64,000 nucleotides of DNA. Origin: Syntrophorhabdales bacterium (lineage in GTDB: Bacteria > Desulfobacterota > Syntrophorhabdia > Syntrophorhabdales > WCHB1-27). The stretch spans positions 5,874-69,873 of the forward strand of contig JBEKHB010000012.1 in NCBI GenBank assembly GCA_050012495.1, read 5' to 3'. Positions within the stretch are counted from its first letter, which is position 1. Each line of letters begins with the position of its first letter. Positions 1-64,000 of this stretch are shown here, piece by piece. The translations under genes and the position numbers were made by a program. The notes beneath the pieces are model-generated. The model did not search any database. It was not told where the DNA came from and worked only from the letters and a program-made list of their open reading frames with translations.

Positions 1-1
1 C

Positions 2-802
2 TGGGACGCTGTAGCCGCGGGATCGGACTTCGTTGTGGCCCTTCAGTCCGACGGGACACTCTGGGCATGGGGTGCTAACGGCAGCGGCCAGTTGGGTAAC
101 GGCACGACTGCCGGCACGAGCACGCCCGAGCAAATATTGTCGGGTTTCACCGTGGGTCCTACGGTTACGTCCACGGTTCCCGCGAATGGCGCAACCGATG
201 TCGAGATAGACTCCTCGATGCAAGTCACCTTCAGCGAGGCCATGGACCCGACATCCATCACGACTGCCACCTTTACCCTGAACAGGGGAGTGACGGGCTC
301 AGTCGGCTATGATGCGTCAACCAATACAGCCACATTCACCCCATCGAGCAATCTGGATTACTACACTCTCTATACGGCGACGATCACCACGGGAGTCAGG
401 GACGCCAGCGGCAACAACATGACAGCAAACTATACCTGGACTTTTACCACGGAGACGAAGAAGACAAGGTCCTGCTTTATCGCCACGGCCGCATACGGGT
501 CGTATCTCGACCCCCACGTGGCGGTTTTGAGGACTTTCAGAGACACCTACCTCCTGACAAACAGGGCAGGGAGGTCTTTTGTCGACTTCTATGATCGGTG
601 CTCACCTCCCCTCGCGAACCTCATTGCAAGGCATCCAGGCTTGAGGACGATGACGCGGTGGGCCTTGACCCCCATAGTCTATGGGATCATGCATCCTTTC
701 GTATTCGGACTTATTCCACCACTCTCCTTCGTCTGGATTTGCCTGGAGAAAGGGAGGAGGAGGCGCAAGATCCGCCGATCTTCCTGCCATAACTCAGGAT
801 AA
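2..802 (+). CDS. Surface/secreted repeat protein, 5-prime end cut by the window edge: RCC1-type repeats, an Ig-like Thr-rich domain, and a C-terminal [10 protein letters not shown]-motif anchor region
   Basis: Frame 2 is open from base 2 ([34 protein letters not shown], an RCC1 blade motif), so the ORF-track GTG at 35 is internal. An Ig-like segment follows ([22 protein letters not shown]). The C-terminus is [11 protein letters not shown]...hydrophobic helix...RRRRK. Stop TAA at 800-802. Confidence 0.75.
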
Positions 803-879
803 CAAACACGTTGACGCGAAGCCTTTTGGCCGAGGGGTATTATGCCGCAAAGGCACAAAATCACGAAAAGGGGTGGCCT

Positions 880-1278
880 ATGGTGAAACACGTGGCAGCA
901 ACCGTTGTGCTGGTGCTCATTGCCCTCAGCTATGGCGCCGCGAGAGCAAATGATAGCCACATGATGACAGACGAGCAGCTTCTCTCCATGCTGGGAAAGC
1001 CCGATGTAGTCATCATTGACGTGCGCACGAACTATGACTGGGATCACAGTAACGCAAAGATCAAAGGGGCCGTGAGGGAAGAAGGCATGAAGTTCGGTTC
1101 CTGGATGAAGAAGTACCCCAAAGACAAGACAATCGTCCTTTATTGTGCCTGAGTGAACGATGCAACGAGTGTCAGTTTGACACAAGCATATCTAAAAGCA
1201 GGCTACGAGAACGTGTACTATGTGAAGGGTGGCTGGGACGGCTGGGTCAAGGCCAAGTATCCGACGGAGCCTAAGTAG
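880..1278 (+). CDS. Periplasmic single-domain rhodanese (sulfurtransferase) with an in-frame TGA (1150-1152) at the catalytic Cys position; candidate selenoprotein, alternatively a pseudogene
   Basis: ATG 880 follows AAAAGGGG and opens a signal-peptide-like MVKHVAATVVLVLIALSYGAARA. The track ORF stops at ...TIVLYCA-TGA. The same frame continues without a stop as VNDATSVSLTQAYLKAGYENVYYVKGGWDGWVKAKYPTEPK to TAG 1276-1278, which is a typical rhodanese C-terminus. A hairpin sits 16 nt after the TGA. Confidence 0.65.
1169..1183 (+). promoter_or_regulatory. Candidate bacterial SECIS stem-loop
   Basis: GTGTCA (1169-1174) and TGACAC (1178-1183) are perfect complements around a GUU apical loop. The stem starts 16 nt downstream of UGA 1150-1152. 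Confidence 0.5.
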
Positions 1279-1284
1279 CCTTTT

Positions 1285-1824
1285 TCATCTATCGCTCCAC
1301 TTTTCCGGTAGCCTGCGCCCAAGAGAAACCCAATGACGGCTCTGCCGGGATGAGAAAAGGAGTGTCATTGACAGCAGGAGAATTGCCGGGTCCAGATAAA
1401 TGCTCCACGACGCCATGGTGGATCCGATAGCCCCGAAACAACCGCATTCCACATCGATCCCCCGCGAGAGCAGGATAACCTTGGTAATGAAAAAAGAGAT
1501 GCTCAGCAAGGCGATGCCGAGAGCGGACAGACGGGTGAGCACGCCGAGGAGCAGGCCAATTGCGCAGGCGAGCTCGATGAATGGGAGGGCCCATCCGAAG
1601 CCGATTGCCAGCGGTCCCGGCAGTATGTCGAAATTGTATACCATGGCGACCGAGTAGTGTTCGATATCCACGAGCTTTCCAAATGAGGAGACAAGAAAGG
1701 TGACGGCCAGAACCAGACGGAAGACAAGTATCACGTACCGGTTTTCGAGGAACCTGTGTCGAATGGCGCCGCTCCCATCGATGGTCGCTTGTTCCCTTAT
1801 GACATACCTCCCATGATCGATCAA
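1285..1824 (-). CDS. MauE/DoxX-family integral membrane protein (start uncertain)
   Basis: Hydrophobic multi-helix protein with LVSSFGKLVD...ALPFIELACAIGLLLG...GIDVECGCFG, a MauE-type CGCFG motif. The track ORF runs to 2010, but the N-terminal 60 aa look non-membrane and Arg/Pro-rich. An in-frame TTG at 1824 is a plausible start. Confidence 0.7.
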   Translation of the reverse strand: MIDHGRYVIREQATIDGSGAIRHRFLENRYVILVFRLVLAVTFLVSSFGKLVDIEHYSVAMVYNFDILPGPLAIGFGWALPFIELACAIGLLLGVLTRLSALGIALLSISFFITKVILLSRGIDVECGCFGAIGSTMASWSIYLDPAILLLSMTLLFSSRQSRHWVSLGRRLPEKWSDR

Positions 1825-2204
1825 GACACACGCCGGCGGAGCGCATGGCTTTCCATCGCGCTGTATGATAACTATTATACTACCAAGTCGGCCTCGAAGC
1901 CCCATTTTTGTTGGCGCTACCTGCGCCGCCACAGGCGGGCGCGAGGGAAACCGCTGCGTCTTCACCATGAGCGAAAGCCCTCGCATGGCAGGGGTGGCCG
2001 CCGCGGTCATGCTCCACGAGAAGCCCTACGAGAATTACTGGATCGCGGGTGACGACGACTATGGCCATGCCCTCGCCGACGTCCCCTGGGGCGCCCTCAA
2101 GAAGCCCGAGCCGACCCTTGTGCTGGTGGGTCAGCCATGGTGGAAGGCGGGAAGGAAGTAGCCGGGGGACGGGTGGAAAGTGACGAGAGGACAGGGGAAG
2201 CGGC

Positions 2205-3188
2205 CTAGACGAGGGAGAATATAATCCTTCCTCCACGCACCTCCCTGCGCAAGGCGCCTTTCCCCTCAAGGTATTTCAAATGAGCAAAGGTCTCGCCCGT
2301 TGCGAGAAGCTTCTGCAGGTCGGGCACCGAGGCCCAGGAGTCGGAATTGGCCACATTCCAGGTTATCCTGGATGCTACCTCGTAGACGTCCTTGCCGCCG
2401 TCTTTCAGTTCTGCCATGATCTCGGAAGCCCTCGCTCGATGATGCTCCCTCAACTCGTCGATCCTTTCCCGAAAACCGGTAAAGGGGTCATGATGCCCCG
2501 GCAGGACGAGCCGGACATCAAGGGGATAGATATGGTCGAGGCTCTGCAGGTAGTCACGTAGGGGGTCGTTCACATCGATGCGTGCCTGGATCCCGGGCGT
2601 TATATCGGCAATGAGGTGGTCTCCCGCGAGGAGAAGCCGGCTCGTTGATTCATAAAGGCAGGTATGGCCGCGGCTGTGCCCCGGCGTCGTGACGCATCGA
2701 AACCGATAATCCCCGACCCTGAGCTGGTCTGCGTCTTTCACGAACCGGAAAGGCCAGACCTGCTCGATGTGCGGTCGCCGCGTCAACTCCGGCGGGAGGA
2801 CTTCCCCGAGGTCGCTGTCCGGGAACCCGGTCAGCCGTGCGAACTTCTGGAAATCGGCAAACATTGCGCCCGATCTCACCGTTTCGAGCACCTCCGCTTC
2901 CCGCCTGTCGATATAAATGACCGATCCTTCCCGTATCAGTCGGGAAACCAGGGTGAAATGGTCAGGGTGGGAATGGGTGATAAAAAAATCGCTCCTGGCC
3001 GTATCGATGTCGAGCCGGCGCAAGCCCTCATCCATGGCCTGCATGCAAAGATCGAGGTCCATCCCGGTGTCGATGATCAGGTTGCGCTCCAGCCCCTTTA
3101 CCACGTAAGCGTTGACCGACCCGAGAAGCGATGCAGGCAGGGGTATGGGAATCCTGTAAAAGCCGGACGCGATTTCTTCGACCATCAA
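2205..3188 (-). CDS. MBL-fold metallo-hydrolase with a C-terminal helical extension
   Basis: HSHPDH (HxHxDH) zinc motif and TPGHSRGH. It is a paralogue of 23250-24263, with the same N-terminal FYRIPIPLP / LYKVKIPLP and the same C-terminal ...HLKYLEGKG / HLFYLKEKG. Confidence 0.9.
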   Translation of the reverse strand: MMVEEIASGFYRIPIPLPASLLGSVNAYVVKGLERNLIIDTGMDLDLCMQAMDEGLRRLDIDTARSDFFITHSHPDHFTLVSRLIREGSVIYIDRREAEVLETVRSGAMFADFQKFARLTGFPDSDLGEVLPPELTRRPHIEQVWPFRFVKDADQLRVGDYRFRCVTTPGHSRGHTCLYESTSRLLLAGDHLIADITPGIQARIDVNDPLRDYLQSLDHIYPLDVRLVLPGHHDPFTGFRERIDELREHHRARASEIMAELKDGGKDVYEVASRITWNVANSDSWASVPDLQKLLATGETFAHLKYLEGKGALRREVRGGRIIFSLV

Positions 3189-3391
3189 TTCACCGTCTCG
3201 CCGTTCAATTCAGGCGGCTCAGAGAATACCACCTGCCCGGCCCTGCAGGCAAGAGATTCGGCGGTGGACGGCTTTTCATAGTGACGAGTGATGAGCAGCC
3301 GGTGACGCGTAAAGGATTTAACGCAATCGGTTTCACCTTTCCGCACATTTGTCGATGAGCACTCACAGGCGAGAAGACGAAAACGCAGCCG

Positions 3392-3841
3392 CTACCCTCC
3401 GTAGGCCGCCACCTCCGGTTCTGCCTGACGATCCCGGTACGCCGCAATCAACCTTTGTCCTAGAATGCCGGACAGGTTTCTATAGATCAGAACACCGTCC
3501 GAAGGATAATCCTTGATTATGCGGATGATGGCCTCTACGGGCACCCTCGAAATGGTCGATTGGGTCATGCAGCGGGCTTGGGCCAGGTAACGGTGCGGTT
3601 TGACCAGGGCCGACCAGCCGAATATCTCACCGGGATAGTAAGCAAGAAAGCGCGTCTCTCGCGGCTCCCCTACCACGAGATCCACCTTGCCGTCTTCCAG
3701 CATATAGAAGTAGTGTGCCTCCTCGCCTTCCTGGAATACCGGCTCCTCCTCCCTGTAGATCTGCTTCGTCTTATGCCTTTCTATGACGCCCCTCGCGTCC
3801 GCGCTTATGCCGTCAAACAACTCCTCCTGTTTTATGAACAT
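3392..3841 (-). CDS. Stand-alone cyclic-nucleotide-binding domain protein
   Basis: cNMP-binding beta-barrel pattern (VFQEGEEAHYFYMLEDGKVDLVV, PGEIFGWSALV). AAGGAGG lies 5 nt upstream of ATG 3841. The track start at 3895 has no RBS. Confidence 0.8.
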   Translation of the reverse strand: MFIKQEELFDGISADARGVIERHKTKQIYREEEPVFQEGEEAHYFYMLEDGKVDLVVGEPRETRFLAYYPGEIFGWSALVKPHRYLAQARCMTQSTISRVPVEAIIRIIKDYPSDGVLIYRNLSGILGQRLIAAYRDRQAEPEVAAYGG

Positions 3842-3949
3842 ACTTACCTCCTTGCAAGTAAACATACGCGGTGACGACCCGTAACCCACACACATCCCAA
3901 ATCCAAATATAATGTAAAACCGAAAAAGCAGTTTGACAAGAAGGAGCGG

Positions 3950-4008
3950 TGGCCGGCCTGTCGGCCCCCTTAATATTGTTAAGGCCGGCCTGTCGGCCCC
4001 CTTAATAT
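3950..4008. repeat. Two copies of a 27-bp direct repeat (period 32), each containing a GGCCG/CGGCC inverted repeat and a TAATAT box
   Basis: GGCCGGCCTGTCGGCCCCCTTAATATT occurs at 3950-3976 and again at 3982-4008, both perfect. The repeats lie in the divergent intergenic region between the cNMP-binding gene and the diguanylate cyclase gene. Confidence 0.9.
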
Positions 4009-4156
4009 TTCCCCGGTTCGGGCGAAAAACTTACTTATAAGGCTTTAGCTCTCTTTGTTCTCGAAAGAGGTATCGCGCCTTGTCAGGGAAAAGGTGCCAC
4101 GAGGGGGGAACGATGGGTGCAAGAGGGCATGCCTATTTATCACGACGAAAGGTGTC

Positions 4157-7100
4157 ATGAGCGCCACGACAGAAACATTCGGGCCGGGTACGCCCCTTTA
4201 CAACAGCAAGATCATCCTTGCCTATGTCAGGTTCGCCGAGCGCCGCTGCGCCGGCGTCAATATGAACGAGGTATTGGCCTATGCAGGGATAGAGACCTAC
4301 CAGCTAGGAGATGTGGACCATTGGTTCACGCAGGCGCAGGTGGACCTCTTTCAGGAAAAACTGGCAGAGCTTGCCGGGATCGGGGATATTGCCCGGGAAG
4401 CAGGCAGATATGCCGCGTCTTCGTCATCTATGGGGATCATAAAATATTACGCGCTCAGCTTCGTGAGCCCCATGAAGCTCTGTGAGATGATAGGGAAGAC
4501 CGCCGGCTTTTTTACCAGGTCGGTCGTCTGGGAAACAAAAAACACCGGTCCGCGCACGGTCGAGATCACCGTGACCCCGAGGCCGGGCGCACGGGAAAAA
4601 CCGTTCCAGTGTCAGAGCAGGATCGGGTATCTCGAAGGGATCTCCGAACTCTTCAAGTCCAACCTCCCCGTGGTCGAACAGACCGAATGCGTCTTTCACG
4701 GAGGCCGATGCTGCCGGTACGTCGTGACGTGGTCCGGGCCCCGGTGGGAGGCGCAGAGGAAGATGAGAAATTATCTCGCCCTGTCTCTCTCAGCCCTGTC
4801 TGCCGGCCTGTTCTTCATTTCCACTCCGGGTATCTCTGCCGCTTCCATGCTTGTGACGTTGGCCGTTGTCCTTGCGCTGTCGGCCAGGGCATGGCGCATA
4901 GAAAAAGACGAATTGTGCTCCGCGATAGAGAGCCTGAGGTCCGCGACGGAGATGCTCATCGAGAAGACAGAGGTACATCGGAACCAGGCCCGGCTAATGC
5001 AGGAAACAGGACACGCCCTGGCCAGGCAGAGGAGCATCGAAGGCATACTGCGGGAAGTGGCGCAGCTACTGGAAAAGCGTTTCGATTACGACCGCGGCAT
5101 GATTCTTTTGGCCGATAAGGAGAAGCACGCGCTCAATGTCAGGGCCACCTTTGGATATCCCGAAGAACTGGCGCCTGCCCTTCAGGATATGGTCTTCACG
5201 ACCGGGCCGGAATCACGGTCGTTTCTCATGCGATGTTTCCGCGAACAGAGGCCTTTCCTCATCAACAACGTGGACGAGACCGGGGACCTCCCGGCGTTCT
5301 GCGTGGAATTCACCAGGAAAACAGGGACAAAAGCGTTCATCTGCTGCCCCATAGTGTGCGCCGACGACGCGCTGGGGGTGCTCTCCGTCGGCAACGTGAA
5401 AGCAAAACGCCCCCTGCTCCAGCGAGACATCGACCGCCTCACGCAGCTCGGCCGGCAAACCGGCGGCAGCATCCGCAACCTCACGGCCAGGCAGGCGGAT
5501 AAGGCGGTCAGGGAGAGCGAGGCCCGGTTCCGCGCCGTCGTGGAGAAGTCGGGCGAGGTCATCGCGCTCACCGATGCCCGGGGAAACTTCGTGTACGTCT
5601 CCCCGCCGGTGACCGCAGTCTTCGGCTACTCCCCCGAGGAATTCTGCGGGCAGCACCGGCGCATGCACGTCCATCCCGACGATTGCGGACGCCTGGCAGA
5701 ATTTTCTGCCTGGCTGCGCGCGAACCCGGGGGAGACGAAGGAGCTCGTGGTACGCCTTCGCCATAAAAACGGTGCCTGGCGTTGCGTCGAGATCACCAGC
5801 CACAACCTGCTGGACGAGCCGGGCGTGCGGGCCGTCGTCTCCAACGTGCGTGACATTACCGACCGGAAGATTGCGGAGGAGACACTCAGGGAATCGGAAA
5901 ACAAGTTCAAGAACCTGGTGGAAGAATCGCCGGTGGGCGTCTATCTGATCCAGGACGGGGTCTTCAGGTACGTCAATGCGAAGTTTGCCGAGGTCCATGG
6001 CTATGACGAGTCCGAGATGGTGGAGCGCATGACGGTCGCGGAGACGATGTTTCCCGCAGACGAGGCTTCCATGGAGGAGAAGACCCGGTGGGTGCTCGGG
6101 CAAGACCAATGCCGCACAAGGCAATTCAGGATAGTCACGAAAACCGGGCAGATCAGGCACGTCGAATGCTATGCGACCCGCACCATGTACCGGGGCCGGC
6201 ACGCCGTCATAGGGACGCTGCTCGATATTACGGACCGTAAGGCCGACGAAGAAGCGCTGCGCTGGAAAACTACGTTCCTTGAGGCGCTCGTCAAGTCCAA
6301 CCATGATGGAATCCTCGTCATCGACAGCCAGGGACGGATGCTCATGGAAAACCAGCGGACCGCGGACATATGGAAGATCCCCGAAGACGCCGTCACCGAG
6401 AAGCAGCGGATGGCGCATTTCTTGAGCATGGTCAAGGAGCCGGATCTGCTCCGAGAGAAGATTATCTACCATAAGGACCATCCGGACGAGTCCATGCGCA
6501 CCGAGATCGAGCTCAACACAGGCACCATCGTCGACACCTCTTCGTCTCCCGTCATCGGCGAAGACGGGAGACGGTACGGGAGGATCTGGACCTTCCGCGA
6601 CGTCACGGAGCTGAAACATTACTGGGATATGCTGGTAGACCTCTCCACAACCGACGGACTGACCGGGCTGGCGAACAGGCGGCGCTTCGACGAGTTCCTT
6701 GAGCGGGAATGGCGCAGGAGTGTGCGCGAGGAGTCTGCCCTGTCGCTCATTTTCATGGACATCGATTTCTTCAAGGAGTATAACGACCACTACGGGCATC
6801 TGGCCGGGGATGACTGTCTGCGCCATGTCGCGGGCGTCCTCGGAAGGCTGGTGCAGCGGCCCGGGGACCTTGTTGCCCGCTACGGGGGCGAAGAGTTTGC
6901 GTGCATCCTCCCGGGCACGGACCAGCAGGGCGCGGCAGGGCTTGCGGACAAGATCATGAAGAGCATAAACGGCCTCAACCTCCCCCACGTCGCTTCCCCG
7001 GTCGCGAGCCATGTCACCTTGAGCTTCGGCGTGGCGGCAATGGTCCCGGAAAGGGGACAACCACCGTCGGAGTTGATCCGCCTTGCCGACCATCTCCTTT

Positions 7101-7180
7101 ACTCGGCCAAGAAGGGGGGGCGCAACCGGGTACATTGCTGGCGGCAAAGGACAAGAGCCAGAAGAGCCGTTGAAAGATAG
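4157..7180 (+). CDS. Membrane-associated sensor diguanylate cyclase (N-terminal ligand-binding-like domain, 2 TM, GAF, 3 PAS/PAC, GGDEF)
   Basis: ATG 4157 follows GAAAGG. The N-terminal domain ends in CVFHGGRCCRYVV. TM helices are LALSLSALSAGLFFI and AASMLVTLAVVLALSA. The GAF region is followed by PAS blocks with DITDRK linkers. The GGDEF domain has an RPGD I-site and RYGGEEFACIL. Confidence 0.9.
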   Translation: MSATTETFGPGTPLYNSKIILAYVRFAERRCAGVNMNEVLAYAGIETYQLGDVDHWFTQAQVDLFQEKLAELAGIGDIAREAGRYAASSSSMGIIKYYALSFVSPMKLCEMIGKTAGFFTRSVVWETKNTGPRTVEITVTPRPGAREKPFQCQSRIGYLEGISELFKSNLPVVEQTECVFHGGRCCRYVVTWSGPRWEAQRKMRNYLALSLSALSAGLFFISTPGISAASMLVTLAVVLALSARAWRIEKDELCSAIESLRSATEMLIEKTEVHRNQARLMQETGHALARQRSIEGILREVAQLLEKRFDYDRGMILLADKEKHALNVRATFGYPEELAPALQDMVFTTGPESRSFLMRCFREQRPFLINNVDETGDLPAFCVEFTRKTGTKAFICCPIVCADDALGVLSVGNVKAKRPLLQRDIDRLTQLGRQTGGSIRNLTARQADKAVRESEARFRAVVEKSGEVIALTDARGNFVYVSPPVTAVFGYSPEEFCGQHRRMHVHPDDCGRLAEFSAWLRANPGETKELVVRLRHKNGAWRCVEITSHNLLDEPGVRAVVSNVRDITDRKIAEETLRESENKFKNLVEESPVGVYLIQDGVFRYVNAKFAEVHGYDESEMVERMTVAETMFPADEASMEEKTRWVLGQDQCRTRQFRIVTKTGQIRHVECYATRTMYRGRHAVIGTLLDITDRKADEEALRWKTTFLEALVKSNHDGILVIDSQGRMLMENQRTADIWKIPEDAVTEKQRMAHFLSMVKEPDLLREKIIYHKDHPDESMRTEIELNTGTIVDTSSSPVIGEDGRRYGRIWTFRDVTELKHYWDMLVDLSTTDGLTGLANRRRFDEFLEREWRRSVREESALSLIFMDIDFFKEYNDHYGHLAGDDCLRHVAGVLGRLVQRPGDLVARYGGEEFACILPGTDQQGAAGLADKIMKSINGLNLPHVASPVASHVTLSFGVAAMVPERGQPPSELIRLADHLLYSAKKGGRNRVHCWRQRTRARRAVER

Positions 7181-7187
7181 TGGCCTT

Positions 7188-7232
7188 CCTTAATTATATG
7201 TCTTATAGGACTTATAAGACTTATAATTAAGG
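7188..7232. repeat. AT-rich 45-bp near-perfect palindrome between the cyclase stop and the next RBS
   Basis: CCTTAATTATA (7188-7198) pairs with TATAATTAAGG (7222-7232), and the inner GTCTTATA pairs with TATAAGAC. The arms are about 20 bp with one mismatch. The right arm overlaps the AAGGAGG RBS of the gene starting at 7241. Confidence 0.85.
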
Positions 7233-7240
7233 AGGCGGAG

Positions 7241-7582
7241 GTGGCGTGGATGGACGAAGATGAATGGGGTCGTGATCCTTCCGTGCGCAGCATGCGGTCC
7301 GTCTTTGCCGCCATCGAGGCGGCACAAAACCGCTTCCTCCATGGGCTCGGCGTGGGCCGCACCGACAAAAGACTCCGCCATTGGCGAAAGACGGCCCTCC
7401 ATCTCTTCGAGCAGACCTGGGCAGTCGCCGCCGAGCGCGGGATGCCGCCGGCTGAAAAGGATGCAGCCGACCTGTACCTCTGCTGTCTCGCAAAGGTGCT
7501 CGGGACGTACGGGATCCAGGCGCCGCACCCGTGCGTGCCCGATAACCCGGGCGTGATGCGTCTTTTAGAGGAAAAAGGGTGA
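7241..7582 (+). CDS. Hypothetical protein (113 aa)
   Basis: GTG 7241 lies 5 nt after AGGAGG. It is translationally coupled (GTGA overlap) to the next ORF. No recognisable domain. The region is GC-rich and has long antisense ORFs, so the coding call rests on the RBS and the coupling. Confidence 0.5.
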   Translation: MAWMDEDEWGRDPSVRSMRSVFAAIEAAQNRFLHGLGVGRTDKRLRHWRKTALHLFEQTWAVAAERGMPPAEKDAADLYLCCLAKVLGTYGIQAPHPCVPDNPGVMRLLEEKG

Positions 7583-7923
7583 GTCCGGTGATACGGCTTC
7601 GTCTTTTCGGCCGCTGCCGCATCTATCACGATCCGGTGAGTCCCGTGCTGCGGGCCCCGGCCCAAATCGGGTGGGATGCATGGTTCCGCACTATCGACCT
7701 CGTCACGCCGCAGCCTTTGAAGGGAGAGGAACTTCTGCGCAGGGCGCGGGGGTGGTGGACTGTCGAGCCTAATGACGTCTCCGCCCTCGTCAACCACTAC
7801 GGCCGCCTGCTCGTCGGCCCAGAGGGCGAACTGATGGTCGAATGCGCGGACGACCAGACCATGGAGGCCCTCGCAGGGGCGCTCTCAGAGAAGTTCGGCG
7901 ACCAGGTCCAGCTCGCCCCTTGA
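7579..7923 (+). CDS. Hypothetical protein (114 aa)
   Basis: The GTG start overlaps the previous stop by 4 nt. It ends 7 nt before the HNH ORF. No recognisable domain. Confidence 0.45.
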   Translation: MSPVIRLRLFGRCRIYHDPVSPVLRAPAQIGWDAWFRTIDLVTPQPLKGEELLRRARGWWTVEPNDVSALVNHYGRLLVGPEGELMVECADDQTMEALAGALSEKFGDQVQLAP

Positions 7924-7930
7924 GCGGGGG

Positions 7931-8506
7931 ATGGCGGCCCCCCTCCTCGCCATTCTTGACAACCACCCGGAAAAGCGGTATTTTCAAACGGTCATGAACC
8001 GGACGCTTCTTCTCAACACCACCTTCGAGCCTCTCGCGGTCGTCTCCTGGCAAAAGGCCATCACCCTCATGTTCCTCAACAAGGTCGAGGTGATCAGGGA
8101 GTACGACAGGGAGATAAGGAGCGTGTCGACCGGCTTCAGACTGCCTGCGGTGATCAGACTCCTCCGGTTTGTCGGGAACAAGCAGATCCAGGTGCGCTTC
8201 TCAAGGAGGAACGTGTTCCTCCGCGACAACTATATCTGCCAGTACTGCGGCGAGCAGTTCGATCCCGAGTATCTCACGTGCGATCATATCATGCCGAAAT
8301 CGAGGGGCGGGATAACCGGATGGACGAATATCGTCACCTCCTGCATTTACTGCAATCTGAAAAAGGCCGACAAGCTTCCCGAGGAAGTGGAGATGGTTCC
8401 GAGAAAAAGGCCGGGCCGCCCGAGCGGCTCTTACGTGCTCATGCTGCATCTCGGCGCCGGTCCCCTCCCTGACCATTGGAAAGACTACGCATTTCTGAGG
8501 GATTAA
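7931..8506 (+). CDS. HNH endonuclease family protein (alternative start ATG 7994)
   Basis: CQYCG...CDHIMPKSRGG...NIVTSCIYCNLKK, an HNH/McrA-type His-Me finger with two CxxC pairs. Confidence 0.85.
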   Translation: MAAPLLAILDNHPEKRYFQTVMNRTLLLNTTFEPLAVVSWQKAITLMFLNKVEVIREYDREIRSVSTGFRLPAVIRLLRFVGNKQIQVRFSRRNVFLRDNYICQYCGEQFDPEYLTCDHIMPKSRGGITGWTNIVTSCIYCNLKKADKLPEEVEMVPRKRPGRPSGSYVLMLHLGAGPLPDHWKDYAFLRD

Positions 8507-8508
8507 AG

Positions 8509-9000
8509 ATGAAAAGCATATGGGCGCCGTGGAGGATGGAGTATATTGCAAGTGAAAAGGACGCACGCGAAAACAAGTGCTTTCTGTGTATTGAGCCGGC
8601 AACCGATGAGACGTCGCTCGTACTCGCGCGAAAACAGACGGCGTTTGTGGTCATGAACCACTACCCCTACGCCAACGGCCATGTGATGGTGGTTCCTGTG
8701 AGACACGTGGGGAAGATCGACGAGCTGAGCGACGGGGAGCTTCTCGATATGATGGGTCTGGTGCGGGTCCTTTCGTCCCTGCTCAGGGAGACCATCCACG
8801 CGGAGGGGCTGAACATAGGGATCAACATGGGAAAGGCGGCCGGCGCCGGGCTTGAGGAGCACCTGCATATCCACGTGGTCCCCCGCTGGGTCGGCGACAC
8901 CAACTTCATGCCGGTGCTGGGAGAGACGAAGGTAATATCCGAACACCTCTACGAGACATACCGGAAGTTGAAGGAAAAGGTGCATGAGAAGCTTCTTTGA
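8509..9000 (+). CDS. HIT (histidine triad) family nucleotide hydrolase/transferase
   Basis: HLHIHVVPR histidine triad and NHYPYANGHVMVVP. ATG 8509 lies 2 nt after the HNH stop with GAGGGA upstream. The track start at 8476 lies inside the HNH gene. Confidence 0.9.
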   Translation: MKSIWAPWRMEYIASEKDARENKCFLCIEPATDETSLVLARKQTAFVVMNHYPYANGHVMVVPVRHVGKIDELSDGELLDMMGLVRVLSSLLRETIHAEGLNIGINMGKAAGAGLEEHLHIHVVPRWVGDTNFMPVLGETKVISEHLYETYRKLKEKVHEKLL

Positions 9001-9730
9001 CCCTTCAGCGCCCGTGCTGACGCCGGCAGATCTCGTGCTCGCTTTTACCGGTGCGGCGCCGGAGGCGCTCCTCCTGCCGCGGAGGGCGGTCATCGTCTTC
9101 ACCCCGGCCGACCTCGACCGGCTCGCAAGAGAGACCGGGGCGGAGCCCGTGCCCGTTTGGCGCCCATTCAAGCGCCTTTACAGGCCCCGAGGAAAAGAGA
9201 CGGTCCTGGCGCGGTCCTGGGTCGGCGGGCCGGCCGTCGCCGCCCTTGTCGAAGAGCTCGCCGCTTTCCGTGTGCGAGAATTCTGCTTGTGGGGCTACTG
9301 CGGAGGGATCAGCGCAGATGTCCGCGTCGGAGACGTCATCCTGGCGACCGCGGCGTTCAGGGAAGAAGGTGTCTCTTCTCACTACCTTGAAGACGAAGAC
9401 GAGCTTGTAGGGTCGGAATGGGCGGCCCAATGGGAGCTGCCGTCGAAGAAAGCCCGAATTCTCGCCGGTCCCGTCTGGACGTGCGACGCCCTTTACAGGG
9501 AAACGGCGGAGAAGGTTGCGAGGTACGCCGAAAGGGGGGTGCTCGGAGTTGAGATGGAGGTGGCCTCTTTCTATGCCGTCTGCAAGCAGAAGGGCCTTAA
9601 AGCCATGGCGTTCCTCGTCGTATCCGACGTTGTCCGGCCCGACGGGTGGGAAAGCGGCTTCAAGAGCACGCAACTGCAAAAAGGGGCCGCGAGGTTGTCG
9701 GCCTACATCAGAAAATACGTGCTCGTCTGA
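8984..9730 (+). CDS. Nucleoside phosphorylase superfamily (PNP_UDP_1-like) protein
   Basis: WGYCGGIS, VGDVILATAA and GVLGVEMEVASFYAV are typical of purine/uridine phosphorylase-fold proteins. It overlaps the HIT gene by 17 nt. Confidence 0.75.
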   Translation: MRSFFDPSAPVLTPADLVLAFTGAAPEALLLPRRAVIVFTPADLDRLARETGAEPVPVWRPFKRLYRPRGKETVLARSWVGGPAVAALVEELAAFRVREFCLWGYCGGISADVRVGDVILATAAFREEGVSSHYLEDEDELVGSEWAAQWELPSKKARILAGPVWTCDALYRETAEKVARYAERGVLGVEMEVASFYAVCKQKGLKAMAFLVVSDVVRPDGWESGFKSTQLQKGAARLSAYIRKYVLV

Positions 9731-9748
9731 ACAACCCCTATCAATTGA

Positions 9749-10204
9749 AAAGGGCGTCTCCCCGAAACGGAGCGGACGGTCATCGATAATGCCCTGAAGG
9801 AACCAAAGAAGATCCTCTACCGCTTCCACGACAAGGTGTGCCCGAACTGCAAGAAGCGGTTCAATGCGAAGGCCCCGGTTCTTCCCAGAAGTCTCTACGG
9901 GAACAATCTCACCGCGCAGGTCGCCGTCATGCACTACTTCCACGGCATCCCCACGGGGAGGATCTGCGAGATGACGGGCATCAACGTAGGGAGCCTCGTC
10001 GACATCTTTCGCCGCTTGGGGAGGTACTTCCTGCCTGCCATGGAAGCCCTGAAGAATGCCTACCGGGCGGTGCTCCACACCATAAACAAAAGAAGGGCAG
10101 AACAATCCCTGGAATCGGTCTTCAAAGGAATCCTCGACAAGATTGCCGAGAACCCTGCCGTTGATGTTACCTCCCTGATACTGCCTGCTCCCGAGCAAGC
10201 GTGA
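9749..10204 (+). mobile_element. IS66-family transposase remnant: only the N-terminal zinc-finger/linker part, with the DDE domain missing
   Basis: The open frame reads LPETERTVIDNALKEPKKILYRFHDKVCPNCKKRFNAKAPVLPRSLYGNNLTAQVAVMHYFHGIPTGRICEMTGINVGSL, which resembles the IS66 TnpC region before the catalytic core. It is about 150 aa, versus roughly 500 aa expected. No inverted repeats were identified. Confidence 0.5.
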
Positions 10205-10242
10205 AGGGAAACTGAGGGGTTACTCCAGTGACAAAATTTCTC

Positions 10243-10271
10243 TTGACAACAAGTCAGGCATTTGTTAAATA
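10243..10271 (+). promoter_or_regulatory. Sigma-70-type promoter candidate (TTGACA-N17-TAAATA)
   Basis: TTGACA 10243-10248, a 17-nt spacer, TAAATA 10266-10271, then TTAAGCGCTCGTTAA. It lies upstream of the acyl-CoA operon and the SDR remnant. Confidence 0.5.
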
Positions 10272-10412
10272 TACTTATTAAGCGCTCGTTAAACAGAATC
10301 CTACTGTCGGCCGAAGTTAAGGGCGCGGAGATGGGTGAGGTTCAGGTGAACTTTTTAGCCATTGAGGAAGAGGCCGGAAAACAAGTGCAAGCGGCAAAAG
10401 TGGTGACCCCCT

Positions 10413-10562
10413 ATGAAAAGGATAGATAGGCCTGAAGGCGTGGCCTGTGGAGCCTTATACTTCGCGTCCGATGACTTGAGCTTCGTTATGGGGCAGACCC
10501 GAGTGTCAGCGGAGGGCTTGTCACCGCGTAGAGGAACCGTATGCGCTTTCTCGAAGGCGTAA
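10413..10562 (+). pseudogene. C-terminal remnant of a short-chain dehydrogenase/reductase (SDR)
   Basis: The frame translates to PMKRIDRPEGVACGALYFASDDLSFVMGQTRVSAEGL, the typical SDR C-terminal pattern (P.gR.g.PeevA..v.fLaSd.ssfvtGq). An in-frame TGA lies immediately upstream and the rest of the gene is absent. It overlaps the start of the next gene. Confidence 0.45.
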
Positions 10563-11695
10563 AGATTGTCGATTTTTCCCAGAGATTGCCGGGACCATAC
10601 TGTTCGAGTATTCTTGCCGATCTCGGCGCCGACGTAATCATGGTGGAGAGGTCGGGAAGCCTGCCGCCGACCCGGTCGGTTTTCCCCGGCCTTTTTGAGC
10701 TTATTAACAGAAACAAGAAGAGCATTAGTCTTAACCTGAAGAATGATGAAGGAAGGAAGATTGCCCGGCAGTTGATCAAGGAAAGTGATGTGCTTGTAGA
10801 AGAATTCCAGCCGGGAGTGGCTACCAGGTTGGGTATCGGTTATGACCAGGTTAAGGAGATAAATCCTGCCATAATTTACTGCTCGATATCGGGGTTTGGC
10901 CAAGATGGACCTTACAGGGACCGCGTAGGGCATGACGTCAACTATCTGAGCCTTTCCGGCATCCTGTCCATCCCCGGTCAGTTTGATACGCCGCCTTCAC
11001 GGCCGGGCGTGCCGATGGTTGACCTCACGTCAGGGATGTACGCCGCCATTGCCGTCCTCGCCGCGTTGATGATGAAGGAGCGGGAGGGAGCCGGCACATA
11101 CCTCGATGTCTCTATGTTCGATACCATGATCACGTGGATGAGCGTGCGTGCGGGAAACTTCCTGGTCTATGGAAAAACACCGCAAAATGAGCACCTCTCC
11201 CCCCTCAACACTGTTTTTGAAACAAAAGACGGGAAGAACATTTCCTTGGGGCTCGTGGAGGAGCATTTCTGGAGAAAGTTTTTGGTGGCCGCCGACGAAC
11301 AGAAACTTCTCAAGGACGAACGCTTTGCGTCCGCCGCCGGAAGAAAGGAGCACGGCAGCGAGCTTTTCGAAATCCTTAAAAAAATTGTAGCAAAGCGAAC
11401 CTCACAGGAGTGGGAAGGGATACTCGATTGGCGAAAGGTCCCTTATGCGAAGGTTTATTCCATTGACGAAACAATCAATGACCCCCACCTTCAGGCGCGC
11501 AATATTTTTTCAGAAATTGACGTGGAGGGCCTGGGAAGGATAAGGGAAGTTTTGTTCCCTGTACAGTTCTCCGGCTCACGGCTGGAGATCCGGTTGCCGC
11601 CGCCAAAATGGGGTGAACATGTCGACGAAATCCTAAAACGGTTGGGCTATTCGAAAAAGAAAATTGCGAAACTCAGGGAGGAGGGCGCTATCTAG
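10541..11695 (+). CDS. Family III CoA-transferase (CaiB/BaiF/Frc type)
   Basis: VKIVDFSQRLPGPYCSSILADLGADVIMVE is the N-terminal signature, and the length is 384 aa. Confidence 0.9.
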   Translation: MRFLEGVKIVDFSQRLPGPYCSSILADLGADVIMVERSGSLPPTRSVFPGLFELINRNKKSISLNLKNDEGRKIARQLIKESDVLVEEFQPGVATRLGIGYDQVKEINPAIIYCSISGFGQDGPYRDRVGHDVNYLSLSGILSIPGQFDTPPSRPGVPMVDLTSGMYAAIAVLAALMMKEREGAGTYLDVSMFDTMITWMSVRAGNFLVYGKTPQNEHLSPLNTVFETKDGKNISLGLVEEHFWRKFLVAADEQKLLKDERFASAAGRKEHGSELFEILKKIVAKRTSQEWEGILDWRKVPYAKVYSIDETINDPHLQARNIFSEIDVEGLGRIREVLFPVQFSGSRLEIRLPPPKWGEHVDEILKRLGYSKKKIAKLREEGAI

Positions 11696-11749
11696 AGAGC
11701 GGTTTTCTATTCAGCATAAGATAATAAGGTTGATCGGAGGGGAGATAAG

Positions 11750-12640
11750 ATGAAGCTCGAGGATATCAACAAAACAGCAGTCATAGGCTCTGGGGCGATG
11801 GGGAATCAAATCGCGGAGCTATTTTCCCGCCTCATGGGATACGAAGTCAATATCATCGACGTCAGCGACGAGCTCGTTCGAAATGGCATCAAAGCGATAG
11901 ACTATAGAATGGAGAAATTTTTTGTTGCAAAAGGCAAGATGACCCCGGAGCAGAAGTCGACGATAATGAGGAGGATCAAGGGATATAGCACGCTGAAAGA
12001 GGCCGTGAACGGAGTCGATTTTGTAATCGAGGCTATCCCTGAGGTGATGGGGCCCAAGAAAGAGATGTTCAACAAACTCGATCAGCTTTTGCCGGATGCG
12101 CTCCTGACGTCCAACACCTCTACCTTGAACATAACGGAAATGGTGAGCGGCACAAAACGGCCGGACCGGACCGTTGGCATGCACTTCTTCAACCCCGTAG
12201 CTATGATGAAGCTGGTCGAGGTGGTGAAGGGGGCGCACACATCGAATGAAACGGTTGAGGTCGTGGTGGCCTTGGCCCGCAAGCTAGGCAAGGAGCCGGT
12301 CGTTTGTCGTGATACAAGCAACGGGTTCCTCGCAAATCGAGCTTACGAGGCGTTGAGAACAGAAGCGGTTCGGATGGTCTGGGAGAAAGTGGCTTCCCCG
12401 GAGGACGTGGATAAGGCCTTGAAATTCGGCTACAACCTGCCGGCAGGCCCGCTGGAACTTGGCGATCAGCTCGGCAGTTGGGGCAGAAGGTACGAGATGG
12501 AGCCCGACAGGATCAAAGAGCTGGGAGAGGCCGGCCGGTTGCACCCGTTGATAAAAACGATGGTGCGGGCCGGATATCCGGGTGGGTCCGGGAAGAAAGG
12601 GATTTATGATTTCTGGAAGGAGGTTATGTTCAAGTGGTAA
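11750..12640 (+). CDS. 3-hydroxyacyl-CoA dehydrogenase (Hbd-like)
   Basis: Rossmann VIGSGAMGNQIA, then SNTSTL and HFFNPV motifs. Length 296 aa. Confidence 0.9.
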   Translation: MKLEDINKTAVIGSGAMGNQIAELFSRLMGYEVNIIDVSDELVRNGIKAIDYRMEKFFVAKGKMTPEQKSTIMRRIKGYSTLKEAVNGVDFVIEAIPEVMGPKKEMFNKLDQLLPDALLTSNTSTLNITEMVSGTKRPDRTVGMHFFNPVAMMKLVEVVKGAHTSNETVEVVVALARKLGKEPVVCRDTSNGFLANRAYEALRTEAVRMVWEKVASPEDVDKALKFGYNLPAGPLELGDQLGSWGRRYEMEPDRIKELGEAGRLHPLIKTMVRAGYPGGSGKKGIYDFWKEVMFKW

Positions 12641-13437
12641 CAGAGAGCGGCGAGTTTACGGGACTTATTTACGAGAAGAAGGAGCACGTGGCCTGGATCA
12701 CGCTGAATCGCCCTGAGTCGAAGAATGCTCAAGGTCCTTTTGAAAGACAAGAACTGGTGCGGGCCCTGGAACAGGGGCGTGATGACGACGATGTCTATGT
12801 CATGGTGATAACGGGGGCGGGAAAGGCTTTCAGCGCCGGCGGGGACATTGCCAATTTCCCTCGAAACCCCGTTGAGTTTATGGAAAAAATTGGCATGCAG
12901 GTGAAGGGCAAGAGACGACCGATCGAAATGACCAGAGAAATCCCCAAGCCGATCATTGCTATGGTCAACGGGCCCGCCCTGGGTGGCGGCTGCGAGTTGG
13001 CGATGGCATGTGACATTATTATCGCTTCTGAAAATGCCAGGTTTGGACAGCCGGAGATCCTCCTATCTCTGATCCCCGGCGGCGGCGGCACACAGATGCT
13101 GCCCCGTCTGGTGGGTGAAAAGAAGGCGAAGGAACTGGTCTTCACCGGTGAAACGATCAACGCTGAGGAGGCATTGAGAATTGGCCTCGTCAACAAGGTG
13201 GTTCCAAAGGAAACGCTTCGGGAGGCGGTCGGGGAGTTCGCGGCCAACCTTTGCCGGAGAAGTCCGATCATACTGAAGCTGGCCAAGCTGGCCGTCAACA
13301 AGGCATTGGAAACGCCTTTGTCAGTCGGCCTCGCGTACGAGGTTGACCTCTGCGCGCTCTGTTTCGGGACGGAAGATCTGTACGAAGGAGCGAAGGCTTT
13401 CAAGGAGAAGAGAACCCCCAACTATAAAGGTAAATAG
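12634..13437 (+). CDS. Enoyl-CoA hydratase/isomerase (crotonase fold)
   Basis: VITGAGKAFSAGGDI and VNGPALGGGCELAMACD oxyanion-hole motifs. The GTG start overlaps the upstream stop. Confidence 0.9.
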   Translation: MVTESGEFTGLIYEKKEHVAWITLNRPESKNAQGPFERQELVRALEQGRDDDDVYVMVITGAGKAFSAGGDIANFPRNPVEFMEKIGMQVKGKRRPIEMTREIPKPIIAMVNGPALGGGCELAMACDIIIASENARFGQPEILLSLIPGGGGTQMLPRLVGEKKAKELVFTGETINAEEALRIGLVNKVVPKETLREAVGEFAANLCRRSPIILKLAKLAVNKALETPLSVGLAYEVDLCALCFGTEDLYEGAKAFKEKRTPNYKGK

Positions 13438-13448
13438 GGAGGAGTGGG

Positions 13449-14873
13449 ATGAATGCGGGAATTGTAGCCTATGGGGCCTATGTTCCAATATATCGGCTGA
13501 GCCGGGTGGAAATCGCCAAGGTTTGGGGAACCAGGATGGCGAAGGGCGAAAAGGCGGTGGCGAATTGCGACGAGGACTGTATTACGATGGCCGTGGAAGC
13601 GGGGATGGACGCGCTGAAGGGCGTCGATCCTTCTACGGTCGATGCCCTCTACTTCGCCTCGACGACTGCGCCCTATCGCGAAAAAAAATCGGCCGGCGTA
13701 ATCGCTGCTGCCCTCGATCTAAGGCGGAACATCGTGACGGCTGACTTCGGTAATTCACTCGGCGCGGGCGCGAATGCGGTCAACGCCGCGCTGGACGCCG
13801 TGAATGCCGGGTCAGCCAGGAAGGCCTTGGTGGTGGCTGCCGACTGCAGAATACCGGCACCAAGCTCGGCGTTTGAGCTGGCACTGGGGGACGGTGCCGC
13901 AGCCCTGCTGATCGGTGCGGAAGAAGTGGCCGCGACGATCGTAGGCGGGTATAACCTGTCGAGCGATTTCATCGACATCTGGCGAAAGGAGAGGGGTGAC
14001 ACGTACCTCCACTCGTGGGAGGATCGCTACACCATTGAAAAAGGGTACACCCCACACCTGGCTGAGGCCATCAAAGAGCTATTCAAAAAAACGCAGGTGA
14101 AGCCGACCGAGATTGCAAAAGCCGCCTTCTATGGGCCTGATTCGAGAAGCCACGCCGGCTTGGGACGGATGATCGGCTTAACTCCCGAGCAGGTACAGGA
14201 CGGGATGTTTGAGGTTATGGGTAACACCGGCGTCCCCTTCTTCATAATGCTCCTGGTGGCGGCCCTTGAAAAGGCGAAAGTGGATGAGCAGATCCTCGCA
14301 GCGAGTTACGGCGACGGCGCGGACGCCTGGCTTTTCAAGGTTACGGACAAAATAGAAGGCTTGAAGGGAAGACGCGGTATCGCGAAACATCTCGCCTCGA
14401 AGATGATGCTCGCGAACTACGGGACCTATCTGAAGTTCCGGAACTTGATGGAATGGGAGCGGACACCGCTGCCCCCTGCCGAATCCTCTGCGAATGTCTT
14501 TTACCGCGAAGGAAAGGCTCTTACACGCGGATACGGCGGAAAGTGCAGGGCGTGCGGCCATGTCCAGTTTCCGCCGCAGCGCCTTTGCATGTGGTGCCAG
14601 TCGAAAGACCAGTTCGATGACGTGAAGATCATTGACAAGATCGGGAAGGTATTTACGTACAGCCTGGATGAACGGGCAGTCTTTGCCCTTGACCTGCCCA
14701 ACGTCATAGTTATCGCCGACCTCGAAGGCGGTGGACGGATCTATGGACAACTGACCGATAGGGACCCAAAAGCTGTCAGCGTTGGGATGGATGTAGAAAT
14801 GACTTTCAGAAAATACCACGAGGGTTCGGGCTTTCATAATTATTCTTGGAAGGTTCGCCCGGTGAGATGCTAG
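13449..14873 (+). CDS. Fusion of an HMG-CoA-synthase-like (thiolase-fold) domain with a C-terminal DUF35 zinc-ribbon/OB-fold domain
   Basis: The N-terminus GIVAYGAYVPIYRLSRVEIAKVWG...EKAVANCDEDCITMAVEA resembles archaeal HMGCS. The C-terminus CRACGHVQFPPQRLCMWCQS plus an OB-fold tail resembles DUF35. The position expected for the catalytic Cys reads ADFGNSLGAG (alignment by eye). Confidence 0.8.
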   Translation: MNAGIVAYGAYVPIYRLSRVEIAKVWGTRMAKGEKAVANCDEDCITMAVEAGMDALKGVDPSTVDALYFASTTAPYREKKSAGVIAAALDLRRNIVTADFGNSLGAGANAVNAALDAVNAGSARKALVVAADCRIPAPSSAFELALGDGAAALLIGAEEVAATIVGGYNLSSDFIDIWRKERGDTYLHSWEDRYTIEKGYTPHLAEAIKELFKKTQVKPTEIAKAAFYGPDSRSHAGLGRMIGLTPEQVQDGMFEVMGNTGVPFFIMLLVAALEKAKVDEQILAASYGDGADAWLFKVTDKIEGLKGRRGIAKHLASKMMLANYGTYLKFRNLMEWERTPLPPAESSANVFYREGKALTRGYGGKCRACGHVQFPPQRLCMWCQSKDQFDDVKIIDKIGKVFTYSLDERAVFALDLPNVIVIADLEGGGRIYGQLTDRDPKAVSVGMDVEMTFRKYHEGSGFHNYSWKVRPVRC

Positions 14874-14882
14874 GGAGGAAAT

Positions 14883-16172
14883 ATGGCGGAGAGCTTAAAA
14901 GACAAAGTGGCCATCATTGGGATGGGTTGTACTGAATTCGGTGAGCTCTGGGATAAAGACGTTGATGACCTGATCGTTGATGCGGTATCGGAAGCTCTGC
15001 AAGACGCACAGGTTGAGCTTAAGGATATTGAGGCCGTGTGGGCTGGAACGGCGCAGAGCGGGGTTAATGGCTGCTCCGTCTCCGCTCCGCTTCAGTTGCA
15101 GTATGTGCCTGTAACAAGGGTCGAAAATGCCTGTGGCACCGGGATCGAGATTGTCCGAAATGCGGCCCACGGGCTGGCTGCTAAGGTCTATGACCTGGTG
15201 CTCGCGGTCGGCTTCGAAAAGCTGAAGGACCTTGGCTATCCTGGTCTTCATCCGGCTAAGTTGTCCGACAAGTTCCACCCGATCTATCCGGCCGGAGGGA
15301 CGGGACCCGGCCGTTATGCGCTCGCAGCTACCAGGTATTTCCGCCGTTACGGGCTTTCGGCAGAGGAGGGAAAGAGGACCATTGGCAAGATATCCGTCAA
15401 AAGCCACTATGCGGGCGCACGAAATCCCAAGGCCCACCTGAAGCGGGAGCTTACCCTAGATGATGTGCTGAAAGCCCCGATGATCGCCTGGCCGCTTGGC
15501 CTGCAGGACTGCTGCGGGGTAACGGATGGCGCCTCCGCTGTCATCCTCTGCCGGACGGAGGACGTGAAAAAGTATGCCCCCCACCATGTGGACGACTATG
15601 TCACGATCAAGGGTATAGGGGTCGCAGCCGGGCCCGGTTGGGGAAAAAACAAGGAAGACTACGACTTCACACACTGGGCGGAGACGGAGTATGCGTCGAA
15701 GCAGGCATACAGGATGGCAGGGATCACGAATCCTCGCAAGGAGCTTGACGTTGCGGAGATTCATGATTGCTTCTCCATCGCCGAATTGATCGCAATGGAG
15801 AGTTTGGGCTTTTGCCCAAAAGGACGCGCAAAACAGGAGATCATCGACAACGGCTCTTTCATCGCTCCGCAGTTTAGAGAGGCCGTGATGCGGAAGTGGG
15901 GTGCATCCGAAGAAGAGATCAGGAACATGCCTGCCCCGGAAGATATTCTCGTCGTCAACCACAGCGGCGGCCTCAAATCGTTCGGGCACCCGGTCGGCGG
16001 GAGCGGCGGCCGGGAAGTTTACGAGATATACAAGCAGATTCAGGGCAGGGCCCAAGAGCCGTCACGGCAACTCAAGAACGTCCGCTTAGGCTTGACCCAC
16101 AATCAGGGAGGACACCCCGGAAGATTTGCGTGTGCCATGGCTATCGTCGGCGTTCCACCGGAGAGACTGTGA
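14883..16172 (+). CDS. SCP-x/nonspecific-lipid-transfer-type thiolase
   Basis: VENACGTG (nucleophilic Cys), EIHDCFS and GHPVGGSGG. It sits immediately downstream of the DUF35 fusion. Confidence 0.9.
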   Translation: MAESLKDKVAIIGMGCTEFGELWDKDVDDLIVDAVSEALQDAQVELKDIEAVWAGTAQSGVNGCSVSAPLQLQYVPVTRVENACGTGIEIVRNAAHGLAAKVYDLVLAVGFEKLKDLGYPGLHPAKLSDKFHPIYPAGGTGPGRYALAATRYFRRYGLSAEEGKRTIGKISVKSHYAGARNPKAHLKRELTLDDVLKAPMIAWPLGLQDCCGVTDGASAVILCRTEDVKKYAPHHVDDYVTIKGIGVAAGPGWGKNKEDYDFTHWAETEYASKQAYRMAGITNPRKELDVAEIHDCFSIAELIAMESLGFCPKGRAKQEIIDNGSFIAPQFREAVMRKWGASEEEIRNMPAPEDILVVNHSGGLKSFGHPVGGSGGREVYEIYKQIQGRAQEPSRQLKNVRLGLTHNQGGHPGRFACAMAIVGVPPERL

Positions 16173-16173
16173 G

Positions 16174-16965
16174 ATGATCATGGGGGCGTACAAAAATATC
16201 CTCCTCGAAAAGAAAGAAGACCTGGCGGTTCTGGTGTTGAATAACCCGGGAAGCCGAAACCCTTTGACGGAGAAAACAAAGGAGGAGATGATCGAGGCGT
16301 TGGCAGAAGTCGACCAAGCCGACGAGATGAGAGCCCTGATCATTACCGGACGGGGAACCGCCTTTTGTGCAGGTGGGGATGTCAAAAAGATAGGTCAAGT
16401 GCTCACCCCACAGGAAACCGATAAGATGATGAGAAAGTCGCAACAGCTTCTCTGGAAGCTGCTCGACCTCGAGAAACCCGTCGTGGCCGCAGTGAACGGG
16501 GATGCCTTCGGGATGGGCTGCAATCTGGTACTGGCGGCAGATTTCTCGATCGCCTCTGAGAAAGCTCGATTCTCCCAGGCCTTTGTGAAACTTGGTCTTG
16601 TTCCGGATTTTGGCGCGCTTTACTTCCTGCCGCGTCTGGTTGGCTTATGGAAGACAAAGGAACTCGTTTACCTGGGCGGCGCAGTTGGCGCCCAGGAGGC
16701 GAGAGAGATGGGGCTTATCTACAGAGTTGTCGCGGACGCTGACCTGGACGATGAGGCTATGGCTCTGGCTGGCCGGCTGGCGCAGATGCCCACCAAGGCC
16801 GTCGGGCGGGCCAAGACGTTGCTTGGTCGGACCTATGGGATGACGCTGGCGGAGCTATTGGAGGAAGAAATAAAGGCTCAGACATTCTTATCCCACACGG
16901 AGGACCATCGCGAGGGGCTACGAGCCTTTTTAGAAAAGAGGCAACCAAAGTTCCAGGGAAAATAG
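16174..16965 (+). CDS. Enoyl-CoA hydratase/isomerase (second crotonase)
   Basis: ITGRGTAFCAGGDV and VNGDAFGMGCNLVLAADF. ATG 16174 lies 1 nt after the thiolase stop. The track start at 16126 is inside the thiolase gene. Confidence 0.9.
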   Translation: MIMGAYKNILLEKKEDLAVLVLNNPGSRNPLTEKTKEEMIEALAEVDQADEMRALIITGRGTAFCAGGDVKKIGQVLTPQETDKMMRKSQQLLWKLLDLEKPVVAAVNGDAFGMGCNLVLAADFSIASEKARFSQAFVKLGLVPDFGALYFLPRLVGLWKTKELVYLGGAVGAQEAREMGLIYRVVADADLDDEAMALAGRLAQMPTKAVGRAKTLLGRTYGMTLAELLEEEIKAQTFLSHTEDHREGLRAFLEKRQPKFQGK

Positions 16966-16987
16966 GTGAGAGAATGGAGGGGCCACA

Positions 16988-17836
16988 ATGAGTAAGGAAA
17001 TCATGGCCATCGACGTATTGAATTATCCGTACACCCCCGAAAGTACAAAGAAGTTCTGGTCAAGTCCTGAGATGCAGGAGATGGCTCACAGGGTACTTGG
17101 CGGCCATACGCCTAAGGGTGTCCCGGCGGAACAGTTTATTGCAGACATGGATGCTGCAGGGTTCGAGAAAGTCTTCGTCGCCGCCTTGAAGATGGGGTCG
17201 TACAAAGGCAAATGGCTGGCTAACGATTTCACGAATGAAGAAGTCCACGATATGATCAAGAAGTATCCCGATAGACTGATAGGAATGGCGGGCTACGACC
17301 CGATGAACGTCATGGAAAGTGTGCGCGGTATAAAAAAGGCCGTCAAAGAATACGGGTTCAAGGGGGTTTATGCCCATACCCTCGGCTGGGACATCGCGGC
17401 GGATGACCGTAGAATGTATCCTTGCTACACCACATGTGTAGAATTGGGCATTCCTTTTTCCATGCAGATAGGCCATTCCTTGGAGTTGATGCCGAGCGAG
17501 GGAGGTAGGCCGATCCATATCGATAAAGTAGCCCTCGATTTCCCCGAGCTGGTCTTTATCGCGTCCCACACAGGCTGGCCGTGGGTCGAGGAATGCATCG
17601 CGATGGCTTCGAAACACTCCAACGTCTATATCGATATCGCCGCGCATCTGCCGAGATATCTGGAGCCTCCGCTGGTCCAGTTCATGGACACGCGAGGTCA
17701 AGACAAGGTCCTGTTCGGCACTAATTCCTTCGGGCTTAAACGGTGTAAACAGCAGTTACTCGAGATGGCGCTAAAAGAGGAGACAAAGCGAAAAGTGCTG
17801 AGGGATAACGCGGTGAGAATTTTCAGGTTGGCCTGA
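16988..17836 (+). CDS. Amidohydrolase_2 (ACMSD/TIM-barrel hydrolase) family protein
   Basis: GFKGVYAHT, IHIDKVALDFPELVFIASHTGWPW and VLFGTNS are typical of amidohydrolase 2. The N-terminal strand reads AIDVLNY instead of the usual D-x-H-x-H. Confidence 0.8.
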   Translation: MSKEIMAIDVLNYPYTPESTKKFWSSPEMQEMAHRVLGGHTPKGVPAEQFIADMDAAGFEKVFVAALKMGSYKGKWLANDFTNEEVHDMIKKYPDRLIGMAGYDPMNVMESVRGIKKAVKEYGFKGVYAHTLGWDIAADDRRMYPCYTTCVELGIPFSMQIGHSLELMPSEGGRPIHIDKVALDFPELVFIASHTGWPWVEECIAMASKHSNVYIDIAAHLPRYLEPPLVQFMDTRGQDKVLFGTNSFGLKRCKQQLLEMALKEETKRKVLRDNAVRIFRLA

Positions 17837-17905
17837 GCTCGGGAGAGGAACGCAGAAACAATGAAATGAGGACTGACCGGAGAAAATCTAGGATAGAGGC
17901 GTAAC

Positions 17906-19570
17906 ATGATATGGAACAAAAGAGTATTGGCTGAAATCAGGAAGGCAAGAAAGACTTGGGAGAAAACCACTCTTAAGGGCTCGCTTCAGAGGGCTCCCGA
18001 AAGGGAAATATTCTCCGAATTGCCCAAGAAGCGTCTCTACACACCCGAAGACCTTTCTCATTCCGATTATCCCCGAGACGTGGGTTTTCCAGGCGAGTAT
18101 CCTTACTTAAGGGGCGTGCACCCGACAATGTATCGTAGCCGGCTCTGGGGGATGGCAGAGTATTCAGGCTTCGGGATGCCGGAGGATACGAACAAAAGAT
18201 GGAAATTCCTGCTGCAACAGGGGCAGACAGGCGTAAGCGTCGCATGTGACCTTCCGACTCAACTTGGTTATGACCCTGACAATCCATTGGCCGAGTCAGA
18301 GATCGGCGTTGTCGGCGTCTCCTGTCCGTCCCTGAGAGAAGTAGAGCTAATGTTTGATGGAATTGCCATGGACAGGGTAAGCATTCGCGGCTCCATCAAT
18401 CACCCACACATCGTTCTATGGGCGATGTACGTTGCCGTCGCTGAAAGGCAGGGGGTCTCTCCTGAAAAAATCGGCGGCAATGTACACTGGGACTGCCTCA
18501 ACGAATATCTGGGAAGGGGCGCTTATATTTTTCCACCGGAAGGTGCCTTGCGTCTGGCCCTGGATTTCATGGAATATGGCCTGAAACACATCCCTAAATT
18601 AAGTTATCAGGTAAATGCATACACGGTCCGTGAGTCAGGAGCAACTTTAGTCCAGGAAGGGGCGTACGCCCTGGCGGCCTCGATCGCTTACATCGATGCA
18701 GCCCTCGAAAGAGGGATCGATGTAGACGAATTTGTTCCACGTCTCTCCTTAAACATGGCTATCCACATGAACCTCTTTGAGGAGGCAGCGAAGTTCCGGG
18801 CGTTGCGAAGACTCTGGGCGAGAATTATGAAAGAACGGTTCGGTGCAAAAAAGGAAGCCTCATTACAGTTCAGGTTCGGCCCGGGTACGGGTGGGTCTAC
18901 CTTCACGGCCCAGGAGCCTGAAAACAATATCGTCAGAGGCACAGTCGAGAGCCTGGCTGCCATCCTTGGTGGGGCCGGCTACCTGCACACAGCCTCTTAC
19001 GATGAAGCCCTCGCCATACCAACAGAAAGGGCTGTTACCATCGCGTTGAAGACGCAGTTGATCCTGGCCTACGAGAGTGGGGTTACGGAAGTGGTAGACC
19101 CACTGGGCGGATCCTACTACGTTGAAGCGCTGACGGACGAAATCGAAAAAAGAGTAGTTGGGTATTTGCAGGAGATAGAAAAGAGGGGGAATATTTTCGA
19201 AGCTATAAAAAGCGGATGGTTCCAGACGGAAATCGCTCACGCCGCCTATCAGAAGCAGAAGGAGATTGAGGAGGAAAAAAGGGTGATTGTGGGCGTGAAT
19301 CGTTTCCTCACCGGAGAAACATTAGAGTATGCAATCCACAAGGCAGATCCGAACGTGGCCCGGGAGATGAAGCGGCGAATCAAGCTGCTCCGGGAGGAAA
19401 GAAACAACGGAAGCGTGCAGAAGAGCCTTTCCGAGCTGGAGGCGGCCGCAGAGGGCACGCAGAATTTGGTTCCTTTTGTGATGCAGGCAGTCAAGACTTA
19501 CGCAACAATAGGTGAAATTTGCGGGGTCCTTCGGAAAGTCTTTGGCGAATATACGGGTCCCACTTTCTGA
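17906..19570 (+). CDS. Coenzyme-B12-dependent acyl-CoA mutase, catalytic (large) subunit
   Basis: YPYLRGVHPTMYRSRLWGMAEYSGFG and FRFGPGTGGSTFTAQEPENNIVRGT are methylmalonyl/isobutyryl-CoA mutase TIM-barrel signatures. Confidence 0.9.
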   Translation: MIWNKRVLAEIRKARKTWEKTTLKGSLQRAPEREIFSELPKKRLYTPEDLSHSDYPRDVGFPGEYPYLRGVHPTMYRSRLWGMAEYSGFGMPEDTNKRWKFLLQQGQTGVSVACDLPTQLGYDPDNPLAESEIGVVGVSCPSLREVELMFDGIAMDRVSIRGSINHPHIVLWAMYVAVAERQGVSPEKIGGNVHWDCLNEYLGRGAYIFPPEGALRLALDFMEYGLKHIPKLSYQVNAYTVRESGATLVQEGAYALAASIAYIDAALERGIDVDEFVPRLSLNMAIHMNLFEEAAKFRALRRLWARIMKERFGAKKEASLQFRFGPGTGGSTFTAQEPENNIVRGTVESLAAILGGAGYLHTASYDEALAIPTERAVTIALKTQLILAYESGVTEVVDPLGGSYYVEALTDEIEKRVVGYLQEIEKRGNIFEAIKSGWFQTEIAHAAYQKQKEIEEEKRVIVGVNRFLTGETLEYAIHKADPNVAREMKRRIKLLREERNNGSVQKSLSELEAAAEGTQNLVPFVMQAVKTYATIGEICGVLRKVFGEYTGPTF

Positions 19571-19582
19571 GGAGGAGAGAAC

Positions 19583-19990
19583 ATGAAAGAAAAACGGCCG
19601 ATCCGAATGCTCATCGGCAAGCCCGGGCTCGATGGCCACGATCGCGGGGTGAAAGTTCTTGCTATAGGGCTGCGGGATGAGGGTTTCGAGGTGATCTATC
19701 CGGGGCTCCGACAGACGCCGGAGGATATCGTGCGGATCGCGATCCAAGATGACGTGGATGTCATAGGCCTGAGCAGCCTTACCGGCGCCCACAATTTTTA
19801 CTTCCCTCGTGTTGCAGAACTCGTTTCCGAGAATGGAATGGATGACGTTCTTATTATCGGAGGCGGTATCATTCCCAACGACGATATTCCCCGCCTTAAG
19901 GAACAGGGTATCAAGGCGATTTTTAGACCGGGTGCAAGAATCAGAGATATCGCTGACTTCGTAAGAAACAATGTAAGGCGTAGCGAGTAA
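19583..19990 (+). CDS. Acyl-CoA mutase B12-binding (small) subunit
   Basis: [14 protein letters not shown] contains the DxHxxG cobalamin-ligand motif. SSLTGAH and GGGIIP are also present. Length 135 aa. Confidence 0.9.
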
Positions 19991-19999
19991 ACCGCAACG

Positions 20000-21748
20000 A
20001 TGATAAACGGGAAGATTTTTGAGCTTGACGAGAGGAAAGGCCAGGGCAAGATCCTGCCATTACGCGAAGCGATCGACCGGTGGGTACGACCCGGAATGAA
20101 GCTGCACTTTGCTGATGGTGCGGACGCGAACGCCGCGGTCCGCGAAATTATCAGGCAGTACCACGGAAAAGACCCGGAGTTTACACTTATATCGGGAGGT
20201 GTCACGACCCCTGATCTCATAAGTCTGGTTGCAAGCGGGCTCGTCAGAAAAGTCGTTACCACCAATTGCTCGTACACCTACCCGGCCCCGCGGCCGATCC
20301 ATCTCCTTCAAAAAATGCACAAAGACGGGCTGATTCAGATCGAGAGCTGGTCCCTCTATTCTCTTGAACAAAGACTTATGGCTGCGGCTCTCGGTGTGGG
20401 CTGGATGCCGACAAAGTCTCTGAAAGGAAGCGGTTTAGGAGAAGAGAATGGCGACTCTTACAAGATAGTGACAAATCCTTTCGACGCAACTGAAACGATG
20501 GGTGTGGTGAGGGCCCTTTCTCCCGATATCTCCATTGTACACGGATGTGTGGCAGACCAGGAAGGCAACACCATCCTCTCCCCCCCCTATTGGTCGGGCC
20601 TATGGGGACCGAGGGCGAGCAATAACGGAGTAATTGTCACTGTGGAACGGATTGTTCCCACAGAATTCATCAGGAAGCACAGCGCTCTCGTCAAGATACC
20701 AGGGTTTCTGGTGAGGGCCGTGTGCTCAGTGGTTTTTGGCACCCATCCCCAGGGCTTGGCCGCCGAAAGCATAGACCTGAATGGATATGGCGAAGACTAC
20801 GAGTTTATTCTCGACTTTGTCAAGGCGAGCCGGGACTCGAAAGGACTGAAAGAGTGGATGGAGGAATGGATCTTCCAATGCCGCACGCAGGAAGAGTACG
20901 TGCGGAAACTTGGTCCGGCGCGGACTTCCTTCCTGGCGAGTAAGTCAACATCAGGCCAGCCTGAACCGGAAACACGGGAGCATGTTGATCGGGATGGTCG
21001 CGCTCCGTATAATCGCACCGAAATGATGGTCGTTGCAACGGCGAGAGAGATCAAAGAGATAGTCCTTCTGAAGGATTACAGCTCTATCCTATCCGGGATC
21101 GGCGCTCCCGGACTTGCTGCGTGGCTTGCCTTCTACCTGATGAAAGAAGCGGGTATCCACATTGATTTGATGACGGGCGTCGGTCAAGTCGGCTTCTCTC
21201 CACGGCCGGCTGATCCTTTCCTCATGAGCCTTCCCAATGTCATGACCTCCAAGATGCTGACGGACACGACCGACGTGTACGGTACGTTTGTCGGCGGTGC
21301 CCATAACAGGTGCCTGAGCGTTCTTGGAGCAGCCCAGATCGACCAGTACGGGAATATCAACACGGTGAAGGTGAACGACCTTTATTTTATAGGTGTCGGC
21401 GGAGCAGCGGACGCCTTGAACTCGTGCGAGACGATTGCCGTGGCGAAGCAGTCTGCCGATCGCTTCCTGGAAAAAGTACCCTTCGTCAGTTGCCCGGGGG
21501 AGCGGATTAGAACGCTGGTAACCGACATGGGCGTATTCAAGAAATATGACGGAAATACTTTCACCCTTGCGAAAGTTTTTGCTCCCTCACACGGTGCGGT
21601 TGATAGGGACCCTGTGCAGGAAATAGCGAGCCGATGCGGTTGGGAAGTGAGAGCGGCTCTTTCACTCGAACAGATTCCTCCTCCTACTGAAGAGGAGCTA
21701 TCGGTGTTACGGGCCCTCGATCCAAAAGGCTTCTTTGTAGGGAAGTAG
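20000..21748 (+). CDS. Family I CoA-transferase with A- and B-subunit-like halves fused (glutaconate/3-oxoacid CoA-transferase type)
   Basis: The N-terminus KILPLREAIDRWVRPGMKLHF resembles the GctA/AtoD start, and the 582-aa length fits fused A and B halves. The assignment is by eye only. The RBS is weak. Confidence 0.65.
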   Translation: MINGKIFELDERKGQGKILPLREAIDRWVRPGMKLHFADGADANAAVREIIRQYHGKDPEFTLISGGVTTPDLISLVASGLVRKVVTTNCSYTYPAPRPIHLLQKMHKDGLIQIESWSLYSLEQRLMAAALGVGWMPTKSLKGSGLGEENGDSYKIVTNPFDATETMGVVRALSPDISIVHGCVADQEGNTILSPPYWSGLWGPRASNNGVIVTVERIVPTEFIRKHSALVKIPGFLVRAVCSVVFGTHPQGLAAESIDLNGYGEDYEFILDFVKASRDSKGLKEWMEEWIFQCRTQEEYVRKLGPARTSFLASKSTSGQPEPETREHVDRDGRAPYNRTEMMVVATAREIKEIVLLKDYSSILSGIGAPGLAAWLAFYLMKEAGIHIDLMTGVGQVGFSPRPADPFLMSLPNVMTSKMLTDTTDVYGTFVGGAHNRCLSVLGAAQIDQYGNINTVKVNDLYFIGVGGAADALNSCETIAVAKQSADRFLEKVPFVSCPGERIRTLVTDMGVFKKYDGNTFTLAKVFAPSHGAVDRDPVQEIASRCGWEVRAALSLEQIPPPTEEELSVLRALDPKGFFVGK

Positions 21749-21950
21749 CCTTCGTCCCACGCGATGTTATCGATGGTGGAGAAACGGTATCTGGTAGATT
21801 GATCACGTTTCTATCGTTGGACTCCAATGGCGTACCCGGTTCCTCAATGACCGGGTTGGACTGACCGCCATTGCTCGCCTGCTTTCAGAATTGAAGTCGC
21901 CAGGGAAACTTGGCGGCTGTACTGGAGACAAACTCATAGCGGAGGATGTG

Positions 21951-23129
21951 ATGTCAGAATCGAGAGTTACATTTACAGAAGCCCTCATCACCGATGAAAT
22001 GCTTGCTGAGGTGCGAGCATTTGTCGGGACGAGGTTTCGTATCGGACACTCCATAAATAACGAAGAAGCCACCAGAATCGCGATCCAGAAGTTTGCCGAC
22101 GGCATAGGGGATACAAACCCGCTCTGGAGCGATCCAGAATATGCGGAAAAAACCCGCTACGGCGCCATTATAGCCCCGCCTTCATGGGTCTTCAGCGTGT
22201 TCTCCGGTATCCAATACGGTTTCAGGGGAGTAGGCGGTTTCCACAGTGGCAGCACTATCGAATTTTACCTACCGATTTTTCGAAACGATACGATCACGCC
22301 CGAGATGATATGCACCGCCATCGAAGGGCCGAAAAAGAGTGTCTTTGCCGAGAAAACGATCATAGAGCGGAATGATAACCTGTATACCAACCAAAGGGGA
22401 GAGCTGGCAACGAAAGTGACATGGGAAGTCATACATTTTGAGAGGGCGAAGGCAAAGAAGACGGGTAAGTACCACCATATTCAGTTACCGCACCCCTGGA
22501 CAGAAGAAGAGTTGAAAAGAATAGAGGATGAAGTCTTTAATGAGGAGAGAAGTGGAGCAGATACGCCTTGTTGGGATGATGTGCGGATAGGCCAGGAGTT
22601 GAAGCCCCTGGTTAAGGGACCTGTCACCATGACCGACGAGATTGCCTTTCTTATCGGAGGCGGCGCTCCCATACCCAGGCTTACGGCTCACGCTGCCGCG
22701 CTCAATTTCTATCGGCGCCACCCCGCCTGGGCCTTCCGTGATCCCATAAGCTGCGGTCTGGAGCCCATCTACGCAGTCCACTACAACAGGGAAGCGGCTC
22801 GTGCTCAAGGGTTGCCTTATCAGTACGATGTCGGTTTTCAAAGGAACGCCTGGCAGATTCACCTCTTGACGAACTATGCGGGAGATGACGGTTGGCTCAA
22901 GAAAAGCTTCTGTGAATTCCGCAGGTTTGTCTACTTCTCGGACGTGGTGTGGCTGAAGGGCACGATAACGGATAAATTCATCGATGATGACAGCGAATGC
23001 TGTGTAAAGATCGAGACGACAGCTATAAACCAGCGGGGTGAAGAGGTGATGCCCGGATATGCCATTGTGGCCCTTCCCTCCAGAGTGCATGGTTACTCGC
23101 CGTTGGATAAGAGATTGGGTCCGCGATGA
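21951..23129 (+). CDS. Double hot-dog (MaoC-like) acyl dehydratase/enoyl-CoA hydratase
   Basis: FADGIGDTNPLWSDPEYA and APPSWVF are MaoC/FAS1-type N-terminal motifs, followed by a second hot-dog half. ATG 21951 follows GGAGGA. Confidence 0.75.
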   Translation: MSESRVTFTEALITDEMLAEVRAFVGTRFRIGHSINNEEATRIAIQKFADGIGDTNPLWSDPEYAEKTRYGAIIAPPSWVFSVFSGIQYGFRGVGGFHSGSTIEFYLPIFRNDTITPEMICTAIEGPKKSVFAEKTIIERNDNLYTNQRGELATKVTWEVIHFERAKAKKTGKYHHIQLPHPWTEEELKRIEDEVFNEERSGADTPCWDDVRIGQELKPLVKGPVTMTDEIAFLIGGGAPIPRLTAHAAALNFYRRHPAWAFRDPISCGLEPIYAVHYNREAARAQGLPYQYDVGFQRNAWQIHLLTNYAGDDGWLKKSFCEFRRFVYFSDVVWLKGTITDKFIDDDSECCVKIETTAINQRGEEVMPGYAIVALPSRVHGYSPLDKRLGPR

Positions 23130-23249
23130 GTGGAGCGACAGAATTACCTCGAATAGAGGCCCGCCGAAAGAAAGGGAAGAGACTACCCGTCGCCGTGGTG
23201 TATATTGCAAAACCTTGATAATTCGGCCCTGGGATGATAGGCTTGCACA

Positions 23250-24263
23250 GTGCGTAATGACGCTTCAATCGAAGAGATTTTGCCCGGGCTGTACAAGGTC
23301 AAAATTCCCCTCCCCGGAATTCCTCTGCCAGGAGTTAACTCTTACATTGTAAAGGGCGCGAAGCGAAATTTGATCGTCGATCCGGGATGGAATCACGACG
23401 AATGTTTCGTTGCGATGCAGCACGCCCTGGAGGAACTTTCTGTTGATTTGCGAAAGACAGATTTTTTTATCACCCATGTGCATCTTGATCATGTGGCGCT
23501 TGTTTTAAGGCTTAAGACTGCTGATTCGGAAATGTACGCAGGACAGTGGGAGGCGGAACACGTTGAATGGGACTGGGATGGAGCAATTGCGTTTGCGCGT
23601 GCTCACGGGTTCCCCGACCACGAGCTATCTATACTCCTCCGGGAGCATCCCGGCTATAAGTGGACGAAATCCCGGTCAGAACTGCGTCTGCCCTTCCGCA
23701 TAGTGCAGGATAAGAGCGTGATAACGGCGGGCAAATATGCCTTCACGGTTATCGAGACGCCTGGTCATTCAAAAGGTCATTTATGCCTTTACGAGCCGGA
23801 AGAGAAGGTCTTGGTATCGGGTGATCACATTTTGAAAGAGATAACACCTACAGTTCAATTATGGTCGGAAGAAGATAACCCTCTGCTCGACTATATCAAG
23901 AGCCTCGATAAAATTGAAGCGCTGGATGTAAGGCAGGTGCTGCCAGGTCATGGCCCGATCTTTAAAGACTGTAAAGAGCGAATTAAGGAAATGAAAGACC
24001 ACCGGCTCGAAAGGACGAAGGAGGTTATCTCCCTCCTAAGGCAGGCAAACAGGACTGCGTACGAGCTCGCATCACGGATGACCTGGAACGTAAGGTATAA
24101 CTCCTGGGATGCGTTCCCGGTCGTGCAAAAGTGGTTCAGCATGGGAGAGACACTTGCCCACCTATTTTACCTTAAAGAAAAAGGATATGTAGGAAAGCAT
24201 GCCGGGAACGGCCATATTGAATTTGTCTTGAACCAGTCACAAAGCCCTGTCAACAGCCTTTAA
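23250..24263 (+). CDS. MBL-fold metallo-hydrolase (paralogue of 2205-3188)
   Basis: THVHLDH zinc motif and TPGHSKGH, with the same architecture as 2205-3188. Confidence 0.9.
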   Translation: MRNDASIEEILPGLYKVKIPLPGIPLPGVNSYIVKGAKRNLIVDPGWNHDECFVAMQHALEELSVDLRKTDFFITHVHLDHVALVLRLKTADSEMYAGQWEAEHVEWDWDGAIAFARAHGFPDHELSILLREHPGYKWTKSRSELRLPFRIVQDKSVITAGKYAFTVIETPGHSKGHLCLYEPEEKVLVSGDHILKEITPTVQLWSEEDNPLLDYIKSLDKIEALDVRQVLPGHGPIFKDCKERIKEMKDHRLERTKEVISLLRQANRTAYELASRMTWNVRYNSWDAFPVVQKWFSMGETLAHLFYLKEKGYVGKHAGNGHIEFVLNQSQSPVNSL

Positions 24264-24317
24264 CAAAGCAGGAAAAATTATTCTGTTGTTGCGACGCAAG
24301 AATGTCACGCTCGATCT

Positions 24318-24347
24318 TGTTAAACATTTTTCTGTTAAACATTTTTC
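24318..24347. repeat. Perfect tandem duplication of a 15-bp unit abutting a -35 box
   Basis: TGTTAAACATTTTTC occurs at 24318-24332 and 24333-24347, followed directly by TTGACA. Confidence 0.95.
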
Positions 24348-24376
24348 TTGACAATCAAACGATCATTTGTTACAAA
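24348..24376 (+). promoter_or_regulatory. Sigma-70-type promoter candidate (TTGACA-N17-TACAAA)
   Basis: TTGACA 24348-24353, a 17-nt spacer, TACAAA(AT) 24371-24376. It lies upstream of the MFS/aromatic module. Confidence 0.55.
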
Positions 24377-24380
24377 ATAC

Positions 24381-24396
24381 TATCAAACGTTTGTTA
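24381..24396. promoter_or_regulatory. Candidate repressor operator (16-bp near-palindrome TATCAAACGTTTGTTA)
   Basis: It lies 5 nt downstream of the -10 box and has one mismatch to a perfect palindrome. The 10-mer AACGTTTGTT recurs at 37551-37566 in the equivalent position of a second promoter. Confidence 0.5.
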
Positions 24397-24841
24397 GATA
24401 TGTTTCCTTCAATGAAAGCAATGGGACGAAGATGACGGAATGCAAATTAATCAAACCCCTGCCAAAAGGACTTAACGCCCTGAAGGGGTTTGCCTCTCGG
24501 CAGCTACATCTAAGTTCTCCGGAAGCGGTCTGGAAAACATGGTCGCCTGGAGCAACGGTTGTCCGTTTTACCTATGCCGCGACTCCTTATGATTATCTCT
24601 CACTCGACGCGGAATCTAAGGATTTGTTTGTATGTCCAAGCGGCCTGTCCATAGGCTTTACAGTAGGCTTTACAGTCTTGTCAGATTTTGAGAGATGTAG
24701 CTTTTTTTCTGCATGGGTGGCAACGTTTGTTATTTACTATTATCACGCCCTGAGCCGAGTGGGAAGGTAAAGCAGCTAGCTGTTGGAGACCGCTTTACCG
24801 GTCGGACATGAGGGCGTCAAAAGGGGAGAGGGGGATTGACT

Positions 24842-26101
24842 ATGGAAGAAAGAAGGTTGGGTCAGGAAGTAAAGGTGGTAGCGGTCCTTTTTTTTGCCTG
24901 GGGTTTTGTGGCACTCGATCGGATGCTGGTTGGCTACCTATTTCCCTGGATTGTACCCGAGTTTAACCTCTCGTACGGTCAAACGGGGCTTATCATGACC
25001 GTAATGGCGCTGTTCTGGGCACTCGGTGCGCCAGTGGGTGGGGCCTTGTCGGACAAGTACGGGAGGAAGAAGATTCTACTGCCTATGGTGGTAATATTTT
25101 CTGTTTGCTCGATGATAACCGGCCTTGTGAGAAGTTATATTCAGTTAATTGCAACCAGATTAAGTTTGGGTTTTGTCGAAGGGGGGTACTTTCCGACTGC
25201 CGTAGCTATGGTGGAGGAGGAGGTCTCACCGAAGAGAAGGGGGCTTATGATTAGCCTCCATAATATGGGTTTTCCTATTATAGGAATTGTTTTTGGGGCT
25301 ACTTTTGCTACACAGATGGCTACGAAATTTGGATGGAGATCCACTTTTTTTCTGACCATCGTGCCTGGCATCATCCTTGCCGCTATTATATATTTCTTGC
25401 TCCGCGAGCCACCGGCCTCTCTGGAGAGGATCAAAGTAAGAAATGCGGCCAAGGCGATCGCTGACCAGGCAGGCGGCGAGCTTGCCAAAATGACCTTCGG
25501 ACAGTTGCTTAGGTACAGGAATGTATTTGTTCTTCTTCTCATAAGCATCTTCTCCATGGTGTGGTTCTGGAATTTCCTCATGTTCGGGATGCTGTTTCTT
25601 ACCAAGGGAAAAGGGCTTTCAATACTACAGGCTGGATTTGTTATGAGTATTTTCGGTGCCGTAAGACTTGTTGGTTTGATTTCCGTGTCGTCGGCATCTG
25701 ACTATGTGGGCCGGAAAAAGACGATATTGGTCGCGCTTCTAGTGACGGGCCTTGCCACTATCGTGACGGCTCAGACAGAATCGTACGCGATCCTCGTTGC
25801 AGGTATTCTGGTAGCCGGTTTCTTCGGTGAGCCCTCTCAGACGTTATTCACCTCGATCATTCCAGCGGAATCCGTACCAATCGCATTAGCCGGGCGCGCC
25901 ATTGGCGTTATCCTTTTAGTTGGGGAAGTTATCGGAGGCGGGATCATTCCTCCGATAACCGGTGCAATTGCAGATAAAGTCGGTATCAATTTCGTAATAC
26001 TGGCATCAGGGTTTTCGTGCCTTATCAGTTGTGCACTCGCCTTCCTCTTAACGGAAACGGCACCCAGGAAGGTTGCAGCGGCCTTTCGCGGAGGGGCATA
26101 A
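24842..26101 (+). CDS. MFS transporter
   Basis: About 12 hydrophobic helices, with MFS motif A GALSDKYGRKKILL. ATG 24842 follows GGGGAGAGGGGGA. Confidence 0.9.
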   Translation: MEERRLGQEVKVVAVLFFAWGFVALDRMLVGYLFPWIVPEFNLSYGQTGLIMTVMALFWALGAPVGGALSDKYGRKKILLPMVVIFSVCSMITGLVRSYIQLIATRLSLGFVEGGYFPTAVAMVEEEVSPKRRGLMISLHNMGFPIIGIVFGATFATQMATKFGWRSTFFLTIVPGIILAAIIYFLLREPPASLERIKVRNAAKAIADQAGGELAKMTFGQLLRYRNVFVLLLISIFSMVWFWNFLMFGMLFLTKGKGLSILQAGFVMSIFGAVRLVGLISVSSASDYVGRKKTILVALLVTGLATIVTAQTESYAILVAGILVAGFFGEPSQTLFTSIIPAESVPIALAGRAIGVILLVGEVIGGGIIPPITGAIADKVGINFVILASGFSCLISCALAFLLTETAPRKVAAAFRGGA

Positions 26102-26366
26102 GGTATGGGTGAAATGAACTCTCGGAGGGTAATCCTTCATGTATACATGGGATGCCATCCTCCTCGAGGCGGGAAGGAATAAGCCTTATGCCGGGGAAAG
26201 GGAAGTCAATTCCGCCCCAGGTTTAAAAAGAAAGGCGGAAAGGGAGTAACGCTGTACCCATAGTCTCGTTGATGAGGTTGACCTCGGCTCGGGGGGACAG
26301 AAGGGAATACTGCGTTACAGCAGAGAAAATAGCGCTAAGCAAAACGCAAAGAGGAGGTTTGAAAGA

Positions 26367-28340
26367 ATGTCTGACGAACAAGTATTTGGCAGGGATCATT
26401 TCCCGCACATTTTTAAACCGGGGAAGATCGGTGGGTTTACGATCCCCAATCGGGTAAAACACGCAGCCTGTTCAATCTCCAATTATAACTCGGTCCAGGG
26501 CTTCATCACGGATCGCGAATTCTATCGGGACCAGATGATAGGGAGAACAGGATCGGGTATTATCACGAACCAGGGAGCATATCCTGATCCGAAAGGTGAG
26601 GGGAAGGGATATTGGAGACAACTCGCTTTGTACGATGAACGTTTTGTTCCTGGACTTACGCGAGTTTGTCAGTCCTATCGGAAGGACGCTCTGAACTCTT
26701 TAGTCCTTTTCCAGATCACCCACTGTGGCCGTTATGGTGGACTGGATTGCGGATATACGATGCAGCCGTCGGTAGTACCGCAAAAATTGCCGCACTTTGG
26801 GGCTCCACCCAGAGAAATGACCATGGATGATATCAAGCGAACAATTGCAGACCATACCAATTGCGCTCGGTTGGCTGTTCAGGCGGGATTCGATGGGGTA
26901 GAGCTTACCTGCTTCCAGGGATACCTCCTTGCGAATTTTAATTCCCGTTTTACCAACAGACGAACAGATGAATACGGGGGGTCACTTGAAAAACGGGCCC
27001 GGTTCATGGTGGAGATGATACAGCAAGTCCGGAAAACAATCGGACCGCATCTGGTGATAGGTATTCGTCTGAGCGGCTCGGAACTTCTGGGGGACCAGGG
27101 GAACACCGATGAAGAATGTATTGAACTGGGAAAGATCGCTGAAGATGCCGGCATTGATTACATTAGCATAGTCATCGGCTGGCATGAATCTGAGGAAGGA
27201 GCCTTGGGCCGTCACCACAATTCGGATAGATGGCTATATATGTGCGAGAACTGGAAAAAGGCAGTGAAAGTTCCGCTGACCTTTGGCCCGTGCTTACAGG
27301 ACCCCTATGTGGCAGACCAGGCTATACGCGACGGTGTGATGGATTACTGGGAAATATGCCGTCCTTTTCTGGCCGACCCCCAGCGAGTGCATCAAATTGG
27401 AAAAAACGACATTGCTGGTATACGACCCTGCATTGGAGATCTCATGTGTTTAGCAAAAGGGCTCGTGCAACAGCCATACATATGCACGCTTAACCCGATC
27501 TTAGGTCATGAGGGTGAAGAAGAGTATCAAACCCGTCCGGCAGTGAGGAAGAAAACGGTCATGGTGATCGGTGCCGGACCCGCAGGGATCCAAGCGGCAC
27601 TGGCAGCAGCCAAGAAAGGCCATTACGTGTCCATGTACGATCAAAGGAGCCGCATAGGCGGTCAACTGCTCTCAGCCTTAAAAGATCAGAGGGGTGGCTG
27701 GACCTATGAGGAGTTAGTTCAATATTATGAAGAACAACTCAGACGCCAGGAAATCGACGTTCACCTCGGAGTCACGGTAGACGAAAAACTGGTTAAAAAC
27801 GTAGTGCACCCGGAAGTCGTAGTTCTTTGCTCAGGTTCCAAGATAGAACTTCCTTCAATCCCCGGGATTGACCGTAAGGACGTATATACGACATTTGACG
27901 TTATGGAGGGTAATCCTCCAACCGGCGACAGGGTGTCAGTGATTCACGGAGGGAAGGTAGGCATCGTCACCGCTCTTTACCTTTCTACCCTGGGGAAGAA
28001 CGTCACTCTAATCCACGAGGGTGAAAGACCGGTTGAAAAGGTTCCTGCGACCTGGAGATGGCGCTACGGCCAGTGGTTAAAACAACATGGAATACGTATC
28101 ATTAATAAAAGTAAGCCGATCAGCATTGATGATAAAGGGATTACGATTGTAGCCAATGACGGTAAGCAAGAGTTAATCGAGTGCGATTCGACAGTTTTTG
28201 CCCGGAGAGTGGCCAACCAGGATTTGTTGGACTTTTTGGACTGGGGCTGCGACGTACTCTTTATTGCCGGCGACGCGATCCGGCCCCGGTATCTCCATGT
28301 AGCGATTCACGAGGGATTTAGAACCGGGAACAGAGTCTAG
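26367..28340 (+). CDS. Old-yellow-enzyme-family FMN oxidoreductase with a C-terminal FAD/NAD(P)-binding domain (2,4-dienoyl-CoA reductase / aryl-CoA reductase type)
   Basis: N-terminal OYE TIM barrel (PNRVKHAA, LFQITHCGR, GFDGVELT). The central Cys region is RPCIGDLMCLAKG...YICTLNP. The dinucleotide fold is VMVIGAGPAGIQAAL. Confidence 0.85.
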   Translation: MSDEQVFGRDHFPHIFKPGKIGGFTIPNRVKHAACSISNYNSVQGFITDREFYRDQMIGRTGSGIITNQGAYPDPKGEGKGYWRQLALYDERFVPGLTRVCQSYRKDALNSLVLFQITHCGRYGGLDCGYTMQPSVVPQKLPHFGAPPREMTMDDIKRTIADHTNCARLAVQAGFDGVELTCFQGYLLANFNSRFTNRRTDEYGGSLEKRARFMVEMIQQVRKTIGPHLVIGIRLSGSELLGDQGNTDEECIELGKIAEDAGIDYISIVIGWHESEEGALGRHHNSDRWLYMCENWKKAVKVPLTFGPCLQDPYVADQAIRDGVMDYWEICRPFLADPQRVHQIGKNDIAGIRPCIGDLMCLAKGLVQQPYICTLNPILGHEGEEEYQTRPAVRKKTVMVIGAGPAGIQAALAAAKKGHYVSMYDQRSRIGGQLLSALKDQRGGWTYEELVQYYEEQLRRQEIDVHLGVTVDEKLVKNVVHPEVVVLCSGSKIELPSIPGIDRKDVYTTFDVMEGNPPTGDRVSVIHGGKVGIVTALYLSTLGKNVTLIHEGERPVEKVPATWRWRYGQWLKQHGIRIINKSKPISIDDKGITIVANDGKQELIECDSTVFARRVANQDLLDFLDWGCDVLFIAGDAIRPRYLHVAIHEGFRTGNRV

Positions 28341-28442
28341 GGGCTTGGTCTTGGAAGGTGTGCATTGTGAAATTGTTTACAACGCTCGGCAATTTAACGG
28401 CGGCATCAAGAGAAAAAGCTGACTGCTTGGGGAGGGAGAGAA

Positions 28443-30101
28443 ATGAGGTCAGATGGATTTCGGCCTTATCAGAAAGAACTCGCAAAAATATATAATTCTA
28501 AGAGATGGTGGTTGGGTTTGACCTTTGGTGATATCCTGGACCGTGCTGCAGACTGCTATCCCGAGAAGATAGGCATAGTGACGGAAGAGGTCAGGTTATC
28601 ATACGCCGACTTTAGGAACGAAGTGAACAGGGTAGCTATCGCCTTTAGCAAGCTGGGTTTGGGGAAGGGCGACCGTGTAATCATTCAATTGCCTAATTGG
28701 ATTGAATTTTTATTGGTATTTTTCGGACTGCAGAAGATAGGCGCCATCGGGGTTTTCGCCTTGCCGAGGCATTCCCAGGCAGAAATCGAATATCTTGCCG
28801 AGCTGACCCAAGCGAAGGCCTGGGTGGTTCCGATAAGTTACAGAAAAACGGACTTTAGACCCCTGATCAGGTCTGTGCAATCGAAAAGGTTCAATCTGGA
28901 ATATATAATTACGCCCAGAGACACGATCGAGGGAACGATTCTATTTGATGAGATGAAGGATTCAGCGAGTCTGCCCCCCGATCCTCAGGGATATCTGGAA
29001 TCGTTGAGACCGGATCCTATGGACATGGCCAATATTCTGCTGACCGGTGGAACTACGGGATTGCCCAAAGGGGTACCGAGGGATCACAACAGTCACATTC
29101 TTAATGGGCATGGATGGGTTTGGTGCTGGGAGTTGGGCAACCAGGATACGGGGCTGATTGCTATGCCGTTGGGTCATAACGCACCTCATATTACGGTTGT
29201 CTATCCGATGATGCTTACCGGTGGGAAAATAGTGGTGGTTACCGGAACGGGTCCAAAAGAGATTCTGGAGACCGTGGAAAAAGAGCGGATTACATATATT
29301 ACCCCCGTCCCTGCGCAGATGGAAGCGATACTGAGTTTTCCTGATTTCTCGAAGTACGATTTGAGTTCTTTGAGATTGATTACATTAGGCGGGGCCCACT
29401 CTTCACCCGAATTGATCAAACGATTGAACGACAAATTCGGTGCCATTCAACTGGCCAATGTCTTCGGTATGGCAGAAGGGCCATGCACAAGTACCAGGAA
29501 GTATGATTCCGGAGAACTCGTCGGTCGCACAGTCGGACTGCCCGCGTGCCCTTATGACGACTTTAAGGTTGTGGATGACCGGGAAGAAGAGGTCCAGGTA
29601 GGGGTTGAAGGGGAACTCGTTGCCAAGGGACCCGGGGTTTTCACCGGGTATTACAAAACGAAGAATAAGGATTTATCCGAGACCTTCACAAGGAACGGAT
29701 ATCTGAAGACCGGTGACTTAGCTAAAAAGGTTAATGAGCAGGGACACATTCAAATCACCGGCAGAAAAAAGGACGTCATCATTCGGGGGGGAGAGAACAT
29801 TAGCTCGGTTCAGGTGGAGGAGTGGGTTGCTGGTCATCCTCACGTGGAAACTGTTGCTGTTGTTGGAATGCCGGACCCGATCCTTGGAGAGCGGATTTGC
29901 GCTTACATTAAGCTGAAGAAGGGGGGATCCCTTCAGATAGGTGAGTTGACAGCTTTTCTTAAGGGGAAAGGTGCATCCGTTTTTCTTCTCCCGGAGAGGA
30001 TAGAGATTATCGACGAGCTGCCTCTCACCAACATCGGTAAGGTAGACAAAAAAGCCCTGCGAGTGGACATCGCTGCAAAGTTAAAAGCGGAAACCTCATA
30101 A
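28443..30101 (+). CDS. Aryl-acid adenylating enzyme / CoA ligase (EntE/DhbE-like AMP-binding family)
   Basis: The N-terminus YNSKRWWLGLTFGDILDRAA and QLPNWIEFLLVFFGLQKIGA resembles 2,3-dihydroxybenzoate-AMP ligases. LTGGTTGLPKGV (AMP motif), YKTGD and GKVDKK are also present. Confidence 0.85.
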   Translation: MRSDGFRPYQKELAKIYNSKRWWLGLTFGDILDRAADCYPEKIGIVTEEVRLSYADFRNEVNRVAIAFSKLGLGKGDRVIIQLPNWIEFLLVFFGLQKIGAIGVFALPRHSQAEIEYLAELTQAKAWVVPISYRKTDFRPLIRSVQSKRFNLEYIITPRDTIEGTILFDEMKDSASLPPDPQGYLESLRPDPMDMANILLTGGTTGLPKGVPRDHNSHILNGHGWVWCWELGNQDTGLIAMPLGHNAPHITVVYPMMLTGGKIVVVTGTGPKEILETVEKERITYITPVPAQMEAILSFPDFSKYDLSSLRLITLGGAHSSPELIKRLNDKFGAIQLANVFGMAEGPCTSTRKYDSGELVGRTVGLPACPYDDFKVVDDREEEVQVGVEGELVAKGPGVFTGYYKTKNKDLSETFTRNGYLKTGDLAKKVNEQGHIQITGRKKDVIIRGGENISSVQVEEWVAGHPHVETVAVVGMPDPILGERICAYIKLKKGGSLQIGELTAFLKGKGASVFLLPERIEIIDELPLTNIGKVDKKALRVDIAAKLKAETS

Positions 30102-30225
30102 TGCAAGAGTTAAGCTCGAGTTTAAGGTCAAGATGGAGAGCAGAACTTTACCGAATACTGTGACGGGAAAATTCTCTGAATGAGAGGTTTAGTATCTAAA
30201 TATAGAAAATAACAAGGGGGGTAGC

Positions 30226-31911
30226 ATGGAAAGCGTAAAATTGTGGGATATCGCGCCTGGATACGATCTGATTGAAGAAGTTGATGTGCCTGAGATGCAT
30301 TCTTGGTTCTTGGACGTGACACACTCTATACCGCCTCAGACCCCGCTGTTCGCGTGGTTCTGGACGAGGTACTGCAGTCATGGGCTACAGTATGCTTCCG
30401 ATTACTTCAGCTTCCCGACATGTAAGGGCTCGGAGATGAGGAACAAAAACGGTTATTCTTATAACGCCTTCCACATCGTCAGAGATGAAGAAGAGGTTAA
30501 AAGGAGGGAGGTAAAATTCAGGGAAGCGATGATCCCATGGATTCAGAACTTCGATGGGCTGTGGGACGGCTACAAAAGGAAATTACTGGACCTGTATGAG
30601 AAACTGAAAGCGCTGGATGTTGATAAGGCGTCCAATGCCGAATTATACCAGCATAGCTGCGACCTCATTGATGCTTACAGAACAGTGTTTGAAATCCACT
30701 TCCTGGGAATGCAAAGCTCTTTCAATGGATGGGTGATGTTTGAGAATTTATGCAAAGAGCGTTTTGGGATAACCGACCAGGACCCACATTTTCAAAACCT
30801 CTTCGTAGGCTTCGACAGCAAGGTGTATCAGGTTGACAAGCAACTATCCGAACTTGGCCAGGTTGCTGCTGAGATGGGTTTGGCAAATGTTTTCAAGGAG
30901 AATGAAGCCAAGGCTATCATACCGAAGCTTGAGCAAATGACAAAGGGGCAGGAATGGCTTAAGAAGTTTAACGAGTTCTTGCGGGTAGAAGGTTGGAGAA
31001 TGGTTCGGATGATTGACATAACGGAGCCCTACTGGCTGGAGGATCCCAGCATCCCTATAAATATCGTGAAGCAATTTATGGACGCCGGCTACCACCTGGA
31101 GAAAATTAGAAAGGAGTTGGTGAGAAAAAGAGAGGAAGCAGTGGGAGCAATCCTCGAAAAGGTACGTCCTGATGAAAAGGAAAGGGTCAGGCTGCTGATA
31201 AGGCTGGGCCAGAAAGCCGGCATTTATAGCGAGGAACATGATCTTTATTGCGAATTGTATCTTCACGCCTTACTTCGTCGCGGGTATCTGGCAATAGGAA
31301 GAAGACTCGCCCAGAATGGGAGCATCGATCAGGAGAAAGACGTCCTCTTTCTGAATCCCGACGAAATTGGCAGAGCTCTGGTCGTCCCGGAACATCATGA
31401 CTTGCGGTTCATCACAAAAAGACGCCGTGCCGAATGGGAAGAAGCGAAAACGATGACCCCACCCCCGATTTATACCGACCGGGGGAGCTTTGAAGAAGCA
31501 GTTGGCATGGATTTAATGCCAACAAGGGACGCTATACTGATAAAACTCATCATAGGTGAACTGCCAACGGTCAAGCCGGAACTGAAGGCTGATCTTTATG
31601 GACTATGCGCTTCACAAGGTATTGCTGAGGGGCCGGCCAGGGTTGTAATGGATTATGGGCAATTGGGTGCAGTCGAGACAGGTGACATTCTGGTCTGCCC
31701 CACCACAAACCCCGCCTGGATTCCGGTTTTCAGCAAGATCAAGGGCATTATTACTGACGGAGGGGGGGTGCTTTCCCACGCAGCTATTGTTGCTCGCGAA
31801 TATGGACTGCCTGCCGTGGTAAATACTCGCGAGGCCACGATGCTAATCAAAACGGGTCAAAAAATTAAGGTCGACGGGAACTCAGGAGCAGTGTTCATCT
31901 TACACGAATAG
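30226..31911 (+). CDS. PEP-utilising-enzyme mobile (swivel His) domain protein, phenylphosphate synthase alpha (PpsA)-like
   Basis: The C-terminus is GIAEGPARVV...GDILVCPTTNPAWIPVFSKIKGIITDGGGVLSHAAIVAREYGLPAVV, containing the phospho-His motif. The N-terminal 400 aa lack an ATP-grasp fold and begin HSWFLDVTHSIPPQTPL. Confidence 0.8.
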   Translation: MESVKLWDIAPGYDLIEEVDVPEMHSWFLDVTHSIPPQTPLFAWFWTRYCSHGLQYASDYFSFPTCKGSEMRNKNGYSYNAFHIVRDEEEVKRREVKFREAMIPWIQNFDGLWDGYKRKLLDLYEKLKALDVDKASNAELYQHSCDLIDAYRTVFEIHFLGMQSSFNGWVMFENLCKERFGITDQDPHFQNLFVGFDSKVYQVDKQLSELGQVAAEMGLANVFKENEAKAIIPKLEQMTKGQEWLKKFNEFLRVEGWRMVRMIDITEPYWLEDPSIPINIVKQFMDAGYHLEKIRKELVRKREEAVGAILEKVRPDEKERVRLLIRLGQKAGIYSEEHDLYCELYLHALLRRGYLAIGRRLAQNGSIDQEKDVLFLNPDEIGRALVVPEHHDLRFITKRRRAEWEEAKTMTPPPIYTDRGSFEEAVGMDLMPTRDAILIKLIIGELPTVKPELKADLYGLCASQGIAEGPARVVMDYGQLGAVETGDILVCPTTNPAWIPVFSKIKGIITDGGGVLSHAAIVAREYGLPAVVNTREATMLIKTGQKIKVDGNSGAVFILHE

Positions 31912-31937
31912 GACCAACATTAGCGGAGGAAAACGCG

Positions 31938-33179
31938 ATGGGCAGGAAGGCCGTGGTTCTCATTGGAACGCTCGATAGCAAAGTGGAAGTGATCAGTTTT
32001 ATGAAGGAACAGATTGAGCAGAGAGGCTGCGAGGCCGTCTTATTGGATGTCAGTCCGTTACTGTATCCTTCAAGGCCAAGACCTGAACCCGTAATGAACG
32101 CGGATATTGCCCCTGAAGAGATTTGCCGGATTATGGGAGAGAATGTTGAAGAGATCAGGTCAACGAAAGACCGGGATCGCGTGAGTAAGGTCATGGGAGA
32201 GGGGGCATTACAGAAACTAACCCAACTGTATTCTTCCGGAAGACTGAACGGTGCTGTATCGATAGGCGGGTTAACAACTTCCCTCTTTGCCGCCAATCTC
32301 TTGAAAAAACTGCCCTTCGGTGTGTCAAAATTGGTTGTCTGTTCGGGGGTACGCTCGGACATAATGAGGTGGTTTGGTGTCGCCGATATCGCCATCATGC
32401 AAGTTCTTGTCGACATGGAAAGACCCAACGAATTAGTGAAAAATGCGCTTGTTCGAGCAGCCGGCGCCATATGCGGCATGGTGGAGAAGGCTACGGTTCC
32501 TTTTGCGCCACCAACTGAGAAGAGCATTGCCCTCACGGAATATGGTTTCTGTGATAACTGCGCTGTCCTTGTAAGCAAGCGCTTACAGGACAGGGGCTTC
32601 AGTGTGTACCCCTTTCATTCCATGGGAGTCGGTGACGCAGCGATGGAGAATCTGATAGCCCAAGGTCACTTCAGCGGCGTAATAGACATCGTGACGGGCG
32701 GACTCATAGAGGAGATTTTTGAGGGCACCAGGGCAGCCGGTCTGAAAAGGCTCGAGGCAGCGGGGGAAAGAGGTTTGCCCCAGGTTCTTGCTCCCTCGGG
32801 TATCAATCTCACTAACGCCGGACCGGATAGAAAACACCGTGAGAGATTCAGTTCTCGTGAGAGGAAAGTAAAATTAGACGAGTACCGGATAATCACCAGG
32901 TACAACGCAGAGGAATTGACCGCGGCAGCTAAAGTGTACGCTGACAAGTTAAATAAAGCCAGGGGCCCTGTAACATTTTTAATTCCTCTTCGTGGGTGGT
33001 CCTCGGCCGATAGAGAAGGGTCTCCACTTTATGCCCCGGAGGAAGACCGGGTATTTATTGAAGAGCTGAAGAAGGAAGTCAAACCAGAAATTGAGATCCG
33101 GGAGCTGAACTGTAATCTCGACGATACGGAATTCGCTGAAGCTCTTGTGGAAAGCTTTATCCAGATACAGGGGACATAA
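31938..33179 (+). CDS. UPF0261 / Tm-1-like ATP-binding family protein
   Basis: The N-terminus KAVVLIGTLDSKVEVISFMKEQIEQRGCEAVLLDVS and the 413-aa two-domain length are typical of UPF0261. Confidence 0.7.
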   Translation: MGRKAVVLIGTLDSKVEVISFMKEQIEQRGCEAVLLDVSPLLYPSRPRPEPVMNADIAPEEICRIMGENVEEIRSTKDRDRVSKVMGEGALQKLTQLYSSGRLNGAVSIGGLTTSLFAANLLKKLPFGVSKLVVCSGVRSDIMRWFGVADIAIMQVLVDMERPNELVKNALVRAAGAICGMVEKATVPFAPPTEKSIALTEYGFCDNCAVLVSKRLQDRGFSVYPFHSMGVGDAAMENLIAQGHFSGVIDIVTGGLIEEIFEGTRAAGLKRLEAAGERGLPQVLAPSGINLTNAGPDRKHRERFSSRERKVKLDEYRIITRYNAEELTAAAKVYADKLNKARGPVTFLIPLRGWSSADREGSPLYAPEEDRVFIEELKKEVKPEIEIRELNCNLDDTEFAEALVESFIQIQGT

Positions 33180-33378
33180 GGCTTTTAGCACTGAGGTTGA
33201 CGCCGTGGTCTTCGCGGGCACAATCCCCCTGGAACTGTGTGCACGTGATGTCACGGCGGAATATGGCGACAAGGAGGTGATCAAAGTAGATAGAAGGAAT
33301 ACCGACGAATTTAAGCTGTGGGTTTACGGCAATGAGCTGCTATCCGGCAGCGATGAAACGGACCAAGGAGGATGCGAT

Positions 33379-34380
33379 ATGTTGAAGATCGACGCTTTTA
33401 CCCATATTATACCAATTAAGTACAATAAGCTTCTCTATAAAATAGCGGGAGGCGATTTTTTCGCAAAAGCTGTTAATGAATCCATACCGACTCTCACGGA
33501 CCTGGATGCCAGATTTCGGATAATGGACAAGTACGATGTGATGCACGTAATCACCCTGGCCTTCCCAACCCCGGAGCAGGTTGCGGACCCGAAGGGTGCG
33601 GTGGAATTGGCAAAAGCAGCCAACGATGAGATGGCGGAACTGGTCTTCAGATACCCGGAGAGATTCCCGGCAGCCATAGCCACTCTGCCCATGAATGATA
33701 TGGACGCAGCTTTGAAAGAGACCGACAGGGCGATAAAGGAGTTAAGATTCAGGGGCGTGCAAATATGTACGAGCATTAACGGCAAGGCTTTGGATTCACC
33801 TGAATTTTGGCCTCTTTATGAAAAAATGTGTGAATACAATCTACCCATATTGCTTCATCCATACAGAGATCCATCCCAGGCGGATTATCCGGTAACGGAG
33901 AAGAGGTCAAAGTACAGACTGTCAGGACTGATCGGTTGGCCGTATGAGACCACAGCGGCTATGATTCGCCTGGTCTTCAGCGGTGTATTTGACAGGCATC
34001 CCAGCTTAAAGATTCAGGTACATCATTGTGGTGGTTATATCCCGGCTGTTATTAACCGGGTAGTAGGAGAATATCAATTCCGTGAGAGGCAGCGAAGATC
34101 AGAAGGTGATATGCCGTTTACTAAACCTCTCATCGACTATTTCAAGATGTTCTACTACGATACTGCGGTCTATGGGCACACCCCTTATCTGATGTGCTGC
34201 TACGAGCTTTGCGGGGCGGACCATATGGTATTTGCGACGGATCTGCCTTATGATAGCCAGTTTGGTGCGAGGTATACCAGGGAAACAATAGCGTCGATAG
34301 AGCGGATGAACATCAGTGATTTGGAGAAGAAGAAGATATTTGAAGACAATGTGAGAAAGCTCATGCGCTTACCCGTGTGA
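33379..34380 (+). CDS. Amidohydrolase_2 / ACMSD-family protein (family of the reversible hydroxybenzoate decarboxylases)
   Basis: AAGGAGG lies 7 nt before ATG 33379. Motifs are MLKIDAFTHIIP, LRFRGVQI, LLHPY, WPYETT, HHCGGYIP and VFATDLPYD. The track start at 33145 lies in the upstream gene. Confidence 0.85.
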   Translation: MLKIDAFTHIIPIKYNKLLYKIAGGDFFAKAVNESIPTLTDLDARFRIMDKYDVMHVITLAFPTPEQVADPKGAVELAKAANDEMAELVFRYPERFPAAIATLPMNDMDAALKETDRAIKELRFRGVQICTSINGKALDSPEFWPLYEKMCEYNLPILLHPYRDPSQADYPVTEKRSKYRLSGLIGWPYETTAAMIRLVFSGVFDRHPSLKIQVHHCGGYIPAVINRVVGEYQFRERQRRSEGDMPFTKPLIDYFKMFYYDTAVYGHTPYLMCCYELCGADHMVFATDLPYDSQFGARYTRETIASIERMNISDLEKKKIFEDNVRKLMRLPV

Positions 34381-34392
34381 TGCTGCCAAGGG

Positions 34393-34455
34393 CTGTACGG
34401 CTTCTCCACGACTGTCAATACCCTGTTTGCCGTCTGAATCGGAGAAGCCGTACAG
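34393..34455 (+). terminator. Perfect 15-bp inverted repeat (33-nt loop) directly after the amidohydrolase gene; intercistronic stem-loop or attenuating terminator
   Basis: CTGTACGGCTTCTCC (34393-34407) pairs with GGAGAAGCCGTACAG (34441-34455), followed by CTCTTGCTTTG. Confidence 0.45.
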
Positions 34456-34601
34456 GCTCTTGCTTTGCGGGTAAGGAACAGGGGCGCCTCTCTGTGATAC
34501 CCGCTGGTTCTCTACTACCAAAAATAGACCGTGGCAACGACGAAGTCAATAAAGCTTAATGAATATAGGCGGAAGGGCCTTACGTTAACCAGGAGAGTGC
34601 G

Positions 34602-35645
34602 ATGAAAGTAAAGGAAATCTACTGGCTCGACGAGTTGTCGAGAGAGCACAACGATATTGTGGGCAAGAAGTGCGCCAACCTGGGAGAGCTGATAAGGCAG
34701 GGGCTTCGGGTGCCCTACGGCTTCGCGCTCTCCGTTAAGGCCTACGAGCACTTCATGGAGTCTACCGGATTGAAGGAAAAAGTGCGTCAAATTGTTGAAG
34801 ACGCGGTGGACACGGGCCTTGACGTGGACCACGATGTGGGAAAAATGATGGAGACGAGCGCTGAAATAAGGGGGGCAATTGAGGGGTGCCCGATGCCCCC
34901 GGACCTTGCAGCCGAGATAGGTCGTTATTATTCGGGGCTGCAGGAAAAACTGGCGATCGGGCACGTGGCGTGTGCAGTGAGGTCAAGCGGGGCTGTAAGT
35001 ATGCCGGGCCAGATGGAGACCTATCTGAACGTCGCAGGTGAGAAAGCCATCATCGAACACGTGAAAAAAGTGTGGGGCAGCGCCTTTACTACAAGGGCCA
35101 TCGCTTTCAGAATCCAGCAGAATATGCCCGTTTTCTGGGCGCCGATCGGCGTGGCGGTAATCATGATGATTGAGGCTAGGTCTGCGGGCGTCATATTGAC
35201 CGTTCTGCCGAACATCGGCGACACAGACCGGGCCATTGTAGAGGGCAACTTCGGTCTCGGAGAGAGCGTCGTCAGCGGAGAATTTACACCTGATTCCTTC
35301 GTCGTCCACAAGCACGAGATGATCATTGAATCGAAAACGGTTGCCGAAAAGAGAAAGATGGTCGTCTATGATACCTGTGGCACACGCCTTTGCGACGTGT
35401 CGGAGGATCTTAAAGACCAACCCTGCCTCAACAACGATGAAATCCTTGAGATCGTGAGGGTCGCTAAGGATGTTGAGAAGTATTTTGCCGCTCCTCAAGA
35501 CATGGAGTGGGTGGTCGACAGCCGGTTCGCCTTTCCGGAGAGCATTTTCTGGGTCCAGGCCAGGGGCGCAAAATATGCGAAAAAAGAGGCACATAGAAAC
35601 GAAGAATGTGTGATGGATATGATGCTGCAACTATTCCGAAAGTAA
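34602..35645 (+). CDS. PEP/pyruvate-binding (PPDK_N, ATP-grasp) domain protein, phenylphosphate synthase beta (PpsB)-like
   Basis: VGKKCANLGELIRQGLRVPYGFALS and VRSSGAVSMPGQMETYLNV are PEP synthase N-terminal domain motifs. At 347 aa it has no swivel or PEP domain. Confidence 0.85.
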   Translation: MKVKEIYWLDELSREHNDIVGKKCANLGELIRQGLRVPYGFALSVKAYEHFMESTGLKEKVRQIVEDAVDTGLDVDHDVGKMMETSAEIRGAIEGCPMPPDLAAEIGRYYSGLQEKLAIGHVACAVRSSGAVSMPGQMETYLNVAGEKAIIEHVKKVWGSAFTTRAIAFRIQQNMPVFWAPIGVAVIMMIEARSAGVILTVLPNIGDTDRAIVEGNFGLGESVVSGEFTPDSFVVHKHEMIIESKTVAEKRKMVVYDTCGTRLCDVSEDLKDQPCLNNDEILEIVRVAKDVEKYFAAPQDMEWVVDSRFAFPESIFWVQARGAKYAKKEAHRNEECVMDMMLQLFRK

Positions 35646-35706
35646 GGGACCTCTCACCACTGCAGGAAGCGAAAGGTCCGTAAGATCGCCAACAGGCGCG
35701 CGTCTC

Positions 35707-35754
35707 CACGATGTCTTTCCCAACATCGTGAAGGGGGCGGTTCTCGCCCCCTTC
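35707..35754. terminator. Two adjacent hairpins between convergent genes; bidirectional terminator candidate
   Basis: CACGATGT (35707-35714) pairs with ACATCGTG (35723-35730). GAAGGGGGCG (35730-35739) pairs with CGCCCCCTTC (35745-35754) around a 5-nt loop, followed by GTCGGTTTCC. Confidence 0.55.
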
Positions 35755-35883
35755 GTCGGTTTCCTTCCATACCGGATCAATGTCTCGATGTTCTGAATGG
35801 CTGATACAAGGTACTCCTGGATAGCCAACTGAAAAATCCTTTACCTCCATGGGTTCCCCTGACAACGACCCCAAAAGGTGATG

Positions 35884-37452
35884 TCACCCACCCATCTTTC
35901 TTCTCCTTTCCCTTTCTTTGAGCTCCTTTCGCTTAATCTTCCCGTCCACTGTTTTAGGGAGTTCATCGATAAACGCAATATCTCTCGGATATTCATGCTT
36001 GCTCAGCTTGGTCTTAACAAATTCCTGGATCTCCTTTGCCAGCTTCTCGGAAGGCTCATAACCCGGGTTCAGCTTGATGAATGCCTTAACAATATCGCCC
36101 CGATCCTTGTCCGGACTGGCCACTACACCGGATTCCTCGACGGCGGGGTGTTTCCTGAGAGCCTCTTCCACCTCCACAGGTCCAATGGTATATCCAGCGG
36201 ATATAATGACATCATCTATTCTGGAAACATACCAGTAATAGTGGTCCTCGTCCATATAACCACTATCCCCGAGCTTGTCCCAGTGTTGACCATTATCCCT
36301 GCTAATGGCCATCTGTCCCACAACCCCCGGAGGAACCGGATTCTCGTCTTCATCAAGGACAGCGACCTTGATGCCTCCTATCATCGCCTTGCCGAGGCTC
36401 CCGGGTTTTACCACCCAGTTGTCAAAGCCAAGGAAGTCCATGGCGATGGGTCCCACCTCTGTTGTCCCGTACTGAGTGCCCGGGGAGAAGCCCCAAGTAT
36501 CCTTAATCAGGTTGATAAGCCCCTTCGTCATGGGCTCACCCGTGTAGGAGGCAGACTGTAGCTTTATCTTGAACCGGTCCGCCTTCCCTGATTCCAGCAT
36601 CAATCGGTAGTGGGAGGAGATGGCAGCCATACGGGTGACCCCCCATTCCTCGAGGGCCTCCAAAGCTACCTCTGGATCAAACTTACCCGAGAAGGTGCCA
36701 AGGGCTTTCCCTATGCTCAAGGGCCCAATGGTTCCGTACCATATCCCGTGTCCCCATCCAGGCGAGGAAGGGCAGAAGTAAGTGTCAGGGTCGTAAACAC
36801 CGTTCCCGAGCTTCATGACGACGGCTGAGACTGTGATGGCTCCGTGACGATACATCATCGCCTTCGGGGCCCCTGTCGTTCCGCTGGAGAACTGCATCAT
36901 GCAGGGGGTGTTCACGTCAGTGTTCCAGTTGTAATAATCGTCTTCCTTCTTCAGTTTCTCCATCAGATCATCCGCTACGATAACCTTTAGGCCCAGCCGT
37001 ACGGCCAGCTCTTCATCGATGAGGCTCATCATGTCTTGAGTGGTGACGATGGCACTGGCCTTCGACTTTTCCAATCTGAAATTAACCGCCTCGCGGCCAA
37101 ACAGAGGAAAGCAGGAAACTGCCACCGCCCCTCTCTTAAATATCCCAAACATGCTCGTATAAAACTCGATAGAAGGAAACAGCAGGATCGCCACACTCTC
37201 TCCACGCTCCACCCTTACTCTCTCAAGATGATGAGCAAACTGGGATGTGACCCGGGAGAAGTCACCAAAGGAGTACATCTTGGTGGTGCGATCAGCAAAT
37301 TTGATACGGATCGCTGTCTCGTCTTTTGGATGGCGGTCGACGCATTCGTGGGTGATGTTGAAGTTTGCTCCTCTTCCATCAAAAAGAGACCATCTCTCAC
37401 CCCATTTGAATTTTGCCAAGGCTTCCTCATAACTCTTATAATCCAAAGCCAA
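35884..37452 (-). CDS. AMP-forming acyl-CoA synthetase (medium-chain/acetyl-CoA-synthetase-like)
   Basis: FSSGTTGAPK, QYGTTE, GDSGYMDEDHYYWYVSRIDDVIISAGY and GKIKRKEL. TTG start at 37452, 4 nt after GGAGGTG. Confidence 0.9.
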   Translation of the reverse strand: MALDYKSYEEALAKFKWGERWSLFDGRGANFNITHECVDRHPKDETAIRIKFADRTTKMYSFGDFSRVTSQFAHHLERVRVERGESVAILLFPSIEFYTSMFGIFKRGAVAVSCFPLFGREAVNFRLEKSKASAIVTTQDMMSLIDEELAVRLGLKVIVADDLMEKLKKEDDYYNWNTDVNTPCMMQFSSGTTGAPKAMMYRHGAITVSAVVMKLGNGVYDPDTYFCPSSPGWGHGIWYGTIGPLSIGKALGTFSGKFDPEVALEALEEWGVTRMAAISSHYRLMLESGKADRFKIKLQSASYTGEPMTKGLINLIKDTWGFSPGTQYGTTEVGPIAMDFLGFDNWVVKPGSLGKAMIGGIKVAVLDEDENPVPPGVVGQMAISRDNGQHWDKLGDSGYMDEDHYYWYVSRIDDVIISAGYTIGPVEVEEALRKHPAVEESGVVASPDKDRGDIVKAFIKLNPGYEPSEKLAKEIQEFVKTKLSKHEYPRDIAFIDELPKTVDGKIKRKELKERERRRKMGG

Positions 37453-37550
37453 CTTTCACCTCCAGGGCTGCGATATTGAATCCGGCATTTTCCGTTTTCT
37501 CCAATTGATAACCTTTCAAAATAGTTCTGAAGCAACGAGTGGGGCACGCT

Positions 37551-37566
37551 TAACGAACGTTTGTTT
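37551..37566. promoter_or_regulatory. Second copy of the candidate operator (TAACGAACGTTTGTTT)
   Basis: It shares AACGTTTGTT with 24381-24396. On the minus strand it lies about 10 nt downstream of the -10 box of the promoter at 37577-37604. Confidence 0.5.
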
Positions 37567-37576
37567 TGTTTATCAT

Positions 37577-37604
37577 TTTATAGGAAATCTATTTATTCTG
37601 TCAA
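37577..37604 (-). promoter_or_regulatory. Sigma-70-type promoter candidate for the acyl-CoA synthetase gene (TTGACA-N16-TATAAA)
   Basis: On the minus strand: TTGACA (37604-37599), a 16-nt spacer, TATAAA (37582-37577). Confidence 0.5.
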
Positions 37605-37932
37605 GCAATTTTTTCTGTCTTGGCAACATGATGACTTGTGAAGCATCCCCACATCGGGTGGATAGGATTGTGTTTCTGATGGCGTAGAAATCGGATCAGT
37701 ACAAAGAGGTAACAACCACCGCTCGAAAATTAAAAAAACACGTGACTTGCGAAATGGCATTATCTAAAGGCGAAGGGTTTTTCTCCCCGAGGGAGACATT
37801 AAGGTCCATGAGGTCATTAACTGAAATGATGCAGAACATAACGTCTCGGGACCGTTCAAGTCCGCTGCACAAACTGTGTCTGCTGCTGCGCTTCCAACCG
37901 CTGCTATGGAAGCGGGCCAGCAGGGCGAAAGT

Positions 37933-38550
37933 CTATATCGGGTCCAGTTTTGAATACAGGGCTAGGCCTGCGTCTGTCAAGATGCCGTGGAAGAATAGAT
38001 CGATGAGGATCCGGGCTACGCCCTCAATAGGCTTTTTGTCTCCCTCCCGGTACCACCGGTACGTCCAATTAACCATTCCGAACATGGCAAAGACCACAAC
38101 AGAAAGATCATCAAACCGAATCAATGCGAGGTTTTTCAGTTGCCGTAACTCCCCCATGTAAATATCGTAAATCTTCCGGTGCCGCTTGACAATTTTATTC
38201 TTGTACTTTCTGGAGAGGTTACCGTGTTGCTCAACGAAAATCTTCACTTCATTTTTGTTTGCAGGAATGCTACAGATGTAAACGAACATCATTTGACGAA
38301 GCCGCCCGAGAGGATCGCTATTATCCCTGATAGCATCATCTAGAATCCGCAGGAGACTGTCCCCATTCATCTCGCTGATGGAAAAGATCACCTCTTCTTT
38401 GCTCTTGAAATAGTAATAAAGCATTGCAACACTTACGTTTATCCTCTCCGCAATATCCCGAACCGTGGCTCCCGCGTAGCCTTTCTCTGCAAACAACGAT
38501 GCCGCCGCTTTTAAAACTTTTTCTTTTTCTGGAGGAACTTCCTTTTTCAT
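37933..38550 (-). CDS. TetR/AcrR-family transcriptional regulator
   Basis: N-terminal HTH KVLKAAASLFAEKGYAGATVRDIAERINVSVAMLYYYFKSKEE. Length 205 aa. Confidence 0.9.
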   Translation of the reverse strand: MKKEVPPEKEKVLKAAASLFAEKGYAGATVRDIAERINVSVAMLYYYFKSKEEVIFSISEMNGDSLLRILDDAIRDNSDPLGRLRQMMFVYICSIPANKNEVKIFVEQHGNLSRKYKNKIVKRHRKIYDIYMGELRQLKNLALIRFDDLSVVVFAMFGMVNWTYRWYREGDKKPIEGVARILIDLFFHGILTDAGLALYSKLDPI

Positions 38551-38676
38551 CGTCCCTTCTGCTGATGTGCTTTAATTGACCGCAATAGTTTAACACGGTT
38601 TCTAAAGAACAGTCAATAAGATGCAAGCTCGGGCAAACGCATTTGGACTATACCACGTCATTGGACGGAACCTCGA

Positions 38677-38695
38677 ACTATCTTGCCAAGATAGT
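38677..38695. promoter_or_regulatory. Perfect 19-bp palindrome upstream of the TetR gene
   Basis: ACTATCTTG-C-CAAGATAGT at 38677-38695, about 130 nt upstream of the TetR start. Confidence 0.4.
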
Positions 38696-38838
38696 CTGTA
38701 TCCCACCCAGCCCTGAGCCGCTTGGTCTTAATACTGCAGCATTTTTGCATCGTCCGAAAAAAGAGCGACCAGCGGTTCAAGCCGGGCCAAAAGCACCGTG
38801 TGCATAGGTTCCGAAGGATTAACAGGATTTTGATACGA

Positions 38839-38874
38839 ATCAACTACCCCGCAGCAAGCTGCGAGGTAGTTGAT
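38839..38874. repeat. 36-nt compound hairpin (10-bp plus 6-bp stems)
   Basis: ATCAACTACC-c-CGCAGC-aa-GCTGCG-a-GGTAGTTGAT. It lies downstream (minus strand) of the PaaK-type ligase and small ORF, at the GC-content transition. Confidence 0.8.
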
Positions 38875-38955
38875 TGCAAATTCGGTATGAAACCTCCATC
38901 ACCTGAAGGGCCCGCGCCTTCCCGAAACGAGCACCCGCAGAACGCGCGCCCCTCC

Positions 38956-39111
38956 CTACTCCCCGACCTCCGGCGTGTCGAACCTGAGCAGGTAGGTAAA
39001 GGTCAGGATTATGGACGCGTTTTTCGAAATGGCGTGATTATCGCCTGCCAATGCCTTGATCCGCTCCGCGCTCTTTTCGATGTTCTTTATCTCGTCCCTG
39101 ATCTCATCCAT
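38956..39111 (-). CDS. Small ORF (51 aa) abutting the ligase stop codon; hypothetical
   Basis: It is below the ORF-track length cut-off. My translation is MDEIRDEIKNIEKSAERIKALAGDNHAISKNASIILTFTYLLRFDTPEVGE. The ATG directly follows the TAA of the upstream gene (TAAATG). Codon style matches its neighbours. Confidence 0.4.
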   Translation of the reverse strand: MDEIRDEIKNIEKSAERIKALAGDNHAISKNASIILTFTYLLRFDTPEVGE

Positions 39112-40419
39112 TTAGTGGTCACCTCTCACGTCCTTGAACCGTTTTGCCTTGAGGTCGTACCTGGGCAGGCTGCCGACCGGCTCGACCTTCACCTTGCATG
39201 ACAGGTTCGTCTTTATCTTGTGCCTCTCCGCAAGCCTTCCCGCGACGGCCCCGGCCTCTCCCGATCCGACCTTCGGGTCAAGCTCTATCCGCAGGGTGAG
39301 CTGGTCCATGATGTCCTGCCGGGTCAGCACGATCTCGTACTCCACGATCTCCGGGAACTCCGATCTGACAAGCTGCTCAACGGTCTTCGGAGAGAAGAGA
39401 ACGCCCCGGATCTTCCGTATGTCGTCCACCCTGCCCACAATCTCCATCAGCTTCCCGGATGTCCTCCCGCACTCGCACTCGGAAGGCCCCTTGATGGCCA
39501 CGTCGTTCGTATTAAACCGGATCACGGGGAAGGACCTTCTGCCGAGCGGCGTGATCACGATAACGCCCTGCTCGCCTACCGCCACCTCTTTGGAAAGGGT
39601 CTCCCGGTCGAGCAGCTCAACAATGAAGAAGGGCTCGATGATGTGGAGGCCGTTCTGGGCCTCGCACGTGGCGGCAAAACCGCACGTCTCCGTGCTGCCG
39701 ATATGGTCAAACATCTTGCAGCCGTATGTCGCCTCGATCCGCTTGCGGGTCGCCTCCGGCAGCGGCTCGCCCGCACCCAGTATGCGCTCTATGCCGAAAG
39801 ATTTCGGGTCGATGCCCATTCCCGTCGCCTCCTGGGCGATGTTGAGGATATAAGTCGGGGTTCCGGTCATGGCATTGACCTTCAGCTCGATGATCTTGTT
39901 GACCCTCCCTTTCGTATCGAGGGCGCCGCCGGGAATTACTTCGCATCCCACCTTTTCCGCGGCGTAGTGCGCTTCCCAGAACGCGACGTACACATTATAG
40001 CCGAAGGGAAGGAAGACGCGGTGCCTCGGTCTGAAGCCCGCCATCCAGAGTATGTGGCACCATGCCTCGACCCTCCACTGCCAGCTCTCATAGGTCTCCG
40101 GGACGTAGACCGGCCTGCCCGTGGTACCGCTCGTTTGCCGGAAGGTCGATACCTCCTCGATAGGCACGCCGAGGAGCCCGCCATAGGGAAAGGGGTCCAC
40201 GTTCTCCTGCCACTTTCTCAGCTCTTCCTTGTAGGTGAAAGGGACTTTCTTGATGTCGTCGAATGTCTTGATCTCCTTCGCCTCTATCCCTTTCAGCTTT
40301 TCGGCATAAAGCGGGGAATGGGATTTGGCGTAAGAAAACAGGTTCTTGAAGTGCGATAATTCGATCTTGTTCAGCTTCTCCCTTGGCAAAGTTTCCGTAT
40401 AGTTGTTCCAGTAATCCAT
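39112..40419 (-). CDS. Phenylacetate-CoA ligase (PaaK) / coenzyme F390 synthetase family
   Basis: QTSGTTGRPVYVP, GYNVYVAFW, GTPTYIL and IRGVLFSP, with a C-terminal domain. Length 435 aa. Confidence 0.9.
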   Translation of the reverse strand: MDYWNNYTETLPREKLNKIELSHFKNLFSYAKSHSPLYAEKLKGIEAKEIKTFDDIKKVPFTYKEELRKWQENVDPFPYGGLLGVPIEEVSTFRQTSGTTGRPVYVPETYESWQWRVEAWCHILWMAGFRPRHRVFLPFGYNVYVAFWEAHYAAEKVGCEVIPGGALDTKGRVNKIIELKVNAMTGTPTYILNIAQEATGMGIDPKSFGIERILGAGEPLPEATRKRIEATYGCKMFDHIGSTETCGFAATCEAQNGLHIIEPFFIVELLDRETLSKEVAVGEQGVIVITPLGRRSFPVIRFNTNDVAIKGPSECECGRTSGKLMEIVGRVDDIRKIRGVLFSPKTVEQLVRSEFPEIVEYEIVLTRQDIMDQLTLRIELDPKVGSGEAGAVAGRLAERHKIKTNLSCKVKVEPVGSLPRYDLKAKRFKDVRGDH

Positions 40420-41664
40420 GACTCACCCCTGATCTTTCTTTAATTCAGGCCGGTTCGCCTGTTCTTTCGGCATCATTCCGACAGTCGTCGCCCTCCCGTT
40501 GAAAACAACACCCGATGCCGCGCCCGATGGTATAGAGTTTCATTAAATAAAATGACACTCCATACAGTGATGCTATAGCATGGCGCACTTCTTGTCAAGC
40601 GAAAAAAACGAAGTGCCGGAGTGCCGGCTATTATATCAGCTCTTTTGTTTCCATCGGAATGAGGTGGTGTGCGTTGCGACACCCGATGCAACAGAAAACT
40701 CCGGATGACGGACAACGGATGTCAAAAGCTTGACATCGGGCAGCAACGGCACGTGCTTCCGGAAAGAAACACGTATGACCTGTGAGACAGCCACAAGCCT
40801 TCTTTTATGTGCACTTTTGTTCCTACGGCAGCCCTCGTTGTCCCCCGTCCTGTGCGAAGTTATTAAGGGTCGAAATTACCGCGACATGCCCCCCTTGGCG
40901 TGTTGAAATGAAGGGCTTTGCGGCAGAAGGATTAACATCCAGCCTTGCAGGCACGCTGTTTGCATTATACGAGCAGCGGCCGTAAAAGGCCGCGCTGAAA
41001 GGCCGTCAAGAACTGAAGGAGTACAACAGTGAACGCGTGCATCTTGACAAAGAGACATACAACGGTGACGAGCACACACAGGCCTTATGACAGACCAAAC
41101 GAGCGTCGATAGCTCAAGTGGCGGTAGCCTGCCTGTTTGAAATGCGCTTTTCCCTTTGCCGGAGCCGATCGCTAAGGACCCCGCTTCCAGGGTCACAGCG
41201 AATTGCAGCAGACAAGTAGTCAGAAGTGTAGAGCACTATGAAGCTCTTTGGTTCATCCGGCTCTTGCGTACTTCTGTAATTGAGCGAAAGGCTCCTCCCT
41301 CAATCTGTACAATCTTTCAGGCGGCTATACGTGAGGTTTATTTGCCCCTGTTAGGTAGTGGTCCTCGAAGAGACCTCGCCTTTGGCACGTTTCTCCATTC
41401 CGCAGAACCTTTTCCCTGCGATGCATCCTGTTTGTTAAAGTCCAGAAAAAAGGATCTCCCTATCATTTTTAAAAAAATAGTTCACAGGTCTTAATCCGGG
41501 GCGATTTTCTCCGATAAAAAGTTTTGAGAAGGCAGCACGATTGATCCGCATCCCAGTGACGAGTAATCCGTAGACGCATTTGCTTGGCCGCTCCATCATG
41601 GACAGCAGAATAGAGGCCCCGGGGAAGCGCTTTAAGTGATTAGACTCTTAGGGGGCACCGGGAC

Positions 41665-43389
41665 ATGAGACTCTTCACGGATGTAAAAATCGATCATAAG
41701 ATGGCAATCGGATTCGGCGTCCAGTCTGAACTATCGGATGCAATGGACCTCGCCCACATCGTTTACTGGGAGGTCGATACGACAACCGCAGAGTTCATTC
41801 TCAACAACCCCTTCTACGTCTTTTACGGCACCACCGCCGAACGGGAAGGTGGCTATCGGATGTCCTGGGAAGAGTTCGGCAAAAGGTTCGTGCATCCGGA
41901 CGATATGCCGCTTTTTCAGCAGGCAGCTTCAAGGCGCCTGGCAAGCATGGAACCAGAATTCCTTGACGACGTCGAGCACCGCATTATCCGCAGGGACGGT
42001 GAAGTGCGCCACATCCTGGCGCGCATACGTGTCAGCAGGGATGCCACGGGCCGTATTATCAAATACTACGGTGCAAACCAGGATATCACCGAGCACAAGC
42101 AGGCCAAGGAGGCGCTACTGAAGAGCGAGGCCGCGTACCGTTCCTTGTTCAACAACATGCTCGACGGTATCGCGTGCTGTGAGATGATCTTTGATGACGA
42201 TCGTCCCGTAGACTTTATCTACCTCGACGTCAATAATGCTTTCGAGCGGATAACCGGCTTAAGAGATGTGGTTGGAAAGAAAGTCACCGAGGTCATTCCC
42301 GGAATTCGGGAAGCACATCCAGGGTTGTTCGAGATTTATGGGCGCGTCGTATTGACAGGGAGGCCGGAGAGATTTGAAATTGAGTTTAAACCTCTGGGTC
42401 TACGGCTTTCGATCTCCGTCTATAGCGCCGAGAAGAACCGTTTTGTCGCCACCTTTGATAACATCACAGCCCGCAAGCAGGCAGAGGAGGTTTTGAGGGA
42501 AAGCGAGAGTCGCTTCAAGGGCGCCTTTGAAGCGTCCGGGATCGGCATGGCCCTTGTCGCCCTTGACGGTCGCTGGTTAAAGGTTAACCAGTCTTTTTGC
42601 GGCATGATCGGTTATTCGGAACAGGAACTCCTCGCCAAAACTTTCCAGGACATAACCCATCCGGACGATGTGGGAAACGACCTCGAGTATGTACAAAGGT
42701 TGGTTGATGACCAGATACCCTATTACCGGCTGGAAAAGCGCTACTGCCACAGGGACGGGTATATAGTGTGGGGTGCGTTGAGCGTTTCTCTGGTCCGTGA
42801 TGCCCAAGGCCGCCCGCTGTACTTTGTCGGTCAGATTGAGGACATCACGGAGCGGAAGTTTCTCGAAGAAAAAGTGCAGACCGCCTTGATAACGGATGAG
42901 CTTACAGGTCTGTATAACAGAAAAGGCTTCTTCGAGCTTTCTTGGGAGCAGTTGAAGTCGGCATCTAAAAGGAAGCAGACCTGTACGCTCTTTCTTGTCA
43001 AGCTGGATGACATAAGGCTGGTCAACGAGACACTGGGCCAAAAGGAGGGCGATGCCATCATCATCGCAGTCGGGCGCATGCTTCAGGAAACCTTCGGGGA
43101 ACAGGACGTCGTCGGGCGCATAGGAGGGGTCGAGTTCGCAGTTTTTGCCGTCGGCGCAGTGAATGCCGAACGGGCGCAGCTTCCGGCCAGGCTGCGGGAT
43201 AATGTAATGAGATGGAATAAAGAATATTCTGCAGACTTTCCGATTTCTCTCCGCGTCGGGACGGCCCGTTGTAAATCCGGAAAATCCCTTCGCCTCGAAA
43301 CGCTGATGGCTCAGGCAGACCAGTCGATGTGCGAAGAGAGACGAAAGTCCGCACCGATGCAGGCACCCCGGGCCGTAGCCCGATCTTGA
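41665..43389 (+). CDS. PAS/PAC (x3)-GGDEF-domain protein with a non-canonical GGVEF site
   Basis: Repeated PAS-PAC blocks (DITEHKQAKEAL, NITARKQAEEVL, EDITERKFLEE). The GGDEF fold is TDELTGLYNRKGF...VGRIGGVEFAVFA, and GEQD sits where RxxD is expected. Confidence 0.85.
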   Translation: MRLFTDVKIDHKMAIGFGVQSELSDAMDLAHIVYWEVDTTTAEFILNNPFYVFYGTTAEREGGYRMSWEEFGKRFVHPDDMPLFQQAASRRLASMEPEFLDDVEHRIIRRDGEVRHILARIRVSRDATGRIIKYYGANQDITEHKQAKEALLKSEAAYRSLFNNMLDGIACCEMIFDDDRPVDFIYLDVNNAFERITGLRDVVGKKVTEVIPGIREAHPGLFEIYGRVVLTGRPERFEIEFKPLGLRLSISVYSAEKNRFVATFDNITARKQAEEVLRESESRFKGAFEASGIGMALVALDGRWLKVNQSFCGMIGYSEQELLAKTFQDITHPDDVGNDLEYVQRLVDDQIPYYRLEKRYCHRDGYIVWGALSVSLVRDAQGRPLYFVGQIEDITERKFLEEKVQTALITDELTGLYNRKGFFELSWEQLKSASKRKQTCTLFLVKLDDIRLVNETLGQKEGDAIIIAVGRMLQETFGEQDVVGRIGGVEFAVFAVGAVNAERAQLPARLRDNVMRWNKEYSADFPISLRVGTARCKSGKSLRLETLMAQADQSMCEERRKSAPMQAPRAVARS

Positions 43390-43724
43390 TCGGCAGGAAG
43401 TCCGGTTGCAGTGACATTTGGGGACAGCAGCATAGGCTTATATTTCATGGCGGATTGCGAATGCATAAATTATGCTATCCCAAAAACCTTGCAGAACATC
43501 CGGAATTGTTATTCAATGATTTCTGGGTTAATATGAGAGGTTCTCTCCGTTTTTATGATTGGATGACAAGCTTTGTCAATAAACATGCAAGTCGTTTATG
43601 TAAATCACTCTCGAGTAGAGGCAGGTGGTGTCGAAAAATGGGGATATCTCACCGCAAATCCCGCTGACAAAATAGCGACATTGAATATCTTAAAGTTTCC
43701 ACATGCGTCTGCCCTGCGAAGCAC

Positions 43725-44522
43725 CTATTCTGCCCCTGTGTAGCCCGCATCCCTTGAAATCGCTCTCGCCGTTCCCACGACCTCTTTCACTATCTTTTTT
43801 AGCTCCCCGGAGCCAACCAGGGAAAAGAAGAAACCCACTCCCACGCCTGCGACAACCTTGCCGATAAAGTCACGGACCGGGGCCCCCACCCCTCCCACGC
43901 CTTCGATGGCCGTCCCTTCGTCGATGGCATATCCCTGTTCCCTGACCCGCCGGAGCGATGCATCAAACTCCTCTTTTTTGACAAGGGACTTCTTTGTCGT
44001 GGCCGTCAGAGGGGTTTTCTCAAGGAGCCTGTCGATTTCATCCTGCGGCAGATAGGCCATAATCGCCGAGCCTATCATGCCCCAATAGGGAGGACGCCGC
44101 CTGCCTATATTCGAGGTGAAGGTTATGGATGCGGTTAAGTCCTCCCTCTTGTCCAGGTAAAGCAGCTCCCCGGCGTCCAGAACGCCGAGGAATACCGTCT
44201 TGCCCAGCTTCACCTGCAACTGCGTGAGGTAGGGGGAGGCAATCCTGGTGAGAGAAAAAGAAGAGGCGACGATGCTCCCGAGCTCGAACAGCTTCATGCC
44301 AAGGGAGTACCGCTTCAGCTCCTGGTCCTGCCTGAGGAAGCCGCACTTGATGAGGGTAGCGCACAGCCGGAACACGGTCGCCTTGGGAAGGCCCAGTGCT
44401 TCCGAGAGCTGGGCCAGGCTCAGGGTCTTTCTCTCGTTGCTGAAGGCCGCCATTATCTGCAGGGCCCTTTCAAGCGACCTGTTGTAAAAAGCCCCGTTCT
44501 TGCCCTCGCCCTTCGTCGTCAT
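43725..44522 (-). CDS. IclR-family transcriptional regulator
   Basis: wHTH LSLAQLSEALGLPKATVFRLCATL followed by an IclR effector domain. ATG 44522 follows GAGGAG. The track start at 44621 is further upstream without an RBS. Confidence 0.85.
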   Translation of the reverse strand: MTTKGEGKNGAFYNRSLERALQIMAAFSNERKTLSLAQLSEALGLPKATVFRLCATLIKCGFLRQDQELKRYSLGMKLFELGSIVASSFSLTRIASPYLTQLQVKLGKTVFLGVLDAGELLYLDKREDLTASITFTSNIGRRRPPYWGMIGSAIMAYLPQDEIDRLLEKTPLTATTKKSLVKKEEFDASLRRVREQGYAIDEGTAIEGVGGVGAPVRDFIGKVVAGVGVGFFFSLVGSGELKKIVKEVVGTARAISRDAGYTGAE

Positions 44523-44818
44523 GCTCCTCACCCGGCGGCCGGCCCGCTGCACCGACCCGGCACGCCTGTTGGCGCCGCACCGGCCGTCGCATCCATGTGG
44601 AAACCCGCCGTCCGGTTCCACTCAATAAAGTACCATTTCACGAGACAGAAGAAAATATAATAGGGCCTTTTGCGAAAATAATCACCGTTGTGGCCTCCTT
44701 TTTCCAGGCTCAGCCTGGTCAATCAATGCCTCAATTTTGCAAAATGCCCTTTATTCAACATTCAGCCGACCCACACGCTGAGATGCCCCTAAATTCAACA
44801 TTGCCTCTATTATGGGCG

Positions 44819-44846
44819 TAAAGTATTCCGCGGCAGATGCCGATAA
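44819..44846 (+). promoter_or_regulatory. Sigma-28 (FliA)-type promoter candidate upstream of motA
   Basis: TAAAGTAT...GCCGATAA: TAAA (44819-44822), a 16-nt spacer, GCCGATAA (44839-44846). The consensus is TAAA-N15-GCCGATAA. It lies 78 nt before the motA start. Confidence 0.6.
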
Positions 44847-44923
44847 TTAGAGAGACGGCTCTTGAGGAAAATGGCCTTCGGCGGACCTGACGCTTCAAGT
44901 GCCGACGCAAAAGGACGGAGACA

Positions 44924-45778
44924 TTGCTCGTAATCATCGGATGCATCGTCGTAATCGGTGGGGTACTCGGTGGGTTTGCCCTCGAGGGCGGCCCCTTCCT
45001 CGTCCTTATGCAGCTTGCGGAATTCATTATCATTGGCTGCGCGGCGCTGGGGGCCCTCCTCATTTCGGCGCCCCCAAAGACGCTCGTAAAGATCATCGGC
45101 AAGGTCGTGGGCTCCCTCAAAGGCTCTCCGGTGAGCAGCCGCACGTATCTCGACATCCTCAAGCTCATGTATGAAATCTTCCAGATGAGCCGCAAAGAGG
45201 GGTTGATCGCCCTCGAAAGCCACATAGAGAGGCCGGAGGAGAGCCCCATCTTCAGCCAGTATCCGCACTTCCTCAAGGAGCGCCATCTCGTACTTTTCAT
45301 GTGTGACACGTTCCGTCTCGTCATCCTCGGCGGTGTTCCTCCCCACGATATGCAGGCGCTGATGGATGGGGACATAGAGACCCACCACCACGAAGGCACC
45401 GTGCCGGGAGCAATACTCCAGAAGATCGGGGATTCGATGCCGGGTTTGGGGATCGTGGCGGCGGTGCTCGGCATTATCATCACCATGCAGGCGATCGGCG
45501 GCGCGGCCGAAGAGGTGGGCCACAAGGTGGCCGCAGCACTCGTCGGCACCTTTCTCGGCATCTTCATCTCGTACGGCTTTGTGCAGCCCCTGGCGACCAA
45601 TATCGACATATCGAACGACGAGGAGTCGAAGGTTTTCGAGACGATCGAGGCGGCCATGATCGCCTTTGCAAAAGGGTTCAACCCCATTGTCTGCCTCGAG
45701 TTCGCGAGGCGTGCGGTCCCGACTGACTACAGGCCCGGCTTCCAGGAGATGGAAGACTATGTAAAGGGCAAAAGCTAA
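44924..45778 (+). CDS. motA: Flagellar stator protein MotA
   Basis: LVIIGCIVVIGGVLGGFALEGG N-terminus, four TM helices, and the conserved GLGIVAAVLGIIITM...VGTFLGIF plug/channel region. TTG start after AGGACGGAG. Confidence 0.85.
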   Translation: MLVIIGCIVVIGGVLGGFALEGGPFLVLMQLAEFIIIGCAALGALLISAPPKTLVKIIGKVVGSLKGSPVSSRTYLDILKLMYEIFQMSRKEGLIALESHIERPEESPIFSQYPHFLKERHLVLFMCDTFRLVILGGVPPHDMQALMDGDIETHHHEGTVPGAILQKIGDSMPGLGIVAAVLGIIITMQAIGGAAEEVGHKVAAALVGTFLGIFISYGFVQPLATNIDISNDEESKVFETIEAAMIAFAKGFNPIVCLEFARRAVPTDYRPGFQEMEDYVKGKS

Positions 45779-46638
45779 TGGACGGGGAACATAACGACCC
45801 GGTCAGGATTGTCGTAAAAAAGAGCAGGGACCACGGAGGCCACCACGGAGGCGCGTGGAAGGTCGCCTACGCCGATTTCGTCACCGCCATGATGGCCCTC
45901 TTCATCGTCCTCTGGATCCTGGGACAGAGCACGGACGTCAAGGAGGCTATCGCCGCCTACTTCAAGGACCCCGGGGCCTTCACGAGCACCAGGTCGGGCG
46001 GCGTGCTTCAGGGCGGCCCGAAACCGCTCCTCTTTACCCCGCCCGTCGCATCCCCCCCTGCCCCCGATAAACGCACCGGCGACCTGGAAAGGCTCAAAGC
46101 CGAAGCAAAAAGCATTCAGGAGAAGATAGCATCCGTTCCCGACTTCAGTAAGTTCAAGGAGAAGATTGAGGTAATGGTGACCCCCGAAGGGCTCAGGATC
46201 GACCTCGTGGAAGTTTCGGAGGGTTTGTTCTTCGATATCGGCAAGGCAAAGCTCAAGCCGGAGGCGGTCCGGCTGCTCAAGCTCATCGCCTCCCGCCTGG
46301 CAACCCTGCCGAATAAGATTGTGGTGGAAGGCTATACCGACGCCCGGCCTTACGTCTCGTCCGGGTACTCGAACTGGGACTTGAGCGTAGACAGGGCCAA
46401 CAGCGCGCGGGGGGTATTGGAGGAGAGCGGCCTTGCGAAGGACCAGATACGCGAGGTGCGGGGTTTCGCCGACAGGAAGCTGAGGGTCCCCGAGAGACCG
46501 TTCGATTACGCGAACAGGCGGGTCAGCATCCTCGTGGCCGCTGGGGGCGCCGGGCCGGTACTGCACGACGCGCCTCGTGCGCAATCCGGCCGTTTCGCGC
46601 CATCCGGCGGAATGCCGCCGCAAAAGCAGGGAAAATGA
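45778..46638 (+). CDS. motB: Flagellar stator protein MotB (OmpA-like peptidoglycan-binding C-terminus)
   Basis: HGGAWKVAYADFVTAMMALFIVLW (TM helix with the conserved Asp), then an OmpA-like domain IVVEGYTDARP...NWDLSVDRANSAR. ATG overlaps the stop in TAATG. Confidence 0.85.
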   Translation: MDGEHNDPVRIVVKKSRDHGGHHGGAWKVAYADFVTAMMALFIVLWILGQSTDVKEAIAAYFKDPGAFTSTRSGGVLQGGPKPLLFTPPVASPPAPDKRTGDLERLKAEAKSIQEKIASVPDFSKFKEKIEVMVTPEGLRIDLVEVSEGLFFDIGKAKLKPEAVRLLKLIASRLATLPNKIVVEGYTDARPYVSSGYSNWDLSVDRANSARGVLEESGLAKDQIREVRGFADRKLRVPERPFDYANRRVSILVAAGGAGPVLHDAPRAQSGRFAPSGGMPPQKQGK

Positions 46639-47849
46639 GCGACACCGGGAGGAGATCACGCATACTTGTGGTCAATGACGATCCGGAAACCCTCGATCTG
46701 ATCGCGGAAATTTTGCGGAAAGACGAGGCCGTCGAGGTCCGGCTCAGCCGCGATGCGCGGGAGGGAGGGGCCGTCACGTCCGAGTTTGCCCCCGACCTGA
46801 TCATGTGCAGCCTCACCGACGCCGCCGATTGGGTGCGCTTCCGTTTACGCCTGCAAGGGCATGAAGAAACCAACTCTTTTCTGCTCCTCCTTGTCTGCGA
46901 CAGGGGGGACGTCGGGATGATCGGCCGGAGCCTCGAACAGGGGGTCGATGATTATATCGAGAAGGGACTCTGCCCCCATATCCTCCTTCCCAGGATCCGA
47001 TCCCTGGTCGGTGCGAAGAGGCTTCAGGAAGAGCTGAAGGCGGAAGAGGAGAGGCTGAGTGAGAAAAACACGCTCCTCAAGAGAAACTTTGAGGAACTGA
47101 CGGCCATCCTGCTCAAGATTCTCGAGGTGCGCGTGCCGGGGGCAAGCGACCGCGCCCGTGATGCGAAGACTTGCGTCAAATTCATCGCGGAAAAACTCCA
47201 CTTTCCCCACGAAAAACGCAAACAGATTGTATTTGCCGGCCTCCTGCACGAGATAGGCAAAGTCGGCCTGCCGGATGGCGTGGCGGGCAAGCAGCACCTC
47301 AACCTGCCTGCAGAGCTCAGGTCCGCGTACCGCCAGCACCCGACCATCGGCTCGATGATCATATCCACCATGACGGGCTACAGGGAATCGGCCGAGGCAG
47401 TCCATCACCAGCTCGAAAACTATGACGGCTCGGGCTTTCCTGATGGGTTGATGGGGGAGGAGATACCCAGCCACGCGAGGATTCTCAGGGCCGTCGTATT
47501 CCAGGAGGAGCTTCGCGGGCAAGGTTGCGCAATCGACGCCATCATCGAACAGGTGCACCTCGCGATACATTCGGTCCTGGAGCAAAGGATAGCGAACCTC
47601 CTCATAGAATTCCTTCGTGAGCACAACGTAAAGCCCGAAACCAACAAGCTGAAGCTCCGCGTGGACGACCTAAAGCCTGGAATGGTGATCGCCGAAGACG
47701 TCTATGCGGCAAGCGGCGTCAAACTGCTCCCCAAGGGTGTGCAGTTGCGGGACAAAACGCTGGCCCTTCTGCTGGAGCGCAACGAGACGGACCCGGTTCT
47801 CGGCGGCATCTATATCCTCACCGACTGGTCCCTGCTTTACGGGACATGA
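46635..47849 (+). CDS. Receiver-like domain plus HD-GYP-like domain protein; both domains appear degenerate
   Basis: REC-like ILVVNDDPE...PDLIMCSL (Ser where the phospho-acceptor Asp is expected). HD-GYP-like LLHEIGKVGLPD (HE rather than HD) and HHQLENYDGSGFPDGL (GFP rather than GYP). Confidence 0.8.
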   Translation: MSDTGRRSRILVVNDDPETLDLIAEILRKDEAVEVRLSRDAREGGAVTSEFAPDLIMCSLTDAADWVRFRLRLQGHEETNSFLLLLVCDRGDVGMIGRSLEQGVDDYIEKGLCPHILLPRIRSLVGAKRLQEELKAEEERLSEKNTLLKRNFEELTAILLKILEVRVPGASDRARDAKTCVKFIAEKLHFPHEKRKQIVFAGLLHEIGKVGLPDGVAGKQHLNLPAELRSAYRQHPTIGSMIISTMTGYRESAEAVHHQLENYDGSGFPDGLMGEEIPSHARILRAVVFQEELRGQGCAIDAIIEQVHLAIHSVLEQRIANLLIEFLREHNVKPETNKLKLRVDDLKPGMVIAEDVYAASGVKLLPKGVQLRDKTLALLLERNETDPVLGGIYILTDWSLLYGT

Positions 47850-47928
47850 ATTCGCGTCTTGCCTTATCTTCTTGCCCTCCCCTGCCGATAATCTTCAAGG
47901 AGTATCACTCGCGTACAAGGAGCCGCTT

Positions 47929-50439
47929 ATGACACGAAAAGCCGAATCCGACACAAACGTGACGCCGATGCCTCTGCCCGGCCGAGAACCTGACATGGCG
48001 GGGAACGAGCGCTACCGCAAGTCTCTGCTCAACCACCTCACCCTCGGTCTGGCGAAGGACATGTATTCGGCCACCTCCAGGGACAAGTTCAACGCGGCCG
48101 TCCTCTCAGTGAGAGCGGCCATGATTAAGAACTGGATCAACACGCAGCAGCAGTACTACCTGGCCGACACGAAGCGCGTCTACTACCTCTCCCTCGAATT
48201 CCTCCTTGGCCGGCTCCTCAATTCATACCTCATCAACCTCGGCCTTGCGGAGCAGTACCGCGAGGCCGTGGGCGTCCTCGACATCTCCCTGGAGGAGGTG
48301 CTGGAGCACGAGTGGGACGCCGCCCTCGGCAACGGCGGCCTCGGAAGGCTTGCCGCCTGCTTTCTCGATTCCGTGGCGACCCTCCGGTACCCCTGCTACG
48401 GGTATGGCATACGGTACGAATACGGCATCTTCTCCCAGAGGATCAAAGAGGGCTACCAGTCCGAGGCGCCGGACAACTGGCTCCGGTACGGCAATTTCTG
48501 GGAATTCCCCCGGGCAGAGCTTCTCTACCCCGTCCGCTTCTACGGTCATGTCCAGACCCACGGCTGTCCCAACGGCCGGCCGAGGGCGGCGTGGATCGAG
48601 ACCGACGAGATACTGGCCATGGCCTATGACTATCCGGTGCCGGGATATAGAAACAACTTCGTCAATACCCTCCGTCTCTGGGCGGCGAAATCGACCCGTG
48701 ATTTCAACCTGGAGTACTTCAACAGCGGCGACTACGTGAAGGCTGTGGAGGACAAAAACAGCAGCGAAAATATCTCCAAAGTCCTCTACCCGAACGACGC
48801 TTCCCTCGCAGGCAAAGAACTCCGTCTCAAACAGCAGTACTTCTTCGTCGCGGCAACCCTGGGCGACGTGCTCCGAAGGTACAGGAAATTCCACGACACC
48901 TACGACGCCTTCCCCCAAAAGGTGGCGATCCAGTTAAACGATACCCACCCCTCCATCGCCATCCCGGAGCTGATGCGCATCTTCGTGGACGAGGAAGGCC
49001 TCGAGTGGGAAGACGCCTGGGCGATCACGACACGGACGATCGGCTATACGAACCACACCATTCTCCCCGAGGCGCTCGAAACGTGGTCGGAGGAACTGGT
49101 GGGACACCTGCTCCCCCGCCACCTCCAGATCATCCGGGAAATCGACAGGCGGTTCCTTATCCAGGTAACGCGACGGTTTCCCGGCGAGCCCGAACGGAAA
49201 GAGAAGACCGCCATTATCACCGGTTGCGGCGGAGGCGTCGTCCATATGGCGCGGCTCGCCATCGTGGGCAGCCACGCGACCAACGGCGTCTCCCGGATGC
49301 ACTCGGAGATCCTGAAGGCCGACATCTTCAACGACTTCTACCTCATGTACCCCGAGCGCTTCCATAACATCACCAACGGCATTACCTACAGGCGATGGCT
49401 CCTGGAGGCAAATCCCGGGCTTTCGGCCCTGATCACCGGGGCTATCGGCGACGGGTGGACGCACGACCTGGAGCGACTGGCCGACCTGGAGCCGTTCGCC
49501 CGGGACGACGGTTTCTGCAAGGCCTTCGAGGAGATAAAGCAGGCGAACAAGGCGAGGCTCGCCGCTTTCCTTGCGACGAACGACAAGATCACCATCAACC
49601 CGTCTTTCCTCCTCGACTGCCAGGCAAAGCGGTTCCACGAATACAAGCGGCAGCTCCTCAACGTCTTCCACGCCATTACCCTCTATAACAGGCTCGTCGA
49701 AGGGAGAGAGACGGATTCATTCACCCCGAGGACTATCCTGTTTTCCGGCAAGTCCGCACCTGGGTACCTCCTGTGTAAGCTCATCATCAAGCTGATCCAC
49801 AATGTGGCCGACGTGATCGCCGCCCATCCCCTGGTGAGGGAGAAGCTCCAGGTGGTCTTCGTGCCCAATTACGGCGTGACCCTGGCCCAGTTCATCATCC
49901 CTGCCGCGGAGCTGTCCGAGCAGATATCGACAGCCGGTTTCGAGGCCTCCGGCACCGGCAACATGAAGTTCATGCTCAACGGCGCCCTCACGATCGGCAC
50001 CCTCGACGGGGCGAACGTCGAGATCCGCGACGAGGCGGGGGAGGAGAACTTCTTTCGCTTCGGTCTCGACAGCAGCGAGGTGCAGGCCCTCCGGCCGGGC
50101 TATGACCCGAAGAAATATATCGACGAGAACGGCGAGCTGAAGCGGATCATCAGCCAGCTTGGCAACGGGTTTTTCTCCGCCGAGAACCCCTCCCTCTTTC
50201 AGCCCATCCTCGACACCCTGCAGGGCGGCGACCGTTTCTTCGTGCTCGCCGACTACGAGGGCTACATAAGCTGCCAGGAGGCCGTGTCGATTGCCTATCG
50301 GGACCGCGAGGAATGGACGAGAAAAGCGGTCATCAACGTGGCCCGGTCGGGGAAGTTCTCGAGCGACAGGGCGGTAGAGGAGTACGCGCGGCGCATCTGG
50401 GACGTGGCCCCGTTGCGTTCCGGCGAGGCGACGCAGTAA
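47929..50439 (+). CDS. glgP: Glycogen/alpha-glucan phosphorylase
   Basis: YYLSLEFLLGR, GNGGLGRLAACFLDS, EASGTGNMKFMLNGALTIGTLDGANVE (PLP-Lys motif). ATG 47929 follows AAGGAG. The track start at 47704 lies inside the upstream gene. Confidence 0.95.
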   Translation: MTRKAESDTNVTPMPLPGREPDMAGNERYRKSLLNHLTLGLAKDMYSATSRDKFNAAVLSVRAAMIKNWINTQQQYYLADTKRVYYLSLEFLLGRLLNSYLINLGLAEQYREAVGVLDISLEEVLEHEWDAALGNGGLGRLAACFLDSVATLRYPCYGYGIRYEYGIFSQRIKEGYQSEAPDNWLRYGNFWEFPRAELLYPVRFYGHVQTHGCPNGRPRAAWIETDEILAMAYDYPVPGYRNNFVNTLRLWAAKSTRDFNLEYFNSGDYVKAVEDKNSSENISKVLYPNDASLAGKELRLKQQYFFVAATLGDVLRRYRKFHDTYDAFPQKVAIQLNDTHPSIAIPELMRIFVDEEGLEWEDAWAITTRTIGYTNHTILPEALETWSEELVGHLLPRHLQIIREIDRRFLIQVTRRFPGEPERKEKTAIITGCGGGVVHMARLAIVGSHATNGVSRMHSEILKADIFNDFYLMYPERFHNITNGITYRRWLLEANPGLSALITGAIGDGWTHDLERLADLEPFARDDGFCKAFEEIKQANKARLAAFLATNDKITINPSFLLDCQAKRFHEYKRQLLNVFHAITLYNRLVEGRETDSFTPRTILFSGKSAPGYLLCKLIIKLIHNVADVIAAHPLVREKLQVVFVPNYGVTLAQFIIPAAELSEQISTAGFEASGTGNMKFMLNGALTIGTLDGANVEIRDEAGEENFFRFGLDSSEVQALRPGYDPKKYIDENGELKRIISQLGNGFFSAENPSLFQPILDTLQGGDRFFVLADYEGYISCQEAVSIAYRDREEWTRKAVINVARSGKFSSDRAVEEYARRIWDVAPLRSGEATQ

Positions 50440-50449
50440 TGCGGCGACC

Positions 50450-50472
50450 GGTCACCTTAGGGTCCGGTGACC
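50450..50472. terminator. Hairpin between convergent glgP and the last gvp-operon gene
   Basis: GGTCACC (50450-50456) pairs with GGTGACC (50466-50472) around a 9-nt loop, then TTCGGGCTT. Confidence 0.35.
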
Positions 50473-50489
50473 TTCGGGCTTCCGTTGCT

Positions 50490-51185
50490 TTATGCCGGCG
50501 GGTGACTGCAGAGACTCTCTGTCAGATACTTCCTCAGCTTTTCGACCCTCCCCTTATTGCTGCGGTAAAGCGGCAGAACGTTCTGATATTCCCTTACCTT
50601 GTTTATGTCTTTAAGCTCTTCCACATGAACATCTTTTTCAAGCCACTTCCTCACGTTATGAAATGCACCGATAAACAGAATACCCTTTCCCCCTTCCTGC
50701 AGCGTATCGTTTATCTGCTTCGCAATGAACTTATCCCTTCTTTCCAAAAGCGTATTTTTTGCGAGCTTATACTTCAGGGCCGCGGCAAGCTTTTGCGCCC
50801 GGTTCTTTGCCTGCGTTATCTTGAGAATCCAGGCGCGTTCCTCCTTTACGAGGCTTAAATCTTCCGTCTTGACGAGAACGGCGCCTTTCCCGATCAGTGC
50901 CGAGATGATCTGATAATTCCGGCTGCCTGTCTGAAGAACTTCCCGAACTATTGCCACGGCTGTTTCACCGCCTGCTACCATGCCGTCCTGGTATATCTTG
51001 AAACCCGGTACTTCAATGGAATCAAAATACCCGGCAATTGCGTCCCAGAAACCGAGGACGGTCTCCTCGTGCCTTTTCCAAAGTGTCTCACCGAATTCCC
51101 TCAGACCTCTTGCGGCAATGTCCTCGCCCATGGAGCCGAGGTCCGCCTCTGTGTGGATAATTGGGACGTAGAGTAACGCACGCAT
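50490..51185 (-). CDS. Hypothetical protein (231 aa), last gene of the gas-vesicle operon
   Basis: ATG follows AGGAG, 13 nt downstream of the preceding gvp gene, with the same low GC. No domain recognised. Confidence 0.6.
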   Translation of the reverse strand: MRALLYVPIIHTEADLGSMGEDIAARGLREFGETLWKRHEETVLGFWDAIAGYFDSIEVPGFKIYQDGMVAGGETAVAIVREVLQTGSRNYQIISALIGKGAVLVKTEDLSLVKEERAWILKITQAKNRAQKLAAALKYKLAKNTLLERRDKFIAKQINDTLQEGGKGILFIGAFHNVRKWLEKDVHVEELKDINKVREYQNVLPLYRSNKGRVEKLRKYLTESLCSHPPA

Positions 51186-51198
51186 CCCGGCTCCTGTC

Positions 51199-51495
51199 TT
51201 ATTTCACCCTCTCTTCCAGCCGTTCAATCCTCTTTTTCAATGCCTTTGCCTCATTCTCAATAGCGTGTCTCTTTCTGCCATTGGATAAATAGGGGTCCTG
51301 CTGCCACCAGTTAATCCCCATCTCCATCGCTTTATCGACAGATGCGATCAACAGCCTTATCTTAATGGTTAACAGTTCAATGTCTGCAATTCTTATCTGG
51401 ATGTCTCCTGCAATAACAATTCCTTTATCCAGTACTCTTTCCAGTATGTCGGCAAGATTGGTAGCCTGAATTGCATGCACCATTTGTTCGGCCAT
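51199..51495 (-). CDS. GvpA-family minor gas vesicle protein (GvpJ/GvpM/GvpS type)
   Basis: LADILERVLDKGIVIAGDIQIRIADIELLTIKIRLLIASVDKA is the GvpA/J/M core. Confidence 0.85.
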   Translation of the reverse strand: MAEQMVHAIQATNLADILERVLDKGIVIAGDIQIRIADIELLTIKIRLLIASVDKAMEMGINWWQQDPYLSNGRKRHAIENEAKALKKRIERLEERVK

Positions 51496-51506
51496 AAGAC
51501 TCTCCC

Positions 51507-52040
51507 TTATATCAGATCTCCCAAAGGACCGAGATTAAGATTCATGTCTTCATCCTTGATACCGAAGATCGCCTGGATTTCCTGCATCTTTTTCTTTACC
51601 GCTTTCAGACTTAATCCCAACTTTTGGATCTCAACGGAAGAAAGCGATCCCCTCCGCACTCTCCTGAATGCCTCCTTCTCCATAAGCTTTCTTATCAACT
51701 CGATAATGGTTAAAATGAGCTTTGCCAAACCCTGTTCAGTTTCCCTCGGGCTGTCTGCGTGTATAATCCTGGGGATGTTTTCTTCGGCCTTTTTTATCTC
51801 GTTTTGTAATTTCTCGATATAGGCGATGTCTTCTTTGGTCAATGCCTTTTCGGGGCTGCCGGGGCGCCTTCCCGATAACTCCTCAGCCTTGGCAACAGAA
51901 GTGAGTATGAGCCTCAAACCCAGAAACACCAGGTCTACATCCGCTATCCGTAGCACCATGTCGCCGTTGATAACCACTCCCTTTTCCACGACCTTGTCCA
52001 GGACATCAAACAGCGCAACCCTCTCATGTGTAGCTGTCAT
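51507..52040 (-). CDS. Fusion protein: N-terminal GvpA/J-family domain plus C-terminal GvpK domain
   Basis: N-terminus: LFDVLDKVVEKGVVINGDMVLRIADVDLVFLGLRLILTSV (GvpA/J core). C-terminus: GLAKLILTIIELIRKLMEKEAFRRVRRGSL...IQAIFGI (GvpK signature). ATG 52040 overlaps the upstream stop (ATGA). Confidence 0.8.
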   Translation of the reverse strand: MTATHERVALFDVLDKVVEKGVVINGDMVLRIADVDLVFLGLRLILTSVAKAEELSGRRPGSPEKALTKEDIAYIEKLQNEIKKAEENIPRIIHADSPRETEQGLAKLILTIIELIRKLMEKEAFRRVRRGSLSSVEIQKLGLSLKAVKKKMQEIQAIFGIKDEDMNLNLGPLGDLI

Positions 52041-52876
52041 GCCGTCTCCTGCGGCCCGTAGGAATCGGTAAAATTGAAGGGCGGCCACGGGCCGCTGTAT
52101 TCGAGGTGAAGCCCCTTTGTGCGAAGCTCCCCGGCGGTGCCGTCAACGGTCTTCTTGAATGCATCGAGCTTATCTGCATGGACTAAAAAGGCTGCATTGA
52201 AAACCATCCTCTCTGTTTTGCCCGTCATCTCTCTGTCAAGAATCCTTGTCCTTACGGATTCTGTTGCCTCTTCACCCAGTTTTCCGAAGAGCTTTTCCGA
52301 AGCGGCGTCCAATTCTTTGTCTGCCTCATGACGAACGGCCTCTTTCAGCTCTTCTTCCATAAAGTAGGCCATGCCCTCGGGCATTGAGGCAATTTCCTGC
52401 TCTTTCAACCTTATTTCCGCATTATTTTCCTTAACCGTCAGCTCAAATCTTTCTTCATCCATAAGATATACCTTCACATTCCATTCCTGTTTCCCTTGAA
52501 TCTTATGCAACAACCCGCTCATCTTTGCATGGTTCCTGTCAAGGGTTTCTTTCAGTCCTGCCTCGTCGTTAAAAATGGTGCCGAACCTCATGGGGATCAC
52601 GCTGACAAGCCCATCAATCCCCCCCATGGCCTCTTCGATAACGTCTTCGTGGATGAGAACCTTTTCCTTGATCCAGTCAAGGTCTCCCCGGGCCTTTTTC
52701 TGAATTTCTTCGGAGGTGAATTTCACCAGGGAAACTCTGCTGACAACCGCCTCGATCTCGCCCTGGACGATGGTGAAAATTCCCCTTTCTCCCTCAATGT
52801 CTCCCGTACGAAACGCTGAAGGCTCTTCAGTTTTTTCCCGCACACAATAAAGATACAATCCCTCCATACCCTTCAC
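52037..52876 (-). CDS. GvpF/GvpL-family gas vesicle protein (paralogue 4)
   Basis: LYLYCVREK...IEAVVSRV...HEDVIEEAM...YSGPWPPFNF are family hallmarks. Confidence 0.9.
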   Translation of the reverse strand: MKGMEGLYLYCVREKTEEPSAFRTGDIEGERGIFTIVQGEIEAVVSRVSLVKFTSEEIQKKARGDLDWIKEKVLIHEDVIEEAMGGIDGLVSVIPMRFGTIFNDEAGLKETLDRNHAKMSGLLHKIQGKQEWNVKVYLMDEERFELTVKENNAEIRLKEQEIASMPEGMAYFMEEELKEAVRHEADKELDAASEKLFGKLGEEATESVRTRILDREMTGKTERMVFNAAFLVHADKLDAFKKTVDGTAGELRTKGLHLEYSGPWPPFNFTDSYGPQETA

Positions 52877-53139
52877 GCCTGCGATTGGTGGTTTGCAATC
52901 TTCTTTTCGTATGACTGAACCTCCAGGTTTTCATCAACCCTCACCTTATAGATGTTCAGATCCTTCACCTTCGTCGGCAGCCCGCAAGATTTGATGAGTG
53001 CGCTCTCTTCATATACCTCGACCTCTTCCTCCCACCCTTCGGGCGTTCTTGTGATCTTTACCACCTTCGCATCCTCTGCTGAGAGAATACTTTTAAAGAA
53101 CCCCTTCGTCGCCTGGGTAACTTCTGCAATATTTGCCAT
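52873..53139 (-). CDS. gvpO: Gas vesicle protein GvpO
   Basis: VVKITRTPEGWEEEVEVYEE...NIYKVRVDENLEVQSYEKK matches the GvpO pattern (GW..vEvvE ... YeV.ld..g.v.sY.r). AGGAGG RBS. Confidence 0.75.
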   Translation of the reverse strand: MANIAEVTQATKGFFKSILSAEDAKVVKITRTPEGWEEEVEVYEESALIKSCGLPTKVKDLNIYKVRVDENLEVQSYEKKIANHQSQA

Positions 53140-53168
53140 GTATCGCCTCCTATAGTGTTCTTTTCCGC

Positions 53169-53405
53169 TTACCCCTCTTCTCCTTCCGCGTACATCGCAT
53201 GCAACCGTTCGAGAAGCGCCTTTTCCTGCCTCGTGTAGGTCTCTTCATCTATCTCATCCAGCTCGAACCGCAATTGCAATTCCATAAGCCGTTCCTTGAC
53301 AAGCCCCTCGTCGGACATCTCGTGCTGAGCCATATCGTTAACCTTTTCGCTCAGCCAGATAATGCCTCTCAATGGTGAAAGAATTATGTCATCGATGAGG
53401 AACAT
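53169..53405 (-). CDS. gvpG: Gas vesicle protein GvpG
   Basis: MFLIDDIILSPLRGIIWLSEKVNDMAQHE...RLMELQLRFELDEIDEETYTRQEKALLERL is the typical GvpG sequence. Confidence 0.85.
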   Translation of the reverse strand: MFLIDDIILSPLRGIIWLSEKVNDMAQHEMSDEGLVKERLMELQLRFELDEIDEETYTRQEKALLERLHAMYAEGEEG

Positions 53406-53451
53406 CGTCTCTTTCTTTTTCGGCGTTCAGATCCACGCGCTTTCGTTCCTG

Positions 53452-53481
53452 CAGCATGCAATCGGTACACGCCGCATGCTG
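53452..53481 (-). other. Intercistronic hairpin between the GvpF/L gene and gvpG
   Basis: CAGCATGC (53452-53459) pairs with GCATGCTG (53474-53481) around a 14-nt loop. Confidence 0.6.
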
Positions 53482-53489
53482 GCAGCCAT

Positions 53490-54254
53490 TCATCCTCCCA
53501 TGTTTATCACCAGGTTCACAAAATTGAACGGCGGCAGGGTTCCCACATATTTAAACCTCACTTTGTCGTTATACCTATCTGCAAGCCCCTGAACTTCCCT
53601 GTCAAACTCCGCCTCTTTCTCTTGCGCTACCAGAAAAGCGGCGTTCATAATCATCAGCTCGCCATAGGTAGTGTTTATCCTGGCCTGTTCGCAAAGGGGC
53701 GATAATCTTCGTAATGCATCATCCTTATAGAAGTCCCTTTCCTTTTGGAGTGCTGCTTCAACCATCCTGCCTATCTCCATCCTCTGGTAATATGATTTTT
53801 CAGGGAGCAACGGTATAATCTGCTCTTTCAGGGCCTTTATATCATCATTTTTCTCGAGAATTTCCTTATACAGCACGTGTTCCTGGAACAGCATCTTCAC
53901 GCCGAGCTCTTTCTTGCCGTGCATGGTTTTTAATAACTCGATGAATTTGCGGTGCTCTCGCTCTAATATCAGTCTTACCGTTTCCACATTTTCAGCAATT
54001 GTCGCAAACCTGACCGGCAGCACCGTATGGGTTTTCATTACCTCTTCAATGACCCGCTCATGAGAAATGAGATACTCCCGGGCAACAGGATATTTTTTGA
54101 CAGGCGAATTGCTCACCACAGCCCCGATATCCCGGAAGGGTACGGTATATACCGCGTCACCCCTTCCACCAATGCCGACGGCGCCGAACGACAGAGGTTC
54201 CTTTGACTCATTTATGCAATATATGTATACCCCGTCTTCCAAAGTCGCTCCCAT
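53490..54254 (-). CDS. GvpF/GvpL-family gas vesicle protein (paralogue 3)
   Basis: VYIYCINES...IGAVVSNS...HERVIEEVM...YVGTLPPFNF. ATG 54254 lies 9 nt after GGAGAGG. The track start, GTG 54260, is the alternative. Confidence 0.9.
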   Translation of the reverse strand: MGATLEDGVYIYCINESKEPLSFGAVGIGGRGDAVYTVPFRDIGAVVSNSPVKKYPVAREYLISHERVIEEVMKTHTVLPVRFATIAENVETVRLILEREHRKFIELLKTMHGKKELGVKMLFQEHVLYKEILEKNDDIKALKEQIIPLLPEKSYYQRMEIGRMVEAALQKERDFYKDDALRRLSPLCEQARINTTYGELMIMNAAFLVAQEKEAEFDREVQGLADRYNDKVRFKYVGTLPPFNFVNLVINMGG

Positions 54255-54260
54255 AAACAC

Positions 54261-55031
54261 TCACCTCTCCCACTCTTCCTGATAAATGGTGATATTCACA
54301 AAGTTATAGGGGGGCCAGGGTCCTGCGTACAAAAACCATATTCTTTCTTTGTAGGCGTCGCTAACCTCCTCCATGACATTGTCAAATTCTTTCTCCCTCC
54401 CTTTGCTCACCAAAAATGAGCCATTCATGAACATCCCGTCGCCAATGGTAGTGTTCAGCTTATAATCGAATGCCGATGTCTTTAATGCAGCAACAATCCT
54501 TTCGGCGTCTTCCGCCTTTTTGTGCTTCAGTGCAGCCTCGACAAGTTTGCCCAGTTCTATTTTTGCCTGAATATTCTCCCGCTGCACGTCCCCTTTCGGC
54601 GTTCTCCTTATTTTTTTGATCTCTTTGCTCTCCTCTGCAATCTCCCTGAAGATAATGTCCATATCTTTCCACAGCCCCTTCACGCCAAGCTCCACCTTGT
54701 GATCCATGTCCCTCAGAACATTCTTGAATTCCCTGTACCTTTTGAATAACAGGCTCCTTATCTCATCGGCACTCGAGGCAATGGTACAGAACCTCACCGG
54801 CAACACAGTATGCTCCTTCATCACCTCTTCAATAACCTTTTCGTGAGCCAGGATGTTGTCCCGGTTCACCACAAGCTTCGTTAAAGGGTGAGCGCTGATT
54901 ACCATTGCAAGGTCATCGATACCGATAGTGCCCACCTCGTCGCCCCTGCTCCCGATGCCGATAGGGCCAAATGTTCTGTCTTGTTTTGCGTTGATGATGC
55001 AGTATATATATTTTCCTTCACGATCCATCAT
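54261..55031 (-). CDS. GvpF/GvpL-family gas vesicle protein (paralogue 2)
   Basis: KYIYCIINAK...LAMVISAH...HEKVIEEVM...YAGPWPPYNF. ATG 55031 overlaps the upstream stop (ATGA). The track start at 55106 is inside the upstream gene. Confidence 0.9.
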   Translation of the reverse strand: MMDREGKYIYCIINAKQDRTFGPIGIGSRGDEVGTIGIDDLAMVISAHPLTKLVVNRDNILAHEKVIEEVMKEHTVLPVRFCTIASSADEIRSLLFKRYREFKNVLRDMDHKVELGVKGLWKDMDIIFREIAEESKEIKKIRRTPKGDVQRENIQAKIELGKLVEAALKHKKAEDAERIVAALKTSAFDYKLNTTIGDGMFMNGSFLVSKGREKEFDNVMEEVSDAYKERIWFLYAGPWPPYNFVNITIYQEEWER

Positions 55032-56053
55032 TGTTCCTTTACCGTGACGATTATCGAATTTTCTGCAAAGTCTTCTTTTTTGAAAGAACACGCATCGTGT
55101 TGACAATATGCTGAAAGCAGCCTGTATGCATTGGTGATTTCAATATATTCCGTTTCTGTCTCGCCATTTTGCCTGTCGGACTGCTTATCGGGATGATACA
55201 CAGAGGCATATTTCCTGTAGGCCTTTTTTATCTCGTCTTTCGTTGCAAAGGCGTTCAGAGCAAGTTTTTCCTTTGCCCGCTCAATTTCGTCGTACTGCAA
55301 TTGTTCTATCTCAAGCACATAAAAGTTATATGGTGGAAGTGGACCGACGCACTTGAAATGGACCTTTCCGCCAAAACTGCCGCTTAATTCATCCAGCCTT
55401 TCTTCAAAACGGATGTGCCTGGGCTTGTCGATAAAGAAGGCTGCATTCATGATTGTCGCGTCATTCAGCATCGTATATTCTTTTATGCTCCGGCACAGGT
55501 CTTCCAATGAGTCCTTTATAGTGAGGGCGTATTCATGTTTTTTCTTATCCAGACAACTTTTAATGAGCATGCCTGCTTTCATTTGATCATCGACCGTGAT
55601 GCCCGCCTTCTTGTTGAAAAGGACCTGTTTTACTGCCCTTACCTCTTCTTCTTCGGATACCTCTTGTATGACCGCATGAAGATCGACCCAGGTGGCGACG
55701 ACATCAAGCTCTATCCTGCCTTCGATCTTTGCAAAAACCTCTTTAAACACGTGGTATCCCTTCATCAGGGCCAGCATCACCTCATCTTCACCGAGCACAT
55801 ACGTGCCCAGCCTCGCAGGGATGACGGTAAACGCCTTCATCAACTTTTCCATCACCACCTGATGCTCGATGAGGCGCCTTGCCGCAGCGTCGCCCGGCAG
55901 CTTTCCATAGTCAATTATCTCGGAATCACCCACTGCCGCAGAAACATCCTTATAAGGGACGGTGTAAATGCCGTGTGAAGTGAGCATAGTTGAACCCGCC
56001 GCATGGGATTCATTATTGATCACGCCATATATGCACTTACCTTTATCGTTCAT
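55028..56053 (-). CDS. GvpF/GvpL-family domain fused to a C-terminal DnaJ-type J domain
   Basis: Residues 1-245 form a GvpF/L fold (CIYGVINNE...HQVVMEKLM...[10 protein letters not shown]). Residues about 255-316, [33 protein letters not shown]...[14 protein letters not shown], form a J domain with its HPD at nt 55187-55195. Confidence 0.9.
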
Positions 56054-58260
56054 GCGTCACCCTGTCCCGCGGAAATAGATTCTTTCTGCTTTTGCACCAA
56101 TCGCAATGCCTCCTCGAAATGCCTCTTCGATATAGTAAGTTGCGCGCGCGCGTTGGGTTTCGCGTTTTGGGTGTGGTTTACATATTCCCTTATGGTCAAC
56201 ATAGACGCTTTCCGGCAAATAAATTCTATGTCCGATCCTGCCAGGCCGACGGTCTCTTTTGCGAGCGCCCGCAAATCCACATCCTTGCCAAGAGGTTTGT
56301 TCTTCGTATGGATCCCAAATATGGATAAACGTGTGTCTTCATCAGGAAGGGGCAGCTCGATGACAAGATCGAATCTTCCACCTCTCAGGAGCGCCGGGTC
56401 AATCATATCGAGCCGGTTGGTAGCGGCCAGCACCACCACTCCCTTGAGTTCTTCAATACCGTCCATTTCGGCCAGGAACTGGCTCACAACCCGTTCCGTC
56501 ACGCCTGACTCGGCAATCCCCGAACCCCTTCTCGGCACTACGGCGTCGATCTCGTCAAAAAATATGATAGCCGGGGAAGCCTGTTTTGCTGTTTTGAAGA
56601 CTTCACGGATGCCCTTCTCACTTTCACCCACAAATTTTGACATGAGACTCGGCCCCTTTATGGAGATAAAATTGACTTTCGTCTCGCTTGCAACCGCTTT
56701 TGCAAGTAAGGTTTTTCCCGTACCCGGCGGTCCATGAAGGAGAATCCCCTTGGGCGGGTGTGTGCCGGCAGCTCTAAAGACATCAGCGTACTTAATGGGC
56801 CATTCTACCGCCTCCTTCAATTCCTGTTTGATCTCTTCGAGGCCGCCCACGTCATCCCATCGCACATCGGGCACCTCGACAAACACCTCCCGTATGGCAG
56901 AGGGTTCAACCTCTTTCATGGCATCCAGGAAATCGTCCATAGTCACTTCCAGCTTGAGGAGCGTCTCATAAGGGATTTCATCCACGTCGAAATCAATCCG
57001 CGGTAAAATCTTCCGGAGTGCAGACATGGCTGCCTCCCTTGCCAGCGCCTCCAGGTCCGCACCAACGAAGCCATGGGTAATCTCGGCCAATTTTTCCAGA
57101 TCGACCCCGTCGTGCGCTTCACCGCTTCCCTGACCGGGTTCTCCTGAGAGGGGCATACCCCTCGTATGGATCTGCAATATATGCAGTCTTCCGTTTCTGT
57201 CCGGAATGGGGATTGAAATCTCCCTGTCGAACCTCCCCGGTCTCCTTAGAGCCGGGTCGAGGGTATTGGGAATATTTGTTGCCCCGATGACAATTACCTG
57301 TCCCCGCGACTGCAATCCGTCCAGGAGCGACAGGAGTTGGGCGACAACACGCCGCTCAACCTGTTTTTCTCCGCCCATGTCTTCCCTTTTCGGCGCAATG
57401 GCATCAATTTCATCAATAAAGATTATCGAAGGGGTATGCTTCTGGGCATCATCAAATATGGACCTGAGACGCGCTTCGCTTTCTCCGTAAAATTTACCCA
57501 TGATTTCCGGGCCGCTGATACTTGTGAAGTACGCCTCGGTCTCGTTCGCCACGGACCGGGCGATCAATGTCTTCCCTGTGCCGGGAGGCCCATAGAGCAG
57601 TACACCTTTAGGCGGGTCAATTCCGAGTCTCTCGAATATCTGCGGGTATTTCAAAGGCAGCTCGATCATCTCCCTGATTCTTTGAATCTGATACCCCAGT
57701 CCTCCGATGTCTTCATAGGAAATCTTCGCGATTTTCGGCTCACCTGCCTCCCTCGATTCTATTTCTATTTGTGTTGCCGGATTTATCGCCACCACGCCGT
57801 CGGGGGTAGTAGTGAGAACCTTGAAATCGCTTGACCGTGAGCCAAAAAGCGTCACCCTTACCCTGTCTCCCGTGATTACAGGCAGACCCTCGATCAGCGT
57901 GCCGATATACCTGGCATCCCTATCTTTTTGAGGCAGGCTTGAAAGGGTTAGGGGGGAAAGCTTTACCCTTGCTGCACGCTTGTGATCGACCTTCAGAACC
58001 TTTACCTTCTCGTCTATGCCGACCTTGGCATTCTCCCTCGTTATGCCGTCCATCTGTATGATCTTTTTTCCTCTCTCTTCAACATAACAGGGCATCAGCT
58101 TCACCGGGGTCTTTCTTTTCCCTTCAATCTCCACGATATCGCCGACATCCAATTCGAGCAGCTTCATGTCCTCGGGGTCAATCCGGACAATGGCCCTCCC
58201 CACGTCCTTCGGCAACGCCTCTTTCACTTTGAAAGCCGGGGGCGACTCTTCATCTTTCAT
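56050..58260 (-). CDS. Cdc48/VCP/p97-type double-ring AAA+ ATPase
   Basis: N-terminal Cdc48-like domain ([29 protein letters not shown]). Two AAA modules with [14 protein letters not shown] and [14 protein letters not shown], plus Walker B IIFIDEID and IIFFDEID. Length 736 aa. Confidence 0.95.
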
Positions 58261-58278
58261 TGTTGCCGTTCCTCCGTT

Positions 58279-59217
58279 TTATTGAAACAGCAATTCCTTA
58301 AAGTCATTCAAGGCATCGATACCCTTCACTTCCCGCGGGCGCAGCGGGACAAGTGTTATCCGGGTAGTGCCCATTTGTTCTCTCAAGTAATTGATGTAGT
58401 CTTCCTCTCCTTTCCTTTTTTCTTTGCAAAATTCACAATGGTCATTCAACGGCACTACATTGTTGACCACCAATTGTTTTATTGTTATCCCGTATTTATT
58501 CAATTCAGCGATCATCTTCTCTGCCTCCCGGACAGCCATGTATTCCGGTATTGTCACCACGATGAATTCACACCTTTTAAGGTCTTTAAAGAGGCTGCGT
58601 ATCCTGGCGACGGTTCTTTTCATCTCCACAAGAAAATCATCGCCTTCGTCGGGTTTATAGGCACCGCCGAGGGTTGTCAAAACATAGCGGTATTTCCATC
58701 TCATCTTTGCCATGACCCTGATCCATTCATCGAGCATGCCCGGCAGCGTTAAAAGCCTCAGGGCATGACCCGTGGGCGCCGTATCGACAACGACCTTATC
58801 AAATCTCCCCTCTTCAATCAGGTCTGTTATGGTCTTTAACCCCATAACTTCATCTAAACCCGGGATCGGAAGTGACAGGACCGATTCGATATCTTCCGAA
58901 TCCAGATAGGTTGACGTGTCGATAATCTTTTTTATCTGTTCTTCGTACCGCACCTTGAAGGCTGAAAAAGTTTTTTTTGCGCTTATCTCAATCGCACTCA
59001 GATTTGTTACGCCTTTAATGTCCTGAACTCCATCTCCGATCTTCTGTCCCAGACTGTCCGACAGGGAATGGGCCGGATCGATAGAGATAATTAACGTGTG
59101 GCATGTTTCCGACAAATGCAGACCGGCACTTACCGCGCACGTTGTTTTTCCAACGCCGCCCTTGCCGCCGAAGAGAATCAGTCTCAAAGGGGCATCCCTC
59201 AGTCCGGTCAATCCCAT
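58279..59217 (-). CDS. ArsA/Get3 (TRC40)-family P-loop ATPase, single-domain
   Basis: Deviant Walker A FGGKGGVGKTT and family signature VVDTAPTGHALRLL. Length 312 aa. Confidence 0.9.
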   Translation of the reverse strand: MGLTGLRDAPLRLILFGGKGGVGKTTCAVSAGLHLSETCHTLIISIDPAHSLSDSLGQKIGDGVQDIKGVTNLSAIEISAKKTFSAFKVRYEEQIKKIIDTSTYLDSEDIESVLSLPIPGLDEVMGLKTITDLIEEGRFDKVVVDTAPTGHALRLLTLPGMLDEWIRVMAKMRWKYRYVLTTLGGAYKPDEGDDFLVEMKRTVARIRSLFKDLKRCEFIVVTIPEYMAVREAEKMIAELNKYGITIKQLVVNNVVPLNDHCEFCKEKRKGEEDYINYLREQMGTTRITLVPLRPREVKGIDALNDFKELLFQ

Positions 59218-59229
59218 TGAGAATCCCCT

Positions 59230-59766
59230 TCATTTCTTTATCGTAATCTCAAGTATGCCGTTCTTAAAAGAAGAGGCAAGGGTCTCGCTTTTCCCCTTTG
59301 CGGGAAGGAGAAGCTCCTTGCGATATTTTTTGTCTCCGCTTTTCGCGGAAATATTGAGTATGTCCCCCAACAGGTCCATCTTTATGTCGTTCTCATTCAC
59401 CCCGGGCATTTCCGCGTAGACACGGATTTCATCTTTTTCGTCAAAAACATCGGTAATCGGCTCCCTTTCTTCTTCGACCTTTGCTCCGCGAGGGGTTTTT
59501 TTAATATTGCCGAAATGTTCGACAACCGGTTTTCCTCCTGTGGCCGTCTTTATGGAAAACCCGAAGACGCCTTTCATGCCCTCTTTCAGGTCGCTTAAGT
59601 CTATGGCGCCTTCTTTCTTTATTTCACCGCCTGCTTTTTCCATCTCGGATACGAGGTCCACCAGGTTTTGAACGCCTTTAAACAGGTCTCCCATCCCCAG
59701 GTCTCCCATTCCAAGCTCAATCTTGATTGAATCGTCGCGCTTTTTGCTGCGTTTTTTTTCCGCCAT
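59230..59766 (-). CDS. Small heat-shock protein (Hsp20/alpha-crystallin), GvpH-like context
   Basis: Alpha-crystallin domain ITDVFDEKDEIRVYAEMPGVNENDIKMDL...SSFKNGILEITIKK. ATG 59766 follows GGGGGGA. The N-terminal region is Lys/Gly-rich. Confidence 0.85.
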   Translation of the reverse strand: MAEKKRSKKRDDSIKIELGMGDLGMGDLFKGVQNLVDLVSEMEKAGGEIKKEGAIDLSDLKEGMKGVFGFSIKTATGGKPVVEHFGNIKKTPRGAKVEEEREPITDVFDEKDEIRVYAEMPGVNENDIKMDLLGDILNISAKSGDKKYRKELLLPAKGKSETLASSFKNGILEITIKK

Positions 59767-59799
59767 TTCTCCCCCCCTTACATGTTCCGAACGCCGCAT

Positions 59800-60105
59800 T
59801 CAATACCTGATCGGCATTGTCCTCAAAGGGTTCGTCTTTGTGCACGCGGCGGTCTTTATCGCCCCGGCTTCCTGTATCTCCCCTTGTAATCCGGCAATCA
59901 GTTTATTTACGTCGCGCAACAAGCGACCGGTTATTTCCCGTTTCTTTTCCAGCGCAGCAACTTCTTTTTCCAGCCTGTCCTTCTCCCTTTTCAGCGAGTA
60001 CAGGTCAAGATAAGGGGACCTCTGAACCTTCGGGACCGACCGTGCGCCGATGGAATGCATGCTTCTCACGTTCCTGATTGTTGTGATCTCGTGCAAAGCT
60101 TTCAT
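59800..60105 (-). CDS. Hypothetical coiled-coil protein (101 aa) between gvpN and the sHsp gene
   Basis: GAGGAGG RBS. A heptad-like segment LYSLKREKDRLEKEVAALEKKREITGRLLRDVNKLIAGLQGEIQEA. No family recognised. Confidence 0.6.
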   Translation of the reverse strand: MKALHEITTIRNVRSMHSIGARSVPKVQRSPYLDLYSLKREKDRLEKEVAALEKKREITGRLLRDVNKLIAGLQGEIQEAGAIKTAACTKTNPLRTMPIRY

Positions 60106-60148
60106 GCGGTCATCCTCCTCGCGATGACTTGATCAGGGCGAATTGGTG

Positions 60149-61066
60149 TTAGTTCATATGTGTGGCCACCAGGCCCTCGACAATCTCCTTCACCCTGTTT
60201 TGATTTGTCTTAGAGCCTACCCTGCTCGTCACGGAAGCCAGTATGTCCTGACACATCCGGCTGAAAGCCCCGTTTGAACGGGATGGTGAAATGTTCCGGA
60301 CCTTCGCTGCCTTTGCAATCATTATGCAGGCACGAATTGTCGGTGCGAATTCGCACTTGCCCGATTCTCTCAGATCCCTCACGATCCGCACTATCTTCTC
60401 TACATCTTTTTTGGGAAGTCTGGATTTTGCGCGGGTAATGGCCACCTCCGTATCATAGTCAAAATGGTCTAAATCCATCGTTACCATTCTGTCCCTCAAG
60501 GCATCCTGACTTCTGTGCACTCCTGCATATTCCTCAGGATTACTTGTAAATATCGCGGTAAAATGCGGGTGCACCTTAAGGTATGGCCCCTCTCCCCCCC
60601 TTTCCGAGGGCAAATCCATAATCCGTTCCTGCAGAATAGACAAAAGGATATTATTCGCCTCCGGACGCGACCGTGTAAACTCATCGTAGATGAGGGTGAA
60701 TCCGGCCCTGCATGCCACGGTCAGACGGTTGTCAACCCATCTCTTGACCATGTCTTCTTCCGTCTTGAGAACCCTTGAGACAAAACGGTCCACCACTTTT
60801 CTCATCCTGTAGCCATATTCACCACCTACAAGATTGGATGTGGTCAACTCCTCATCTCCATGAATTAGGACAACCGGTCTCCCTATCTTGTGTGCGACAT
60901 GCATGGCGAGGGTAGTTTTACCGGTGCCTGAAACCCCTCTGAAATGCACCGGAAAACCCGCCTTGATGTAAGAAATCGCTCTGCCGGCGGTATCCTTTAT
61001 GTAGTTCGTTTCCACAAAATCATGCAAAGCAGATGGTTCTAAGAGCGTTGCGTTCTCCTCAATCAT
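60149..61066 (-). CDS. gvpN: Gas vesicle protein GvpN (MoxR-like AAA+ ATPase)
   Basis: FRGVSGTGKTTLAMHVAHKIGRPVVLIHGDEELTTSNLVG and LIYDEFTRSRPEANN match GvpN. Length 305 aa. Confidence 0.9.
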   Translation of the reverse strand: MIEENATLLEPSALHDFVETNYIKDTAGRAISYIKAGFPVHFRGVSGTGKTTLAMHVAHKIGRPVVLIHGDEELTTSNLVGGEYGYRMRKVVDRFVSRVLKTEEDMVKRWVDNRLTVACRAGFTLIYDEFTRSRPEANNILLSILQERIMDLPSERGGEGPYLKVHPHFTAIFTSNPEEYAGVHRSQDALRDRMVTMDLDHFDYDTEVAITRAKSRLPKKDVEKIVRIVRDLRESGKCEFAPTIRACIMIAKAAKVRNISPSRSNGAFSRMCQDILASVTSRVGSKTNQNRVKEIVEGLVATHMN

Positions 61067-61167
61067 TCGGGTTTTCCTCCCAAAATATTTTTCATGCCAC
61101 TGCAGATCCTTTTCCCTTCCCTTAAATCCGCCCTCACTCCCCCTTCTCTTCTCTTGAAATCATCCTT

Positions 61168-61197
61168 AAAAAAACTGTCGGCTCCGCACCTTGAGCC
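61168..61197 (-). terminator. Weak intrinsic-terminator-like hairpin plus T-run after the GvpC-like gene
   Basis: On the minus strand: GGCTC-aaggtgcg-GAGCC, then gacaGTTTTTTTA. The stem is only 5 bp. Confidence 0.3.
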
Positions 61198-61199
61198 CG

Positions 61200-62144
61200 T
61201 TAAACCCGATAATAAAGACCGCCCTCTTTTCTGATCTTGCCTTCATCCAGCAGTTTTTTTGCCAGTACACCCAATCTCAATCTGGGCACACCGAAAACCG
61301 GCTCCATGTCGCCAACCCTTACCCCGTTGTGCTGCTGATTGATGTATCCCAGAACCTTTTCTTCAATATCAACGTCCTGATGTGGCTTTTCTGCGTGCGG
61401 CCTCTCTTCTTCGATTGCCTCCCGGACCGCAGCAACCTTATTGTGGATTTCGACGGATGGCATTGCGGTCTCCACTTTTAAACCGGTGAGCGTTCCTTCC
61501 CAGAAGTGTCCCGCCTGCGTCATATCCGTATGGTATTCCTGCAAAAGTTTCCCGACCCCACGTGCTATATCGTTTGCATACGCAGCCAGGCTTTTTCTCA
61601 AGGCATCGCTCATCTCGCCATGAGATGCGTCAAATTCTTTCAGTTTATTCTTGACATAGCTTTCGATGTTTTTTACATCCCTTTCACGTCTGCTCTTACG
61701 CTCCGCCGACATCTCACCCCGTGTTCTTCTGAACTTGTTCACCATGGCGCCGGCATCCTTTGTGAGTGATGCGACAAACTCCGACAGGTCCTTTGCCTGT
61801 TCGCTGCCCATCTGACGGTGTTCTTTTAAAAATTGATCCAGCATCTTTTTGGTGTTTGTCGTGAGATTATGCGAAAACTCCGACAGATCCTTTGCTTGTT
61901 CGCTGCCCATTTTGTGATGCTTTTTGCGAAAGTCTTTCAGCATATCCTCCACGCTTTTGGATAGGCCACCCTGGAAATCCTGTAGGTCTTTGCGCTGCTT
62001 ACGACCCATGGCATGCCGTTCCTCCGCAAAATCCTCTACAGTCTTTTTTGTGTCAAGCAATAGATCTCCAAGGGCTTTTACTCTCACATTGCGCGAAGTA
62101 ACGATCTGTTCCGCCAAGTCTTTCATGCTGTGTGCCATAGCCAT
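61200..62144 (-). CDS. GvpC-like repeat protein (five consecutive 33-residue repeats) with a C-terminal winged-helix-like domain
   Basis: The M-G/S anchors at residues 46, 79, 112, 145 and 178 are spaced exactly 33 aa apart (HKMGSEQAKDLSEFSHNLTTNTKKMLDQFLKEH / RQMGSEQAKDLSEFVASLTKDAGAMVNKFRRTR ...). The 99-bp DNA periodicity is visible around 61750-61920. The C-terminus is EEKVLGYINQQHNGVRVGDMEPVFGVPRLRLGVLAKKLLDEGKIRKEGGLYYRV. Its position between gvpA and gvpN matches cyanobacterial gvpC. Confidence 0.7.
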   Translation of the reverse strand: MAMAHSMKDLAEQIVTSRNVRVKALGDLLLDTKKTVEDFAEERHAMGRKQRKDLQDFQGGLSKSVEDMLKDFRKKHHKMGSEQAKDLSEFSHNLTTNTKKMLDQFLKEHRQMGSEQAKDLSEFVASLTKDAGAMVNKFRRTRGEMSAERKSRRERDVKNIESYVKNKLKEFDASHGEMSDALRKSLAAYANDIARGVGKLLQEYHTDMTQAGHFWEGTLTGLKVETAMPSVEIHNKVAAVREAIEEERPHAEKPHQDVDIEEKVLGYINQQHNGVRVGDMEPVFGVPRLRLGVLAKKLLDEGKIRKEGGLYYRV

Positions 62145-62159
62145 GGCTGCCTCCTTTTT

Positions 62160-62867
62160 CTATGGATCACGCTGTGTGTCGGTTTGCTGGTTCCCGCCTT
62201 TTTTTCTGAATGTACTGAGCATCTTTTGCACGCCTTCTTTCCTTTCCCGCTGCTGCGCTGCCCTTTCCCTGGATTGAGCCTCAAACTGCTTGAGCATCGT
62301 TTTTAAATCTCTTATCCTGAGCTCCCTCCCTTTGGAAAGAAGTTCCCCAAGGGAGCGAGATAACTGACCTTGTTCTTTTTGAAGTATCTTCAGTGTGGCG
62401 GCAAGTTCCGCCTTTCTCTCTTCCTGCTTTTTAAGAATATCCGTGAGCACCTCATGGAAGTCATTGATTCTGCCGATATTGTCCGTGTTCAGGCCATCCT
62501 TGAATGTTCCCAGATTTTCCTTGAGCCGCCTTGCCATTTCTCTCTGCTCAGTGAGATAGTTGTGAAGCAGTTTCCTCACCGCTCTCTCTCTGTCATCTTG
62601 AGAGAGGAGAATGGTATTCATCATCGCGTCAAAATCCTTTTTCCTGAGAGATTCGTTCCTCGCAAGGGTCTCGCGAAGCCGAACGTGTAATGCCTCCTTT
62701 TCCTCCTTTCCATGTGACATTGATTCCTGAAATTCACCAAGAACCATTTGCGTGTTGTCAATGATGAGGCTCATGCTCTGAAGCTTTTCCTCATAGGAAG
62801 AAATAATTCCTTCAACTACATGAGTCGCATTTACGCTGTCTGTCATTGGGGCCCTTGGGTCCGGCAT
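62160..62867 (-). CDS. Hypothetical charged coiled-coil protein (235 aa) directly downstream of gvpA
   Basis: Long helical, charged sequence with recurring (K/R)D(F/L)..M(M/L)..(I/F) motifs (KKDFDAMMNTIL, INDFHEVLTDIL, IRDLKTMLKQF) that resemble motifs in the neighbouring GvpC-like protein. Confidence 0.65.
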   Translation of the reverse strand: MPDPRAPMTDSVNATHVVEGIISSYEEKLQSMSLIIDNTQMVLGEFQESMSHGKEEKEALHVRLRETLARNESLRKKDFDAMMNTILLSQDDRERAVRKLLHNYLTEQREMARRLKENLGTFKDGLNTDNIGRINDFHEVLTDILKKQEERKAELAATLKILQKEQGQLSRSLGELLSKGRELRIRDLKTMLKQFEAQSRERAAQQRERKEGVQKMLSTFRKKGGNQQTDTQRDP

Positions 62868-62870
62868 TAA

Positions 62871-62950
62871 GAAAGTTCCTGGCGTGTCATGCTTTCCGAC
62901 CCTTTACCCTAAAACTGCGAAGGCTTGAGGATGACACGGCAAGAACTTTC
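62871..62950 (-). promoter_or_regulatory. Long imperfect inverted repeat (20-nt arms, 40-nt loop) filling the gvpA-downstream intergenic region and covering the next gene's RBS
   Basis: GAAAGTTCCTGGCGTGTCAT (62871-62890) versus ATGACACGGCAAGAACTTTC (62931-62950). As RNA this gives 18 Watson-Crick pairs, 1 GU pair and 1 mismatch. The promoter-distal arm ends 3 nt before start codon 62867 and contains the AGGAA RBS. Confidence 0.75.
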
Positions 62951-62984
62951 ATCCGCTTTTGCTCGGCTGAGCCTGGTAAAGCCT

Positions 62985-63191
62985 TTACGCTGCCGTCGCG
63001 GTAAGGCCGATCGCCTCGGCATACTTCAGATAGGTCTCCACTGACGCCACAACAACCCTGGCTTCAATGGCAAGTATTTCTATACCTACCAGAGAAACCC
63101 TCACCCATGCATCGACGACCACACCCTTGTCAAGAATTCTGTCGATGACTTCCACTAAACTGGACGATGCTATTGCCTTTTCCACTGCCAT
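62985..63191 (-). CDS. gvpA: Major gas vesicle structural protein GvpA
   Basis: [63 protein letters not shown] is the near-canonical GvpA sequence. GGAGGTG RBS. Confidence 0.97.
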
Positions 63192-63273
63192 AATCTCACC
63201 TCCGTTTTTTATTCCGCTTTTTTAAGGGGAGCGGTGAACCCGACCTTTTTTTGAGACCAGCCACCATCGCCTG

Positions 63274-63324
63274 CGTGACGTTCTCTTCAGCGTGACGTTC
63301 TCTTCAGCGTGACGTTCTCTTCAG
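63274..63324. repeat. Three perfect tandem copies of a 17-bp unit upstream of gvpA (candidate activator/repressor sites)
   Basis: CGTGACGTTCTCTTCAG at 63274-63290, 63291-63307 and 63308-63324, placed 83-133 nt upstream of the gvpA start. Each unit carries a TGACGT core. Confidence 0.95.
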
Positions 63325-63429
63325 AAAGCAGCGCGTTTTTGACAGCTTGCTTTTCTTTTGCTTCCTACTTTTCAATGTAAATATGGCTGCATCGATATTC
63401 AAGGACACCGGGTACATTTGCACACGGTA

Positions 63430-63514
63430 ATGTCTTTTTTGTCAGACATTTATGCCCAATTGGCGCTCTATGTCTTTTTTGCAGATATTCATGCCGTATC
63501 GATGCCGAATTGGC
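63430..63514. repeat. Imperfect direct repeat pair further upstream of gvpA
   Basis: ATGTCTTTTTTG at 63430-63441 and 63470-63481. Each copy is followed downstream by ATGCC...AATTGGC (CCAATTGGC at 63456-63464, CGAATTGGC at 63506-63514). Confidence 0.7.
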
Positions 63515-63609
63515 CTACCGGATGCTTTTCGAGCAGGTGATGGTCTCTGGTTCCTGTAAAAAAGTGGGGGCGCCATTATGAGCGCGCCCGGTCCTTTCCT
63601 CGCCTGCGC

Positions 63610-64000
63610 CTATTTTTCCGTCTTTGACGCAGCGACTATCCTTCTTCGTACCTTTTTCCATGAATCGGTGACAAGGAAGCTCTCCTCCATGTTCTCCACC
63701 ATGCGCACGAATTTCTTCATAGGCACCGCCAGAGTGACAACGTCGGCCGGCACGCAGGGGCGCGCCGAGACGTCTAGCATCCCGATGACCGCCCGAGGTT
63801 TTTCGGCGTCTTTCTCACGATAGGGGTACTGTACGATGGTCGAACAACCCGCGCCGAAAGGCGAGAAGACGGCATCGACGTCCGCCTCGTCGAAGGCGGC
63901 GAGAGTGAAGAGGCCGGAGAGGACGTCAGGTGCGGCGAAGAAGATAACCACGTCGGGGTAGTCCGATTCTGCAAGCCTATCCCATCGCTTGAACACGATG
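63610..64000 (-). CDS. DUF169-family protein, N-terminus beyond the window edge
   Basis: PDVVIFFAAPDVLSGLFTLAAF...FGAGCSTIV resembles DUF169 proteins. The reading frame stays open past the track GVG start at 63996 to the window end. GC-rich, like the backbone. Confidence 0.55.
   Translation of the reverse strand, partial: IVFKRWDRLAESDYPDVVIFFAAPDVLSGLFTLAAFDEADVDAVFSPFGAGCSTIVQYPYREKDAEKPRAVIGMLDVSARPCVPADVVTLAVPMKKFVRMVENMEESFLVTDSWKKVRRRIVAASKTEK

What the first reader, a model, noticed from the sequence alone, without database searches (positions are those of the whole stretch)
880..1278. Rhodanese with UGA at the catalytic cysteine position and a SECIS-like hairpin: candidate selenoprotein split by ORF calling
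Seen in the sequence: the rhodanese ORF stops at ...KTIVLYCA-TGA (1150-1152). The same frame then reads VNDATSVSLTQAYLKAGYENVYYVKGGWDGWVKAKYPTEPK to TAG 1276-1278, which completes a normal rhodanese fold. The recoded loop U-V-N-D-A-T aligns by eye with the C-P-N-E-A-T active-site loop of the YCACPNEATS-type rhodaneses, so the UGA sits at the catalytic Cys. A 6-bp perfect stem (GTGTCA/TGACAC) with a GUU apical loop starts 16 nt after the UGA. That is the geometry expected for bacterial SECIS elements. Established knowledge: rhodanese-related sulfurtransferases are a reported bacterial selenoprotein family, and deltaproteobacteria are rich in selenoproteins. An ordinary annotation would give a truncated 113-aa protein lacking its active site.
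Basis: partly seen in the sequence, partly recalled or inferred. Interest (0 to 1): 0.65.

Follow-up and report, generated by a model that had tools for sequence, protein, structure and literature searches.

The report
Known CxU rhodanese selenoprotein gene
The apparent stop codon inside this small rhodanese gene almost certainly encodes selenocysteine, but the gene belongs to a selenoprotein family already catalogued (NCBIfam NF041203, "rhodanese_LYCAU"), so the call is correct and ordinary.

Summary
The gene starts at ATG 880 and reads ...IVLYCA-TGA (1150-1152). The same frame continues for 41 codons to TAG 1276-1278. A 6-bp hairpin with a GUU loop sits at 1169-1183.

The read-through protein (132 aa) scores 160.7 bits against NCBIfam NF041203 "rhodanese_LYCAU, rhodanese-related (seleno)protein" (cutoff 115). 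A 2026 review lists this family as "rhodanese form 3, CxU", first reported in 2005.

All 18 intact orthologues from named genomes carry TGA at this column. dN/dS after the TGA (0.11) equals dN/dS before it (0.09). The hairpin pairs in every sequence, with compensatory changes at two pairs, and meets all four published bSECIS constraints. Rare relatives carry TGC (Cys) at the column. One orthologous locus has a tRNA-Sec gene 1 kb away. TGA is a normal stop elsewhere in the window.

One correction: the canonical rhodanese catalytic cysteine is most likely the preceding Cys89. Sec91 lies two residues later, in a 2-residue loop insertion (C-A-U).

The protein has a signal peptide. A convergent MauE/DoxX membrane gene (invariant CGCFG) is conserved beside it. 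The biochemical role is unknown.

Verdict: a real selenoprotein, already known, of low interest.

The parts
880..1278 (+). Complete selenoprotein gene: 132 codons including Sec91 (UGA), then TAG. It encodes a single-domain rhodanese of family NF041203 (rhodanese_LYCAU).
   Evidence: Translation. Pfam Rhodanese 9.2e-18 covering profile positions 2-101/102. NCBIfam NF041203 at 1.2e-47, 160.7 bits against a cutoff of 115, profile 3-126/126.
880..948 (+). Predicted Sec-type signal peptide, MVKHVAATVVLVLIALSYGAARA, with an inferred A-R-A|N cleavage site. It implies a periplasmic or exported protein.
   Evidence: The sequence shows a basic N-terminus, a hydrophobic core and an AxA motif. The pattern is conserved in orthologues and in distant homologues. 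AF2 models it as a low-confidence N-terminal helix, residues 2-20. No signal-peptide predictor was available, so this is inferred.
1144..1152 (+). C-A-U motif: TGT (Cys89, probable canonical catalytic Cys), GCC (Ala90), TGA (Sec91).
   Evidence: TGA at this column in 18/18 intact orthologues. TGC in Cys-form L020/L021. Cys89 is nearly invariant while the U column varies among read-through homologues.
1169..1183 (+). bSECIS upper stem-loop: GUGUCA / GUU / UGACAC. It lies within codons Ser-Val-Ser-Leu-Thr-Gln.
   Evidence: Fold. Conserved in all orthologues. All cells pair (100%), 2 of 6 pairs show compensatory double changes, and 0/500 shuffles reach the covariation score. It meets all four bSECIS model constraints given in PMC13188914.
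1160..1189 (+). Possible lower-stem extension (AUGC 1160-1163 with GCAU 1186-1189) around the upper stem. It is not conserved.
   Evidence: Predicted in the window, L002 and L005 only.
1276..1278 (+). True stop codon (TAG).
   Evidence: Orthologues stop at the same position. Nucleotide identity falls from 0.77 before this stop to 0.28 after it.
1285..1824 (-). Convergent MauE/DoxX-family membrane protein with an invariant CGCFG motif. Gene callers give 179 aa; the longest ORF runs to 2010. It is a candidate functional partner, which is an inference.
   Evidence: Pfam MauE 6.3e-21 and DoxX 6.5e-10. Found directly downstream and convergent in 13 of 19 genome loci. CGCFG present in all 11 orthologues checked. 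Gene calls.

Best explanation
Window 880-1278 is one gene for an exported, single-domain rhodanese selenoprotein of the known family NF041203 ('rhodanese_LYCAU', also 'rhodanese-like protein form 3, CxU').

During translation, UGA 1150-1152 is decoded as selenocysteine. The hairpin 1169-1183 has an apical loop GUU that starts 22 nt after the UGA. It acts as a bacterial SECIS that recruits SelB with Sec-tRNA(Sec) to the ribosome. Translation then continues 41 codons to TAG 1276. This step is inferred from comparative evidence, not shown biochemically.

The product carries Cys89-Ala90-Sec91 in a rhodanese active-site loop that is two residues longer than usual. Cys89 occupies the canonical catalytic position and Sec91 is a second redox-active residue. 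The most likely chemistry is transfer or reduction of a persulfide or perselenide through a Cys-Sec selenenylsulfide, taking place in the periplasm. The conserved convergent MauE/DoxX membrane protein (CGCFG motif) may be the redox partner. The chemistry, the location and the partner are all inferred.
For: Shown by tools:
- The read-through passes the curated family model: 160.7 bits against a cutoff of 115, full length.
- It completes the rhodanese domain.
- A Cys homologue folds as a rhodanese: pLDDT 76.7, with all top Foldseek PDB hits rhodaneses.
- All 18 intact orthologues from named Syntrophorhabdaceae, Syntrophorhabdales or 'delta proteobacterium' MAGs have TGA at the column. The downstream frame of 45-46 codons and its stop are conserved.
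- dN/dS is 0.107 downstream and 0.088 upstream. Identity collapses to 0.28 after the final stop.
- All hairpin cells pair (100%). Compensatory UA-to-CG changes occur at two pairs, and loop G and U are invariant.
- All four bSECIS constraints are met: 3-nt loop, 6-bp stem, G[U] at the start of the loop, 22-nt spacing, -8.4 kcal/mol.
- The Cys form has TGC, and its hairpin is degraded: an A.C mismatch and a GCU loop.
- Of the best 120 homologue clusters at 90% identity, 115 are calls that end exactly at ..YCx.
- Sister forms carry U-x-U with the same hairpin.
- A tRNA-Sec gene scoring 71.7 bits against Rfam RF01852 lies 1 kb from the orthologue in L015.
- TGA is an ordinary stop for 14 of 39 Pfam-supported genes in the window.

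From the literature: the family is listed as a known selenoprotein (PMC13188914), first reported by Zhang and Gladyshev 2005.
Against: - There is no experimental evidence of selenium in this protein.
- The window has no selA, selB, selD or tRNA-Sec, and neither does the 7 kb upstream of it. The Sec machinery of this particular genome is therefore unverified.
- The hairpin's fold energy in this single sequence is no better than shuffled sequence (z = +0.83).
- No Rfam family matches it.
- The covariation rests on only four compensatory cells among related sequences.
- The roles of Cys89, Sec91 and MauE are inferred. MauE is convergent rather than co-transcribed, and it is missing next to 4-6 orthologues.
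Confidence: 0.93

Rival explanations
1. The TGA is a genuine stop. The gene is a truncated or decaying rhodanese, or two separate small genes of 90 aa and 41 aa, and the downstream frame is not translated.
For: Gene callers give exactly this split. Most database entries are 90-aa proteins. The single-sequence hairpin energy is unremarkable.
Against: The 90-aa piece lacks a third of the domain. The downstream 41-46 codons are under the same purifying selection as the upstream part (dN/dS 0.107 against 0.088). Indels are in-frame, the final stop is shared, and identity is random after it. The TGA itself is invariant in 18 species-level genomes, whereas a decaying gene would vary. The hairpin covaries.
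Confidence: 0.02
2. The UGA is read through, but not as selenocysteine. The organism may use a reassigned code (UGA = Trp or Gly), or a near-cognate tRNA or Cys-tRNA may insert another residue.
For: Translation through the UGA is what the comparative data show directly. The identity of the inserted residue is inferred.
Against: TGA ends 14 of 39 Pfam-supported genes in the window, and those domains are complete, so the code is standard. The only sense codon seen at this column in close orthologues is Cys, which is the signature of Sec/Cys pairs. A SECIS-type hairpin with the required spacing and loop is conserved. A related genome that carries the TGA orthologue encodes tRNA-Sec.
Confidence: 0.03
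3. The conserved hairpin is only a by-product of the conserved peptide Ser-Val-Ser-Leu-Thr. The SECIS lies elsewhere, or recoding does not depend on this hairpin.
For: The stem lies in coding sequence under strong protein constraint, and four of six pairs never vary.
Against: Synonymous third positions covary: AGT-to-AGC with ACA-to-ACG in L013, L015 and L018. L005 keeps pairing through two amino-acid changes (Val-to-Ala with Thr-to-Ala). Distant U-x-U forms with different peptides (TSASVAR, TSVRLTR) keep the same stem at the same distance. The Cys form has lost perfect pairing and the loop U.
Confidence: 0.05

Closest known systems
[quoted passage not shown]
   Same: Full-length match above the curated cutoff. 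Same L-Y-C-A-U motif, one Sec, about 130 aa, single rhodanese domain, and a SECIS immediately downstream.
   Different: Nothing of substance. The window's copy lacks a 4-5-residue loop segment (..GG[VKGA]W..) that its closest orthologues have.
U-x-U rhodanese-related sulfurtransferases of Olavius algarvensis delta-symbionts (PMC1976440)
   Same: Same family and same hairpin. I found such forms here (L022, L023: Y-TGA-x-TGA).
   Different: Those have a second Sec at the position of the canonical catalytic Cys. The window has Cys there.
Other rhodanese selenoprotein forms: form 1 (UxxS), forms 2 and 4 (UxxG), and TsoB, a rhodanese/DsbD fusion (UxxxxU) (PMC13188914)
   Same: Rhodanese fold with Sec in the active-site loop. 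TsoB also couples a rhodanese to a membrane thiol-redox module.
   Different: Going by their motifs (for example UxxG, like CRSG), Sec seems to replace the canonical catalytic Cys in those forms. This is my reading and was not tested. Here Sec is at +2 in a loop insertion. The window protein scores far below the TsoB cutoff (36.9 against 805 bits).
Single-domain rhodaneses GlpE and PspE of E. coli (PDB 1gmx)
   Same: About 100-residue rhodanese domain, with a catalytic Cys after the central strand followed by a helix. PspE is also periplasmic (from my own knowledge).
   Different: Those have a 6-residue loop with a single Cys and no Sec. Sequence similarity is weak (E = 0.0015).
E. coli fdhF-type bacterial SECIS and the bSECISearch consensus model
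   Same: A hairpin in the coding sequence just after the UGA, a small apical loop starting with G-U, and spacing within 16-37 nt.
   Different: The loop is only 3 nt. No bulged U or long lower stem is conserved. SelB binding is untested.
DoxX-SseA-SodA membrane-associated oxidoreductase complex of M. tuberculosis (cited in PMC10943396)
   Same: A DoxX-family membrane protein that works with a rhodanese-type thiol oxidoreductase. Here a MauE/DoxX gene is conserved beside the rhodanese.
   Different: That is a different clade with no Sec. Here there is only conserved convergent gene order, and no evidence of a complex.

Membership tests
NF041203 rhodanese_LYCAU (rhodanese-related selenoprotein) | HMM score above the curated cutoff over the full model length | tested here: met
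   160.7 bits against a cutoff of 115, E = 1.2e-47, profile 3-126/126 (U replaced by C in the query).
NF041203 rhodanese_LYCAU (rhodanese-related selenoprotein) | L-Y-C-A-U motif with in-frame TGA at the U position | tested here: met
   The window reads IVLYCA-TGA. The same is true in 18/18 intact orthologues.
Bacterial selenoprotein (general criteria) | Cys-containing homologues that align Cys with the TGA | tested here: met
   P0001-P0003 read LYC[DA]C-VNDSTS. L020/L021 have TGC. Nineteen of 38 read-through homologues have Cys at the column.
Bacterial selenoprotein (general criteria) | Coding conservation continues downstream of the TGA | tested here: met
   dN/dS is 0.107 downstream and 0.088 upstream. 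The final stop is shared and identity after it is 0.28.
Bacterial selenoprotein (general criteria) | bSECIS as defined in PMC13188914 Fig. 2A: 3-9 nt loop, 4-16 bp stem, G in the first two loop positions, 16-37 nt from the UGA to the loop, MFE of -7.5 kcal/mol or lower | tested here: met
   GUU loop (3 nt), 6-bp stem, G-U at the start of the loop, 22-nt spacing, -8.4 kcal/mol. Conserved with covariation.
Bacterial selenoprotein (general criteria) | Sec machinery (selA, selB, selC, selD) in the same genome | tested here: inconclusive
   None is present in the 64-kb window or in the 7 kb upstream. The rest of the genome is not available. A related genome carrying the orthologue has tRNA-Sec (L015 7366-7461, 71.7 bits).
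Bacterial selenoprotein (general criteria) | Selenium incorporated at the UGA position | not testable with these tools
   This needs 75Se labelling or mass spectrometry.
Rhodanese domain (PF00581) | Domain profile match and alpha/beta rhodanese fold | tested here: met
   Pfam 9.2e-18. The AF2 model of Cys homologue P0003 has pTM 0.71, and its top Foldseek PDB hits are all rhodaneses with TM 0.55-0.63.
Rhodanese domain (PF00581) | Catalytic Cys as the first residue of the loop after the central beta-strand | tested here: met
   Cys89 follows the strand T-I-V-L-Y (model). It is conserved in at least 90% of homologues and aligns with the catalytic Cys of GlpE, 8w14, 6pfz and 4f67. Sec91 is at +2, so the statement 'UGA at the canonical catalytic Cys' is not met.
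Rfam RNA families (any SECIS model) | Covariance-model match | tested here: not met
   There is no hit at gathering thresholds, or at E up to 10, on 1100-1300. The hairpin is not claimed as a member of any Rfam family.

The most novel reading that the evidence does not exclude
The CxU rhodanese may work with the conserved convergent MauE/DoxX membrane protein (invariant CGCFG) as a previously uncharacterised periplasmic redox or chalcogen-transfer relay. The relay would be selenenylsulfide-based. It would be analogous to DoxX-SseA in mycobacteria or to the rhodanese/DsbD fusion TsoB. Possible roles are oxidative-stress defence or sulfur/selenium trafficking in anaerobic syntrophs. No member of NF041203 appears to have been studied experimentally, so the family's function is still open.
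Probability: 0.2. Interest if true: 0.4.

Novelty: already known. Interest (0 to 1): 0.15.

Why it matters
The practical lesson concerns annotation. Prodigal-type gene callers split this gene into a 90-aa fragment and a 41-aa fragment. As a result, 115 of the 120 closest database clusters are truncated calls. NCBI's PGAP has a dedicated model that handles it.

Biologically, this copy adds one more member to a widespread, mostly Sec-containing family of exported rhodaneses in anaerobic Thermodesulfobacteriota-like bacteria. The useful refinement made here is that Sec is not at the canonical catalytic Cys. It lies two residues later, in a loop insertion, giving a C-x-U pair (U-x-U in some relatives). 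That points to selenenylsulfide chemistry rather than a simple Cys-to-Sec swap. The family's function and its possible link to MauE/DoxX remain untested.

Tried and rejected
- **Rfam:** scans at gathering thresholds on the whole window and at E up to 10 on 1100-1300 found no SECIS-like family.
- **Single-sequence folding:** the hairpin is no more stable than shuffled sequence, so thermodynamics alone does not support it.
- **Sec machinery:** Pfam annotation of about 57 ORFs in the window and ARAGORN found no selA, selB, selD or selC. The 7 kb upstream of the window, taken from same-strain contigs, has none either.
- **Other in-frame TGA candidates in the window:** the scan was too noisy to use. 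The best-looking case, TGA at 54261-54263 on the minus strand, is two adjacent GvpL/F paralogues in the same frame. A 90-aa ORF upstream of the window ends in TAG and is unrelated.
- **Which residue is catalytic:** alignment to PDB sequences, by single sequence and by profile, gave conflicting gap placement. The question was settled instead by homologues with normal-length loops and by column conservation. Foldseek output gives no residue mapping.
- **DNA of Cys forms:** the files for P0001 and P0003 were unavailable, so the 'SECIS degraded in the Cys form' observation rests on one distinct sequence.
- **Promoter and terminator scan of 700-2200:** uninformative.
- **selC next to the orthologue in L015:** considered as a functional link and rejected. 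It sits beside a recombinase fragment, which is typical of a tRNA integration site.

Full report
**1. Observation**

- ATG 880 follows a GGGGTGG ribosome-binding site and opens a frame that reads MVKHVAATVVLVLIALSYGAARA-NDSH...KDKTIVLY-C-A.
- The frame then meets TGA at 1150-1152.
- It continues VNDATSVSLTQAYLKAGYENVYYVKGGWDGWVKAKYPTEPK to TAG 1276-1278.
- TTG 811 is only the mechanical ORF start. Orthologues and gene callers start at the ATG, giving a 90-aa piece and a 41-aa piece.
- The 90-aa piece covers Pfam Rhodanese profile positions 2-69 of 102. The read-through covers 2-101.
- The hairpin GUGUCA-GUU-UGACAC lies at 1169-1183, with the stem starting 16 nt after the UGA.

Taken alone, the hairpin is weak evidence. 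Its energy is -8.4 kcal/mol with z = +0.83 against shuffles. Only 1.6% of the 2131 TGA triplets in the window have a comparable hairpin at a permitted distance.

**2. What it is**

With U replaced by C, the read-through protein matches NCBIfam NF041203 'rhodanese_LYCAU, rhodanese-related (seleno)protein'. The match is E = 1.2e-47 and 160.7 bits against a curated cutoff of 115, over the whole model.

[quoted passage not shown] It credits Zhang and Gladyshev 2005, the bSECISearch paper. A 2007 paper reports a U-x-U variant in the rhodanese-related sulfurtransferase family (PMC1976440). The family is therefore already known.

**3. Comparative evidence that the UGA is decoded**

- A protein search found 659 homologues. 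Of the best 120 clusters at 90% identity, 115 are calls that end exactly at ..YCx. Three full-length proteins read LYC[DA]C-VNDSTS.
- A scan of species-representative genomes returned 19 loci from Syntrophorhabdaceae, Syntrophorhabdales and 'delta proteobacterium' MAGs.
- All 18 intact loci have TGA at the column, followed by 45-46 conserved codons and a stop at the same place.
- Nei-Gojobori dN/dS is 0.088 for the 60 codons before the TGA and 0.107 for the 38 alignable codons after it. Pairwise nucleotide identity is 0.80 before, 0.77 after, and 0.28 beyond the final stop. The region after the UGA is therefore translated.
- TGA is not a sense codon in general. It ends 14 of 39 Pfam-supported genes in the window.

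**4. The hairpin**

- In an alignment of 19 sequences, all six stem pairs form in every sequence.
- Two pairs show compensatory double changes. One is UA-to-CG in L013, L015 and L018, through synonymous AGT-to-AGC and ACA-to-ACG. The other is UA-to-CG in L005, through Val-to-Ala and Thr-to-Ala, with a G.U pair in L016.
- Loop positions 1 and 2 (G, U) are invariant.
- None of 500 column shuffles reaches the covariation score, and slid registers pair at 48% or less.
- The element meets all four constraints of the published bSECIS model: 3-9 nt loop, 4-16 bp stem, G in the first two loop positions, 16-37 nt spacing (22 nt here), and MFE of -7.5 kcal/mol or lower.
- The one Cys-form DNA I could read (L020, identical to L021) has TGC at the column. 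Its hairpin site reads GCACCA-GCU-UGGCGC, with an A.C mismatch and no loop U.
- Two distant relatives (L022, L023) read ..Y-TGA-x-TGA. They keep GUGCCA-GUG-UGGCAC or GUGUCA-GGU-UGACAC 16 nt after the second UGA.

**5. Sec machinery**

The window has no tRNA and no Rfam hit. Pfam annotation of its ORFs shows no SelA, SelB or SelD. The 7 kb upstream, from same-strain contigs, has none either. For this genome the test is therefore open.

In L015, a related genome carrying the TGA orthologue, ARAGORN and Rfam find a tRNA-Sec at 7366-7461, scoring 71.7 bits against RF01852. That is about 1 kb from the rhodanese gene. It lies beside a tyrosine-recombinase fragment. I read the proximity as coincidence, but it is proof that the clade decodes Sec.

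**6. Which residue is catalytic**

Alignments to solved rhodaneses disagree: GlpE, 8w14, 6pfz and 4f67 align Cys89, and 6mxv aligns the U column. A profile search of 1.84 billion cluster representatives gave many read-through homologues. In their alignment:
- Cys89 is conserved in at least 90% of sequences.
- The U column is Cys in 19 of 38 and Ser, Asp, Trp or Lys in the others.
- Three homologues with a normal-length loop (YC-x4-TS) lack the two extra residues and keep only the first Cys.

In the AF2 model of Cys homologue P0003, the first Cys directly follows the central strand. The model's best PDB matches are all rhodaneses.

So Cys89 is the canonical catalytic Cys. Sec91 sits in a family-specific 2-residue insertion, giving C-x-U. 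Among the best 150 representatives at 50% identity, about 96 stop at the U column, 9-10 stop at the first-Cys column (the U-x-U type), and about 38 read through.

**7. Likely mechanism**

- Strongly supported by comparison, though not shown biochemically: SECIS-dependent Sec insertion at codon 91 produces a 132-aa precursor.
- Inferred: residues 1-23 form a Sec-type signal peptide, with a basic N-terminus, a hydrophobic core and A-R-A|N. This pattern is shared by orthologues and distant homologues. The mature protein of about 109 aa would therefore be periplasmic.
- Inferred: Cys89 and Sec91 form a redox-active pair, a selenenylsulfide, that handles a persulfide- or perselenide-type substrate.
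- Suggestive only: a convergent MauE/DoxX membrane gene ends 6 nt after the rhodanese stop. It is conserved there in 13 of 19 genome loci. It carries an invariant CGCFG motif. A DoxX-rhodanese (SseA) oxidoreductase complex is proposed in M. tuberculosis.

**8. Verdict**

This is a real selenoprotein gene. It belongs to a family that already has a curated model, so interest is low.

Noticed in passing
window 9741-38955: A block of about 29.2 kb is absent from near-identical strains in other metagenomes. In L026 and L027, flanks that are 97.2-99.97% identical to the window (97.2% for L027's right flank) join window 9740 directly to 38956. The block is present in L024. It carries CoA-transferases, enoyl-CoA hydratases, a thiolase-like/ChsH2 pair, mutase and B12 subunits, AMP-ligases, PEP-utiliser and PPDK_N pieces, and a TetR. 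No long direct repeat or integrase was seen at the junctions, only the 8-mer CTCCCCGA.
   Followed up: partly
window about 50490-63000, minus strand: A gas-vesicle gene cluster. It includes a Gas_vesicle+GvpK fusion (51507-52088); four GvpL/F paralogues (52037-52876, 53490-54260, about 54264-55030, and 55028-56053 with a DnaJ domain); a CDC48-like double AAA ATPase (56050-58260); an ArsA-like ATPase; an Hsp20; and a GvpN-like AAA_5 protein (60149-61066). This is unexpected for a syntroph-like anaerobe.
   Followed up: no
L022 216-640; L023 280-700: Distant family members carry two in-frame TGAs (..Y-TGA-x-TGA), that is U-x-U. A single hairpin lies 16 nt after the second UGA and apparently serves both codons. 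About 9-10 of the best 150 representative clusters end at the first-Cys column.
   Followed up: partly
L015 7366-7461 (+) and 7518-8078 (-): A tRNA-Sec gene (Rfam 71.7 bits) lies about 1 kb downstream of the rhodanese orthologue, just past the MauE gene. It is followed by a truncated tyrosine recombinase, which suggests the tRNA is an integration site.
   Followed up: partly
window 28443-35645: Separate PEP-utilizers (30226-31911) and PPDK_N (34602-35645) genes lie with UPF0261, an amidohydrolase_2 and an AMP-ligase. The arrangement resembles a phenylphosphate-synthase-type aromatic activation cluster, which is my reading and was not tested.
   Followed up: no
window 1213-1230 (codons for ..YVKGGWDGW..): The window's protein lacks 4-5 residues (GG[VKGA]W) that all close orthologues have. 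The deletion is in-frame, and the shorter form matches distant homologues.
   Followed up: no
L019 6001-6384; protein P0082: Two relatives appear frameshifted around the Sec region. L019 has several frame breaks, and P0082 continues in the +1 frame after LYCA. These are probably assembly errors, possibly pseudogenes.
   Followed up: no
L024 1493-3525 (upstream of the window start): A Fur-family regulator and a catalase lie about 4-5 kb upstream of the rhodanese in the same strain. This may hint at an oxidative-stress neighbourhood.
   Followed up: no
window 9005-10198: The longest ORF here (minus strand, 397 aa, no Pfam hit) is probably spurious. Gene calls on same-strain contigs place a PNP_UDP_1 phosphorylase gene on the plus strand instead.
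   Followed up: no
orthologue loci, first 15 nt from the UGA (window 1150-1164): In 11 of 18 orthologues a small hairpin, UGAGU-GAACG-AUUCA (or ACUCA), includes the UGA itself. The window (GAUGCA) cannot form it. Its significance is unknown.
   Followed up: no

Follow-up and report, generated by a model that had tools for sequence, protein, structure and literature searches.

In characterised pathways that activate phenols by phosphorylation, the kinase acts first and the carboxylase second (PMC9618137, PMC7500099), and in the Hpe pathway the phosphate serves as a handle (PMC9618137). MarK, a member of the UPF0261 family reported in 2025, is a phenol kinase that converts ATP to ADP (PMC12624787). 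Dearomatisation by type III OYE reductases is known only for bi- and tricyclic aryl-CoAs (PMC13365417, PMC12093976), and hydride addition by 2-naphthoyl-CoA reductase (NCR) expels fluoride from 6-fluoro-2-naphthoyl-CoA (PMC6502838). Anaerobic reductive dehydroxylation of gentisyl-CoA has been described as uncharacterised (PMC3727088). Here we analyzed a 64 kb stretch of DNA (the window) from an uncultured Syntrophorhabdales bacterium of peat-bog origin, together with 160 related loci. A first-pass annotation of the window had proposed uptake, ATP-driven activation, ortho-carboxylation, CoA thioesterification and ring reduction of a phenolic compound. As a whole, this scheme is plausible and partly supported: its gene content, protein families and lack of UbiD held up, but orthology to phenylphosphate synthase did not, and the transporters favour an acid over a free phenol.

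The seven genes named in that annotation were all recovered on the + strand where it had placed them (Pfam, NCBIfam, and ORF checks). Ribosome-binding sites lie upstream of each gene checked in the 26367-35645 unit. A terminator-like hairpin of 13 pairs (8 G-C; 35728..35756, + strand) follows the last + strand gene and closes the unit; it was the sole strong hairpin across 23000-41700, and none was found within 26367-35645. The same layout occurred on six metagenome contigs examined, and a Pps-like protein of identical sequence is on record for 22 contigs. In a second organism (L011), the core OYE-ligase-PpsA-UPF0261 was conserved at 74-81% identity between different flanks, with IclR and TRAP genes upstream and an IS110 fragment downstream. 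The repeated layout, the core shared with a second organism, and the sole strong hairpin at the end argue against chance juxtaposition. Judged from sequence, the run of genes from 24842 or 26367 to 35645 is most likely a single catabolic operon in this peat bacterium, and we consider it likely that they constitute a single aromatic-catabolic unit built on phenol phosphorylation.

The kinase module begins with an H-type dikinase subunit (PpsA-like, 561 aa; 30226..31911) that contains the Pfam domains PEP-utilizers and Rph_4th (PF27448) and no PPDK_N domain. Its catalytic motif is intact (T510-DG-GG-VLS-H518, i.e. T510-x2-GG-x3-H518, with H518 as the phospho-His), and the Ser preceding H518 is a likeness to PpsA and CreH (PMC12167813). 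The AlphaFold model (pLDDT 86.8) matched only rifampin phosphotransferase (RPH) over the full length (TM-score 0.68), indicating that the protein is the H subunit of a dikinase, with a rifampin-binding-like substrate domain joined to a swivel phospho-His domain. Its partner would be the I-type ATP-grasp subunit (PpsB-like, 347 aa; 34602..35645; Pfam PPDK_N, E 2.5e-80), which matched PEP synthase 9DAE (E 9e-61) and the 387-aa chain 9GOJ (E 1.7e-43) in the PDB. The model and the intact motif show the two-component, small-molecule dikinase split to be genuine. The pair had, however, been likened to phenylphosphate synthase, and orthology is excluded by scores below all NCBIfam cut-offs and by ~27% identity to the UbiD-linked Pps clade, which would be the phenol type; among 126 relatives, the PpsA-like protein falls in clade 8 (mean identity 55%), which is uncharacterised. 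Genes of the Pps-like family most often occur in the arrangement AmOx-SDR-PpsA-PpsB, without a ligase or OYE gene. The PpsB-like protein shares 66-71% identity with PpsB-like proteins of Syntrophorhabdus, yet the H subunits that go with those share only 40-42% with the window H subunit; with the partners from that subunit's own clade its identity is 37-44%. Given these discordant affinities, the two genes may have been patched together recently, or their products may not be partners.

The UPF0261 gene (413 aa; 31938..33179; Pfam N and C domains) starts 27 bp downstream of the H subunit gene. Its product, first described as Tm-1-like and ATP-binding, belongs to a family that includes the phenol kinase MarK (PMC12624787): its PDB matches were MarK (9MPY, E 1e-37) and Tm-1 (E 1.7e-36), the ATP motif D13-S14-K15 is kept, and so are two of three phenol-site residues (G203 and H227, equivalent to MarK G195 and H219), whereas Leu313 aligns with MarK H304. 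Together with the Pps-like pair, the cluster would thus encode two phenol-kinase systems. Adjacent PpsA-UPF0261 genes recur in L011, L022, and L104, a PpsA homologue lies ≤10 kb from UPF0261 in 19/19 UPF0261-anchored contigs of ≥15 kb, and 30 of the 38 such contigs of ≥8 kb encode a PpsA or PpsB homologue.

Between the UPF0261 and PpsB-like genes, flanked by spacers of 199 bp and 221 bp, lies an Amidohydro_2 gene (333 aa; 33379..34380) of the ACMSD/LigW/gamma-resorcylate-decarboxylase (gamma-RSD) group. The gene is present as annotated, but its start had been set too early; we re-set it to the ATG at 33379, which is preceded by an AAGGAGG ribosome-binding site and agrees with homologues of 332 aa. 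PDB matches were 3IJ6 (E 6e-45), LigW (2e-33), gamma-RSD (2e-31), and ACMSD (1e-30), with the hydratases/hydrolases LigJ and LigY far weaker (~1e-13), and the Foldseek ranking agreed. The protein sides, as proposed, with the non-oxidative decarboxylases (1e-33 to 1e-28) and not with hydrolases, and its predicted function is probably that of a non-oxidative (de)carboxylase. D5, H9, H160, H215/H216, and D288 are invariant among 24 homologues; the N-terminal motif is DAFTH in place of the usual HxH or ExH, so that the usual first metal ligand is absent, and identity to LigW-type enzymes is only 25-30%. Homologues at ~60% occur in unrelated contexts (BKACE, CoA-transferases, or UbiD), and the gene was not seen in L011, whose contig breaks at the IS element. 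To our knowledge, all characterised ACMSD-type enzymes have a physiological role as decarboxylases, and none uses an aryl phosphate. UbiD is absent from the window, as first noted (0 homologues in 64 kb; tblastn, Pfam), and the same searches of the 64 kb returned no homologue of biotin carboxylase or low-molecular-weight phosphatase. Across related loci, 14/19 long (≥15 kb) UPF0261-anchored contigs contained one of the carboxylase types probed, and the type beside the kinase module varied: UbiD, biotin-dependent, acetophenone-carboxylase-like (a hydantoinase-type set in L108), or, in one independent case, a LigW-like Amidohydro_2 enzyme (E 1e-60 to LigW) right after PpsB-PpsA-UPF0261, with OYE and ligase genes not in view (L179). 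This variability, including the second Amidohydro_2 case, suggests that the window amidohydrolase fills a 'carboxylase slot'.

Upstream of the kinases, the assignments of an EntE/DhbE-like ligase and an OYE-type reductase were borne out by their nearest solved relatives. The AMP-binding aryl-acid ligase (552 aa; 28443..30101) is of the DhbE/EntE/salicylate-AMP-ligase type (DhbE 1MD9, E 6.8e-107; salicylate-AMP ligase 5WM2, E 2e-99), with DHB-AMP ligase TIGR02275 as top family (391.8 bits; cut-off 723.55). H245-N246 corresponds to DhbE H234-N235, whereas DhbE Y236, S240, and V337 are replaced by Ala, Thr, and Cys, and at three or more positions the pocket departs from both the DHB code and the salicylate code. 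The window contains neither an aryl-carrier gene nor an NRPS gene. A 75% ligase orthologue adjoins a UbiD (de)carboxylase; a 50% homologue (L099) has a TRAP transporter on one side and, on the other, a three-subunit molybdenum enzyme of the xanthine dehydrogenase family, read as 4-hydroxybenzoyl-CoA-reductase-like. The FMN / Fe-S / FAD flavoenzyme (657 aa; 26367..28340; Pfam Oxidored_FMN and Pyr_redox_2) has the dearomatising NCR as top solved structure (6QKG, E 3.6e-108, residues 13-656), ahead of E. coli 2,4-dienoyl-CoA reductase (E 2.3e-72), and in sequence resembles a type III aryl-CoA reductase. NCR Y197, R245, G282, H284, and E341 have conserved counterparts in Y186, R234, G271, H273, and E329. 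By contrast, P, S, and V stand in place of the enolate-stabilising Y320, N247, and T280, Leu in place of F375 and F379 of the phenylalanine cluster, and the Fe-S motif lacks its second Cys (C355-x2-D358-x2-C361-x11-C373), as in the L011 orthologue.

The MFS transporter gene (419 aa; 24842..26101, ORF opening at 24836; MFS_1, E 2.6e-53) precedes the OYE gene at a distance of 266 bp. Its top NCBIfam families are galactonate, aromatic acid/H+, and MhpT transporters (all below cut-off), and the protein, which resembles organic-anion and aromatic-acid:H+ symporters, probably takes up an acid. With a TRAP system in its place in the 81% relative (L011) and TRAP transporters adjoining ligase homologues in related loci, import points to an acid rather than to free phenol. 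Convergent with the operon lies a second, medium-chain/ACSM-like acyl-CoA synthetase (Lig2, 522 aa; 35884..37452, - strand; AMP-binding; 9G79, E 8e-74; ACSM2A, E 2e-53), followed by a TetR-family gene (205 aa; 37933..38550, - strand; TetR_N, TetR_C_24) and a PaaK-like (phenylacetate-CoA-ligase family) gene (435 aa; 39112..40419, - strand; TIGR02155 229 bits, below cut-off). A 68% Lig2 orthologue and an adjoining TetR gene (39%) come after a PpsB-PpsA-Amidohydro_2 cluster in L073; Lig2 possibly belongs to the operon's regulon, with TetR as candidate local regulator. PaaK-like genes (45-65% identity) accompany UPF0261 or Pps-like genes in L055, L057, L062, L066, L071, L087, L140, L176, and L177. 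The upstream block 10541-24263 (CoA-transferase III, hydratases, dehydrogenase, thiolase, amidohydrolase) is reminiscent of the thn operon of naphthalene degraders and is not conserved together with the core in L011.

As the best explanation overall we propose, at a probability of roughly 0.35, a four-step route. The phenolic OH would be phosphorylated at the expense of ATP by the PpsA-like, MarK-like, and PpsB-like proteins. The ACMSD-type metalloenzyme, in the place held by UbiD-type, biotin-dependent, or acetophenone-carboxylase-like enzymes in sister clusters, would interconvert (phospho)phenol and ortho-hydroxybenzoate, with phosphate loss or the following step pulling carboxylation forward. 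The ligase would form the CoA thioester and also let in free acid imported by the MFS (TRAP in the relative), and the NCR-like OYE would give hydride to the thioester-activated ring, either dearomatising it to an oxo-cyclohexene-carbonyl-CoA or expelling a leaving group. The route would serve a hydroxylated monoaromatic substrate, degraded via an ortho-hydroxy- (or ortho-amino-) benzoyl-CoA. We infer this substrate, the order of the steps, the direction of the second, the ability of the amidohydrolase to use an aryl phosphate, and the OYE reaction; this specific sequence is tentative, and the overall figure is a compromise between it and the better-founded claim of a single unit. Against the proposal stand the decarboxylase-only record of the ACMSD family, the DAFTH motif, spacers, and contexts of the amidohydrolase and its absence from view in L011, the acid-type transporters, the PpsA-PpsB mismatch, the restriction of OYE-type dearomatisation to bi- and tricyclic aryl-CoAs, the lost NCR residues and Fe-S cysteine, and the ligase pocket.

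The mismatch and the ~200 bp spacers would also fit an absence of any single pathway, with a ligase-OYE module, alkylphenol-type kinases (PpsA, UPF0261, PpsB), and an unrelated amidohydrolase merely juxtaposed. Ligase-plus-OYE pairs do occur without kinases (L097, L098), the main Pps-like context has neither, and the ~60% amidohydrolase homologues lie elsewhere; but all genes share one strand without a strong internal terminator, the four-gene core persists in L011 despite exchanged flanks, and a carboxylase-type gene recurs beside the kinases; we consider this reading unlikely. The transporters bear instead on an acid-first route, in which an imported hydroxybenzoate (salicylate, resorcylate, 4-hydroxybenzoate) or anthranilate is thioesterified, the kinases phosphorylate the ortho/para OH of the aryl-CoA, and the NCR-like enzyme adds hydride at that carbon so that phosphate leaves to yield benzoyl-CoA, an ATP-driven, molybdenum-independent reductive dehydroxylation fed by the amidohydrolase (e.g. 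phenol <-> its acid). Fluoride elimination by NCR is a precedent, no phosphatase gene lies in the window, the OYE-plus-kinase set could functionally replace the molybdenum enzyme of L099, and gentisyl-CoA dehydroxylation awaits characterisation; we know of no enzyme assigned to salicylyl-CoA dehydroxylation. However, CoA thioesters are not known as substrates of any kinase in the Pps or UPF0261 family, every characterised system starts with phosphorylation of the free phenol, the amidohydrolase is left without a necessary role, and L179 joins kinases to a LigW-like enzyme while neither an OYE nor a ligase gene is in view; we regard this route as quite improbable.

Much the same low probability attaches to a decarboxylative use of the amidohydrolase, by which a hydroxy-dicarboxylic aromatic acid (5-carboxyvanillate, hydroxy-isophthalate) undergoes LigW-like decarboxylation, phosphate from the kinases serves for protection or retention, and the ligase and OYE process the remaining hydroxybenzoate. 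Its characterised relatives, with LigW and gamma-RSD as top functional matches, are decarboxylases, acid transporters are present, and the 75% ligase orthologue adjoins a UbiD enzyme. Isophthalate degradation in Syntrophorhabdus involves a UbiD-type decarboxylase as well as a CoA ligase, phosphate is a handle in the Hpe pathway and in the Cre pathway for 4-cresol, and peat is rich in phenolic acids from lignin and Sphagnum. Yet the window holds no phosphatase to remove the handle, two kinase systems are left unexplained, and the amidohydrolase is distant from LigW-type enzymes, with a different first metal ligand. A bicyclic hydroxy-aryl acid (e.g. 1-hydroxy-2-naphthoate or 3-hydroxy-2-naphthoate) is a still fainter prospect: the ligase would form hydroxynaphthoyl-CoA, the NCR-like enzyme would be a true type III dearomatising reductase, and the reduced rings would be handled by the beta-oxidation, mutase, and hydrolase genes upstream. 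Among solved homologues of the OYE, NCR ranks first by a wide margin, NCR-specific E341 is kept, known type III reductases are limited to bi- and tricyclic aryl-CoAs (PMC13365417, PMC12093976), and block 10541-24263 is reminiscent of the thn operon (PMC11659651). Against this, F375, F379, and Y320 are replaced, that block does not travel with the core in L011, the window has no UbiD-type PAH carboxylase, and pristine peat makes PAH-type substrates less likely.

In our preferred reading, phosphorylation of a monoaromatic substrate followed by (de)carboxylation, thioesterification, and hydride transfer, the apparent operon joins two kinds of phenol kinase, a (de)carboxylase, a ligase, and an NCR-like OYE in a previously undescribed combination, and it may encode a new oxygen-free breakdown route for a hydroxylated aromatic compound.

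The probable + strand operon at 26367–35645 encodes, with a probability of roughly 0.7, one aromatic-catabolic unit built on phenol phosphorylation. All genes named in the first-pass annotation were recovered on the + strand and in order: an OYE protein (657 aa, Oxidored_FMN and Pyr_redox_2 domains; 26367–28340), an AMP-binding ligase (552 aa; 28443–30101), a PEP-utilizers swivel protein without an ATP-grasp domain (561 aa; 30226–31911), a UPF0261 protein (413 aa; 31938–33179), an Amidohydro_2 protein (333 aa; 33379–34380) and a PPDK_N ATP-grasp protein (347 aa; 34602–35645), with an MFS transporter gene (24836/24842–26101, +) just upstream. The Amidohydro_2 reading frame had been drawn too long: homologues measure 332 aa and an AAGGAGG ribosome-binding site stands 7 nt before the ATG at 33379, so the start was re-set to that codon. 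Untranslated spacers of 199 and 221 bp lie on the two sides of this gene, and the only strong terminator-like hairpin in 23–41.7 kb (35728–35756) is found directly 3′ of the ATP-grasp gene. Genes for a second acyl-CoA synthetase (Lig2; 35884–37452), a TetR regulator (37933–38550) and a PaaK-like ligase (39112–40419) are convergent with the operon on the − strand. Scanning for sigma-70 promoters gave 30 sites compared with 17.6 expected from shuffles; sigma-54 pattern matches occurred at chance level, with none upstream of the operon, and an Rfam scan of the whole window matched nothing.

The swivel and ATP-grasp domains had been taken for the two-protein split of a phenylphosphate-synthase-like pair, and the split itself is borne out. 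The substrate and swivel (H) subunit is separate from the I subunit, the 561-aa protein combining PEP-utilizers and Rph_4th domains with no PPDK_N and the 347-aa protein consisting of PPDK_N only. The H subunit carries T510-D-G-G513-G514-V-L-S-H518, in which Ser precedes the His and H518 is invariant in 28 homologues; this agrees with the motif of two-component phenolic dikinases (T/S-x-x-G-G-x-x-x-H, catalytic His within ~50 residues of the C-terminus; PMC12167813). Its AlphaFold model (pLDDT 86.8) gave a full-length Foldseek match only to rifampin phosphotransferase (RPH; 5FBT/5HV1, TM-score normalised to query 0.68, 20% identity), and PPDK and enzyme I matched only the swivel domain. The same structural outcome, with RPH as the full-length match, was reported for HpeH. 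The dikinase motif and the full-length RPH match identify the 561-aa protein as a genuine H subunit, and the protein with PPDK_N as an I subunit. A role of the pair as PEP synthase or in rifampin resistance, named in the first-pass annotation as the outcome that would count against its proposal, was rejected on the absence of a PEP/pyruvate domain, the split and the catabolic gene surroundings.

Orthology to phenylphosphate synthase did not hold. All PRK08296 NCBIfam models scored far below their cut-offs (best 265.8 bits vs 578), and the UbiD-adjacent PpsA clade shares ~27% identity with the window's H subunit; for scale, Pps-alpha and Pas-alpha of Desulfatiglans anilini are 26.7% identical (PMC7500099). 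Judged by these models and this clade, the H subunit appears not to be an orthologue. Clustering of 126 relatives drawn from 160 loci placed it outside the UbiD-linked clade, in an uncharacterised clade (mean identity 55%) that includes a third, uncharacterised D. anilini paralogue and Dehalococcoidia proteins. Searching plasmids with the PpsA-like protein (tblastn) returned only 'PEP-utilizing enzyme' matches of 26–32% identity.

The UPF0261 protein (PF06792 at the N-terminus, PF23189 at the C-terminus) had been described as a Tm-1-like ATP binder. Its ATP motif is present (D13-S14-K15, aligned with D14-T15-K16 of MarK), but the protein is not merely a binder, since it falls in the family of the MarK kinase (structure 9MPY, E 1e-37), which was shown in 2025 to phosphorylate acetovanillone and other phenols with conversion of ATP to ADP (PMC12624787). 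The MarK phenol-site residues G195 and H219 are kept as G203 and H227; MarK H304 corresponds to Leu313 (L, Q or I in relatives), a position adjoined by an alignment gap. Because a MarK-family protein is encoded beside a Pps-like dikinase, the operon is predicted to contain two phenol-kinase systems. The biotin carboxylase and phosphatase of the AcvCDEF/HpeCBAD type were absent next to this UPF0261 gene (tblastn, 64-kb window); at other loci, many related UPF0261 genes have biotin carboxylases on their flanks. In one metagenome locus (L108, 8106–18050), three hydantoinase A/B genes of the acetone/acetophenone-carboxylase-like kind stand after PpsA-like and UPF0261 genes, with no PpsB-like gene within 21 kb. 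PpsA–UPF0261 without PpsB in view also occurs in the related loci L011 and L072. UPF0261 might stand in for the ATP-grasp partner in some systems.

Linkage was examined in two sets of related loci: the best 80 loci of species-level genomes with the PpsA-like protein as anchor (GTDB scan; best match 58% identical; no Syntrophus gentianae locus among the 80) and 80 metagenome loci anchored on UPF0261. Among the best 80 genome loci, UPF0261 lay within 10 kb of the PpsA-like gene in 25, and the usual neighbours of PpsA–PpsB were a CrtO/CrtI-like flavoprotein (44) and an SDR (55). A PpsA homologue was found within 10 kb in 19/19 UPF0261-anchored metagenome loci of at least 15 kb, and a PpsA or PpsB homologue in 30/38 of at least 8 kb. 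Probed carboxylase types were present in 14 of the 19 long loci. Biotin-dependent carboxylases occur, for example, in L110, L119, L125, L126 and L128; UbiD in L143, L158, L172, L176 and L177, together with the 27% PpsA clade and, in L143 and L172, a ligase; and hydantoinase A/B proteins of the acetophenone/acetone-carboxylase-like type in L108. In L179, a LigW-like Amidohydro_2 gene directly follows PpsB–PpsA–UPF0261 (E 1e-60 to LigW, 30% identical to the window's). This linkage of UPF0261 and Pps-like genes with carboxylases of varying type supports a general module of dikinase, UPF0261 and interchangeable carboxylase, and we read the ACMSD-type enzyme as filling the carboxylase slot in the window.

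A second organism (L011) has the core OYE–ligase–PpsA–UPF0261 at 79, 81, 81 and 74% identity to the window's, and the four-gene core is therefore conserved. Its flanks differ (IclR and a TRAP transporter upstream), and the long co-directional block preceding the window's operon (10541–24263, +) is not kept with the core in L011. The missing Amidohydro_2 and PpsB genes of L011 were dismissed as evidence: UPF0261 is followed at once by an IS110 transposase fragment at which the contig stops, which makes their absence uninformative. Another locus (L073; PpsB–PpsA–Amidohydro_2–...–Lig2–TetR) was rejected as a third instance; its amidohydrolase has a twin-arginine signal and an HxH motif, which make it a probable exported protein unsuited to comparison.

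An uncharacterised cluster that recurs very often in Desulfobacterota, Dehalococcoidia and Syntrophorhabdaceae (L017–L096, e.g. L033–L044 and L052–L058) comprises one or two CrtO/CrtI-like flavoproteins, an SDR and PpsA-like and PpsB-like genes, often with UPF0261 and a PaaK-like ligase and sometimes a low-molecular-weight phosphatase. It resembles an anaerobic version of the Cre 4-cresol pathway, in which phosphate is the handle. L140 (322–10392) has genes for UPF0261, a 50% PpsA-like protein and a 65% PaaK-like orthologue, along with a URO-D-like protein, a molybdopterin oxidoreductase and an NAD/Fe-S oxidoreductase; in L097 and L099, too, molybdopterin enzymes of this kind (686–701 aa) lie beside the ligase homologues.

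Both sequence and structure ranking place the Amidohydro_2 protein near LigW and γ-resorcylate decarboxylase (γ-RSD), as had been proposed. Its PDB matches were 3IJ6 (uncharacterised, 6e-45), LigW (2e-33), γ-RSD (2e-31) and ACMSD (1e-30), with the hydratase LigJ and the hydrolase LigY only at ~1e-13. Foldseek with the predicted model (pLDDT 82.5) ranked 3IJ6 first (1.7e-23), then γ-RSD, ACMSD, 2,3-DHBD, LigW and IDCase (TM-scores 0.70–0.80). The protein shares the fold of the ACMSD-branch decarboxylases (LigW, γ-RSD, 2,3-DHB and salicylate decarboxylases) and their β5 His, β6 His and β8 Asp: H160, H216 and D288 align with LigW H188, H241 and D314 and show no variation among 24 homologues. It differs from these enzymes in identity (only 22–30%), in the replaced first metal ligand and in its place in an anaerobe's kinase operon. 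The N-terminal K-I-D5-A-F7-T-H9 (DAFTH) is neither the HxH of ACMSD and IDCase nor the ExH of γ-RSD and LigW; the first metal-ligand position is Phe, comparable to Tyr in 3IJ6, and D5 and H9 are invariant. The window's second amidohydrolase (16988–17836) was discarded as a useful paralogue, with 25% identity over 118 aa.

The ligase had been called EntE-like, and its best PDB matches, DhbE (6.8e-107) and salicylate-AMP ligase (2e-99), agree with that. DHB-AMP ligase families are also its best families, but it scores below the (2,3-dihydroxybenzoyl)adenylate synthase equivalog cut-offs (TIGR02275, 391.8 bits vs 723.55; PRK10946, 327 vs 783). The 2-OH-reading pair of DhbE (H234, N235) is kept as H245 and N246, and V340 is conserved; pocket changes relative to DhbE are Y236 to Ala247, S240 to Thr251 and V337 to Cys348, at what we take to be positions of the DHB/salicylate code (Y/F236, S/C240, V329, V/L337). 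No carrier-protein, condensation or isochorismatase domains were found among the larger ORFs scanned in the window, and with no carrier protein nearby we infer that the enzyme acts as a CoA ligase. A 75% orthologue adjoins a UbiD gene, and a 50% homologue has a TRAP transporter on one side and, on the other, a xanthine-dehydrogenase-family molybdenum enzyme of three subunits, read by its architecture as 4-hydroxybenzoyl-CoA-reductase-like.

The OYE protein shares its three-domain architecture of OYE TIM barrel, Fe-S linker and FAD-binding domain with the type III aryl-CoA reductases (2-naphthoyl-CoA reductase (NCR), 5,6-dihydro-2-naphthoyl-CoA reductase and the phenanthroyl-CoA reductases AprB/AprC). 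It matched NCR (6QKG, E 3.6e-108, residues 13–656) better than the Escherichia coli dienoyl-CoA reductase (1PS9, 2.3e-72). The proton donor Tyr197 of NCR, its His partner H284, R245 and Glu341 are kept as Y186, H273, R234 and E329; Glu341 helps to lower the FMN potential and is absent from dienoyl-CoA reductase (PMC6502838). By contrast, the enolate-stabilising Y320, N247 and T280 are replaced by P308, S236 and V269, and the NCR Phe cluster is not conserved. Relative to the four-Cys [4Fe-4S] motif of NCR (C-x2-C-x3-C-x11-C), the second Cys is missing from C355-I-G-D358-L-M-C361...C373 (x11 before C373; residues 352–375, window 27420–27490), leaving three Cys and an Asp. It is also missing from the 79% orthologue in L011 (4261–6231), and this shared replacement suggests an Asp-ligated [4Fe-4S] or a [3Fe-4S] cluster. 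The genomic partners of the OYE protein are the EntE-like ligase and kinases, and not a PAH carboxylase as for the type III reductases; a monocyclic, hydroxylated substrate is probable.

The upstream block (10541–24263) encodes a CoA-transferase III, a 3-hydroxyacyl-CoA dehydrogenase, two enoyl-CoA hydratases, a DUF35/ChsH2-OB protein with an SCPx-type thiolase, the second Amidohydro_2 protein, a methylmalonyl-CoA-mutase-like (MCM-like) large subunit with a small B12 subunit, a fused CoA-transferase, a MaoC-like hydratase and an MBL hydrolase. In L078 (10001–14000), genes for an MCM-like mutase and a B12-binding subunit directly adjoin a PpsA-like gene, and in L106 (1–8700) such genes lie close to a UPF0261 gene, with 36–42% identity to the window's; the window's mutase may therefore share the metabolic theme of the operon. 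Two MBL-fold hydrolase paralogues (2205–3188, −; 23250–24263, +) are 43% identical, with a Strvi_7410-like best family below cut-off. Two large PAS/GAF-GGDEF diguanylate cyclases (4055–7180 and 41665–43389, +) flank the catabolic region, and an IclR regulator is encoded at 43725–44621 (−). Four GvpL/GvpF-family gas-vesicle genes, one fused to a DnaJ domain, occupy 52037–56053 (−), with neighbouring ORFs to ~62.9 kb, an unexpected cluster in a peat Syntrophorhabdales MAG. An exact-sequence lookup of the operon proteins except Amidohydro_2 assigned them to a Syntrophorhabdales MAG and returned consecutive NCBI accessions (MGD0486760 to MGD0486766) and records in JGI, ENA and Logan metagenome assemblies. 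Synteny was identical on 6/6 metagenome contigs examined, and the JGI sample numbers of matching contigs presumably denote peatland projects. The only cultured relative known to us, Syntrophorhabdus aromaticivorans, degrades phenol, cresol, hydroxybenzoate and isophthalate in syntrophy.

Among the closest known counterparts are the PpsAB(C)/PasAB phenol and aniline systems of Thauera aromatica, Geobacter metallireducens, D. anilini and Syntrophorhabdus, in which the kinase is combined with a UbiD-type Ppc and a 4-hydroxy/aminobenzoate-CoA ligase. Like these, the operon has a dikinase made of two proteins, one an H subunit with the swivel His and the other an ATP-grasp subunit, clusters kinase genes with a carboxylase-type gene and an aryl-CoA ligase, and resides in an anaerobic aromatic-degrading host. 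Unlike these, it lacks UbiD/UbiX as well as a CBS-domain PpsC, the para-carboxylating Ppc is replaced by an enzyme of ACMSD type, for which ortho chemistry is typical, the ligase is EntE/DhbE-like, and an OYE reductase is present instead of 4-hydroxybenzoyl-CoA reductase and benzoyl-CoA reductase. The lack of UbiD that had been remarked on was confirmed with two UbiD probes (tblastn, E ≤ 1e-3, 64-kb window); biotin carboxylase, carboxyltransferase and low-molecular-weight phosphatase homologues were likewise not found in the 64-kb window (tblastn, Pfam). The aerobic hydroxyphenylethanone route runs from HpeHI/AcvAB/MarK through the biotin carboxylase HpeCBA/AcvCDE and the phosphatase HpeD/AcvF to a CoA ligase. 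Together with Cre (CreHI, 4-cresol), it shares with the operon an initial phenol O-phosphorylation, the same two kinase families and the clustering of carboxylase and CoA ligase genes with kinase genes. The operon differs in holding both kinase types at once, in having neither biotin carboxylase nor phosphatase and in not conserving MarK H304. Its carboxylase-type gene encodes an Amidohydro_2 protein predicted to act on ring carbons rather than an acetyl group, and its host is a strict anaerobe.

Every characterised system (Pps/Ppc, Pas/Ppc and Hpe/Acv) runs kinase first and carboxylase second (PMC7500099, PMC9618137), and we propose a kinase-first order on that precedent. The kinases would phosphorylate a phenolic OH, the ACMSD-type enzyme would interconvert (phospho)phenol and ortho-hydroxybenzoate, the DhbE-like ligase would form the CoA thioester, and the NCR-like enzyme would reduce the activated ring. 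The acid might also come in directly, via the MFS or a TRAP transporter. By analogy this specific order is possible but tentative. The missing phosphatase gene fits loss of phosphate either during carboxylation, as with Ppc, or in the reductase step, for which there is chemical precedent, as NCR defluorinates 6-fluoro-2-naphthoyl-CoA through hydride addition and elimination. Candidate substrates are salicylate, resorcinol/resorcylates, hydroquinone/gentisate, catechol/2,3-DHB and anthranilate, among which sequence alone cannot choose. Beyond gene identity and synteny, this mechanism is inferred from genomic evidence.

Four rival explanations were weighed. An acid-first route of reductive dehydroxylation would fit the acid-type transporters, which also occur, together with short OYE proteins, beside ligase homologues of 55–57% identity; it is opposed by the kinase-first order of the characterised systems. 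A decarboxylative funnel of the LigW kind, in which phosphate would be a handle, would draw on the same resemblance to LigW and γ-RSD, and is opposed by the lack of a low-molecular-weight phosphatase homologue in the 64-kb window to take the handle off. Hydroxynaphthoate-type bicyclic acid catabolism would suit the kinship to NCR, and is opposed by the loss of Y320 and of the NCR Phe cluster and by the absence of a UbiD-type PAH carboxylase from the window.

Finally, unrelated modules may simply be juxtaposed. Amidohydro_2 homologues of ~60% identity are found in other, unrelated settings alongside BKACE, CoA-transferases or UbiD. The window's PpsB-like protein shares 66–71% identity with Syntrophorhabdus PpsBs that are partnered by H subunits only 40–42% identical to the window's; with the PpsB partners in the window's own H-subunit clade it shares only 37–44%. 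For these reasons the 3′ portion of the operon has the appearance of a patchwork addition. On the other side stand the conserved four-gene core and the recurrence of Amidohydro_2 beside the kinases in L179, and the single phosphorylation-based unit remains our preferred reading.

A more far-reaching version of that reading joins three proposals and is improbable as a whole. A kinase-made phosphate ester would drive ortho-carboxylation of a phenol in an anaerobe by an ACMSD-type 'aryl-phosphate carboxylase'; the NCR-like OYE enzyme would add hydride to phospho-oxy-benzoyl-CoA with expulsion of phosphate, a Mo-independent, ATP-driven reductive dehydroxylation; and UPF0261 would be a third, integral part of the Pps-like dikinases of anaerobes. 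Neither of the first two reactions is known to have an assigned enzyme. If true, it would supply missing enzymes for salicylyl-, resorcylyl- and gentisyl-CoA routes, and hence for hydroquinone or resorcinol. In the 1990s, hydroquinone was reported to be carboxylated in the ortho position, and gentisyl-CoA and salicylyl-CoA to be reductively dehydroxylated. The anaerobic hydroquinone/gentisate (Syntrophus gentianae, Desulfococcus Hy5) and salicylate (a denitrifier) routes, known only physiologically, share with the predicted chemistry carboxylation ortho to the OH, thioesterification of an o-hydroxybenzoate and reductive OH removal. To our knowledge, the enzymes of the salicylate route are uncharacterised. 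The 5-OH of the gentisate route differs from the predicted chemistry, being meta to the thioester and not activated for hydride addition. A 2013 review described the hydroquinone and gentisyl-CoA enzymes as uncharacterised, and the gentisyl-CoA dehydroxylase as probably cell-membrane-associated, with no ATP requirement reported there (PMC3727088).

The enzyme families are all known, as is the principle of phosphorylation before carboxylation. In line with the first-pass annotation, literature searches found no description of the gene combination. They also found no ACMSD-type enzyme in the carboxylase slot, no MarK-type kinase with a Pps-type dikinase in one operon or near-obligate linkage of the two in anaerobes, and no coupling of such kinases to an EntE-like ligase and an NCR-like reductase. 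Peat carbon turnover is controlled by anaerobic phenolic breakdown, and for its ortho-carboxylation and reductive dehydroxylation reactions the locus offers a concrete, clonable and testable set of candidate enzymes. Should the NCR-like enzyme accept a monocyclic hydroxy-aryl-CoA, it would bypass the ATP- or bifurcation-dependent benzoyl-CoA reductases. In the related loci compared, genes for MarK-type UPF0261 kinases, a type characterised in 2025 in an aerobe, almost always stand next to those for the Pps-like dikinases of anaerobes, usually with an interchangeable carboxylase, which points to a general 'phosphorylate, then carboxylate' rule for anaerobic aromatic activation, far wider than phenol and aniline.

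Follow-up and report, generated by a model that had tools for sequence, protein, structure and literature searches.

The function of GvpF and GvpL proteins is a question of long standing in the study of gas vesicles. Recent interaction screens go only as far as suggesting that GvpF 'chaperones' GvpA, with GvpF proposed to be the primary, chaperone-like partner that binds the shell protein GvpA2, and GvpL to be a scaffold to GvpJ/K/S (PMC11445434). The 64-kb stretch of DNA analysed here (the window) carries a gas-vesicle operon in which one member of this family continues, in the same reading frame, into a J domain. The locus raises the question of whether a GvpF/L protein calls on Hsp70 and, if so, for what task.

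The fusion gene and its two domains

The fusion gene is complete, running from ATG to TGA in both the ORF list and the sequence itself (Table 1). The initial annotation had read it as a full GvpF/L fold followed by helices I–III of a J domain with an HPD motif, and each part of that reading holds: the open reading frame is real, the quoted protein sequence matches exactly (the quoted end of the GvpF/L part being residues 233-244), the HPD lies at the nucleotides given for it, and profile matches, structural comparison and conservation agree with the domain assignments. The gene overlaps its neighbours as ATGA at both ends, with the stop of the Cdc48-family gene directly upstream overlapping its start, and its own TGA overlapping the ATG of the second GvpF/L paralogue. 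Because of these overlaps, the reading frame is an integral member of the operon. Pfam detects only PF06386 and PF00226 in the protein at E <= 1, and, taken as a sequence match, this pair of domains is far beyond chance.

Table 1. Features of the fusion gene and its operon. Coordinates are positions in the 64-kb window, and all gvp-cluster genes noted here are on the minus strand. The proximal operon part spans 59800..63191 and the distal part 50490..53405.
Feature	Position	Strand	Evidence and notes
gvpA	62985-63191	-	Pfam; proximal operon part
Coiled-coil or repeat protein	62160-62867	-	Pfam; proximal operon part
Coiled-coil or repeat protein	61200-62144	-	Pfam; proximal operon part
GvpN-like AAA_5	60149-61066	-	Pfam; proximal operon part
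101-aa protein	59800-60105	-	Proximal operon part
Small heat-shock protein (HSP20 / alpha-crystallin domain)	59230..59799	-	Pfam HSP20 2.7e-07
Single-domain Get3/TRC40/ArsA-family ATPase, 312 aa	58279..59217	-	Pfam ArsA_ATPase 6.6e-73; NCBIfam TIGR00345 253 bits vs cut-off 135
Cdc48-family double-ring AAA+ ATPase, 736 aa	56050..58260	-	Pfam CDC48_N, CDC48_2, two AAA; NCBIfam TIGR01243 950 bits vs cut-off 803
GvpF/L-J fusion gene, complete (341 aa + TGA stop)	55028..56053	-	ORF list, sequence, Pfam two-domain match
GvpF-type domain, residues 1-251	55301..56053	-	Pfam, PDB sequence matches, Foldseek, NCBIfam
J domain, residues 254-316	55106..55294	-	Pfam DnaJ, AlphaFold secondary structure, Foldseek
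HPD tripeptide H287-P288-D289, helix II/III loop	55187..55195	-	Read from sequence
C-terminal tail, residues 317-341, family-specific	55031..55105	-	AlphaFold secondary structure, conserved positions
Second GvpF/L paralogue, without J domain	54261..55031	-	Pfam GvpL_GvpF 4.6e-61; also called as a gene in related locus L001
Third GvpF/L paralogue, GvpF-like	53490..54260	-	Pfam 1.2e-65; NCBIfam GvpF 118 vs GvpL 63 bits
GvpG	53169-53405	-	Pfam; distal operon part
GvpO	52873-53139	-	Pfam; distal operon part
Fourth GvpF/L paralogue, GvpL-like	52037..52876	-	Pfam 6.1e-56; NCBIfam GvpL 99.6 vs GvpF 62.6 bits
GvpJ-like+GvpK fusion	51507-52088	-	Pfam; distal operon part
GvpA-like gene	51199-51495	-	Pfam; distal operon part
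Conserved 231-aa gene, function unknown	50490-51185	-	Distal operon part

In the N-terminal part, GvpL_GvpF (PF06386) matches residues 8-245 over profile positions 4-244 of 245 (6.4e-44, 151 bits vs a cut-off of 23.6). A PDB sequence search finds the GvpF structures 6l5d and 4qsg at ~1e-12, and the predicted model aligns with 6l5d in Foldseek at TM 0.81 (rmsd 3.4 A over 244 columns, E 3e-14). The fusion protein is thus in the same Pfam family as the GvpF of Anabaena PCC 7120 (6L5D) and Microcystis aeruginosa (4QSG) and the GvpF/GvpL of Bacillus megaterium and Halobacterium, it has the fold of the known GvpF structures (TM 0.74-0.81), and its gene, like theirs, sits in a gvp operon beside gvpG, gvpO, gvpJ/K and gvpA-like genes. 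It differs from them in several ways: its sequence identity to known GvpF is just 19-23%, it is one of four paralogues, and it ends in a C-terminal extension of ~90 residues (J domain plus tail) that is absent from every studied GvpF/L.

The NCBIfam scores of the fusion protein also fall below both equivalog cut-offs (GvpF 69.8 bits vs 350, GvpL 39.5 bits vs 200), so, going by these scores, it is GvpF-like rather than GvpL-like yet a member of neither equivalog. Of the four F/L copies it is the one that diverges most (Pfam 151 bits vs 191-222), and for this reason it is uncertain whether 'GvpA binding' can be carried over to it from cyanobacterial, haloarchaeal or Bacillus GvpF.

In the C-terminal part, DnaJ (PF00226) matches residues 264-314 at profile positions 6-54 of 63 (6.7e-12, 45.8 bits vs a gathering score of 27.8). 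AlphaFold places helix I at 254-263, helix II at 272-286 and helix III at 296-316, in a model of the whole protein with pLDDT 89.6 and pTM 0.80. Many J domains match in the PDB sequence search, including DNAJC5 at 7e-7 and E. coli DnaJ at ~2e-4, one of whose matching chains comes from the DnaK-DnaJ complex 5nro. Foldseek superposes the model on solved J domains with an rmsd of 0.8-2.0 A over ~55 residues (probability 1.00), in agreement with the antiparallel hairpin that helices II and III form in this fold. The alignment with E. coli DnaJ covers DnaJ residues 8-58 and pairs HPD with HPD, Y279 with Y25, R280 and K281 with K26 and R27, and Y303 with F47.

Helices I-III, which bear the Hsp70-contacting elements, are intact. 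The canonical helix IV was not found: the Pfam match stops at position 54 of 63, and AlphaFold shows a strand (321-323), a helix (326-332) and a second strand (334-340) instead, with pLDDT ~88-90 up to residue 340. Positions conserved in or near this tail in the family alignment are Y316, C317, F324, F329, N332 and V336.

Judged by its domain content, the fusion protein is a class C (type III) J-domain protein, i.e., one with a J domain but no G/F region, zinc finger or DnaJ C-terminal domains; the 25-residue tail lacks a G/F region, and Pfam finds no zinc finger in the protein at E <= 1. Several class C proteins target Hsp70 to one assembly or client, such as auxilin/GAK (the clathrin lattice), HscB (IscU), DjlA, and TopJ of Mycoplasma (terminal organelle assembly). 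The fusion protein shares their logic, in which a J domain with HPD is joined with a module specific for targeting or for binding a client, and its J domain is C-terminal, as in auxilin and DjlA. NCBIfam gives weak matches of its J region to TopJ and DjlA. Beyond the J domain it has no homology with any of these four; its targeting module is a gas-vesicle protein, and it has the predicted strand-helix-strand tail in place of helix IV. Compared with DnaJ, a class A Hsp40, it lacks the G/F region, the zinc-finger domain and the C-terminal client-binding domains, and so is no general chaperone.

Conservation and operon context

Independent public assemblies from ENA and JGI contain the identical 341-aa protein in 78 blocks, on contigs of up to 80 kb. 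The PF06386 plus PF00226 architecture, for which the initial annotation had proposed a search, is conserved across phyla: it is kept in >250 homologues, down to 36-39% identity, and among the 120 homologues listed only two truncated fragments lack the pair (down to 39% identity). Clustering at 50% identity leaves ~140 full-length fusion representatives. No fewer than 80 genomes at species level, spread over ~20 anaerobic and for the most part uncultured phyla, carry the fusion with its HPD, and it is a single ORF in 80/80 genome loci and in all of the full-length homologues listed. The 80 genomes listed are without exception MAGs or SAGs, and their clusters are putative producers of gas vesicles. 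Representatives P0188 and P0240 have frameshift-like C-termini.

The initial annotation had named an assembly error as something that would undo the finding. More broadly, an artefact (chimeric assembly, frameshift or missed stop) might have fused a GvpF/L gene with a small gene that encodes a J protein of its own. The sole hint of this is the frameshift-like ends of a few representatives such as the two just mentioned, and we regard the probability of an artefact as negligible given the recurrence of the identical protein in assemblies from two sources, the single-ORF architecture throughout, and a conserved domain junction in which A260 is invariant and E248 and L264 are kept at >=90%. The assembly-error scenario is therefore excluded.

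Conservation is equal in the J and GvpF regions, the mean top-residue frequency being 0.51 for both (252 sequences). The HPD is invariant in 112/112 full-length matches; among the 252 sequences, H and D are each kept in 248 and P in 250 (~99%), and the motif is present in 139 of the 143 representatives at 50% identity, the rare variants including QPD in P0197 and a degenerate loop in P0180. Helix II has a basic face made up of K276, K277, R280 and K281, with K or R at these positions in 79, 65, 69 and 44% of the 252 sequences, and the position of K290, directly after the HPD, is K/R in most family members. The residues of the hydrophobic core are kept too (L264, L266, I275, Y279, A283, F/Y303, A309, Y310 and L313). 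The conserved HPD and helix II basic face rule out a degenerate or pseudo J domain as the main reading.

The operon around the fusion is rich in both gas-vesicle and chaperone-like genes. The fusion shares its strand, within 8 kb, with gvpA, gvpN, gvpG, gvpO, gvpJ/K and a gvpA-like gene, and the gene order of the distal and proximal parts is the same in seven related loci (L001-L007), including those of distant homologues. The Cdc48 gene adjoins the fusion in 53 of the 59 related loci with enough upstream DNA and is within ~1.3 kb in 3 more; the sHsp gene is found in 48/49 related loci and the Get3/ArsA gene in 42/49. Aromatic pore-loop motifs are present in both rings of the Cdc48 homologue (KFYGESE and KFVGESE), as would be expected for an active unfoldase.

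Some related loci differ: L084 (checked gene by gene with Pfam), L044 and L053, for example, keep the fusion and its HPD with no Cdc48, ArsA or sHsp nearby. Because of such loci, the J domain does not depend strictly on Cdc48, and the idea of an obligatory coupling between the two is weakened.

Separate small proteins with a DnaJ-type zinc finger (CxxCxGxG) accompany the fusion in 25/37 related clusters, for example in L084, where they match PF00684 with 51 and 48 bits (cut-off 32.7); the 64-kb window has no ORF with CxxCxGxG repeats. Signature motifs of Hsp70 are absent from all six frames of the window and, again in six frames, from the +/-10 kb around the fusion in any of the 84 related loci, so the partner would presumably have to be the housekeeping DnaK. 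An Rfam scan of the whole window gave no match, and promoter and terminator scans of 50-64 kb are uninformative, their counts being no different from those in shuffled sequence.

Gas-vesicle clusters with ArsA and Hsp20 have been described before, and their co-occurrence with gvpF/L, G, J, K and N was already noted (Castillo and Saier 2010, PMC2963123). In that paper the ArsA proteins are two-domain and ~600 aa long, whereas the one here is single-domain with 312 aa, and neither a J domain nor Cdc48 is mentioned, whereas the present cluster has both a Cdc48-family ATPase and the J-domain fusion.

A proposed role for the J domain and its alternatives

We consider it probable that the fusion is a class C J protein for gas-vesicle biogenesis, whose GvpF module holds GvpA-family subunits or the nucleation complex while its J domain recruits the housekeeping DnaK. 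Our inference of the DnaK interaction draws on what is established about J domains, and that of the putative client, by analogy, on published GvpF-GvpA interaction data. As in studied GvpF proteins, the GvpF-type domain would be the targeting or client-binding module, either binding the hydrophobic GvpA or its relatives GvpJ/M/S or sitting in an accessory-protein nucleation complex. The J domain would dock on ATP-bound DnaK, presumably encoded elsewhere in the genome, and the HPD loop together with the basic face of helix II would trigger ATP hydrolysis, causing DnaK to clamp onto the adjacent held subunit. An aggregation-prone shell protein could in this way be kept soluble and delivered in an assembly-competent state. 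The fusion protein probably works together with the sHsp, Get3/ArsA and the Cdc48-type unfoldase, the chaperone-like proteins that the operon also encodes.

The same recruitment of DnaK could instead serve to take structures apart, a reading we think unlikely. In an auxilin-like version, a GvpF/L-containing accessory complex would be released from the growing vesicle and recycled; in another, GvpA would be extracted from mis-assembled or collapsed shells with the help of the Cdc48-type unfoldase and the sHsp, which would amount to an sHsp / Hsp70-J / AAA+ disaggregation triad dedicated to a gas-vesicle protein. The translationally coupled Cdc48-family gene directly upstream, its adjacency or close proximity in the related loci counted above, the equally regular sHsp gene, and the aromatic pore loops in both Cdc48 rings all favour disassembly. 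However, the fusion keeps its HPD in loci (such as L084, L044 and L053) that have none of the Cdc48, ArsA and sHsp genes nearby. ClpB, moreover, uses its M-domain, which is absent here, and we know of neither a direct coupling of J domains or Hsp70 to Cdc48-type ATPases in bacteria nor a description of active gas-vesicle disassembly.

A further reading dispenses with Hsp70 altogether: the J-like domain would either have a structural or oligomerising part in the GvpF/L complex or serve as an adaptor to the Cdc48 N-domain or another Gvp protein. The replacement of helix IV by a conserved tail fits such a role, as does the lack of any Hsp70 encoded nearby, in the window or in the 84 related loci; the pTM of 0.80 may likewise indicate a module packed against the body of the protein. 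In known J domains, however, the HPD is specifically required for stimulating the Hsp70 ATPase, and pseudo-J domains typically lose it, whereas here it is ~99% conserved at about 36-40% identity, along with the basic face of helix II, and the QPD of P0197 and the degenerate loop of P0180 are isolated exceptions. We therefore judge an Hsp70-free role to be very unlikely.

Recruitment of DnaK for biogenesis could also be one part of something larger. We see an outside chance that this type of cluster, common among uncultured anaerobes, encodes a self-contained proteostasis line for the shell. In it, DnaK would be coupled through the GvpF-J protein to the adjacent Cdc48-type unfoldase; the sHsp and Get3/ArsA would take part as well, joined in many lineages by holdases with DnaJ-type zinc fingers. 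Such a DnaK-ClpB-like line would serve both assembly and the active extraction and recycling of GvpA from collapsed or surplus vesicles. If true, it would be the first active system for gas-vesicle disassembly or recycling, and a bacterial Hsp70-Cdc48 partnership.

Novelty and significance

The initial annotation had believed such a fusion to be undescribed, and a literature search agrees: no description of a GvpF/L-J fusion was found outside subscription journals, the main text of a large survey of J-domain proteins contains none, and NCBIfam has no model for it. Databases carry automatic annotation only, under names such as 'DnaJ-domain-containing protein 1' and 'GvpL/GvpF family gas vesicle protein'.

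The conserved fusion suggests a connection, not described until now, between gas-vesicle building and the main cellular chaperone. A natural and strongly conserved GvpF-J fusion is also a Rosetta-stone argument: it implies that the GvpF/L family serves a chaperone pathway as an adaptor for a client or a site, and it makes this idea directly testable.

The fusion further marks out a large class of gas-vesicle clusters, as yet unstudied, that have their own sHsp, Get3/ArsA and Cdc48 and in many cases DnaJ zinc-finger proteins too. When gas vesicles are expressed in a heterologous host (e.g., as acoustic reporter genes), the proteotoxic stress that the shell protein causes is a limiting factor (PMC12848028), so built-in chaperone modules of this kind could be of practical use. 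Clusters of this class occur in Desulfobacterota, Nitrospirota, Planctomycetota, Omnitrophota, Ignavibacteriales, Cloacimonadota and other phyla.

The fusion protein and its J domain

The GvpF-J fusion (a GvpF-type domain with a C-terminal J domain) is encoded by an ORF of 341 codons, which the ORF list and the sequence place on the minus strand from an ATG at 56053 to a TGA at 55028-55030. The initial annotation had read this ORF as a complete GvpF/L fold followed by J-domain helices I-III with an HPD motif, and each part of that reading is borne out. The translation matches the quoted protein sequence, with the quoted end of the GvpF/L part at residues 233-244 and J-domain sequence following it, Pfam gives both domains (see table), and the HPD falls where it was placed, at residues 287-289 (nt 55195-55187, minus strand). 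In a PDB sequence search, residues 56-245 match both GvpF crystal structures (6l5d and 4qsg, ~1e-12), and residues 262-316 match some 35 J domains (e.g., DNAJC5, DNAJB8, and E. coli DnaJ, including the DnaJ chain of the DnaK-DnaJ complex 5nro).

The AlphaFold2 model, built from a 68-sequence alignment, is confident (pLDDT 89.6, pTM 0.80). In it, the GvpF fold extends as far as residue 251; helices I, II, and III span residues 254-263, 272-286, and 296-316, with the HPD loop between II and III; and the tail consists of a strand (321-323), a helix (326-332), and a second strand (334-340). When the model is searched with Foldseek, its N-terminal domain matches Anabaena GvpF (TM 0.81, E 3e-14) and its C-terminal part matches many solved J domains at 0.8-2.0 Å over ~55 residues. 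As modelled, helices I-III are canonical and a family-specific tail stands in for helix IV; conserved tail positions are Y316, C317, F324, F329, N332, and V336. By the criteria tested, the protein belongs to both the J-domain and GvpL/GvpF families, departing from them in its non-canonical fourth helix and in being neither a GvpF nor a GvpL equivalog: on NCBIfam it is GvpF-like (69.8 bits vs 39.5 for GvpL), with both scores far below the equivalog cut-offs. It is the most divergent of the four GvpF/L copies in its operon.

H287, P288, and D289 are 100% conserved in 112 full-length homologues, and across 252 sequences they are kept in 248, 250, and 248, respectively. Among full-length representatives at 50% identity, 139/143 keep the HPD, and two of the other four have frameshift-like C-termini. 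The last two, P0197 (QPD) and P0180 (degenerate loop, ‘YQSN’), are rare natural variants that have lost the catalytic motif and might offer natural loss-of-function cases to compare with. Helix II positions which, by our own alignment, correspond to R22, K23, K26, and R27 of the basic DnaK-binding face of E. coli DnaJ are mostly K/R in the family (K276 79%, K277 65%, R280 69%, and K281 44% of the 252 sequences). In the same set, the conserved core comprises L264, L266, I275, Y279, A283, F/Y303, A309, Y310, and L313, and the mean top-residue frequency is 0.51 in the J region and GvpF region alike.

Reality and spread of the fusion

An assembly error, which the initial annotation had named as a possible origin of the fusion, is excluded: the identical protein occurs in 78 blocks of public assemblies, and the architecture is kept in homologues. 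Three contigs (45-80 kb), each from a separate ENA or JGI sample, share one gene order around the identical protein. A homology search gave 265 matches, and among the 120 listed all but two truncated fragments combine PF06386 with PF00226, down to 39% identity. We give practically no weight to an artefact; the fusion is real, and the original interpretation is supported as far as computation goes.

When 1.84 billion representatives at 50% identity were searched with a profile, 664 proteins scored at E <= 1e-30, and ~140 of the best 150 matches are full-length through the J region. Scanning a single genome for each species gave 166 candidates, and all of the best 80 encode the fusion with its HPD. 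Carriers among these 80, all of them MAGs or single-cell genomes, include Syntrophorhabdaceae, Syntrophus, Nitrospirota/Thermodesulfovibrionales, Planctomycetota (Pirellulales, Sedimentisphaerales, Phycisphaerales), Omnitrophota, Elusimicrobiota, Ignavibacteriales, Cloacimonadota, Latescibacterota, Atribacterota, Aminicenantales, Actinomycetota, Dehalococcoidales, Kiritimatiellota, and Zixibacteria, among others. Among the matches listed, the closest (82%, measured on the C-terminal part) comes from an ‘uncultured delta proteobacterium’ MAG.

The gas-vesicle operon and related loci

The GvpF-J gene is one of 17 genes that make up a minus-strand gvp operon. The stop codon of the upstream gene overlaps its ATG (GCATGA), and the downstream gene starts with an ATG that overlaps its TGA (CAATGATGG); such overlaps on both sides are typical of operons with translational coupling.

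Genes of the gvp operon, domains of the GvpF-J protein, and repeat proteins of related loci
Feature	Position	Strand	Remarks
gvpA	62985-63191	(-)	
Coiled-coil protein	62160-62867	(-)	
Repeat protein	61200-62144	(-)	314 aa; no family match
GvpN-like AAA_5	60149-61066	(-)	
101-aa protein	59800-60105	(-)	
HSP20	59230-59799	(-)	
Get3/TRC40/ArsA ATPase	58279-59217	(-)	single-domain, 312 aa
Cdc48-family double-ring AAA+	56050-58260	(-)	TIGR01243, 950 bits, above cut-off
GvpF-J fusion	55028-56053	(-)	
GvpF-like paralogue	54261-55031	(-)	
GvpF-like paralogue	53490-54260	(-)	
GvpG	53169-53405	(-)	
GvpO	52873-53139	(-)	
GvpL-like paralogue	52037-52876	(-)	
GvpJ-like+GvpK fusion	51507-52088	(-)	
GvpA-like protein	51199-51495	(-)	
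Conserved 231-aa protein	50490-51185	(-)	last gene of operon
GvpL_GvpF domain	residues 8-245		Pfam; E 6.4e-44; 151 bits, cut-off 23.6
DnaJ domain (PF00226)	residues 264-314		Pfam; profile 6-54 of 63; E 6.7e-12; 45.8 bits, cut-off 27.8
CxxCxGxG-repeat protein	L007:3188-3559		
CxxCxGxG-repeat protein	L005:4738-5061		
CxxCxGxG-repeat proteins	L084:2278-2640 and 4395-5138		

Operon order is kept around GvpF-J homologues of 52%, 42%, 41%, and 39% identity. Among the best 80 genome loci, 59 have enough upstream DNA, and a Cdc48 gene lies directly upstream of GvpF-J in 53 of these and within 1.3 kb in three more. HSP20 is present in 48/49 related loci and ArsA in 42/49. No Hsp70 signature was found in the 64-kb window or in any related locus examined.

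Unexpectedly, 25/37 loci with 8 kb of upstream DNA encode small CxxCxGxG-repeat proteins (five or six repeats, one or two proteins per locus, often two); the window has none. They match the DnaJ central zinc finger PF00684 (51 and 48 bits vs a cut-off of 32.7 in the variant cluster L084), and, taken with the GvpF/L-borne J domain, resemble a ‘split DnaJ’. L084 has no Cdc48, ArsA, or HSP20 within 9 kb of upstream DNA but retains the J fusion, along with two zinc-finger proteins and two GvpN-like ATPases; the second of these ATPases (AAA_5) and a TPR-repeat protein lie upstream of its GvpF-J gene (L084:6287-7928).

Several neighbouring genes have features of their own. The Cdc48-family gene is translationally coupled to the GvpF-J gene, and its product has aromatic pore-loop motifs in both rings (KFYGESE in D1, KFVGESE in D2) and a C-terminus (...AGQGDA) without an HbYX-like motif. 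The repeat protein has ~5 degenerate repeats of ~35-37 residues (e.g., ...MGSEQAKDLSEF... twice) and a C-terminal segment resembling a winged helix; it is kept in most related clusters and might occupy the position expected for an external scaffolding protein (GvpC analogue). A single ORF joins a Gas_vesicle (GvpJ/A-like) domain to a GvpK domain, a fusion kept in L001-L005 and split into separate genes in L006 and L007. The 231-aa protein has a weak, sub-threshold TraB/PrgY/GumN match and the same position in most related loci. Flanking genes include an IclR-type regulator, MotA/MotB-like genes, a response regulator with HD (HD_5), and glycogen phosphorylase (43725-50439), and a DUF169 protein upstream of gvpA (63610-63996), where the distant relatives L004 and L005 instead have sigma-54 activator and response-regulator genes.

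Proposed role and earlier work

J domains bind ATP-bound Hsp70 via the HPD and helix II and trigger hydrolysis, and class C proteins, in which the J domain is joined to a specific module, direct Hsp70 to one client or site. We class GvpF-J among the class C J-proteins, its targeting module being new. Our preferred reading, which we consider probable, is that it is dedicated to gas vesicles and loads DnaK onto a held subunit: the GvpF-type domain would hold a GvpA-family subunit, or sit in the nucleation complex, and the J domain would load the housekeeping DnaK onto that subunit. The two-domain architecture, the J-domain hallmarks, their conservation, and the operon setting are seen directly in the data; we infer the DnaK contact and the client from J-domain knowledge and published GvpF work. 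In model clusters, GvpF is proposed to be the primary, transient, chaperone-like partner of the hydrophobic shell protein and GvpL a scaffold for GvpJ/K/S (PMC11445434), and heterologous hosts that express the shell protein suffer proteotoxicity (PMC12848028).

The main rival is that DnaK is recruited for remodelling, either for an auxilin-like release of accessory proteins or, in concert with the sHsp and the Cdc48 unfoldase encoded next door, for recycling GvpA out of shells that are faulty or have collapsed. We judge this rival rather unlikely; what favours it is how closely the Cdc48 gene adjoins the fusion gene. Two points argue against an obligatory link: a few clusters have the fusion but no Cdc48, and bacteria are not known to couple Hsp70 to Cdc48. 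A J-like domain working independently of Hsp70 is much less probable still, being hard to square with the near-invariant HPD.

The initial annotation knew of no description of such a fusion, and our full-text search of literature outside subscription journals likewise found no paper linking a J domain or DnaJ to gas vesicles or GvpF/L in this sense, nor a Cdc48-type unfoldase in bacterial gas-vesicle clusters. Gvp is absent from the main text of a survey of ~280,000 J-domain proteins, and NCBIfam has no model for the fusion. Databases do name it automatically (‘GvpL/GvpF family gas vesicle protein’, ‘DnaJ-domain-containing protein 1’, or ‘hypothetical protein’), so as far as we searched, the architecture is catalogued but neither described nor interpreted. 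As a principle, J-domain fusions are common; this one offers a concrete, testable handle on GvpF/L function and brings to light a type of gas-vesicle cluster, rich in chaperones, that is widespread in uncultured anaerobes.

Gas-vesicle genes have been noted in Latescibacteria single-cell genomes, without detail (PMC4454575). A 2010 paper had already pointed out ArsA and Hsp20 genes within gvp clusters; it mentions neither a J domain nor Cdc48 (PMC2963123). The ArsA which Castillo and Saier (2010) describe there is a two-domain protein of ~600 aa, whereas that of the window is half-size.
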